DNA of 34,490 bases from an uncultured Thiobacillus sp. (GCA_964581195.1 CAZONS010000002.1:1-34490), one strand, 5' to 3'; positions 1-34,490 are shown, counted from the first letter of the stretch. Notes: a model not told the origin generated them from the letters alone. Numbers and translations: made by a program.

Positions 1-1
1 C

Positions 2-163
2 GCCGATCTCTCCGGCGCCGATCTCTCCGGCGCCGACCTGGCCGGCGCCAATCTGCGCTACGCGGTACTCGGCGGCGCCATGCTGGTCGGCACACGGCTG
101 GATAACGCGGTGTGGAGCGACGGTCGCGCCTGCGCGCCAGGGTCGATCGGCGCATGTCCGTGA
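2..163 (+). CDS. Pentapeptide-repeat protein, C-terminal fragment (5' end lies outside the window)
   Basis: Frame 2 is open from the window edge. It translates as ADLSG ADLSG ADLAG ANLRY AVLGG AMLVG, consecutive A(D/N)LxG-type pentapeptides. The TGA at 161-163 overlaps the next gene's ATG (ATGTCCGTGA). Confidence 0.6.
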   Translation, partial: ADLSGADLSGADLAGANLRYAVLGGAMLVGTRLDNAVWSDGRACAPGSIGACP

Positions 164-921
164 TCCTGACCTCGCGCGCGAACCCCGGCTATCAGGCCCT
201 GCGGGCGCTGGCGGAGGATCGCCGCGCGCGGCGCCAGGCCGGCGCCACCCTGATCGACGGTGAGCACCTGCTCGAAGCCGCTCTCGCGGCCGGGGTCATG
301 CCGCGCCGCCTGGTGTTTTCGGCGAGCGCGCTGGAAGGTCATCTCGCCGCCTGGCGCGAGCGCTTGCCCACGGTGCCGGCCCTGCGCCTGTCCGATGCGC
401 TGTTCGCCGCGCTCTCGCCGGTGGCGGCGCCGACCGGAGTGCTCGCGGAGATCGCCATTCCGGCGCCCGCGCAAGGCACGGCGGGTTTCGTGGTGCTGCT
501 GGAAGACGTTCAGGACCCCGGCAACCTGGGGGCGCTCTTGCGCACCGCCGCGGCCGCCGGCGTCGAGCGGGCCTATCTCTCCACCGCCTGTGCCGACGCC
601 TGGTCGCCCAAGTGCTTGCGCGGCGGCCAGGGCGCGCAGTTTCGGCTGGCCATTCAGGAACGCGCGGACCTGCCGGAAGTGGCGCGCGCCTTCCCCGGTG
701 TCATCCACGCCGCCGTGCTCGGCGCCGAGACCTCGTTGTTCGATCTGGAACTGCGCGGCGCAGTGGGTTTCGCCTTCGGCAACGAGGGCGCCGGCCTGAG
801 CGAGGCGCTGCGCGCCCAGGCCAGCCCCTTCACCATCCCGATGAGCGACCGGGTGGAATCGCTCAACGTCGCCGCCGCCGCCGCCATCTGCCTGTTCGAG
901 CGGACGCGGCAAGGGTTGTAG
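154..921 (+). CDS. SpoU/TrmH-family RNA 2'-O-methyltransferase
   Basis: Part of ORF 112..921. The internal ATG at 154 gives MSVILTSRANPGYQ. SpoU-type motifs are present: LEDVQDPGNLGALLRTA, FGNEGAGLS, ESLNVAAAAAICLFE. Confidence 0.85.
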   Translation: MSVILTSRANPGYQALRALAEDRRARRQAGATLIDGEHLLEAALAAGVMPRRLVFSASALEGHLAAWRERLPTVPALRLSDALFAALSPVAAPTGVLAEIAIPAPAQGTAGFVVLLEDVQDPGNLGALLRTAAAAGVERAYLSTACADAWSPKCLRGGQGAQFRLAIQERADLPEVARAFPGVIHAAVLGAETSLFDLELRGAVGFAFGNEGAGLSEALRAQASPFTIPMSDRVESLNVAAAAAICLFERTRQGL

Positions 922-997
922 CCCGGATGCAGCGATAGCGGAATCCGGGGAAGTGGGCCGACGCGCCCCGGATTCCGCTGCGCTGCATCCGGGCTAC
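918..997. repeat. 80-bp REP-type palindrome (family A: GTAGCCCGGATGC..GGAATCCGGGG) between convergent genes
   Basis: GTAGCCCGGATGCAGCGATAGCGGAATCCGGGG, a 15-nt spacer, then CCCCGGATTCCGCTGCGCTGCATCCGGGCTAC. The same unit recurs at about 15847, about 15973 and 19518. It fills the gap between the trmH-like stop and the ppsR stop, so it is a likely bidirectional terminator or mRNA stabiliser. Confidence 0.85.
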
Positions 998-1003
998 GGT
1001 GTA

Positions 1004-1825
1004 TTACGGCTTCACCTTTGCCGGCAACGACTGCTTGATGATGGCCGCGATCTCCTCCACCGAGCGGGCGGTGGAATCGACCACCGGCACGCCGGCATCG
1101 CGCATCATCGCCTCCGCCCGGGCCAGTTCGTCGCGGCAGGTCTCGATCGACGAATAGCTGCTGTTCGGCCGCCGCTCCGAGCGGATCTGCGCCAGACGTT
1201 CCGGATCCAGGGTGAGACCGCGCAGCTTGGGCAGGAAGCGCAGCAGCGATTCCGGCAGGCCGGGGTGCTCGAAGTTCTCCGGCGTGAGCGGGTAGTTGGC
1301 GACGTTGAGCGCGTACTGCATCGCCATGTACAGCGAGGTCGGCGTCTTGCCGCTGCGCGAGACGCCGACCAGGATGACATCGGCGCGTTCGTATTTCTCG
1401 AGGCTCAATCCATCGTCCGCCGCCAGGGCGAAATTCACCGCGTTGATCCGCAGGTAGTAATCGCTCTGGTCACCCATGCCGTGGAAACGGCCGCGCAGCG
1501 GTTCCGGCGGATAGCCGATCTCGCCCACCATCATGCCCAGGAAATGGCCGTAGATATCCATCACCAGGGCGCCGCAGGAAGCCAATGCTGCACGTGCGCC
1601 AGGATCGGTCAGCGTGGAGTACACAAACGGCTTCAAGCTGGTGTTTTTCCAGGCTTCCCGGATTTGTTGCGCCGCAATATTCGCTTTCTCCAAATTATCG
1701 ACGAAGGGTAAACTGCTGGTCGCGAACGCTTCGTCGGGGAATTGCGAGAGCAGACTCTTGCCAATGATCTCGGCGGTGATGCCAGTGTGGTCGGAAACGA
1801 AAAATACCGGTCGGACGGGTCTCAT
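1004..1825 (-). CDS. ppsR: PEP synthase regulatory protein (bifunctional kinase/pyrophosphorylase, DUF299)
   Basis: 273 aa. It starts [12 protein letters not shown] and has the P-loop [12 protein letters not shown]. It is divergently paired with ppsA, the conserved arrangement. Confidence 0.9.
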
Positions 1826-1872
1826 GGGGATGGGGCGACGTTTGTGTCAATGTTCAGAGGAGTTTCTTTCAG

Positions 1873-4239
<2,367 letters not shown>

Positions 4240-4258
4240 TCGCGCCTTCGCCGTTCTG

Positions 4259-4287
4259 AAACGCCGGCGTCCTCGCCGGCGTTTTTT
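4259..4287 (+). terminator. Rho-independent terminator after ppsA
   Basis: AACGCCGGCG, loop tcct, CGCCGGCGTT, followed by a T-run. It lies 20 nt after the ppsA stop. Confidence 0.85.
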
Positions 4288-4447
4288 CTGAGGGGAATCA
4301 TCGTGCGCACGGTGCGATGCATATCCATTACGTTCCCAAGGTTCCCGCGACCGGCGTCTTGTGCTCAAATTCGTGCCCTTTCACCGCACCACTATGGCGC
4401 GTGGCGGGCCGTGGCAGGGTGGCGGCGCGCCGCTGGCGTCGATACAC

Positions 4448-6130
4448 ATGAAAATCACCGTCAGTGAACTGATCGTCCGCTATCTGGAACGTCTCGGCAT
4501 CGACGTCATTTTCGGCATGCCGGGCGCGCATGTCCTGCCGATCTACGATCAGTTGCATGGTTCCAGCGTGCGCAGCGTGCTGGTCAAGCATGAACAGGGC
4601 GCGGCCTTCATGGCCGGTGGTTATGCGCGCGTCTCGCACCGGGTTTCGGCCTGCATCGCCACCGCCGGGCCGGGCGCCACCAATCTGTTGACCGGCATCG
4701 CCAACGCCTACGCGGAGCGCCTGCCGGTGCTGGTGATCACCGGCGAGACTTCGACCTACATCTTCGGCAAGGGCGGCTTGCAGGAAAGCTCGGGGGAGGG
4801 CGGGGCGATCGACCAGGGCAGCCTGTTCGCCGGCATCACCCGCTACCACAAGCTGATCGAGCGCACCGATTACCTTGGCCAGGTGCTCAATCAGGCCACC
4901 CGGGCGCTGTTCGCGCGCGATGCCGGGCCGGTGTTGCTGTCCATTCCCTACAACGTGCAGAAGGAAACCGTGGATGCCGGCGTGCTCGACCAGTTGCACA
5001 TTCCCGCGCACGGCGAGCCGATTCCGTCGCAGGCCGGTCCGGTGGCGGAACTGGGGCGGCTGATCGAGGCGGCGCGCGATCCGGTCATCGTCGCCGGCTA
5101 TGGCGCGATCAAGGCCGGTGCCCGCGGCCAGGTGGCGCGGCTGTCCGAGGCGCTGGGCATTCCGGTGGCGTCCAGTCTCAAGGCCAAGGGGGTGGTCAGC
5201 GAGGGTTCGCTCTGGTCGCTCGGTTGCCTGGGGGTGACCTCCAACGGCGATGCCTATCGCTACATCGTCGAGCATGCCGATCTGGTGATCTTCCTCGGCG
5301 CCGGCTTCAACGAGCGCACCAGCTATCTCTGGGACAGCAAGCTGCTGGCCGGCAAGAAGGTCGCGCAGGTGGACCGCGACGCCGCGCAACTGAACAAGGT
5401 GTTCAAGGCGGATGTGGCGATCCACGGCGACATTCGCGCGGTGCTGACCGAGTTGCTGGCCTTGCTGGAATCGGACCCGGCCAGCCATGGTCTCGCCGGC
5501 CAGCGGCGGGAAAAGCTGCTCGGCCATCGTCAGGCGGTGACGCAGCCACCGGGCGCGGAGGAGGCCGCGAGGCGCGCGCAATTCCGTCTCATGGAGGCCT
5601 TCTTCGCCGGGCTGGCGGCGCGATTTCCGGAGAATGCGATGATCTTCGACGACAACATCGTGTTCGCGCAGAGCTATTTCGACGTTTCCCACGCCAACCA
5701 CTATTTCCCGAATTCCGGCATCTCCTCGCTGGGCCATGCGATTCCGGCGGCGATCGGCGCCCGTTTCTTCGCCAAGGACAGCCCCACCTTCGCCATCCTC
5801 GGCGACGGCGGCTTCCAGATGTGTTGCATGGAACTCATGACCGCCGTGAACTACGGCATTCCGCTCAACGTGGTGGTCATCAACAACGCCAGCATGGGGC
5901 TGATCCGCAAGAACCAGTTCCAGTTGTACGGCGAGCGCTACATCGACTGCGACTTCATCAACCCGGATTTCCGCCTGCTGGCGCAATCCTTCGGCATCGG
6001 CCACCACAGGATCGAGCGCGAGGCCGACCTCGACGCGCTGTTCGCCGACGCCGACCTGACCGGCTCGATCAATCTCATCGAAATCATGCTGGACAAGAAT
6101 GCCTTCCCAACCTACCTGTCCGCCCGCTGA
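4448..6130 (+). CDS. Thiamine-diphosphate-dependent enzyme, acetolactate-synthase-large-subunit-like (substrate unknown)
   Basis: Part of ORF 4361..6130. I chose the ATG at 4448 (MKITVSELIVRYLERLGIDVIFGMPGAH) because ALS-like proteins begin this way. It has GPGATN and the ThDP-binding GDG..NN motif (ILGDGGFQMCCMELMTAVNYGIPLNVVVINNASMG). No small-subunit (ilvH-like) gene or other ilv gene is nearby. Confidence 0.85.
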   Translation: MKITVSELIVRYLERLGIDVIFGMPGAHVLPIYDQLHGSSVRSVLVKHEQGAAFMAGGYARVSHRVSACIATAGPGATNLLTGIANAYAERLPVLVITGETSTYIFGKGGLQESSGEGGAIDQGSLFAGITRYHKLIERTDYLGQVLNQATRALFARDAGPVLLSIPYNVQKETVDAGVLDQLHIPAHGEPIPSQAGPVAELGRLIEAARDPVIVAGYGAIKAGARGQVARLSEALGIPVASSLKAKGVVSEGSLWSLGCLGVTSNGDAYRYIVEHADLVIFLGAGFNERTSYLWDSKLLAGKKVAQVDRDAAQLNKVFKADVAIHGDIRAVLTELLALLESDPASHGLAGQRREKLLGHRQAVTQPPGAEEAARRAQFRLMEAFFAGLAARFPENAMIFDDNIVFAQSYFDVSHANHYFPNSGISSLGHAIPAAIGARFFAKDSPTFAILGDGGFQMCCMELMTAVNYGIPLNVVVINNASMGLIRKNQFQLYGERYIDCDFINPDFRLLAQSFGIGHHRIEREADLDALFADADLTGSINLIEIMLDKNAFPTYLSAR

Positions 6131-7946
6131 ACTCGACGCCTGGATCGCGGATCAGCGCGGCGCCGTCGCGGAACTGGAAAGGGCGCTCTGGCATGGCGGG
6201 TTGAACGCGGCGCTGCTGGCGCCCTATCAGGCGGCCTTCCGTGAATTGGAAAACCTTGTCGCGGCGCGCGGCGAGGACGGGCGGCACCGTTTCATCATCG
6301 TCATTCCGGTCGCCGACAGTCCGCTGCACCTGAAGGATTGTCTGGGCAGCCTGCTGGAACTGTGCCGCGCCTATGGCTATGGCGGCCAGAAGGACGGCCG
6401 CTGGCGCAAGGTTGAGGTGCTGCTCGCCGACGACTCCGGCGACGCGGGCGTCATCGAACAGAACCGCGCCATCGCGGATGAATTCGAGGGTCAGGGGCTC
6501 ACTACCCATTACTTCGGGCTGGAACAACAGCTTGCGCTGCTGGAGCGCGTTGAGACCCCCCCTTTATCAAAGGGGGGCAGGGGGGATTGGGCTACGGATC
6601 CACTCGCGCAACCCTCGGAGAAATCCCCCCCAGCCCCCCTTTTGCATAGGGGGGAGTCAGCCCCGCCGGGCCTCGCCTCCATCCTCGGCTCACACCGTCG
6701 CGACGCCTTTCATCACAAGGGTCAGGCGATGATGCGCAACCTCGCCTATTTGAAACTGGCGGAGATGGCCGCCGGCGACGCATCCGTCCTGTTCTACAGC
6801 ATCGACGCCGACCAGGAGTTCAAGGTGAAGGTGCCCACGCCCGAGGGTGGCCGCGAGGTGCTGGCGGTGAATTTCCTCTATCGCCTCGACGAGATCTTCA
6901 GCCAGACCGAAGCGCGGATACTGACCGGGAAGGTGGTCGGCGATCCACCGGTGTCGCCGGCGGTGATGGCCGGCAATTTCATGGAGGATGTGATCGGCTT
7001 CCTCGAAGAAATGGCCGCCGCCGAGCCGGGCGCGGCCTATCGCCAGCCCGGCGCCACGGGGGGCGGCGACGCCGCCTATCACGACATGGCCGACCTGTTC
7101 GGCTTCAAGCAGGCCGGCGAGGCCTACCGTTACCGCTGCCCGATGCCGGACACGCCCGATAACGCGGCGTGTTTCGCCGAATTCTCCCGCCGCCTCAACA
7201 GCTTCTTCCACGGCGAGCACCCCACCCGCATCACCTGGTTCGAATATCAGGACGCGCTGGCCAGCGTGCAGCCGGCGCGCACCATCTACACCGGCAATTA
7301 CGTGTTCCGGCCGGCGGCGTTGTCCTGGTTCATCCCCTACGCGCCGCTGCGCCTGCGCATGTCCGGCCCGACCATGGGGCGGCTGCTCAAGGCGGAGATG
7401 GGGGATCGTTTCGTCTCCGCCAACCTGCCCATGCTGCACAAGCGCACGGTCGAGGCCACCGGCGCCGCCGAGTTCCGCCCCGGCATCGTCGCCGAACGGG
7501 AACAGATCGACCTCTGCGGCGAATTCGAGCGGCAGTTCCACGGCGACGTCATGCTGTTTTCCATGCAGCGCCTCACCGCCCTGGGCTACCCCGCGCAAGC
7601 CCTGGCCGAGGTCGTGGTCGCCGAAGTGCTGGATGCGACCCGCGCCGAGATGCGCGAGAAATATCGCCTCAAGCAGGCGGCCATCCTGGAGCGGCTGGCC
7701 TTGTTGCGGTCCCTGTTGGATGACCCGGCGCATTGGTGGAACCGTTCACCGCAACTGGCCGACGCCGTCGCCCACTTCCAGACCTTCGTCGCCAACATGG
7801 CGCACAACTTCGGCGAGGACTCCCCTTGCTACGCCCGCCTCGACGCCGCCGGCAACTGGGACACCTGGCGCGGACGGCAACTCGCCGCCATCCAGGGCTT
7901 GCAGCGTGACCGGCAAGCCTGGAACGCGGCTTTGGCACGCTTGTAA
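6099..7946 (+). CDS. Large GT-A-fold glycosyltransferase-like protein with a helical C-terminal region; family unclear
   Basis: 615-aa ORF with GC3-rich coding signal. N-terminus RFIIVIPVADSPLHLKDCLGSLLE...VEVLLADDSGD resembles a GT-A nucleotide-sugar fold. HHKGQAMMRNLAYL followed by YSIDADQEF (DxD) resembles the KGxAMwR...DAD layout of GpgS/MpgS-type retaining transferases, from memory. The start overlaps the upstream stop by 32 nt. Confidence 0.7.
   Translation: MPSQPTCPPAELDAWIADQRGAVAELERALWHGGLNAALLAPYQAAFRELENLVAARGEDGRHRFIIVIPVADSPLHLKDCLGSLLELCRAYGYGGQKDGRWRKVEVLLADDSGDAGVIEQNRAIADEFEGQGLTTHYFGLEQQLALLERVETPPLSKGGRGDWATDPLAQPSEKSPPAPLLHRGESAPPGLASILGSHRRDAFHHKGQAMMRNLAYLKLAEMAAGDASVLFYSIDADQEFKVKVPTPEGGREVLAVNFLYRLDEIFSQTEARILTGKVVGDPPVSPAVMAGNFMEDVIGFLEEMAAAEPGAAYRQPGATGGGDAAYHDMADLFGFKQAGEAYRYRCPMPDTPDNAACFAEFSRRLNSFFHGEHPTRITWFEYQDALASVQPARTIYTGNYVFRPAALSWFIPYAPLRLRMSGPTMGRLLKAEMGDRFVSANLPMLHKRTVEATGAAEFRPGIVAEREQIDLCGEFERQFHGDVMLFSMQRLTALGYPAQALAEVVVAEVLDATRAEMREKYRLKQAAILERLALLRSLLDDPAHWWNRSPQLADAVAHFQTFVANMAHNFGEDSPCYARLDAAGNWDTWRGRQLAAIQGLQRDRQAWNAALARL
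6556..6655. repeat. About 100-bp triple-hairpin G6/C6 palindromic element (REP family B) inside the GT-like CDS, read through in frame
   Basis: Hairpin 1: CCCCCCTTT-atc-AAAGGGGGG (6557-6577). Hairpin 2: GGGGGGATT (6580-6588) pairs with AATCCCCCC (6622-6630). Hairpin 3: CCCCCCT-tttgcat-AGGGGGG (6634-6654). It translates as TPPLSKGGRGDWATDPLAQPSEKSPPAPLLHRGES. Confidence 0.75.
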
Positions 7947-7954
7947 CCCCGTAG

Positions 7955-7971
7955 GGTGCGCCGCGCGCACC
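7955..7971. repeat. REP family C hairpin (GGTGCGC-cgc-GCGCACC) just after the GT-like gene stop
   Basis: Perfect 7-bp stem with a 3-nt loop within GTAGGGTGCGCCGCGCGCACCAAC. There is no T-tract, so it is a REP-type hairpin rather than a canonical terminator. Confidence 0.6.
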
Positions 7972-8040
7972 AACCCATTGCGAAAAACCTGGGCCACCTG
8001 CTAACCTGTCTTACCTTGATCTTACGTTGTGGGGCATGAA

Positions 8041-8301
8041 ATGGAGACGACCCGTTTGTCCAGCAAGGGGCAGGTGATCCTGCCCAAATCCATCCGCACC
8101 GCGCATCACTGGGAGCCGGGGGTCGAATTCAGTGTCGAGGACGTCAGCGACGGCATCCTCTTGCGCCCGATCAAAGTCCATCCCGTCACCCGGTTGGATG
8201 ATGTGATCGGCTGCCTGGGCTATAGCGGCCCGGCGAAGACATTGGAAGAAATGGACGCCGCCATCGCCGCCGGCATCCAGGCCCGGCATGATCGCGGTTG
8301 A
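8041..8301 (+). CDS. vapB: AbrB/SpoVT-fold antitoxin (VapB-type)
   Basis: METTRLSSKGQVILPKSIRTAHHWEPGVEFSVE is a typical AbrB/MazE-like swapped-hairpin N-terminus. A GTG at 8029 is an alternative start. The 3' end overlaps the PIN gene by 14 nt. Confidence 0.8.
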   Translation: METTRLSSKGQVILPKSIRTAHHWEPGVEFSVEDVSDGILLRPIKVHPVTRLDDVIGCLGYSGPAKTLEEMDAAIAAGIQARHDRG

Positions 8302-8671
8302 CACCAATGTCCTGGTTCGCCTGCTGACCGGAGACGACCCGGTGCAGACGGAACGGGCGGCCGACCTGTTCCGACGCGAACACATACTGATCGCCAAGAC
8401 GGTCTTGCTGGAAACAGAATGGGTGCTGCGCTACAGCTATAGGCTTTCGCCCCAGGCCATCCAGACGGCATTCCGCAAACTCCTCGGCTTGCCCCAGGTC
8501 ACCCAGGAGGATGCCGCCGCTGTCTCCGATGCTCTGGCTCGCTTTGAGGCCGGCATGGATTTCGCTGATGCCTTGCATCTGGTCTCGGGGCATGGCGCGG
8601 AAGCTTTCGCGACTTTCGACGTTCGACTGCAACAACGCGCCGGCGAGCAAGTGCCCGTCAAGTTGCTCTGA
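8288..8671 (+). CDS. vapC: PIN-domain ribonuclease toxin (VapC-type)
   Basis: 127 aa. The MIAVDTNVLVRLL start carries the first PIN acidic residue. Later acidic residues (LLETEW, DFADALH) and the size and overlap with the upstream antitoxin are typical of vapBC. Confidence 0.85.
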   Translation: MIAVDTNVLVRLLTGDDPVQTERAADLFRREHILIAKTVLLETEWVLRYSYRLSPQAIQTAFRKLLGLPQVTQEDAAAVSDALARFEAGMDFADALHLVSGHGAEAFATFDVRLQQRAGEQVPVKLL

Positions 8672-8673
8672 GC

Positions 8674-9957
8674 ATGATCGCCTCAGCGCGCCACTGGCTC
8701 CACGCCCGTCGTCACCCCGACCGCTACGCCCAACTCGATCTACTCCTGCGCAATCAGGATTTGAGCCGGAAGCAGGTCTTGGAAAAACAACGGCGCGACC
8801 TCGACGCCATCGTCGCCCACGCCCGCCGCAACGTGCCGTATTACCGCGAGCGTTTCGCCGGCCTCGACGGCGCCGCCTTTCACGACCTCCCCATCCTGAG
8901 CAAGGATGCCATCGCCAGCCACCTCGACGATCTGCTCGCGGACGATGCCGACCGCGCCCAGGCCAGGGTCGGCCACACCGGCGGCTCCACCGGCAAGCCG
9001 CTGGCCTTCTGGTACGACGCGGCCAAGCACGAACTGATGCGCGCCGGCATGAAGCGCGGCTTCATGATGTCTGGCTGGCGGCCGGGGCAGAAGGTGATGT
9101 ACTTCTGGGGCGCGCGGCACGACACGCGCAAGGGGGGCGTATTCGGAGGAGGCTGGGGGGATCTCATCGCCGCCGAGAAGACCATCGCCGCCGTCGAATA
9201 CAGCGAAGCGAAGCTGCATGAGTGGGCGCGCGCGATCCAGACCTGGCGGCCGACCCTGCTCTACGGTTACGCCTCGGCGATGAGCGAGCTTGCCCGCCAT
9301 ATCCTCGCCCACCGCCTGCCCATGCCGAAGACTCTGATCGGCGTCTACTCCACCGCCGAAATGCTGGCCGACAGCCAGCGGGAAGTGATGCAACAGGCCT
9401 ACGGCTGCAAGGTGTTCAATCAGTACGGCTGCCGCGAGGTGCCGAACATCGCCTGGGAATGCCGGCATGGCCGGATGCACGTCTTCGCCGACCTGGTGCA
9501 TCTCGAATCCGTGGAAATCGAAGGGGAGGATCGCTTCCTGGTCACCTCGCTCAGCAACCGCCAGATGCCCTTCATCCGCTACGACGTCGGCGATTCCGGT
9601 CGCCTGCTCGAAGGCGATTGCCCTTGCGGCTCGCCATTCCCACTGATGGAAATGGGCCTATGCCGCAAGAACGACCTGATCCGCACCCGCGCCGGCGCCA
9701 CCTTCCACCCCGCCTATTTCAATCGCCTGCTCTACGGCATGACGCAAATCAGGCAATACCAGTGGGTGCAGACCGCGCTCGACCGTCTCGAACTGAATCT
9801 GGTCGCCGCCGAACCGCTGAGCGCCGAGGTCCTCGCCAGCCTGCGCGCCAGCCTCACGCGCGACGTCGACCCGGCGCTGCGGCTGGAGGTACACCATGTC
9901 GATGAGATACCGCGCACGGTCTCGGGCAAGCATCGCTTCGTGATCGGGTTGAAGTAG
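8674..9957 (+). CDS. Adenylate-forming ligase, phenylacetate-CoA ligase / CapK / F390-synthetase family
   Basis: 427 aa. AMP-binding core GHTGGSTGKPLAF, then YSTAEML, NQYGCREV, YDVGDSG and a C-terminal catalytic Lys context (VSGKHRFV). It starts 3 nt after the vapC stop. Confidence 0.85.
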   Translation: MIASARHWLHARRHPDRYAQLDLLLRNQDLSRKQVLEKQRRDLDAIVAHARRNVPYYRERFAGLDGAAFHDLPILSKDAIASHLDDLLADDADRAQARVGHTGGSTGKPLAFWYDAAKHELMRAGMKRGFMMSGWRPGQKVMYFWGARHDTRKGGVFGGGWGDLIAAEKTIAAVEYSEAKLHEWARAIQTWRPTLLYGYASAMSELARHILAHRLPMPKTLIGVYSTAEMLADSQREVMQQAYGCKVFNQYGCREVPNIAWECRHGRMHVFADLVHLESVEIEGEDRFLVTSLSNRQMPFIRYDVGDSGRLLEGDCPCGSPFPLMEMGLCRKNDLIRTRAGATFHPAYFNRLLYGMTQIRQYQWVQTALDRLELNLVAAEPLSAEVLASLRASLTRDVDPALRLEVHHVDEIPRTVSGKHRFVIGLK

Positions 9958-10003
9958 CCCCCACCCTGCTATCCTCGCCCCTCGTTCATCCGCCATTCCC
10001 CGC

Positions 10004-10612
10004 ATGTCCAACCCATCCGCGCGCCTGCGCTTCCCCGACGACGAAAAACGCCTGCCCTGGTTGGCGTTGCTGCTCGAAATCCAGTCCATCACCAACCAGG
10101 GCGTGGCCGCCGCGATCAAGGCGGATGGCCGCAAGCTGGCCTGCGCGCGGGGCTGCGCGAGTTGCTGCCGCAGCCACGCGGACATCCCGGTCTATCCGCT
10201 GGAACTGATGGGGCTGTACTGGTACGCGGTGGAGAAACTGGAAGGGGAATTGCGGGAACGGGTGCGGCAACAACTGGCGCGGCATCGGGAACTGGGCGCC
10301 TGCCCGTTTCTGGTCGACGAGGCCTGCGCCATCCATCCGCTGCGGCCGATGGCCTGCCGGCAGTTCAATGTCTTCACCTCGGTTTGCGAAGTGGGCGAGG
10401 ACGCCTTCCATACCCGACGCGGCGACGTGCTCAATCCGGATGTGAAGCGCAAGCATGAGGCGCTGCGCGAGATGCTGCGCCACCACGGGGTGAAGGCAGG
10501 CGTGGAGCGCCGCCGCCTGGTGGAAACTGGCGAAGTGCATCGGCTGGCGCGGAGCCTGCGCGAGATGCCTTGGGAAAATCTGGCGGCGCGGATGGGGCAG
10601 CGTGAGTCCTGA
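10004..10612 (+). CDS. YkgJ-family cysteine-cluster protein (UPF0153, putative Fe-S/Zn)
   Basis: 202 aa with CARGCASCC (CxxCxxCC) and a downstream CPF...[15 protein letters not shown] pattern characteristic of this family. Confidence 0.75.
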
Positions 10613-11168
10613 CACCGGCAAGCCCTCGATGCGCGACCTGGCGGGGCACTTTCCGCGCGCGGGGCGCATCGAACAGGTCTTTCTTCGACCCGAGCGACGG
10701 GCGCCGGCGCGATCGGTGGCCGAGGCGCTGGCGATCGCGGGGCGCGGCCTGGAGGGCGATCGTGCCGCGCGGCGCGCGCCGGCGCGTCCGGAAGGCGGCG
10801 CCCGTCAGATCACCCTGATCCAGGCCGAGCATCTGCCCGTGGTGGCGGCGTTCCTGGGCCAGGCGCGGGTCGATGCGGCGTTGTTGCGGCGCAATCTGGT
10901 GGTCTCCGGCCTCAACCTGCTCGCCGCGCGCGCGCTGTTCCGCGACCGGCCCGTGCACCTGCGGATCGGCGCCGAGGTGGTGCTGGAAGTGACCGGCCAT
11001 TGCGCGCCCTGTTCGCGCATGGAGGAAGTGCTCGGCCCGGGCGGTTACAACACGATGCGTGGGCATGGCGGGGTGAACGCGCGGGTGCTGGTCGGTGGGC
11101 GGATCGCGGTGGGGGATGGGCTACTCTGTAGCGCGGGCGTTATGTCCCGCGGGGACGGTATCCTTTAG
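10602..11168 (+). CDS. MOSC-domain protein
   Basis: 188 aa. [10 protein letters not shown]...[32 protein letters not shown] matches the MOSC beta-barrel with its conserved Cys. The GTG start overlaps the ykgJ-like stop by 11 nt. An alternative ATG is at 10629. Confidence 0.75.
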
Positions 11169-11245
11169 GGCCCGCCTGCTTCGTTATTCTGATCAGCCCT
11201 ACGATGCAGGCGGGACGCCTGCGCTACTTGATTACTGGAAGCAAG

Positions 11246-11812
11246 ATGACTCAGGAAGCTGTGAACAAGGATGAAGTCCTCGCCGCCATGCGCGAGTGGC
11301 TGGAGAAGGCGGTGATCGGGCTGAATCTGTGCCCGTTCGCCAAGTCGGTCTACGTGAAGAATCAGGTGCGCTTCGTGGTCAGCGAGGCGACGCACCTCGA
11401 CGGTTTCCTGGAAGACCTGGATCGGGAACTGGATCTGCTCGCGGCCGCGAACCCGGAGGAGATCGACACCACCTTGTTGATCCATCCGACCCTGTTGCCG
11501 GATTTCGAGGATTTCAACGATTTCACGGTCATCGCCGAGGCGGCGGTGGAGGAACATGGCCTGGAAGGCATTCTCCAGGTCGCCAGTTTCCATCCCGCCT
11601 TCCAGTTCGCCGATACCGAGCCGGACGACATCGGCAACTACACCAACCGGGCGCCGTATCCGACCCTGCACCTGATCCGCGAGGCGAGCATCGAGCGCGC
11701 GGTGGCGGCCTACCCGGATGCCGAGGCGATCTATGGCCGCAACATCGAGACCCTGAAGAAGCTGGGCATCGCGGGTTGGCGGGCGCTGGGGTTTGCGGAT
11801 AAGGCGAAGTAA
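11246..11812 (+). CDS. DUF1415-family protein
   Basis: Part of ORF 11204..11812. The ATG at 11246 gives MTQEAVNKDEVLAAMREWLEKAVIGLNLCPFAK. The LCPFA motif and the length of about 190 aa fit DUF1415, from memory. Confidence 0.65.
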   Translation: MTQEAVNKDEVLAAMREWLEKAVIGLNLCPFAKSVYVKNQVRFVVSEATHLDGFLEDLDRELDLLAAANPEEIDTTLLIHPTLLPDFEDFNDFTVIAEAAVEEHGLEGILQVASFHPAFQFADTEPDDIGNYTNRAPYPTLHLIREASIERAVAAYPDAEAIYGRNIETLKKLGIAGWRALGFADKAK

Positions 11813-11868
11813 TGTAGCGCCGGCTTCGCACATCAAATTAAAAGAGCCGGCTGGAAGCCGGCGCTACA
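11813..11868. terminator. REP family D palindrome acting as a probable bidirectional terminator between convergent genes
   Basis: TGTAGCGCCGGCTTC (11813-11827) pairs with GAAGCCGGCGCTACA (11854-11868). It sits exactly between the DUF1415 stop (11812) and the histidine kinase stop (11874). Confidence 0.6.
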
Positions 11869-11873
11869 GGTCG

Positions 11874-13205
11874 TCAGCGCGGCAGTGTCAGCGTCGCGCG
11901 CAGGCCGCCTTCTTGGCGGTTGCTCAGGGTGACGTCGCCGCCGTGGGCGCGGGCGAGATTGCGGGCGATGGCCAGCCCGAGACCGGTGCCGCCGGTGGCG
12001 CGGTTGCGCGAGGCTTCGCCGCGGCGGAAGGGTTCGAACAGGGTTTCCAGTTCGGCTTCGGCGATGCCGGGGCCGTGGTCGTCGATGTGCAGGGTGAGTG
12101 TCTGCCGCGTGTCCTCCACCCTCACCGTGGCGCCGCCGCCGTAGCGCACGGCGTTGTCGAGCAGGTTGGCGAGGCAACGCTTCAGGGCCTGGGGCCGCGC
12201 CAGCAGCGGGCGCTGGGCTTCGCCCCGTATTTCCACCGCGCCACCCGATACGCCACCTGATACGCCACCCAATGCGCCCATGTCGTCGGCGAGGGTGGAG
12301 AGCAGGGCGTTGATGTCCAGTGGCACGCCGGTTTCCTGGCGCGATTCGCCGCGCAGGAAATCCAGGGTGGCGGCGATCATGGTTTCCATGTCTTCCAGGT
12401 CGCGCAGGAATTTCTGCCGCTGTCCCGCTTCCGGCAGCATTTCGGCGCGCAGCTTGAGGCGGGTGATGGGGGTCTTCAGGTCGTGCGAGACGGCGGCGAG
12501 GATGCGCAGTCGGTCATTGAGGTAACTGGCCAGACGACCTTGCATGGTGTTGAAGGCATGCGCGGCCTGGCGCACTTCGCGCGGGCCGTTCTCCTTCAGC
12601 GGCGCGCCGCCGGCGAGGTCGCGGCCAAGGGCGTCGGCCGCCCGCGCCAGGCGCCGCAACGGCCGCACCGCCCAGTGCAGGGCCAGCAGGGCGAGCACGG
12701 CGATGGCGAGAAAGTAGCCGGTGAGCAACGGCAGGTGGCGGCTGGGGAGGAGGGCGGGGTTGTCCGGGTAGCGGTGCGCGGCGATCACCCCCTGGCCGTC
12801 GCTCAGGGTGAAGTAGACCCGGGTCGCGGGTGGGCGGTCCTCGGGATCGGGCGGCATGTCGCTCGCCACCCGGACCTGGCGCCGCGCGCCCAGGACTTCC
12901 CGCAGCCGCGTCTGCAACTGGCCGAGGCCGCCCTCGCTCGATCCGGGCGGTGGTGTGTCGACCAGGCTGAAGGTGATGCGCGGCGAATCGAGCACTTGCA
13001 GCAAATCCTTGCGTTCGTCCGGTGGCGTGCGGTCCAGCTTGTCCGCGACCGCGGCCAGGCGGTGTCCCAGCGGCCCGGCGACCAGGTGCGAGATGACCCG
13101 TTGCCGTTCTTCCTCGTACAGGCGCCCCGCCACCCATTGCGCGGCGAGCAGGCCGAACAGCAGCACGGCGGCGACTCGCAGGTAGAGGGAATCGAAGCGC
13201 TTCAT
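11874..13205 (-). CDS. EnvZ-like sensor histidine kinase (2 TM, HAMP, HisKA, HATPase_c)
   Basis: H-box AAVSHDLKTPITRL, N-box LLDNAVRYG, G1 DDHGPGI, G2 GGTGLGLAIA. I chose the ATG at 13205 (MKRFDSLYLRVAAVLLF), 7 nt after the regulator stop. The track start at 13244 is an alternative. Confidence 0.9.
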   Translation of the reverse strand: MKRFDSLYLRVAAVLLFGLLAAQWVAGRLYEEERQRVISHLVAGPLGHRLAAVADKLDRTPPDERKDLLQVLDSPRITFSLVDTPPPGSSEGGLGQLQTRLREVLGARRQVRVASDMPPDPEDRPPATRVYFTLSDGQGVIAAHRYPDNPALLPSRHLPLLTGYFLAIAVLALLALHWAVRPLRRLARAADALGRDLAGGAPLKENGPREVRQAAHAFNTMQGRLASYLNDRLRILAAVSHDLKTPITRLKLRAEMLPEAGQRQKFLRDLEDMETMIAATLDFLRGESRQETGVPLDINALLSTLADDMGALGGVSGGVSGGAVEIRGEAQRPLLARPQALKRCLANLLDNAVRYGGGATVRVEDTRQTLTLHIDDHGPGIAEAELETLFEPFRRGEASRNRATGGTGLGLAIARNLARAHGGDVTLSNRQEGGLRATLTLPR

Positions 13206-13212
13206 TCCGGGG

Positions 13213-13929
13213 TCATTCCTTTTCCACGGCCACCGCCAGGACATAGCCCTCGTTGCGCACGGTCTTGATCAGATGCGGTTCGCGGGCATCGTCGCCGAGC
13301 TTCTTGCGCAGGCGTCCGATCTGGACATCGACGGCGCGGTCGAAGGGCGCGGCCTCGCGGCCCTGGGTGAATTCCAGCAACTGGTCGCGCGACAGCACCC
13401 GGTTCGGGTGTTCCACCAGCACCCGCAAAATCTTGTATTCGACGCCGGAGAGGGCCACCACGACGCCGGTGGGCGACAGCAACTGCCGCGTCTCGGTATC
13501 CAGATGCCAGCCGGCGAAGCGGAAGCGGCGCACGTCCTCGGCGGCGAGGTTCTCCGGCAGGCTGCCGGCGCGGCGGAGGATGCTCCTGATGCGGGCGAGC
13601 AGTTCGCGCGGGTTGAAGGGCTTGGCCAGATAGTCGTCGGCGCCCATCTCCAGGCCGACGATGCGGTCGACCTCGTCGCCGCGGGCGGTGAGCATCAGGA
13701 TCGGAATGCGGCTGCGCGCGCGCAGGTGCCGGCACAGGGACAGCCCGTCCTCACCCGGCAGCATGAGGTCGAGGATCACCAGATCGAACGGCGCCGCCGC
13801 CAGCGCCCGCCGCATCTCGCGGCCGTCGGCGACGGCGGTGAGGCGAAAGCCGGCCTGACCGAGATAATCGCGCAGCAGGTCGCGCAATTCGGGGTCGTCG
13901 TCCACCAGCAGCAGATGATTGTGGTTCAT
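13213..13929 (-). CDS. OmpR/PhoB-family response regulator
   Basis: Internal ATG of ORF 13213..14340. MNHNHLLLVDDDPELRDLL...DLVILDLMLPGEDG (receiver domain) plus a winged-helix C-terminus (GYVLAV). Confidence 0.9.
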   Translation of the reverse strand: MNHNHLLLVDDDPELRDLLRDYLGQAGFRLTAVADGREMRRALAAAPFDLVILDLMLPGEDGLSLCRHLRARSRIPILMLTARGDEVDRIVGLEMGADDYLAKPFNPRELLARIRSILRRAGSLPENLAAEDVRRFRFAGWHLDTETRQLLSPTGVVVALSGVEYKILRVLVEHPNRVLSRDQLLEFTQGREAAPFDRAVDVQIGRLRKKLGDDAREPHLIKTVRNEGYVLAVAVEKE

Positions 13930-13994
13930 GGCCTGGTTGTCCGAATCGTCATGACGGCTATTGTCCCGCTTGATCCGGCCGGTGGTGGTCAATT

Positions 13995-14009
13995 TGTAAA
14001 TTCGTGTAA
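13995..14009. promoter_or_regulatory. Candidate OmpR-family binding site: direct repeat TGTAA-N5-TGTAA in the divergent promoter region
   Basis: TGTAA occurs at 13995 and at 14005, a 10-bp phasing. An inverted copy TTACA is at 14066-14070. The site lies between the regulator start (13929) and the small secreted protein start (14134). Confidence 0.3.
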
Positions 14010-14133
14010 CAACCGCCGTTCCGACGCGCCGGGATACAAATCGGCCCTGGCGTGAAACCGGGCGGTTACACCCGTTTGCTGAAATGGAATCGTCGCGATG
14101 AGCGATGGCTTCCAACCGATTCAGGAGACGATC

Positions 14134-14478
14134 ATGACGAAACGCACACTTACCTATCTGACCACCGGCCTGGTGCTTGCCGCCGGTCTGGCCCTGGCCT
14201 CCGAGCCCCCGCCGCAAGCTCCCAAGGAACAGGTCTATGGCAGTCAGTTGATGACCCATCAGGAACGCGCCGCGCATCGCGCCAAGATGCGCGCGGCCCA
14301 GACGCCCGAGGAAAGGGCGAAGGCGCGCGCGGAACAGCACGAGCGCATGCAGGAACGCGCGCGGCAGCTCGGGGTTGAAGTGCCGGCCACGCCGCCCGCC
14401 GTGGGTGGCGGCATGGGGCCGGGGCCGGGCGGCGGCATGGGCATGGGGCCCGGCGGTGGCGGCGGTCGTAACCGCTGA
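14134..14478 (+). CDS. Small secreted protein with an LTxxQ-like helix and a Gly/Met/Pro-rich tail (possible CpxP/Spy/ZraP-like periplasmic metal-stress protein)
   Basis: CAGGAGACGATC precedes the ATG. Signal peptide MTKRTLTYLTTGLVLAAGLALA. Charged helical segment LMTHQERAAHRAKMRAAQTPEERAKARAEQHERMQERARQLG. Tail GGGMGPGPGGGMGMGPGGGGGRNR. Confidence 0.7.
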   Translation: MTKRTLTYLTTGLVLAAGLALASEPPPQAPKEQVYGSQLMTHQERAAHRAKMRAAQTPEERAKARAEQHERMQERARQLGVEVPATPPAVGGGMGPGPGGGMGMGPGGGGGRNR

Positions 14479-14509
14479 CGCATTTCCGGCGGAACATGGC
14501 TTTCATGTC

Positions 14510-14538
14510 GCGGGGTGTGGCCATTGGTCGCACCCCGC
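14510..14538 (+). terminator. Weak stem-loop after the small protein gene
   Basis: GCGGGGTG, a 13-nt loop, then CACCCCGC. There is no clear T-tract, so termination is probably only partial. Confidence 0.3.
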
Positions 14539-14610
14539 CAGACATGATTTGGACTTGGTTTAAGACTCCTTTAAGGTGTCGCGATTAGTTTCCCGTCAAC
14601 TCATTCAACG

Positions 14611-15699
14611 ATGCTTCCCATGCGCTTGTCCTCCCTGTTGTTAGTGCTGTTTGCGTGCGGTGTACACGCCGCTCCCATCACGCTCACCCCCCTCCAGATC
14701 AAGTCGCTGGGCGTGGAAACCGCGCCGCTGACCCGGCATGCCGGCAGCCTGTCGCCGGGCATGCCGGCCAACGTGGTTATTCCCGATGGCCAGATCCGTG
14801 TCGTGGCCGCGCCGGTGGCCGGCCTGGTGCTGGCGACGCTGGCGGCGGAGGGGGAGCCGGTACGGCGCGGTCAGGCGCTCGTCCGCCTGTCCAGTCCTGA
14901 GTTGATCGCTCTACAGGGCGGCCTGGCGCAGGCGGCCAGCGCGCTCGATCTGGCGCGGGACAGCGCCCGCCGCGACGAGGGGCTGCTGCGCGAGGGCATC
15001 ATTCCCGAGGCGCGGGCGCGCGCCAGCGCCGCCACCCTGGCCCAGGCGAAGGCGGCGCTCAATGCGCAGCGCGCCGCGTTGCGCGCGCAGGGGCTGAATG
15101 ACGCCGCCATCGCCCGCGCCGAGCGCGGCGAGGGTTACAGCAGCGAGATCACGCTGGCCGCGCCGATCACTGGCGTGGTCGTCGCCCGCCAGGCGGCGCT
15201 GGGCAGCCGGGTGGACGCGGCCACGGCGCTCTATACCGTCGCCAGTCTGGATCCGTTGTGGATCGAGATCGACGCGCCCTCCGACGTGGCGGCGCGGATC
15301 AGGCCCGGCATGAAGGTGGAACTGCCGGGACGGCGGGCGTCCGGTAGCGTGTTGCGGGTACTGCCCGCGACCAGCGCGGCGCAGACGGTGCGCATCCGCG
15401 CCCGCGTGAGCAATCCGGAGGGCGCGCTGCGCGCCGGCCAGAGCGTGGCGGCGCGCATCACCGGCCTCGGCGGCGGCCAGGAATGGCGCGTGCCGGTGCG
15501 GGCCGTGGCGCGGGAGGCGGGCAAGGCCTATGTCTTCGTGCGTCGCCCGGAGGGCTTCGAGGCGCGTGAAATCAGGGTGCTGTCGCAATCCGCCAGCATG
15601 GTTGCCCTGGAGGCCGATTTCAGGGAGGGCGAACTGGTGGCGGTGGGGGGTATCGCCGCGCTCAAGGCCGCCTGGCTGGGAGCGGAAGATGGGCAGTAA
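14611..15699 (+). CDS. RND efflux periplasmic adaptor (membrane fusion protein, CzcB/CusB-like)
   Basis: 362 aa. Signal sequence MLPMRLSSLLLVLFACGVHA, then the lipoyl/hairpin/beta-barrel pattern typical of HlyD-family adaptors (GQALVRLSSPEL...APITGVV..). Confidence 0.85.
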   Translation: MLPMRLSSLLLVLFACGVHAAPITLTPLQIKSLGVETAPLTRHAGSLSPGMPANVVIPDGQIRVVAAPVAGLVLATLAAEGEPVRRGQALVRLSSPELIALQGGLAQAASALDLARDSARRDEGLLREGIIPEARARASAATLAQAKAALNAQRAALRAQGLNDAAIARAERGEGYSSEITLAAPITGVVVARQAALGSRVDAATALYTVASLDPLWIEIDAPSDVAARIRPGMKVELPGRRASGSVLRVLPATSAAQTVRIRARVSNPEGALRAGQSVAARITGLGGGQEWRVPVRAVAREAGKAYVFVRRPEGFEAREIRVLSQSASMVALEADFREGELVAVGGIAALKAAWLGAEDGQ

Positions 15700-15725
15700 T
15701 ACCCGTGTCACCCCTGGTACCTCTG

Positions 15726-16102
15726 GCTCCCACGCCCCAGCGTGGGAGCAAGTGCCGACGCTCCAGCGTCGAGTCTTGGCGATGTCGCCAGGTCCACGGG
15801 ACGCTGGAGCGTCCAGACTTGCTCCCACGCTGGAGCGTGGGAGCGAGGGTCAACCCCGTAGCCCGGATGCAGCTTCAGCGGAATCCGGGGATGTGTTCGT
15901 GCGAGTCCCGGATAGCGCTGGCTCTAACGCCCCAGCGTCGGCGCTTGCTCCCACGCTGGAGCGTGGGAGCGAGGGTCAACCCCGTAGCCCGGATGCGGCT
16001 TCAGCGGAATCCGGGGATGTGTTCGTGCGAGTCCCGGATAGCGCTGGCTCTAACGCCCCGGCGTCGGCGCTTGCTCCCACGCTGGAGCGTGGGAGCGAGG
16101 GT
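15726..16102. repeat. Composite REP array between the adaptor and pump genes; includes 2.26 tandem copies of a 126-bp unit (15818-16102)
   Basis: GCTCCCACGC-N4-GCGTGGGAGC starts at 15726, 15821, 15947 and 16073. The 126-bp period is confirmed by CTTGCTCCC at 15818, 15944 and 16070. The two full copies differ at only 2 positions. Each unit also contains the family A half-unit GTAGCCCGGATGC.GCTTCAGCGGAATCCGGGG. Confidence 0.9.
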
Positions 16103-16134
16103 TGTGTCCCCTTTGGGAATGGGGGGAGATCGTC

Positions 16135-19100
16135 ATGCTGAACAAGCTTGCCGAATTCGCCCTCACCCAGCGTCTGCTCACGTTGCTGTTCACCCTGATG
16201 CTGGTGGCGGCTGGAGTGAAGGCATGGCGCGAGATTCCCATCGACGCCTTCCCCGATGTCTCCACCACCCAGGTCAAGCTGATCCTGAAGGCCCCTGGCA
16301 TGACGCCGGAGGAAGTCGAGGCGCGTCTGGTGGCGCCGATCGAAACCGAGATGCTGGGCATTCCGAAACAGCGCTTGCTGCGTTCCGTGGCGAAATACGC
16401 GTTGACCGACATCACCATCGATTTCGAGGATGGCACCGACATCTATTGGGCGCGACAGCAGGTGGCGGAGCGGCTCGCGGCGGTGATGGGCGATCTGCCG
16501 GAGGGCGTGTCCGGCGGCCTGGCGCCGATCACCACGCCGCTGTCGGAAATGTTCATGTTCACCGTCGAGGGCCCCTTGCCGCTGGATGAGCGGCGCGCCC
16601 TGCTGGACTGGGTGATCCGGCCGCAGCTGCGCACCCTGCCGGGGGTGGCGGACGTCAATTCGCTGGGCGGTTTCGCGCGCACCTTCGAGGTGGCGCCGGA
16701 CAACGCGGCGATGAGCGCGCGTGGCGTCACCCTGGCGGAGCTCATGGGCGCGCTGGAGACCAACCTGAAGAATGACGGCGCCGGACGTCTGGCCGAGGGC
16801 GAGGAAGTCTGGGTGGTGCGGATCGAGGGCGCGGTGAAATCGCTGGACGATCTCGCCGCCATCGTCGTGAAGCGGGTCGGCGGCGTGCCGGTGCGGGTCG
16901 CCGACGTGGCGCGGGTGCGGGTGTCCAGCCTCACCCGCTATGGCGGTGTCACCAAGGATGGCCAGGGCGAGGCGGTGGAGGGTCTGGTCCTGGGCCTGAA
17001 GGGCGCCAACGCGCAGCAGGTGGTGGCGCGGGTCAAGGCGCGGCTCGGGGAGATCGCTCCCCGCTTGCCGAAAGGGGTCACCGTGGAGCCTTTCTACGAC
17101 CGCTCCAGCCTGGTCGAACGCGCCGTCGGCACGGTGGCGAACGCGCTCATGGAGGCCGTGGTGCTGGTGCTGATCCTGCTGTTCCTGTTCCTCGGCAACG
17201 TTCGCGCCGCGCTCACCGTGGCCGTGGCCCTGCCGCTGTCCGCGCTCGCCGCGTTCTGGCTGATGCAGCGTTTCGGCCTTTCCGCCAACCTGATGAGCCT
17301 GGGCGGGCTGGCCATCGCCATCGGCCTGCTGGTGGATGCGGCGGTGGTGGTGGTGGAAAACATCGTGACGCGGCTGTCGCACCCGAGTGGGGCGCCCAAG
17401 CTGCACGAGGTCTACCGCGCGGTGCGCGAGGTCTCGACGCCGACGGCGGCCGGGGTGTTGATCATCCTGATCGTGTTCCTGCCGCTGCTGACCCTGGAGG
17501 GGCTGGAGGGCAAGCTGTTCATCCCGGTGGCGCTGACCATCGTCTTCGCCCTTGGCGCGGCCTTGTTCCTGTCCCTGACCGTGGTGCCGGCGCTGGGCGC
17601 CCTGATCATCAAGGAGGGCGCGCACGGGGAACCCTGGCTGATGCGGAAACTGGATCGCCTCTATCGGCCGCTGCTGGATTGGGCGCTGGGCCACTTCCGC
17701 CTGGTGCTGGCCGGCGCCTTCGCCCTGTTGCTGGCGGCGGCGGCGATCTATCCCTTCATCGGCAAGTCATTCATGCCCACCCTGGACGAGGGCGATCTGC
17801 TGATCCAGCTGGAAAAGCTGCCTTCGATCAGCCTTGAAGCCAGTCTCGACATCGATCTGCGCGTGCAGCGGGCGCTCATGGCGCGGGTGCCGGAGATCCA
17901 GGGCGTGGTGGCGCGGGCCGGTTCCGACGAGTTGGGCCTGGACCCGATGAGCCTCAATCAGACCGATACCTTCCTGGTGCTGAAGCCCAAGGCCGAATGG
18001 CGGCAGCCGGACAAGGAATGGCTGACCGAGGAAATCCGCAAGGTGATGGCGGACTTCCCCGGCGTCGATTACGGCTTCACCCAGCCCATCGACATGCGTG
18101 TGTCGGAAATGCTCACCGGTTCGCGCGGCGACCTGGCGGTGAAGGTGTTCGGCACCGATCTGGCGGCGCTCAACCAGCTGGCCGGCGAGGTCGAAGCCCT
18201 GCTGAAGGGCATTCCCGGCGCCCAGGACGTGTTCTCGGTGAAGAACGATGGCGTCCAGTATTTCCGTGTCGAACTCGATCGCCTGGCCCTGGGGCGTCAT
18301 GGCCTCAGCGCGGACGCGGTGTCCGATTTCCTGAAGGCGCATCTGGAAGGCGTGAAGATCGGCATGATCCAGGAGGGCGCCCGCCGCACGCCGCTGGTCC
18401 TGCGCGCCGGCGAGAACGTGCGCGTCTCGCCGGCCCTGTTCGAGCGTCTGCGCATTCCCACCGACGATGGCCTCGCCATCCCCTTGACCGAGGTGGCGCA
18501 TCTGGTTCGCGCCGACGGGCCGGTGGCGGTCAACCGCGAGAACGGCGCCCGCTATGTGGTGATCCAGAGCAATGTCAGCGGCCGCGACCTGGTCGGCTTC
18601 GTCGAGGACGTGAAGCGCGCGGTGGCCGCCAAGGTGCGCCTGCCGCAGGGATACAGCGTCGTCTACGGCGGCCAGTTCGAGAACCAGCAGCGCGCCGCCA
18701 TGCGTCTGGCGGTGGTTGTGCCGGTGGCGTTGGGTTTGATCTTCCTGCTGCTGTTCGCCACCTTCCGTTCCCTGCGCCAGGCCACGCTGATCATGGCCAA
18801 TGCGCCCTTCGCCCTGGTCGGCGGCGTGATGGCCATGGGTGTCACCGGCGAGTATCTGTCGGTGCCGGCTTCGGTGGGTTTCATCGCCCTGCTCGGCATC
18901 GCGGTGTTGAACGGTGTCGTGCTGGTGTCCTACTTCAACCAGTTGCGCGACGAGGGCCTGGCCGCCGCCAGCGTGGTGCGGGAGGGATCGCTGCGCCGCC
19001 TGCGGCCGGTGATGATGACCGCCAGCATCACCGCCTTCGGCCTGTTGCCCCTGCTCACCGCCAGCGGGCCGGGTTCGGAGATCCAGAAACCGTTGGCCAT

Positions 19101-19194
19101 CGTGGTCATGGGCGGACTGTTCACCTCGACGGTGCTCACCTTGCTGGTACTGCCGGTGTTGTATCGGCGCTTCATATTGGGAGACAAGACATGA
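16135..19194 (+). CDS. Heavy-metal-efflux-type RND inner-membrane pump (CzcA/CusA family)
   Basis: Part of ORF 16102..19194. The ATG at 16135 is preceded by GGGGGGAG. MLNKLAEFALTQRLLTLLFTLMLVAAGV..IDAFPDVS is the canonical HME-RND N-terminus. About 1019 aa with a 12-TM pattern. Confidence 0.95.
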   Translation: MLNKLAEFALTQRLLTLLFTLMLVAAGVKAWREIPIDAFPDVSTTQVKLILKAPGMTPEEVEARLVAPIETEMLGIPKQRLLRSVAKYALTDITIDFEDGTDIYWARQQVAERLAAVMGDLPEGVSGGLAPITTPLSEMFMFTVEGPLPLDERRALLDWVIRPQLRTLPGVADVNSLGGFARTFEVAPDNAAMSARGVTLAELMGALETNLKNDGAGRLAEGEEVWVVRIEGAVKSLDDLAAIVVKRVGGVPVRVADVARVRVSSLTRYGGVTKDGQGEAVEGLVLGLKGANAQQVVARVKARLGEIAPRLPKGVTVEPFYDRSSLVERAVGTVANALMEAVVLVLILLFLFLGNVRAALTVAVALPLSALAAFWLMQRFGLSANLMSLGGLAIAIGLLVDAAVVVVENIVTRLSHPSGAPKLHEVYRAVREVSTPTAAGVLIILIVFLPLLTLEGLEGKLFIPVALTIVFALGAALFLSLTVVPALGALIIKEGAHGEPWLMRKLDRLYRPLLDWALGHFRLVLAGAFALLLAAAAIYPFIGKSFMPTLDEGDLLIQLEKLPSISLEASLDIDLRVQRALMARVPEIQGVVARAGSDELGLDPMSLNQTDTFLVLKPKAEWRQPDKEWLTEEIRKVMADFPGVDYGFTQPIDMRVSEMLTGSRGDLAVKVFGTDLAALNQLAGEVEALLKGIPGAQDVFSVKNDGVQYFRVELDRLALGRHGLSADAVSDFLKAHLEGVKIGMIQEGARRTPLVLRAGENVRVSPALFERLRIPTDDGLAIPLTEVAHLVRADGPVAVNRENGARYVVIQSNVSGRDLVGFVEDVKRAVAAKVRLPQGYSVVYGGQFENQQRAAMRLAVVVPVALGLIFLLLFATFRSLRQATLIMANAPFALVGGVMAMGVTGEYLSVPASVGFIALLGIAVLNGVVLVSYFNQLRDEGLAAASVVREGSLRRLRPVMMTASITAFGLLPLLTASGPGSEIQKPLAIVVMGGLFTSTVLTLLVLPVLYRRFILGDKT

Positions 19195-19496
19195 GCCTGG
19201 TTCAGCTCACCCTGGTGGCGCCGTCCAGCCTGGAGGAAGCCCTGGCCGAATACCTGCTCGCGCACCCGGAATGGGGTGGGGCCTTCACCCTGGTGAAGGC
19301 CGAAGGGCGAGGCAGTCGCGGCCATGCCCTGACGCCGCAGGAACAGGTGCGCGGCCGCGTCGCCCGCACCAAGTTCAAGATCGTGCTGGAAGCGGAGGCC
19401 TCCGGCCGTCTGCTGGAAGAACTGAAACGCGCCTTCCCCAAGCGGGACGTGGCCTACTGGCTGACGCCGGTGATCGAATTCGGGAGATTGGGATGA
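19191..19496 (+). CDS. Small cytoplasmic protein, likely DUF3240-like (beta-alpha-beta, PII/CutA-like size), embedded in the RND operon
   Basis: 101 aa, MSLVQLTLVAPSSLEEALAEYLLAHP... It forms the last 306 nt of the otherwise spurious frame 17997..19496. It has ATGA start/stop overlaps with both the pump gene (19191-19194) and the outer-membrane factor gene (19493-19496). Confidence 0.7.
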   Translation: MSLVQLTLVAPSSLEEALAEYLLAHPEWGGAFTLVKAEGRGSRGHALTPQEQVRGRVARTKFKIVLEAEASGRLLEELKRAFPKRDVAYWLTPVIEFGRLG

Positions 19497-20824
19497 AACG
19501 GTTTTTGACACCCCCCCGTAGCCCGGATGCGGCGCGGCGGAATCCGGGGAACGTGAACGCTCCCGGATTCCGCTATCGCTACATCCGGGCTACGGCTGGG
19601 CTGTGGCTGTTGTTGAGCGGCCTCGCCCACGCCGGCGCGGAGCTTCCGGCGCCGGTAGACCTGCCGCCGCTGACCGCGGTCGAGGCGGTTCTGGAAGCGC
19701 ATCCGTCCGTCCGCGCCGCCCAGGCGCGGGTCGCGGCGGCGCGCGCGGAAGGGCGCCAGCTCAAGGCCGGGGAGCATGAATATCAGGCCAGCGCCGGGTA
19801 TACCCGGCGCCGCGAAAGCGGTATCGGCAGCATGAATGATTGGGAGATCGGCATCGAACGCGGCCTGCGTTTGCCTGGCAAGACGAAGCTGGATCTGGAG
19901 ATGGGCGCCACCCTGGTGGCCATCGCCGAGGAGCGGGTGGGCGATGCCCGCCACGAAGCCGCGCGCGACCTGCTCGCCACCTGGTACGGCGCCCTGCGCG
20001 CCCAGGCCGAGGTCCAGGCCTGGCGCGAGCAGGCGGCCTTGCTGAAGCGGCAGCGCGAGGTGGTGGAAAAGCGGATCAAGGCGGGCGATGCCGCGCGCAT
20101 GGAACGCGCGCAGGCGGACGCCGCCCTGCGTCAGGCGGAAGCCGAAACCCGACGCGGTGAAACGGCGGCGGCGGAAGCCGCGGCCAGCCTCGCCACGCGT
20201 TTCCCGGGCCTGCCATCGCCGGCCGTCCAGCCCGGCGACCTGCCGCGACCGTCCGGCGCCGCCGACGATTGGGTGGCGGCGGCGCTGGAACACAATCATG
20301 AGCTCGCCATTCTCAACCGGGAGGCCGAGCGCATGCGCATCCAGGCGCGGCGGCAGCGGGCCGATCTCCTGCCCGACCCCACGCTGGGCCTGCGTTTCTC
20401 GCGCGAACGCGATGGTCAGGACAATCTGCTCGGTCTGAGCCTCACCCTGCCGCTGCCCGGTGACAATCGCCGCGCGCGGGTGGACATGAGCACGCAGGAA
20501 GCCGCGGCCCTGGCACAGGAGGAAGCCGCCACGCGGGCGCGCATCGAAGGGGAGATACGCATTCTCCATGCCCGCGTGCAGGGCACCCTGAGTCGACTGG
20601 AGTCCCAGGAAGAAATGGCGCGGCAACTGGACGGCTACGCCGATCTGGCCTGGCGCGCCTACCAGATGGGCGAGACGCCGCTCTGGGAAGCGCTAAATGC
20701 GCGCAAGGGGGTTCGCGATGCCCGCCGCGAGGCGTTGCTCTCCCGGCTCGACGTCCACGAGGCCGCCGCCCGCCTGCTGCTGGACAGCCATATGCTGTGG
20801 CCGATGCGGGAAGACCATCACTGA
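19493..20824 (+). CDS. Outer-membrane efflux factor (TolC/CzcC family)
   Basis: The internal ATG of ORF 19271..20824 is coupled to the upstream stop. Hydrophobic segment LWLLLSGLAHAGA, then paired coiled-coil repeats typical of the OEP family. The exact start is uncertain because a REP lies between the ATG and the signal-peptide core. Confidence 0.8.
   Translation: MKRFLTPPRSPDAARRNPGNVNAPGFRYRYIRATAGLWLLLSGLAHAGAELPAPVDLPPLTAVEAVLEAHPSVRAAQARVAAARAEGRQLKAGEHEYQASAGYTRRRESGIGSMNDWEIGIERGLRLPGKTKLDLEMGATLVAIAEERVGDARHEAARDLLATWYGALRAQAEVQAWREQAALLKRQREVVEKRIKAGDAARMERAQADAALRQAEAETRRGETAAAEAAASLATRFPGLPSPAVQPGDLPRPSGAADDWVAAALEHNHELAILNREAERMRIQARRQRADLLPDPTLGLRFSRERDGQDNLLGLSLTLPLPGDNRRARVDMSTQEAAALAQEEAATRARIEGEIRILHARVQGTLSRLESQEEMARQLDGYADLAWRAYQMGETPLWEALNARKGVRDARREALLSRLDVHEAAARLLLDSHMLWPMREDHH
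19518..19593. repeat. REP family A palindrome (76 bp) inside the 5' end of the outer-membrane factor CDS
   Basis: GTAGCCCGGATGCGGCGCGGCGGAATCCGGGG, a spacer, then CCCGGATTCCGCTATCGCTACATCCGGGCTAC. It translates in frame as RSPDAARRNPGNVNAPGFRYRYIRAT. Confidence 0.85.
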
Positions 20825-20894
20825 CCGCCGCCTCGCATGTCGAGCCGGCCTGGCCAGCCGGACACGGCGGCGGTTTCATGCCTCGCGGGTCTGG

Positions 20895-21063
20895 CTAGGA
20901 GCCTGTCGGACTTTGGAATCTCCGGCTGCAAAGCAACCGCGTCGGCCCCTTTTTCGCCCATTTCTTGAGCAATGGTTCGACCATTCCCCAGCGAAATGGT
21001 CAAAAAATGGCCTCGGCGGGGCCGCTTTTCGCTATCGGATCCCAAAGTCCGACAGGCTCCTAG
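20895..21063. mobile_element. MITE-like 169-bp element, copy 1 (26-bp terminal inverted repeats, long imperfect hairpin)
   Basis: Left end CTAGGAGCCTGTCGGACTTTGGAATC. Right end GATCCCAAAGTCCGACAGGCTCCTAG (25 of 26 complementary). Internal arms are also self-complementary (CCATTTC/GAAATGG, AATGG-ttcga-CCATT). It has no coding capacity. Confidence 0.6.
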
Positions 21064-21228
21064 CAGCCTGTCGGACTTTGGAATCGTCGGCTGCAAACCG
21101 ACCGCGACGGCCCCTTTTTCACCGGCTTCTTGCCCCATAGAGTGACTATGCGGCGGCAAATCCGGCAAAAAATGGGCTCGCCGGGGCCGATTTTCGCTAT
21201 CGACGACCAAAGTCCGACAGGCTGCTAG
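21060..21228. mobile_element. MITE-like 169-bp element, copy 2, abutting copy 1 through a shared CTAG
   Basis: Ends CTAGCAGCCTGTCGGACTTTGGAATC and GACCAAAGTCCGACAGGCTGCTAG. Same length as copy 1. The outer roughly 60 nt on each side are conserved. The central roughly 45 nt differ but are again self-complementary (CATAG-agtga-CTATG, CCGG..TTGCC/GGCAA..CCGG). Confidence 0.6.
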
Positions 21229-21269
21229 GCGCGACACTCATGCAACCCGCGAGAGTCCGCGTCGAGCGG

Positions 21270-22196
21270 TCAAAGCGCGAACTCCTCGTCGTAAGGGGTC
21301 TCGCCCGCCACCACCGGCAGGGTGAAGGCGCGATCCCAGATGCCCCAGCCGCCGTCGAGCACGCGCACGTCCTGATAGCCCAGCGACTTCAGTTGCAGCC
21401 AGCCCAGGCTCATGCGGAAGCCGTCGTGGCAGTAGAGATAGACGGTCTTGTCCTTGGGCACATCCTTGTACAGGGCCGCCAGGCGCGCCGCATCGAACCA
21501 TTTCTGGCTCTGGCCATCGGTGCCGTCCAGGCTGACCACGTTGAGGGCGCCGGGAATATGGCCGCCCTGCACCGCATGCTTGATGACCGCGCCGGTGTAC
21601 ATGCCGTGCGGGCGGGCATCCACCAGCACCACCTTGGGGTCACGGCGGGACAACACATCGTCATAGACCTGCTGCCATTGCACAAATAACGCGCCATTGG
21701 CCGGCTTCAGCGTGACCTTGCCCGCACTGGGCGCGGGCGTGGCTTCCTTTGTCAGGTCATTGAAGGCAGCCCATTCCTGGCCGCCACCGTCGAGAATTCT
21801 GACCCGGCTCATATCGAAACCGTATAAGTCGAGCAGGTAATACAGCCGCGCGGTCAGCGCCGAGCGGGAATCGTCATACAGCACGACGGTGGAATCGTCG
21901 TCCACGCCCCAGCCGCGCAGGGTGGCCTGGAAGGTCTCGCGCGAGGGAAACAGCATGATGGAGCGCCCCGCGTTGTCGCCCAGATCCTTGAAACGCCGTA
22001 CCTGGATGGCGCCGGGAATGTGGCCCACGGTGAAATGGCGATGCGGGTGATAACGCACTTCCAGGATCACCAGTTTGGGGTTTCTGGACTTCTCCGCGGC
22101 CAGCCAGTCGGCGTCCACCAGGAAGGAACGGTCGGCGAAGACCGGGGTGGCGAGAAAGGTGGCCAGGGTAGCCAGGAGGAAAAGCCATTTGCGCAT
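21270..22196 (-). CDS. Periplasmic two-domain rhodanese (thiosulfate/3-mercaptopyruvate sulfurtransferase-like)
   Basis: 308 aa. Signal peptide MRKWLFLLATLATFLATPVFA. It has two rhodanese modules, and the C-terminal one carries the active-site loop YCHDGFRMS. AGAGGTG lies upstream of the ATG. Confidence 0.85.
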   Translation of the reverse strand: MRKWLFLLATLATFLATPVFADRSFLVDADWLAAEKSRNPKLVILEVRYHPHRHFTVGHIPGAIQVRRFKDLGDNAGRSIMLFPSRETFQATLRGWGVDDDSTVVLYDDSRSALTARLYYLLDLYGFDMSRVRILDGGGQEWAAFNDLTKEATPAPSAGKVTLKPANGALFVQWQQVYDDVLSRRDPKVVLVDARPHGMYTGAVIKHAVQGGHIPGALNVVSLDGTDGQSQKWFDAARLAALYKDVPKDKTVYLYCHDGFRMSLGWLQLKSLGYQDVRVLDGGWGIWDRAFTLPVVAGETPYDEEFAL

Positions 22197-22207
22197 GTCG
22201 CACCTCT

Positions 22208-22232
22208 AAAAAAACGCGGCCCAAGGGCCGCG
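22208..22232 (-). terminator. Rho-independent terminator after the porin gene, immediately upstream of the rhodanese RBS
   Basis: The minus strand reads CGCGGCCC-TT-GGGCCGCG followed by T7. It lies 30 nt downstream of the porin stop (22263) and 12 nt upstream of the rhodanese ATG. Confidence 0.75.
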
Positions 22233-22262
22233 CAAACCTGAAGGAATGAAATTGCGTAACGC

Positions 22263-23471
22263 TCAATAGCCAAATTTCGCGTTGATGCCGAGGGTGAGCG
22301 TCTGGTAATCCTTGGCCGCGGTGGTGCCATAGGCGTCTTCGGCGCGATCCACCCAGGCGGCGAACAGTTCGGAACTCTTGGTCAGCGCGTACTTCGCGCC
22401 CAGCGTCCAGGTATCGATGTCGCGGTTGCTGTATTGCGTGGCATCGCGGTTCTGGCCGTAAGCGGCGATCAGCGTGGTCTTGCCGAGCTTGTAGGTGCCG
22501 TTGAGATAGACGTTCTTGCCCAGGCCCAGGCCCTGCACATCCTCGTACAGGGCGGCGATGGACCCGTCGCCCAGCTTGTAGCGCGCGGCGATTTGCCAGC
22601 CCGAATCGTTGTGCAGTTTGGTGTTGGCCACGAAAGGAGCGCCGGAGCCGATACGGTTGGCATCGACCTCGATCCAGTCGACACCCACGAACAGCTTGCC
22701 CTCTTCGAACTTGACGCCCAGACCCCTGGCCTCCCCGCCCTGGAAGTCGGAAATCGGGCCGGCATCATGCATGCTGCTGTTTTCGCCATCCAGCTGGGTG
22801 GACAGCCAGGCACCCACCTTGAAGCCGTTCAGGCTGGGCGAGAGATACTCCATGGTGTTGGTGAAATAGCTGGAATGCAGCGCCGAGGAGCCCTGGCGAC
22901 CGCCGTATCCACGGGATTGGGGCGCGTTGTCGTTCCAGGGGTCGATGGCGGTCAGCGTGGTTTTGTAGGGCACGTCGATGCGGCCCAGACGCGCCTGGCC
23001 CCAGCCGCCCTTGAGGCCGGCATAGCCCTCGCGCCACTGGATGTCATTGACGGTGTTGTCGGCCGCGCCGTACAGAATCTCCGCCTTGTAGATCATGCTG
23101 GTGTCACCCAGGCTGGTGGGGATCTCGCCCGTGATCCCGAAGCGGGAGGCGTTGCTCTTCACCGTCGAGCCGGAACTGCCGGCACCGAAGTCGTCCGAAT
23201 AGTTGTCCGCCGACAAGCGCAATTGGCCATACAGCTTCACGGCCTTGGCGCGGGCCTTGTCTTCCGCCTCGGACTTCTCGACCTGGGCCGTCACCTTCTC
23301 CTGTTTCTCGCCCTGTGCCGCGAGTTTCTTGCTCAACGTTTCGATCTGCGTCTGCATCTGCCGCATCTGGTCCTGCATCTGCTTGAGCAAGGCGGCATCA
23401 TCGGCGATCGCCGGGAGGGAAAGACCCGCGGCCAGCACGGCGGCCGGAATGGGATTGAGTTTGAACGGCAT
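22263..23471 (-). CDS. Gram-negative porin with an N-terminal coiled-coil extension
   Basis: 402 aa. Signal peptide MPFKLNPIPAAVLAAGLSLPAIA. About 60 aa of heptad-like sequence follow (LLKQMQDQMRQMQTQIETLSKKLAAQGEKQEKV). The rest alternates amphipathic beta-strands and ends in an aromatic residue (..INAKFGY). AAGAGGAG is the RBS. Confidence 0.8.
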   Translation of the reverse strand: MPFKLNPIPAAVLAAGLSLPAIADDAALLKQMQDQMRQMQTQIETLSKKLAAQGEKQEKVTAQVEKSEAEDKARAKAVKLYGQLRLSADNYSDDFGAGSSGSTVKSNASRFGITGEIPTSLGDTSMIYKAEILYGAADNTVNDIQWREGYAGLKGGWGQARLGRIDVPYKTTLTAIDPWNDNAPQSRGYGGRQGSSALHSSYFTNTMEYLSPSLNGFKVGAWLSTQLDGENSSMHDAGPISDFQGGEARGLGVKFEEGKLFVGVDWIEVDANRIGSGAPFVANTKLHNDSGWQIAARYKLGDGSIAALYEDVQGLGLGKNVYLNGTYKLGKTTLIAAYGQNRDATQYSNRDIDTWTLGAKYALTKSSELFAAWVDRAEDAYGTTAAKDYQTLTLGINAKFGY

Positions 23472-23682
23472 GGATGACTCCTCTTGGATGGAAAACCCCG
23501 ATCACCCAGGTGGGTGGGGCTGAAAACCGCCAGCGGCAGTACCTGGAATGGATCGCGCGGCGTCCCGGCTGCTGCGTCGGCCAGCGCTTCCTGATGATTT
23601 CGACGCTGCGCGCGTCGGCAACCCTGTCGACGGCGGTTTGCCGGGAAGGGGCGAATGTAGTGGCGGCCGGTGGCCGGCCATA

Positions 23683-23694
23683 TGATCGTAATCA
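23683..23694. promoter_or_regulatory. Possible Crp/Fnr-type box TGAT-N4-ATCA
   Basis: TGATCGTAATCA overlaps the stop codon of the Crp/Fnr-family gene, about 210 nt upstream of the porin ATG. These are half-sites only, not the full TTGAT-N4-ATCAA. Confidence 0.2.
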
Positions 23695-24324
23695 GTCGTG
23701 GCCATGCAGCAGACGCAGCTGACCGTCGGTCCGTCGCAGCATCCCCTCGTTTTCGAGCACGGCCAGGACGCGATACAGCGTTTCCCGCTCCAGGCCCAAT
23801 TCGGGCGCCAGTTCGGAGAGGGGGGCGGTCCAGGACACGACGCCATCGGCGCCGCCTTCGCAGGCGAGGAAATGCAGTACGCGGTCGCGGGCGCGTTTCA
23901 GGCGCAAGCGTTCCTGCCGTGAGCATTGCTTGCGGGCCTGCCGCGCGATGGCCATGCAGAATGCATACGCCAGGCTCTCCTCGCCCCCCAGCGCCGCGCG
24001 CAGCATGTCGACGGGCACCAGGGAGACCCGCGTCGGCTCGACGGCAATGCCGTCGCAGCGGTAGTGACTGTCCGCCAGGCTGGATTCGGCGAACATTTCA
24101 CCCGCGCGGGCACGCAGCATCACGCATTCGGAACCGTCCGCCTGATGTCGTATCGCCTTCAATTCGCCTTCCCGCACGATGACGACATGGCGAACGGGAT
24201 CACCCTGGCGGAACAGCGACTCGCCCCGGCCCAGTTCACGTGTCTGCGCCTGGTCCAGGAAATCGGCCGGCAGGGGCGTGAGCAGGGGAGGGGTGGGCAA
24301 CGGGAAATCGGGCATGGAGGTCAT
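23692..24324 (-). CDS. Crp/Fnr-family transcriptional regulator (cNMP-binding-like domain plus HTH)
   Basis: 210 aa. Beta-roll segment LFRQGDPVRHVVIVREGELKA and C-terminal HTH PLSELAPELGLERETLYRVLAVLENEGML. It has no N-terminal Fnr-type Cys cluster. Confidence 0.8.
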   Translation of the reverse strand: MTSMPDFPLPTPPLLTPLPADFLDQAQTRELGRGESLFRQGDPVRHVVIVREGELKAIRHQADGSECVMLRARAGEMFAESSLADSHYRCDGIAVEPTRVSLVPVDMLRAALGGEESLAYAFCMAIARQARKQCSRQERLRLKRARDRVLHFLACEGGADGVVSWTAPLSELAPELGLERETLYRVLAVLENEGMLRRTDGQLRLLHGHD

Positions 24325-24620
24325 CGTGGGATCGGGGTCGTCCCTTACGCGAGTTCCGTGCCAGCCAATGATTGCCTTGGAAACAGCGCGTTACGGCGTG
24401 TTCGCCGCGGGCTCCAGGACAGAGGAATGCAAGGGTCGTGCATTTCGCAAGAGTCACGTACCCCGTGTCGGATTCCAGCCGCCCCGCTTCCCCGGTGCAA
24501 ATGGCCTGGCGCGCTGGTTCGTTCGGCCCTTGGGCATGTCTCGTGGAAACCTTTACCCTTGCCCCCCCCGCGACGCGGCGCCTTCCCGTGTCGTCCGCTT
24601 GCTCACGACGGAGATCCACG

Positions 24621-25274
24621 ATGCAAGAGATGCAAATCGCCATCGAGGTGCTGAAACACGGCGGCGCCATCATCTACCCGCTGCTCGCCCTGGCGCTGGC
24701 CGCGCTGGTGGTCATCCTGGACAAGACCCTCGTCTACCGCCGCCACGCCCGCCTGCCGGAAGCCCTGCGCCAGTTGGTGGAAACCTACGGCTTCAGCTGG
24801 ACGGACCTGGAAAGACAGCTCGTCGAGCTGGGGCCGCGCAACTATTTCGGCCGCTTCTTCGGCACCATCATGGACAACCGCACCAAGCCCGCGTGGTGGG
24901 TGGAATCCCGCGCCGGGGATGAGGCGCAACAGATCGAGAAATCGCTGAGCCGGGGGTTGTGGGTGCTGGAAACGGTGGTGACCGCCGCCCCCCTGCTGGG
25001 CCTGCTCGGGACCATTCTGGGCATGATGCAGTCCTTCAGGCTGATCGGCCCCGCCGGCCTGGTGGACCCGGGTGGCGTGACCGCGGGCGTGGCCGAGGCG
25101 CTGATCGCCACGGCGGTGGGCCTGCTCATCGCCCTGGTCGCGCTGTTCGCCTACAACTACCTGTCCCGTCTCCAGTCCCAGACTCTGGACGAAATGGAGC
25201 GCCTGGGGACGCGCATGCTCGATCACATCCGCCTGGATGCCCAGGCCAGCGGAGGCGGCCATGAAGCTGCGTAG
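24621..25274 (+). CDS. exbB: MotA/TolQ/ExbB-family proton channel
   Basis: Internal ATG of ORF 24372..25274, preceded by GGAG. APLLGLLGTILGMMQSF and GVAEALIATAVGLLIALVALFAYN are the conserved TM2/TM3 signatures. Confidence 0.85.
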   Translation: MQEMQIAIEVLKHGGAIIYPLLALALAALVVILDKTLVYRRHARLPEALRQLVETYGFSWTDLERQLVELGPRNYFGRFFGTIMDNRTKPAWWVESRAGDEAQQIEKSLSRGLWVLETVVTAAPLLGLLGTILGMMQSFRLIGPAGLVDPGGVTAGVAEALIATAVGLLIALVALFAYNYLSRLQSQTLDEMERLGTRMLDHIRLDAQASGGGHEAA

Positions 25275-25665
25275 AAGCCGTCAGTCCCGGCGGGGGCGCA
25301 TCGAGATCATTCCCATGATCGACGTGATGTTCTTCTTGCTGGCCACCTTCATGCTGGCGTCCCTGTCCATGCGGCAGCTCGATGCGGTCCAGGTCAACCT
25401 GCCCCAGGGCGCGGCCGAGCCGATGCAGGCCAGGACACCGGTGACCCTGACGGTGACGCCGGACGGCAAGCTGTTCCTGGACAAGGCCCCGGTCACCCTG
25501 GACAGCCTGGCCCCCACCCTGAAGACGATGCTGGACGCCGCCGATCCCAAGGTGATCGTCGCCGCCGACGATGCGGCGCCCAACGGCGTCATCGTCCAGG
25601 CCATGCTGAAAGCCCGGGAGGCCGGGGCGCGACATTTCCTGATCGCCGTCCAGCATGGCCAGTAA
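25261..25665 (+). CDS. exbD: ExbD/TolR-family protein
   Basis: MKLRRSRQSRRGRIEIIPMIDVMFFLLATFM is the canonical ExbD N-terminus with the conserved Asp in the TM. It overlaps the exbB 3' end by 14 nt. Confidence 0.85.
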   Translation: MKLRRSRQSRRGRIEIIPMIDVMFFLLATFMLASLSMRQLDAVQVNLPQGAAEPMQARTPVTLTVTPDGKLFLDKAPVTLDSLAPTLKTMLDAADPKVIVAADDAAPNGVIVQAMLKAREAGARHFLIAVQHGQ

Positions 25666-26524
25666 GGCCGCCGGCTACGACTGGCGCCTGGACAGCCCCT
25701 GGCGGCGCCTGCCGCTGACGCTGCCCGGCGCCGTCCTCGTCGGCCTGTTCGGTCTCTGGATCGGCGCCGCGTTCCTGCCGGAGACGCCGCCGCCCGTGGT
25801 TGAAACGCCTCCCCTCGATGCCCGGTTCATCACGTTGCCGCCGCCGCCCGAGGTCGTCGCCAAGCCGGATCGCACCCCGCCGCCGCGTGAGCGGGACATC
25901 CCGCCCGAGGCCGCGTCCGACCTCCCGCCCGCGACGGTGAACACACCCGCTTCGCTGGATGCGCCCCCCGCGCCCTCCGCCGAGGAATGGGGGCTCGCCG
26001 CCACCTACACCCTCAAGAACAGCAAGCGTTACCGCAACAACTGGGGACAACTGGTGCGCAGCATGATGGGCACGGCGGTCGAAGGGCCCGATCAGGGCAT
26101 GGTCCGCTTCCGGATCGAGATCGCCCCCGACGGCAAGGTCGCCAAGATCGAGGAACTCTGGTCCACCTCGGAGAAGGCCTCGCAACTTGCCTGGCAGGCC
26201 ATCCGCAACCTGCCGCCCACTCCCCCCACGCCGACGGGCAAGCCCCTCGTCTTCGAGAAGACCATTTCGTTCCTGCCCTACGAGACGGGATGGCCGCCTT
26301 CCTACAAGAACGACTGCCTGCCGGACCCGCCCAGGTTCAACAACCCGTTTGCCTGGGATGGCACCTCTCCCCGCCCGGTCATCGGGGCGCGACCGGCAGG
26401 TGATGTCGTCCCGGACAATGCGTCTTCCGAGGCGGAATGTGATCCCACCTCGACCGCGGATTCCATCGAAGAGGAGGAGGGCGAGTTGAGGCGTCAGATG
26501 GAGCGCAATCGCTGGGGACGTTGA
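25655..26524 (+). CDS. TonB-like energy transducer with an extra C-terminal extension of about 80 aa
   Basis: N-terminal TM LPLTLPGAVLVGLFGLWIGAAFL. Pro-rich spacer (PETPPPVVETPPLD..LPPPPEVVAKPDRTPPPRERDIPPE). TonB_C-like segment GMVRFRIEIAPDGKVAKIEELWSTS...GKPLVFEKTISF. Then an unusual tail with 2 Cys and an acidic end (SIEEEEGELRRQ). Confidence 0.7.
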   Translation: MASKAAGYDWRLDSPWRRLPLTLPGAVLVGLFGLWIGAAFLPETPPPVVETPPLDARFITLPPPPEVVAKPDRTPPPRERDIPPEAASDLPPATVNTPASLDAPPAPSAEEWGLAATYTLKNSKRYRNNWGQLVRSMMGTAVEGPDQGMVRFRIEIAPDGKVAKIEELWSTSEKASQLAWQAIRNLPPTPPTPTGKPLVFEKTISFLPYETGWPPSYKNDCLPDPPRFNNPFAWDGTSPRPVIGARPAGDVVPDNASSEAECDPTSTADSIEEEEGELRRQMERNRWGR

Positions 26525-26591
26525 GCGGCGGTTGCCTGACCGCGGCCCTCGACGCCCCTGGACCGCTCATGCCGCCGCCGGGATCCGTCGA

Positions 26592-27938
26592 TCATGGCGT
26601 GCCATCCTTGAGCTTGCGCCACAGCGTGGCGGGGTCGATGCCCAGTCGCCGCGCGGTCTGGGTCTTGTTGCCGCCGCTGCGTTCCAGCACGTGGGCGATC
26701 CAGGAGCTCTCCACTTCCGCCAGCGTCGCATCCGCTGGCCAGGGCGTGGCCTGAAGTCGGGCCGGCGCGGGACGCAGGTCGGCGGGCAGGTCGGCCAGCT
26801 CGATGCGCTCGCCTCCGGCGAGCACCAGGGCGCGCTGGATGATCCCCTCCAGCTCGCGCACGTTGCCCGGCCAATCGTATTGCACCAGGCGGCTCAGGGC
26901 GGCCTCGGCGATGCCGCGAACCCGGGGGTTGAGGGCGCGGCCGTGGCGGGCGAGGAAATACTCGGTCAGGGCGGGGATATCCTCTCTGCGTTCACGCAGC
27001 GCGGGTACCGGGATGGGGAAGACGTTGACGCGGAAATACAGATCCTGACGAAAACGGCCGGCGGCCACTTCCGCCTTCAGCGGGAGGTTGCTGGCGAGGA
27101 TCAGGCGCACATCCACGTCGATGGCCTTGACGCCGCCCAGACGCATGAGTCGCTTCTCCTGGATGAATTGCAGCATTCGGGTCTGGGCATCCAGGCTGGC
27201 GCTATTGATCTCATCCAGAAACAAGGTGCCGCCATGGGCCAGTTCGGGCAGGCCAGGCTTGCGCGAGGTGGCGCCGGAGAAGGCGCCCTTCTCGAAGCCG
27301 AACAGTTCCGATTCCAGCAGCGTGGCGGGGAGCGCGCCGCAGTTGAGGGTGAGAAACGAGCTGTCGCGGCGGCTGGACAGGCGATGGATATGTGCCGCCA
27401 GTACACCCTTGCCGGCGCCGGTTTCGCCTTCCAGCAGCACCGGCAAGTCCTTGTCGGCGATCTGGCCCGCCAGTTGCAGGCTCTGCTTCATGGCCGCGGC
27501 GCGGCTGTCCATCAGCGGCGGCGCGGCATGGCTGGCGAGTTGCGCGGAGAGCTGGTCGATGCGGCGGCGCTGGGCCAGGGTTTCGCGCAGACGCTTGAAG
27601 GTCAGCCGCAGCGCATCCAGCTCCAGCGGCTTGAGCAGCACATCCATCACGCCCAGGTGGAAGGCCTCGACCGTGTTGTGGGCGGTGGCGTGGCCGGTCG
27701 CCAGGATCACGGGCATGCCGGCATCCGCTTCGCGGGCCGCGGCGATCAGGGCGAGGCCGTCCTGGCCGGGCAGGCGCAGGTCGGTGAACAGGGCATCCGG
27801 AGGGCTGTCGCGAAGTTCGAGCAGGGCGGCATCGCCGTCGGACGCGGTGAGGGTATCGAAGCCTGCCTCGGCCGCGACACGGGCCAATAATCTGGCCTGG
27901 AGCGCGTCATCCTCGGCGATGAGCAGGGTGAAGGTCAT
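26592..27938 (-). CDS. Sigma54-dependent NtrC-family response regulator (REC, AAA+, Fis-type HTH)
   Basis: 448 aa. Receiver domain LIAEDD...DLRLPGQDG, Walker A GETGAGKG, sigma54-contact loop ESELFGFEKGAFSGA (a GAFTGA variant), Walker B LFLDEI, WPGNVREL, and C-terminal HTH GNKTQTARRLGIDPATLWRKL. Confidence 0.92.
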   Translation of the reverse strand: MTFTLLIAEDDALQARLLARVAAEAGFDTLTASDGDAALLELRDSPPDALFTDLRLPGQDGLALIAAAREADAGMPVILATGHATAHNTVEAFHLGVMDVLLKPLELDALRLTFKRLRETLAQRRRIDQLSAQLASHAAPPLMDSRAAAMKQSLQLAGQIADKDLPVLLEGETGAGKGVLAAHIHRLSSRRDSSFLTLNCGALPATLLESELFGFEKGAFSGATSRKPGLPELAHGGTLFLDEINSASLDAQTRMLQFIQEKRLMRLGGVKAIDVDVRLILASNLPLKAEVAAGRFRQDLYFRVNVFPIPVPALRERREDIPALTEYFLARHGRALNPRVRGIAEAALSRLVQYDWPGNVRELEGIIQRALVLAGGERIELADLPADLRPAPARLQATPWPADATLAEVESSWIAHVLERSGGNKTQTARRLGIDPATLWRKLKDGTP

Positions 27939-29308
27939 GGCGTTTTGTCCTCGGCGGCGGGTGGGAAGACGAGCTGGAAAGCGCAGCCCGCGCGCGTCTC
28001 CGCGAGTTGCAGGATCGCGCCCATTTCCCTGGTCAGGCGCTGGCTGATGGCGAGCCCGAGGCCCGTGCCCTGGCCGGCGGGCTTGGTGGTGACGAAGGGT
28101 TCGAACAGGCGCGCGCGCACTGTCTCGGGCAATCCGGGGCCGTCATCACTGACGGTCAGCATGGGCGCGTGGCCTGGCGCATGGGCCGCGGCGACGGCCA
28201 GGTGGACTTCCCGCGCGCCGGCCTGCGCCGCGTTGAAGACCAGGTTGAACAGCACCTGTTCCACCCGGGCGGCATCGGCGCGGACCATGACCGGGGTTTC
28301 GGCCTCGAGGGAGATGCCGCAGCCCTGCTTGCGCGCCAGCGGTGTGATCAGACGGACGAACGCGCCACACAGTTCGCTCAGGTCCAGCGTGACCAGACTG
28401 GGCGCGGGCGCCCGCGCTGCGGTGAGCATGTCGCGCACGATCCGGCCGGCGCGGCGAGCCTCGGCTTCGATGGTATCCAGGGACTCGCGCATCTCCCCCT
28501 CGGGGGCCAGGGCCAGCGCGCTCTGGGCATAGCCGAGCACATTGGACAGCGGCGTGTTGAGTTCATGCGCGACTTCGCCGGCAATCTGGCCGATCGCGGC
28601 CAGGCGTTGCTCCGAACACAGGCGGCGCAGGGCCTCGTTGCGGGTTTGCGCGGCATCCTCGGCTTCGGCCAGATGATGCGCGATGCGTTCGCGCAGATTG
28701 CCGATGGCGGCGGCGAGTTCGGCGATTTCCTCCGGCGCGCCGTCGGGTACGGATGGCGTGGCGCCTTCCGCGTCGGCCTGCGCGATCAGGCTGGCCATCG
28801 GCTGGATCAACTGGTTCAGCAGCGAACGGCGCAGGGCCCAGAAGGTCAGGGCGGCGAACATGGCCAGGCCGAAGGCGAGCAGTCCGGCCAGTTGCCACAC
28901 GGCGCGTCGACCCGGGGCCGGGTCGTACTGGGCCAGGACTTCGCCGATGGTCTCATCGGCGCCGCCGCCGCTGACCCGCATGGGTGCCCGCAGCATGTCC
29001 AGGTCCGGCACCCGACGTCCCACGCTACCCAGTACCTGGCCGTCGGCGCGGCGGATTTCCACGAAGGCCACGGAACTGGATAAATCGGCCAGGTAGCGTT
29101 CCAAGGTGCCGTAGTCGCGCATCAGCACCGCATCCAGGGAGACGGCGGCGAGCTGGCTGGCCAGCGCGCGCGCCTTGTCCGCCTGGGCTTCCTCGATCAG
29201 GCGCAGCGTGGTTTGCCAGAGCACGCCGCCGAGAACGAAGAAAAAGAACAACCAGGCCACAGCCAGGATGGTGGTGAGACGGAAGGCGAGGGAATGCGGC
29301 CTTACCAT
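27935..29308 (-). CDS. Sensor histidine kinase (2 TM, periplasmic loop of about 130 aa, HisKA, HATPase_c)
   Basis: H-box IAGEVAHELNTPLSNV, N-box FNLVFNAAQAG, G1 SDDGPGL, G2 GQGTGLGLAIS. It has an ATGA overlap with the regulator gene (27935-27938) and a 7-nt overlap with the upstream binding-protein gene. Confidence 0.88.
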   Translation of the reverse strand: MVRPHSLAFRLTTILAVAWLFFFFVLGGVLWQTTLRLIEEAQADKARALASQLAAVSLDAVLMRDYGTLERYLADLSSSVAFVEIRRADGQVLGSVGRRVPDLDMLRAPMRVSGGGADETIGEVLAQYDPAPGRRAVWQLAGLLAFGLAMFAALTFWALRRSLLNQLIQPMASLIAQADAEGATPSVPDGAPEEIAELAAAIGNLRERIAHHLAEAEDAAQTRNEALRRLCSEQRLAAIGQIAGEVAHELNTPLSNVLGYAQSALALAPEGEMRESLDTIEAEARRAGRIVRDMLTAARAPAPSLVTLDLSELCGAFVRLITPLARKQGCGISLEAETPVMVRADAARVEQVLFNLVFNAAQAGAREVHLAVAAAHAPGHAPMLTVSDDGPGLPETVRARLFEPFVTTKPAGQGTGLGLAISQRLTREMGAILQLAETRAGCAFQLVFPPAAEDKTP

Positions 29309-30126
29309 GCCTGCAGCGCCTGTTCCATCCGCCGCACGACCTGAAAATGGGCGTCCTCGATGACGGCGAAAGCGGTATGCGGAGCCAGGGCGTTGAAGGC
29401 GCCCTCACCGGCGCTGTCCGGACGCAGCAGCGCCTGGCGTACCCGGTCGGCGTCCTCCGGCGGTACCTTGGGCGAAGCCGCGATGACGTGAGGCGGCAGC
29501 GGCTGGGAGATGGCCAGGACGCGCAGGCCCCGGGGGGTGTAGGCCCTGGCGATATCCAGGCGCAGGCCGCCGGCGTCGAAGTCGCCGTGGAGTACCGCCA
29601 GGGCGACCCGTTCATGGCGGTCCAGGTGGACGATATCGGCCAGGTCGGCACGTTTCAGTCCGGCCTGGGCGAGGATCAGTTTGGGCGCCACGGAACTGCT
29701 CATGGAGATATCCGCGCCGAGCGCGATGCGTTTGCCGGCCAGGTCGGCGACCCGCCGGACCGGGCTGTCCTTGTGTACCACCAGGGCGCTCTGATAGAAG
29801 GCCTGGCCGTTTTCCGTCTCTCCCGCCAGGATCTCCACTCTGGCCCGTGCCCGCGCGCGCACGTAGGGCGTGGGGCCCATGTAGGCGAAGTCCGCGCGGC
29901 CGCTGGCGATCATGTCGATCTGTTCGTCATAGGTGGCGGCGATGATCAGCCGCATGGGGCGGCCAAGCGCCTCGCCGAGATAGCGCGTCAAGGGCCGGAA
30001 ACGGGCGTAGAGGCGGCTGGGCGTATCGTAGGGATGCACCGCCAGCACCACCGGCGTGGTGGCGGCTTCCACCCGGGCAAACCAGGGGAATAGAGACATG
30101 CCGGCGAGGAAGGCGCGCCGCCTCAT
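29302..30126 (-). CDS. Periplasmic PhnD-like (phosphonate-binding-family, type 2 PBP) solute-binding protein; no transporter genes adjacent
   Basis: Internal ATG of ORF 29302..30246. MRRRAFLAGMSLFPWFARVEA is a signal (possibly Tat-like RRxFL). VLAVHPYDTPSRLYARFRPLTRYLGEALGRPMRLIIAATYDEQIDMIASGRADFAYMGP is the typical PhnD-family N-lobe. Confidence 0.75.
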   Translation of the reverse strand: MRRRAFLAGMSLFPWFARVEAATTPVVLAVHPYDTPSRLYARFRPLTRYLGEALGRPMRLIIAATYDEQIDMIASGRADFAYMGPTPYVRARARARVEILAGETENGQAFYQSALVVHKDSPVRRVADLAGKRIALGADISMSSSVAPKLILAQAGLKRADLADIVHLDRHERVALAVLHGDFDAGGLRLDIARAYTPRGLRVLAISQPLPPHVIAASPKVPPEDADRVRQALLRPDSAGEGAFNALAPHTAFAVIEDAHFQVVRRMEQALQAW

Positions 30127-30216
30127 GCCCGCGCCTCGTTCACCGATGGCCTTCCCAGGGCTTTCGGCGAAGCCCTTCGAACAGTGCCTGAACGTGCGGT
30201 GTGTCCAGCCTGGCCG

Positions 30217-30265
30217 GCGCGGTCGGTTTGCAGCCGGAGATTCCAAAGTCCGACAGGCTCCTGGG
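30217..30265. mobile_element. Solo terminal fragment of the 169-bp MITE-like element
   Basis: GCGCGGTCGGTTTGCAGCCGGAGATTCCAAAGTCCGACAGGCTCCTGG closely matches one arm of copies 1 and 2 at 20895-21228. It lies in the promoter region of the phnD-like/kinase/regulator operon. Confidence 0.5.
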
Positions 30266-30321
30266 GCCGCCGCCCGCCCGCCGCTGGACGGTCATCCGTT
30301 GTGGCCGGCGCGGGAAGACCC

Positions 30322-31080
30322 TCACTTGCCGCCGCCCCGCGCGGCGCTCGCGGCCAGGGCCTGCTCCAGCCGGGCCGCCGGCACGTAGCCGCCGATGCGC
30401 TGGCCGTCGGCCAGGAACAGGGTCGGTGTGCCGGTGATGTTGTACTTGCGGCCGAGGGCCCGCAGTTCATCCAGAGGGACCTCGCAGTCGGAGGCCGGCG
30501 GCAGTCGGCCTGCGAGGATCCAGTCGCGCCAGGCCTGGCCGCGATCCGGTGCGCACCAGATCGCGCGTGTCTTGCTGACGGAATCCTCGGACAGGATGGG
30601 CAGCAGGAAGGTGTGGATGGTCACGTCGTCCAGCGTTTCCAGTTCCTGGGCGAGTTTCCGGCAATAGCCGCAATCGGGATCCTCGAAGGTCACGAGCACC
30701 CGGCTGCCGTCGCCGCGCACCTGCCTGGCCGCCAGTTTCAGCGGCAGCGCGGAAAAATCGATGCGCGCCAGTTCCCGCTGCCGCTCCTGGGTCAGGTTGC
30801 GCTCCTTTTCGAGATCGAGAACGTTGCCGATGAAGATGTGCTCGGCACCGGCGTCGCTGTAGAACAGTTCGCCATCCATGCGGATTTCATAAAGATCGAG
30901 AAAACCGGCCGGGCGGATGCTTTCGATATGGCGCTCGGGTCCTGCCCACTTCTGGATGGCCTGGCGAAGGGCGGCGTGGTCGTCTTGCCGCGGCGCGCAG
31001 GCGCCCAGGATGAGCGCGAGCGTCGCGGCGAGCAGGGTCGTGAGGGTCGGTGGTCGCATGAGGGGAGGAGAAGGTTCCAT
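30322..31080 (-). CDS. DsbC-type thiol:disulfide isomerase-like protein with a lipoprotein signal
   Basis: Internal start of ORF 30322..31305 (ATG at 31080, alternative at 31059). Lipobox LILGAC. Thioredoxin-fold active site DPDCGYCRKL (CGYC as in DsbC) and an N-terminal dimerisation-like region. Confidence 0.8.
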   Translation of the reverse strand: MEPSPPLMRPPTLTTLLAATLALILGACAPRQDDHAALRQAIQKWAGPERHIESIRPAGFLDLYEIRMDGELFYSDAGAEHIFIGNVLDLEKERNLTQERQRELARIDFSALPLKLAARQVRGDGSRVLVTFEDPDCGYCRKLAQELETLDDVTIHTFLLPILSEDSVSKTRAIWCAPDRGQAWRDWILAGRLPPASDCEVPLDELRALGRKYNITGTPTLFLADGQRIGGYVPAARLEQALAASAARGGGK

Positions 31081-31146
31081 GGCAAGGAGTGAAGCATAGT
31101 CGTCTCGTGGCCTTCGCGGCCGATTCGCGCGCGTGCCGCGTTGACG

Positions 31147-31179
31147 AAAAAAAACCTGGCGGACAGGGCGCCCGCCAGG
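31147..31179 (-). terminator. Strong rho-independent terminator after the cytochrome gene
   Basis: The minus strand reads CCTGGCGG, a 9-nt loop, CCGCCAGG, then T8. It lies about 50 nt after the stop at 31232. A second hairpin (CCCGCC..GGCGGG) lies at about 31190-31210. Confidence 0.85.
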
Positions 31180-31231
31180 TTGGCGTTGCTCCCCGCCGGA
31201 TCGGGCGGGAGGCACGGATCGGCCGCGTCGT

Positions 31232-33508
31232 TCAGTCTCCGTTCGGGCCGTCGTGGCAGTCGTAGCAGCCGACCTGCTGGCCGGCGGCATAGTGCTTCTG
31301 CCCACCCTTCACGCTGAAGGTGCGCGCCGTCGCCACCTTGGCCAGGATGCCGCCACGGTAGTCCTTGCCATGACAGGTGGCGCAGGCGGTCGCGTTGTGT
31401 TCCGCGTAGTGTTCGTGCTCGACGACCCAGCCCTGGCCGACCGTATGCAGGCCATGCGGGCCACCCGAGGCGGTCATGGGCACCGTGGCGTGGCAGACCG
31501 AACATTCGCTGACGGTGCCGATATAGCCCTGCAGCTCCAGGCTCTGGACGTTGTCGTTGGCATGCGAGCTGGGGTATTCGGCGTGGGTCGAGCCGTGGCA
31601 GGCCTCGCATTGCAGGTTGCCGTGGCCCTTGCTGAAGCGGTAGAGGGAAAAACCGCCGGCCGGGGTGTTGGCGTTGCTGGCGAACAGGGTGTTGCGGGTG
31701 CCGCGCAGCAGGCCGCCATTGTCGAAGGCCGAGGTCAGACGAACGAAATTGCCGCTCGCGTCCTGGTCATGGCAATGCTGGCAGGTCGGCTGATCCAGCC
31801 AGCCTTCGCGGCCGGCCTGACCCACCTTGCTCATGTTGCCGTGGCAGCTCTGGCAGTCGATGGCATTGCTGCCGTCGGCCTTCTTGGCGTTGCCCATGGC
31901 GCCGCGCAGGCACTTGGTCTGCGAGCCGGGGTGGCAGAGATAGCAGGAGTCGCGGTTGGACAGGTTGTCCAGGGTCAGGTTGCTGGACGGGTCCCGCACG
32001 CTGGCATGGCGTGCATGCAGGGCCTCGGTCAGCGGTTTGATCCCCGCGATCGCCGGTGTGCCCAGGGCGTTGGACTTGTGGCAGCCGGCGCAGAGGACGG
32101 GCTGGCCGGCATTGGCCGTGGCCAGGAGGGTGCCGCCGGTATAGGTGGCCTGCTTGCCCGCGGTCGTGATGGCATTGGGGAATTTCTCGTCATGCAGCCG
32201 CAGGATGTTCTTCTTCCAGTCCTTTTCCGGATCGACATCGTTGACCCAGCCCGCAACCGGCTTGGCGGCGTTTCCGCTGGTCGAGGCGTGGCAGGACTTG
32301 CAGCTCATCTCGTCGGAGACCGGCAGCACGACCTTGGTGGAAGCCAGCACCTGACCCGAGGCATCCTTCGCCACCACCTTGACCATGGGGTAATAGTTCT
32401 TGAAGCCCTTGTCGTCATAGGGCGTGACGGGAATGCCTTCCGCTTCCCACCAGCCTTGCACGCTGTTGTAGGTCATCGCGGCCGGCGTCAGGGACGGTGT
32501 CGGATTGCTGGTGCCGGGGTCGCTCAGGTTCAAGCCCCGGTCGGTCGCGGGCTGGGCGCCGAACAGCTTCAGCACCCAGTCCCAGAAGTTGGTCTTGGTC
32601 GCGCTGCGGGTGTTGATGGAACCGGTGGTATCGGCGACCGCCTCGTAGGTCAGCGTCACCCCCTGCATGACATGTTTGTTGTTGGCGGCCGAGCGCGAGA
32701 TCAGGTGGGCATGCAGGTTGTTGTAGGGCGGCAGGATGGAGAACACGGAGTAGTCCTTGCCATCGACGCAGTGCATGCCGAGATCATTCCAGGCGACCAG
32801 GGCATAACTGCCCGACGCGACGGGTGCCGGCGGCGCGGGCGGCACGTACCCTTCCTCTTCATTCGAGTCGTCGTCCCTGTGTCGCTCGAAGTGCGCCTTG
32901 GCGTCTTCCTTGCTCACCCGGTAGCTGCCGACCAGGCCGGTGACGTGATCATCCGTGGTCTCGTCGTCATCCAGGTCCACGCGCTCCTGCCGTTTCAGGG
33001 TCTCCCGGATGCTGGCGGGGATGTCGATGCCGTTCTCCGGGTTGTCGTCCGCATCCATGGATTGCAGGGTGCGGAGTATCCGCACGACCTTTTCATCATT
33101 GCTGTCACCGGTGCCGATCAGATCCAGCGGCGTGACCTTGCCCGCATTCGGCACGGCGGAGCCGAGATGGAGGTTGCCGACCCTGAAGGTCACCCGCTCA
33201 CCATCGCGATAGATGAAATTGCCATTGCCATCGGTGATGCCGCTGCCCGTGGCGGACTCGAACTCCAGGCCGGACACCGGCGCGTCGATGAAGGTGCCGA
33301 CCAGGGTGCCGCCGCTGGGCGAGGCGGTGGTGGCGCCGCCGCCGCCGCCACCACCGCCGCACCCGGCCAGCAGCCACGCCGTCGCGGCCAGCGCGAGGCG
33401 GGTGCGTGGGGACGACAGTCCGATCATGAAGTGATGTCCCGCCCGCGTGGGCTTGCGTGAGACTTCCGTTGGGTGGCGCGTGCCGCCGGGTGATGAGGTG
33501 GCTTCCAT
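31232..33508 (-). CDS. Nine-heme c-type cytochrome lipoprotein with a large heme-free N-terminal half
   Basis: Part of ORF 31232..33757. The ATG at 33508 has a strong SD (CAGGAGGAGATCATG). An in-frame alternative ATG at 33427 gives a textbook lipoprotein signal MIGLSSPRTRLALAATAWLLAGC followed by G8. Nine CxxCH motifs, all in the last ~330 aa: CKSCH, CAGCH, CYLCH, CQSCH, CQHCH, CEACH, CSVCH, CATCH, CYDCH. Confidence 0.9.
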   Translation of the reverse strand: MEATSSPGGTRHPTEVSRKPTRAGHHFMIGLSSPRTRLALAATAWLLAGCGGGGGGGGATTASPSGGTLVGTFIDAPVSGLEFESATGSGITDGNGNFIYRDGERVTFRVGNLHLGSAVPNAGKVTPLDLIGTGDSNDEKVVRILRTLQSMDADDNPENGIDIPASIRETLKRQERVDLDDDETTDDHVTGLVGSYRVSKEDAKAHFERHRDDDSNEEEGYVPPAPPAPVASGSYALVAWNDLGMHCVDGKDYSVFSILPPYNNLHAHLISRSAANNKHVMQGVTLTYEAVADTTGSINTRSATKTNFWDWVLKLFGAQPATDRGLNLSDPGTSNPTPSLTPAAMTYNSVQGWWEAEGIPVTPYDDKGFKNYYPMVKVVAKDASGQVLASTKVVLPVSDEMSCKSCHASTSGNAAKPVAGWVNDVDPEKDWKKNILRLHDEKFPNAITTAGKQATYTGGTLLATANAGQPVLCAGCHKSNALGTPAIAGIKPLTEALHARHASVRDPSSNLTLDNLSNRDSCYLCHPGSQTKCLRGAMGNAKKADGSNAIDCQSCHGNMSKVGQAGREGWLDQPTCQHCHDQDASGNFVRLTSAFDNGGLLRGTRNTLFASNANTPAGGFSLYRFSKGHGNLQCEACHGSTHAEYPSSHANDNVQSLELQGYIGTVSECSVCHATVPMTASGGPHGLHTVGQGWVVEHEHYAEHNATACATCHGKDYRGGILAKVATARTFSVKGGQKHYAAGQQVGCYDCHDGPNGD

Positions 33509-33556
33509 GATCTCCTCCTGAGTGACGCGTCCTGCTCGCGGCGCGCTGGAAATAAG

Positions 33557-33573
33557 GTGTAAAAACAATACAC
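33557..33573. promoter_or_regulatory. Palindrome GTGT-N9-ACAC, proximal copy, upstream of the cytochrome gene
   Basis: GTGTAAAAACAATACAC (also GTGTA-N7-TACAC) in the only AT-rich stretch of the window, 49 nt upstream of the 33508 start. Confidence 0.3.
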
Positions 33574-33641
33574 AACGATAGGCCGAAATTGACCCCATGA
33601 AAGGTCGGGGCATTCGTACTTTACAGGATCGATCGACATAC

Positions 33642-33658
33642 GTGTAAAAAAAACACAC
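33642..33658. promoter_or_regulatory. Palindrome GTGT-N9-ACAC, distal copy
   Basis: GTGTAAAAAAAACACAC (extended as CGTGT-N9-ACACG). Its centre lies 85 bp, about 8 helical turns, from the proximal copy. Confidence 0.3.
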
Positions 33659-33787
33659 GCATATGGGGCGGGAGGGGGTGGAGGCGCGGGTGTGAATGGC
33701 GATCCGGACCGTCGGATGCGTGCCACGCCGCCCGCGAGGAACTATCCTCGCGCCCACGTTTCAGATACCGCCATCCACGAGAACCCG

Positions 33788-34490
<703 letters not shown>

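Follow-up and report, generated by a model that had tools for sequence, protein, structure and literature searches.

A nine-heme lipoprotein cytochrome c from a Thiobacillus-like bacterium belongs to a large cross-phylum family with a beta-sandwich core and a co-varying cysteine pair

We analysed a stretch of 34,490 nucleotides (the window) from what appears to be a sulfur-oxidising, Thiobacillus-like betaproteobacterium. On its minus strand lies the coding sequence of a nine-heme lipoprotein cytochrome c (31232..33508, stop codon 31232-31234), the translation of which gives 758 aa plus stop, and the identical 758-aa product was chosen by gene callers in two independent public assemblies. A Shine-Dalgarno sequence AGGAGG (33514..33519, minus strand) stands 5 nt upstream of the ATG at 33508; a second in-frame ATG at 33427 (MIGLSS..., 731-aa product) has none, and residue numbers throughout refer to this 731-aa form. 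The GC3 of the gene is 0.84, which is of the coding type. An AT-rich patch (33550..33649, minus strand; 38-44% GC vs 67% for the window) is presumed to be the promoter region, and a consensus search of it found neither a sigma-70 nor a sigma-54 site. The intrinsic terminator (31143..31181, minus strand; 13-bp stem with 8 G-C pairs and T-run at 31181-31153), located 51 nt past the stop codon, stands between the cytochrome gene and a dsbC-like gene. The gene is monocistronic in this window, and its own Shine-Dalgarno sequence, AT-rich upstream region and terminator had all been recognised in the preliminary description.

The signal peptide (33359..33508, minus strand) ends in the lipobox L-L-A-G-C (33373-33359), and a flexible Gly8 tether (33335..33358, minus strand) follows directly after the Cys predicted to be lipid-modified. 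The predicted lipidation site is Cys23 (Cys50 in the 758-aa form) with Gly at position +2, and L-A-G-C after AATAWLL fits the pattern predictive of outer-membrane lipoproteins ([LVI][ASTVI][GAS]C behind a hydrophobic h-region, no Asp at +2). The lipobox Cys is kept in at least 90% of 30 full-length homologues, among which Gly-rich tethers are also conserved. Behind the tether, AF2, homologue coverage and a profile match delimit an N-module (residues ~38-190; 32858..33316, minus strand), made up of a small beta-sandwich (GTFIDAPVSGLEFES...GNLHLG) and a helical part with acidic stretches. Its block-mean pLDDT in AF2 is mostly ~86-96, with two blocks at ~79-80, and no Pfam family matches it. The N-module occurs in only part of the family and is missing from many homologues, which cover just 70-75% of the query. 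An acidic, Pro/Ala-rich linker (EEGYVPPAPPAPVASG; 32810..32857, minus strand), of low complexity and with a length that varies among homologues, joins the N-module to the core. The translation confirms the lipobox, the Gly8 tether and the features noted previously, namely the GTFIDAPVSGLEFES block, the acidic stretches DLDDDETTDDH and HRDDDSNEEEGY and the LVAWNDLGMHCVDG segment. The heme-free region had been described as one domain of ~400 aa, which has to be corrected. In the mature protein it comprises 352 residues (~400 is reached only by adding the signal peptide of the 758-aa product), and it consists of two parts, the variable N-module and a conserved beta-sandwich.

The core of the protein is formed by this non-heme beta-sandwich (residues ~207-372; 32312..32809, minus strand; invariant alignment blocks, AF2 pLDDT 95-98) and a nine-heme domain (residues 373-731; 31235..32311, minus strand; invariant motifs, Pfam, AF2 pLDDT ~90-98). 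The beta-sandwich carries the motif AWNDLGMHCxDGxDxSxFSILPPYN, in which NDLGMHC (residues 214-220; 32768..32788, minus strand) was located by alignments and co-variation. The CxxCH motifs (32288-32302, 32078-32092, 31931-31945, 31841-31855, 31769-31783, 31595-31609, 31490-31504, 31370-31384 and 31253-31267, minus strand) have their first Cys at residues 376, 446, 495, 525, 549, 607, 642, 682 and 721. The earlier count of exactly nine holds, while their span is the last 356 aa and not ~330. Because all nine are invariant across 103 diverse homologues, the motif set is more than chance; they are also retained in 80 of 81 loci, the exception (L010) being cut off by a contig end. Additional His residues are present in all 103 sequences (H412, H471, H602, H615 and H661) or in 102 of them (H474, H658 and H671), and candidate ligands of the ninth heme are H219 (99/103) and M511 (100 Met, 3 His). 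Eight near-invariant extra His together with H219/M511 form a pattern typical of electron-transfer rather than open catalytic hemes, and the conserved His and Met would be enough for nine six-coordinate hemes, judging from conservation.

The segment C506...M511 (TKCLRGAM; 31895..31912, minus strand) is linked to the NDLGMHC motif by co-variation. Among the 103 sequences C220 and C506 co-vary perfectly (both in 96, neither in 7, a single one in 0), M511 is replaced by His in 3 of the 7 divergent homologues without the pair, and M218, H219, C220, C506 and M511 make up one co-varying cluster, all of them changing together in the divergent subgroup. The co-variation of the two Cys suggests that they form a disulfide or bind a metal where the two domains meet. 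That C220 serves as an axial ligand of a heme, in the manner of SoxA/TsdA, is unlikely, since C220 and C506 are lost only together. In Pfam, the nine-heme domain matches Cytochrome_C7 above threshold. It also scores 40 bits on MtrC/MtrF domain II/IV (PF22113; gathering cut-off 30), with residues 524-726 aligned to profile positions 8-164 of 176 and one such region only.

The cytochrome had been regarded as an orphan, a view overturned by the homology searches. More than 2800 database proteins match it, many of them full-length at 50-88% identity (in Sulfuricurvum, Sulfurimonas, Nitrosophilus and Thiobacillus-like bacteria), and the core is encoded at no fewer than 576 loci in species-representative genomes. 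Clustering at 50% identity gave 1910 clusters at E<=1e-3, 1235 at E<=1e-10 and 486 at E<=1e-30. Members are common among sulfur oxidisers (Sulfuricurvum, Sulfurimonas, Sulfurovum, Thiobacillus, Sulfuricella, Parasulfuritortus and Sulfopaludibacter) and are also found in methanotrophs, Ca. Nitrotoga, Rhodoferax and Acidobacteria. The family signature, consisting of AWNDLGMHCxDG...FSILPPYN, VLPVSDEM before heme 1, nine CxxCH motifs and C220/C506, is complete in the window protein, which is thus a member of a large, cross-phylum 'NDLGMHC' nine-heme family found in hundreds of bacteria that oxidise sulfur, iron or methane. Fusion partners of the core in other phyla are PKD, Big_9, cadherin-like, TIG/Ig, BACON and PATR (autotransporter-associated) domains.

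Database annotation of the family reads just 'multiheme c-type cytochrome', and a full-text literature search found no description of an NDLGMHC nine-heme family. The 'nonaheme' cytochromes of the Ferrigenium preprint and MtoC are different proteins, which are inner-membrane-anchored. Assignment to a known family by Pfam, NCBIfam and PDB sequence searches gave generic heme-domain matches only; the non-heme parts are left uncovered by every Pfam and NCBIfam model, and no characterised cytochrome family was matched in PDB, either by the single sequence (to E<=1) or by a profile (to E<=10). A full-length match to a characterised family, which had been set beforehand as the decisive test, was not found, all matches being uncharacterised proteins. 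The first AlphaFold run (30 sequences) left the heme domain at pLDDT 40-60, and Foldseek was uninformative. The second run, with 103 sequences and the core only, reached pLDDT 94.5, with one N-terminal beta-sandwich, a single long helix (residues 665-686) and no C-terminal three-helix bundle. A Foldseek search with this model against PDB gave no match with E<1e-3, the best of the top 50 being weak Ig-like/p53-like folds. The core fold is confidently predicted and, as modelled, appears new to PDB, although Foldseek is weak on heme-rich folds with little secondary structure and could miss a heme packing like that of the MtrC or NrfA types. Together, the recommended Pfam/NCBIfam, AlphaFold and Foldseek checks yielded no characterised family or solved structure for the non-heme region.

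To the N-module, two kinds of relatives were found. A profile of 17 N-modules matched residues 280-338 of PDB 23px, an SslE/AcfD homologue (E=4.4e-8, 36 bits). The cytochrome contains no peptidase domain in Pfam and NCBIfam searches, and since the M60 protease part is absent, the match indicates a shared domain and not membership of the SslE/AcfD family. Additionally, the N-module is fused to an FccA-like monoheme cytochrome (P0297, P0298; 49-52% identity over 152 aa), the gene of which lies directly upstream of that for FccB, the flavoprotein of flavocytochrome c sulfide dehydrogenase. The N-module is a portable tether for c-type cytochromes, and a variable one. Flavocytochrome c sulfide dehydrogenase is classically periplasmic, so the N-module alone is no proof of surface exposure. 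The response regulators adjoining the FccA-like gene and the cytochrome family gene are 56% identical; between the histidine kinases compared, identity is only 32%, so common regulation of the two genes is no more than a possibility.

Analysis of gene neighbourhoods did not bear out the suggested connection with the dsbC-like gene next door and the sensor operon. Five neighbours were rejected as partners, none of them being conserved beside homologues: a DsbC-like lipoprotein (downstream), a PhnD-like binding protein, a histidine kinase, a sigma-54 regulator and a MoxR ATPase (upstream). The DsbC neighbour recurs only in the very same strain (two assemblies), and a sigma-54 promoter is absent upstream of the cytochrome gene. 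The only neighbours that recur do so by lineage. An OmpR-type regulator and kinase, which belong to a generic family, were found near the family gene in ~36-45 of 81 loci. Others are a porin-like protein and a 140-aa protein in Campylobacterota, DUF6502 and DUF5666 in the closest betaproteobacterial relatives. Genes of a type II secretion system (T2SS) stand near the family gene in ~9 of ~87 loci from two phyla. They lie within 8 kb, in differing local arrangements, in Sulfuricurvum/Campylobacterales (L002, L007, L011, L086) and Nitrosophilus labii (L083), directly follow the cytochrome gene on the same strand in Parasulfuritortus (gspG-gspF-gspE-pilN-like-secretin), and are also near it in a Hydrogenophilales MAG. 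Another ORF with at least two CxxCH motifs occurs within 8 kb in only 10 of 81 loci, in two of which (L056, L065) that ORF is simply the family gene, which the motif filter had overlooked. Around the gene in this window there is no MtrAB/MtoAB-like conduit, Mtr-type porin or second multiheme cytochrome.

The best explanation, to which we give about an even chance, is an electron-transfer cytochrome of the outer membrane or cell surface, analogous to MtrC/OmcA but outside that family. The apoprotein would be exported by Sec and acylated at Cys23, where Gly at +2 would, by sequence rules, direct it to the outer membrane, with heme attachment probably taking place in the periplasm. The Gly8 tether, N-module and linker would keep the redox core off the membrane. 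In this core the Ig-like beta-sandwich with NDLGMHC is predicted to pack on the nine-heme domain, the C-terminal heme part of which seems related to the MtrC/MtrF pentaheme domain. Eight hemes would have bis-His ligation, and the ninth, with H219 or M511 as putative ligand, would sit at the interface of the two domains beside the C220-C506 disulfide or two-Cys metal site, a likely entry, exit or regulatory site. The heme chain could then serve as the electron path that links the cell envelope with a partner outside the cytoplasm. The most likely location is the cell surface, reached through T2SS like MtrC/OmcA, where the presumed substrates would be extracellular or insoluble donors and acceptors, e.g. 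metal sulfides, S0, Fe/Mn minerals or shuttles. Counted in favour of this explanation are, besides the gene signals, the size of the family, the heme conservation, the Cys pair, the relation to the MtrC/MtrF domain and the likeness of the tether to those of MtrC/OmcA, also the homology of the N-module to SslE/AcfD, the PKD/cadherin/TIG/PATR-type fusions of the core, which suggest an extracytoplasmic or surface environment, and the recurrent T2SS neighbours. Counted against it are the lack of T2SS genes in this window, the small share of loci (~9 of ~87) with a T2SS linkage, the lack of a conduit or another multiheme cytochrome near the gene, the N-module on the FccA-like cytochrome and the T2SS-linked betaproteobacterial forms, which are not lipoproteins and have a Sec signal and two Ig-like domains. 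Furthermore, the T2SS-like clusters in Campylobacterota could instead be competence (Cts-type) systems, and with so few multiheme ORFs nearby, the electron route to a surface protein is unaccounted for. A bolder form of this proposal, which we regard as rather doubtful, is that the family forms a new class of T2SS-displayed surface nine-heme cytochromes, in which a redox-switchable disulfide or a two-Cys/His/Met metal site, placed at the interface of the beta-sandwich and heme 1, touches solid or extracellular substrates.

Another explanation, possible though on the unlikely side, is that the protein is an outer-membrane-tethered carrier facing the periplasm, with no surface exposure, and serving the oxidation of sulfide, S0 or thiosulfate. 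The N-module would simply park c-type cytochromes on the periplasmic side of a membrane, and the nine-heme chain would link periplasmic sulfur-oxidising enzymes to the respiratory chain. The FccA-like cytochrome encoded next to FccB, the concentration of the family in sulfur oxidisers and the lack of an outer-membrane conduit encoded nearby are all consistent with it, and so is the presence of OmpR-type regulators beside the FccA-like gene as well as beside many family members. However, the top-80 list is skewed to the query's relatives, the family extends to methanotrophs, Ca. Nitrotoga, Rhodoferax and Acidobacteria, and the similarity of the regulators (56%) is not matched by that of the kinases. 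PKD, cadherin, TIG, PATR and BACON are typical extracellular or adhesin domains, and T2SS genes recur beside the family gene in two phyla, both of which count against this explanation.

The protein might also be a catalytic multiheme enzyme converting a soluble sulfur or nitrogen compound at an active site of M218-H219-C220/C506/M511, built either from a heme ligated unusually by Cys or Met or, like that of the sulfite reductase MccA, from heme, copper and two Cys; we judge this quite unlikely. Conservation of the beta-domain motif exceeds what a purely structural role would require, and the joint change of the five residues would suit an active site. Sub-threshold matches to Cytochrome_C554 and NrfB in Pfam and NCBIfam, though weak, point the same way. 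Extra beta-sheet domains are present in both MccA and the nine-heme surface cytochrome OcwA, which has catalytic hemes (PMC6703420). Nevertheless, the sequence contains no CxxCK motif, and chains of NrfA, OTR, MccA, HAO and OcwA appeared neither in the PDB searches (single sequence to E<=1, even profile to E<=10) nor in the Foldseek top 50. The confident core model is without a three-helix bundle at its C-terminus, and a disulfide is the simplest account of the perfect Cys co-variation. To a lineage-specific orphan or non-functional ORF we assign practically no probability: nothing beyond the missing functional annotation favours it, and it is refuted by thousands of homologues with invariant motifs in several phyla, by the identical protein in two independent assemblies and by the coding-type GC3.

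Electron exchange with solids by sulfur-oxidising, denitrifying chemolithoautotrophs is poorly understood, the relevant cases being Thiobacillus, Sulfuricurvum, Sulfurimonas and Sulfurovum on pyrite/FeS, elemental sulfur, Mn/Fe oxides and cathodes. To our knowledge, the Mtr/Omc systems of model metal reducers are missing from most of these organisms. The NDLGMHC family offers a specific candidate that could readily be tested: it is widespread, strictly conserved, equipped with nine hemes, apparently extracytoplasmic and sometimes T2SS-linked, it has no characterised relative or solved structure, and its core fold is predicted with confidence yet new to PDB. Two reusable building blocks are defined as well, the portable lipoprotein tether module and the beta-sandwich/heme interface with its co-varying Cys pair. 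Should the bolder proposal of a T2SS-displayed class be true, the family would be the missing extracellular electron-exchange component of Thiobacillus-, Sulfuricurvum- and Sulfurimonas-type chemolithoautotrophs, and also of some methanotrophs and Acidobacteria, in the use of metal sulfides, S0, Mn/Fe oxides or electrodes. A periplasmic carrier would be a useful but ordinary addition to the electron-transfer chains of sulfur oxidation.

Among known systems, SslE is a surface lipoprotein secreted by T2SS. SslE/AcfD shares with the cytochrome the lipoprotein character, a C-(D)GGG tether and an N-terminal beta-sandwich related by homology to the N-module's first half, whereas SslE itself is a zinc metalloprotease of the M60 type, ~1500 aa long and devoid of hemes, with only ~55 residues in common. 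The FccA lipoprotein form has the same lipobox, Gly tether and N-module preceding a c-type cytochrome domain and comes from similar betaproteobacterial metagenomes, but it possesses a single class-I heme c domain with FccB as its partner and is without the beta-sandwich and nine-heme core. MccA has a functionally essential Cys pair with a Cu(I) site near a heme. This octaheme sulfite reductase (PDB 4RKM) resembles the cytochrome in being multiheme with an extra beta-sheet domain (PMC6703420), and differs in its eight hemes including a CX15CH motif, in being a soluble periplasmic enzyme and in giving no sequence or fold match. OcwA of Thermincola potens (PDB 6I5B) also has nine hemes and an extra beta-sheet domain, and its surface terminal electron transfer is demonstrated, while here it is proposed. 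Its source is Gram-positive, it is not an outer-membrane lipoprotein, and it has no detectable sequence similarity to the cytochrome. OcwA is of the NrfA/c554/MccA kind, two of its hemes being catalytic with open coordination, and its C-terminus forms a three-helix bundle (PMC6703420).

The preliminary description had placed the protein outside the MtrC/OmcA, NrfA/Otr/HAO and MtrA/MtoA groups and had called it a tethered multiheme cytochrome with large non-heme parts, both of which are upheld. Its statement that the layout does not fit MtrC stands as to membership, and has to be qualified by the C-terminal ~200 aa, which pass the MtrC/MtrF domain II/IV threshold. Unlike the present cytochrome, with exactly nine hemes and one Ig-like beta-sandwich, MtrC/OmcA/MtrF/UndA of Shewanella have ten or eleven hemes in two pentaheme domains that alternate with two split beta-barrels (I, III). 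The cytochrome locus has no adjacent mtrAB-type porin-cytochrome genes, and no MtrC-family chain was found in the PDB sequence searches or the Foldseek top 50. MtrC/OmcA are displayed on the cell surface through T2SS, an association seen here via the gene neighbourhoods of relatives only. Their tethers are CGGS, to which the C-GGGG tether is similar, and the Shewanella proteins are likewise lipoproteins with a Gly-rich tether following the lipid Cys, then a beta domain and densely packed, (probably) six-coordinate hemes. MtrC also has a conserved Cys pair associated with a beta domain, a CX8C inside one domain, whereas C220/C506 bridges the beta domain and the heme domain; a redox-active disulfide is present in domain III of MtrC (PMC4486940).

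Translation of the cytochrome ORF at 31232-33508 on the minus strand gives a product of 758 aa. Its start codon, the ATG at 33508, is preceded at a distance of 5 nt by a Shine-Dalgarno sequence (AGGAGG), and gene calls in two independent public assemblies yielded the identical 758-aa product. Residues are numbered throughout from an internal ATG (33427), which gives a 731-aa form beginning MIGLSS. A run of eight glycines comes directly after the lipobox LLAGC (Cys23) that closes the N-terminus, the CxxCH motifs number exactly nine (residues 376, 446, 495, 525, 549, 607, 642, 682 and 721), and a terminator with a 13-bp stem and a T-run lies 51 nt past the stop codon. The Shine-Dalgarno sequence, lipobox, Gly8 tether, nine motifs and terminator listed in the preliminary description were thus found as described. 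The GC content of a 100-bp patch upstream of the gene is 38-44%, compared with 67% for the window, and neither a sigma-70 nor a sigma-54 consensus was detected in this patch. A 735-aa antisense ORF (31253-33460, plus strand) covers nearly the whole cytochrome gene, and 49 other loci contain antisense ORFs that 'match' it; this ORF was rejected as a high-GC artefact and not a gene.

Alignments and two AlphaFold runs divide the protein into five parts. The signal peptide, lipobox and Gly tether at the N-terminus are followed by the N-module (residues ~38-190), in which a small beta-sandwich is joined to helices bearing acidic stretches (pLDDT mostly >85); this module is restricted to part of the family. 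A Pro/Ala linker leads to a conserved beta-sandwich (residues ~207-372) with the near-invariant motif AWNDLGMHCxDGxDxSxFSILPPYN, after which comes the nine-heme domain. The preliminary description had placed a heme-free stretch of ~400 aa before hemes packed into the last ~330 aa; the stretch is real but has a mature length of about 350 aa, and the hemes are indeed packed at the C-terminal end but span 356 aa. The beta-sandwich and the nine-heme domain form the family core, which was modelled from a 103-sequence alignment with a pLDDT of 94.5 and a pTM of 0.92. Accessories on this core vary: some members have short lipoprotein linkers, others have a Sec signal and two Ig-like domains, and in Acidobacteriota and other phyla the core is extended by long tails built from repeats of the PKD, Big_9, cadherin-like, TIG/Ig, BACON or PATR type. 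Nine hemes are the rule in the family. Of 81 loci, 80 keep this number (L010, the one that does not, ends at a contig edge); the same is true of 99 of the 103 aligned sequences and of 84 of the 108 long representatives.

The gene had been regarded as an orphan, which is refuted by its homologues. A search of 5.8 billion protein clusters returned more than 2800 matches, a scan with one genome per species confirmed at least 576 family loci, and in an exhaustive HMMER search with residues 200-731 as query, 486 clusters (50% identity) reached E<=1e-30. The window protein is one further member of a large family, and the gene itself is not unique. The best matches in the protein-cluster search are full-length with 50-88% identity. 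Those with a named source come from Sulfuricurvum, Sulfurimonas, Nitrosophilus labii, Thiobacillus, Hydrogenophilaceae and Methylomarinum vadi, and their annotation goes no further than 'multiheme c-type cytochrome' or 'hypothetical'. In the one-genome-per-species scan, family loci were found in Campylobacterota, methanotrophs and Acidobacteria, among other taxa, and there are many betaproteobacterial carriers, including Thiobacillaceae, Sulfuricella, Sideroxydans, Ca. Nitrotoga and Rhodoferax. Some genomes hold two paralogues (L069:5422-7335 and 10488-12461; L010 and L029 from the same MAG), and long and short forms coexist in one Hydrogenophilaceae MAG, where the match of the long form to the query starts at residue 43, in the N-module region.

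Besides the nine CxxCH motifs, eight histidines are essentially invariant (H412, H471, H602, H615 and H661 in all 103 sequences; H474, H658 and H671 in 102 of 103), and by conservation these would be enough for eight bis-His hemes. The ligand of the ninth heme is probably H219 (99/103) or M511 (100 Met, 3 His). C220 of the beta domain and C506 of the heme domain co-vary perfectly (96 both, 7 neither, 0 single, n = 103), and the seven sequences lacking them are also changed at M218, H219 and M511. This pattern is most simply read as a disulfide that joins the two domains next to the first heme, and a two-Cys/His/Met metal site would be a more exotic alternative; under either one, the interface of the two domains is the likeliest functional hot spot. 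Loss of the two cysteines as a pair makes a catalytic heme with a Cys ligand unlikely.

No Pfam family covers the N-module. A 17-sequence N-module profile matches residues 280-338 of PDB 23px (E = 4.4e-8), the structure of an SslE/AcfD-homologue lipoprotein; SslE/AcfD is a lipoprotein secreted by the T2SS. A search with the N-module alone as query recovered two fusion proteins, P0297 and P0298. Both begin with the same lipobox, Gly tether and N-module but continue into one class-I heme c domain, and both genes are directly upstream of the gene for FccB, the flavoprotein of flavocytochrome c sulfide dehydrogenase. The N-module is thus a lipoprotein stalk that these bacteria reuse for c-type cytochromes. 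By itself it does not tell on which side of the outer membrane its cargo is placed. This arrangement, a lipoprotein form of the sulfide-dehydrogenase cytochrome subunit with the N-module of the window protein and its gene directly upstream of the FccB gene, is found on the metagenome contigs L088 (1589-3846) and L089 (2599-4727); in L089 genes for an OmpR-type regulator and a kinase adjoin it.

In the window the cytochrome gene stands alone. A divergent MoxR ATPase gene lies upstream; genes for a DsbC-like lipoprotein, a PhnD-like binding protein, a histidine kinase and a sigma-54 regulator lie downstream of the terminator, and ExbBD, Crp/Fnr, porin, rhodanese and RND efflux genes farther off. 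No conservation of these neighbours was found beside homologues, so a link to the adjacent dsbC-like gene and sensor operon is not supported; the DsbC adjacency is limited to assemblies of the same strain. The DsbC-like thiol:disulfide isomerase (30322-31092, minus strand; DsbC_N and Thioredoxin_2) is predicted from its own lipobox, LILGAC, to be a lipoprotein, unlike the usual soluble DsbC. In the three-gene unit at 26592-30246 (minus strand), encoding the PhnD-like periplasmic binding protein (PF12974), histidine kinase and sigma-54-dependent response regulator, the genes for the binding protein and the kinase overlap, the first ending past the start of the second, which suggests that the PhnD-like protein acts as the ligand receptor of the kinase sensor. 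Other envelope-related genes (21270-23471, minus strand, and 11874-20824) include a two-domain rhodanese adjoining a Porin_4 porin, and an RND efflux system (HlyD/AcrB/OEP) next to an OmpR/HAMP-kinase pair; no link between the cytochrome and the rhodanese/porin or RND genes was found.

Recurrent neighbours of family genes are lineage-specific. An OmpR-type regulator and a kinase are near the family gene in roughly half of the 81 loci, and a second ORF with at least two CxxCH motifs is within 8 kb in only 10 of the 81; in two of these 10 the ORF is the family gene, which the motif filter had failed to recognise. In Campylobacterota, a porin-like protein (~330 aa) and a 140-aa protein, neither with a Pfam match, recur beside the family gene; before the cytochrome gene come this pair, then a histidine kinase and, in the opposite orientation, an OmpR-type regulator (L083:3875-7921, L086:4839-8926 and L002:4022-7827; 10 of 80 genome loci). 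In the closest betaproteobacterial relatives, DUF6502 and DUF5666 genes adjoin the family gene. This pair is divergent and immediately upstream in all of these relatives (72-74% identity; L081:5346-7824, L087:6319-8797 and L093:5312-7826); in the window the MoxR ATPase gene occupies its place. T2SS genes lie within 8 kb in Sulfuricurvum and Campylobacterales loci (three arrangements), Nitrosophilus labii and one Hydrogenophilales MAG, and in Parasulfuritortus the cytochrome gene is directly followed on the same strand by gspG, gspF, gspE, a PilN-like gene and a secretin gene. In the methanotroph Methylomarinum vadi (L085:11191-13131), a gene for a HupE/UreJ-family membrane protein precedes the family gene and one for a RoxA-like diheme cytochrome/peroxidase-type protein comes after it, with a cytochrome P460 gene nearby.

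The window protein may be a cell-surface electron-transfer cytochrome, whose lipoprotein anchor would direct it to the outer membrane or cell surface for a role functionally analogous to that of MtrC/OmcA or OcwA. Three lines of evidence favour a surface, or at least outer-membrane, position: the Gly at +2 of the anchor; fusion of the core, in other members, to domains of extracellular type; and the repeated presence of T2SS genes close by in two phyla, together with the domain that the N-module has in common with SslE/AcfD. Real weaknesses are that no conduit partner is encoded near the gene in the window, and that the window has no T2SS genes, such linkage being confined to a minority of loci; the campylobacterotal T2SS-like clusters might also be competence systems. 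In addition, the N-module tethers a presumably periplasmic sulfide-dehydrogenase cytochrome as well, a point in favour of a periplasm-facing carrier in sulfur oxidation, which we consider possible but rather doubtful. Less probable still is an enzyme with the M-H-C/C/M cluster as its catalytic site. Given these weaknesses, we put the chances of a cell-surface cytochrome at about even. The family occurs mainly in chemolithoautotrophs, and how these contact solid electron donors and acceptors lacks explanation.

Pfam matches of the window protein are heme-domain models only, namely Cytochrome_C7 and, above the gathering threshold, MtrC/MtrF pentaheme domain II/IV (residues 524-726), and NCBIfam gave no family-level match. 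No PDB chain was matched by the single protein, nor by the family profile at E<=10, and the confident core model had no Foldseek match at E<1e-3, its best matches being Ig-like/p53-like beta-sandwiches covering the beta domain alone. The family is uncharacterised, and its modelled core fold has no PDB neighbour at that threshold; a full-text literature search found no description of a nine-heme NDLGMHC family, which is therefore known solely as unannotated database entries. MtrC/OmcA have ten hemes, two split barrels and mtrAB neighbours, whereas the window protein has nine hemes, one beta-sandwich and no such neighbours. OcwA and NrfA-type proteins showed no sequence match in the PDB search and no fold match among the best 50 Foldseek results, and the three-helix bundle of OcwA is absent from the core model. 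On these grounds the window protein is not a member of the MtrC/OmcA or OcwA families, and the earlier view that it does not fit MtrC/OmcA or NrfA-type proteins is borne out as regards family membership, but not as a lack of any fit to MtrC, given the match to the MtrC/MtrF pentaheme domain.
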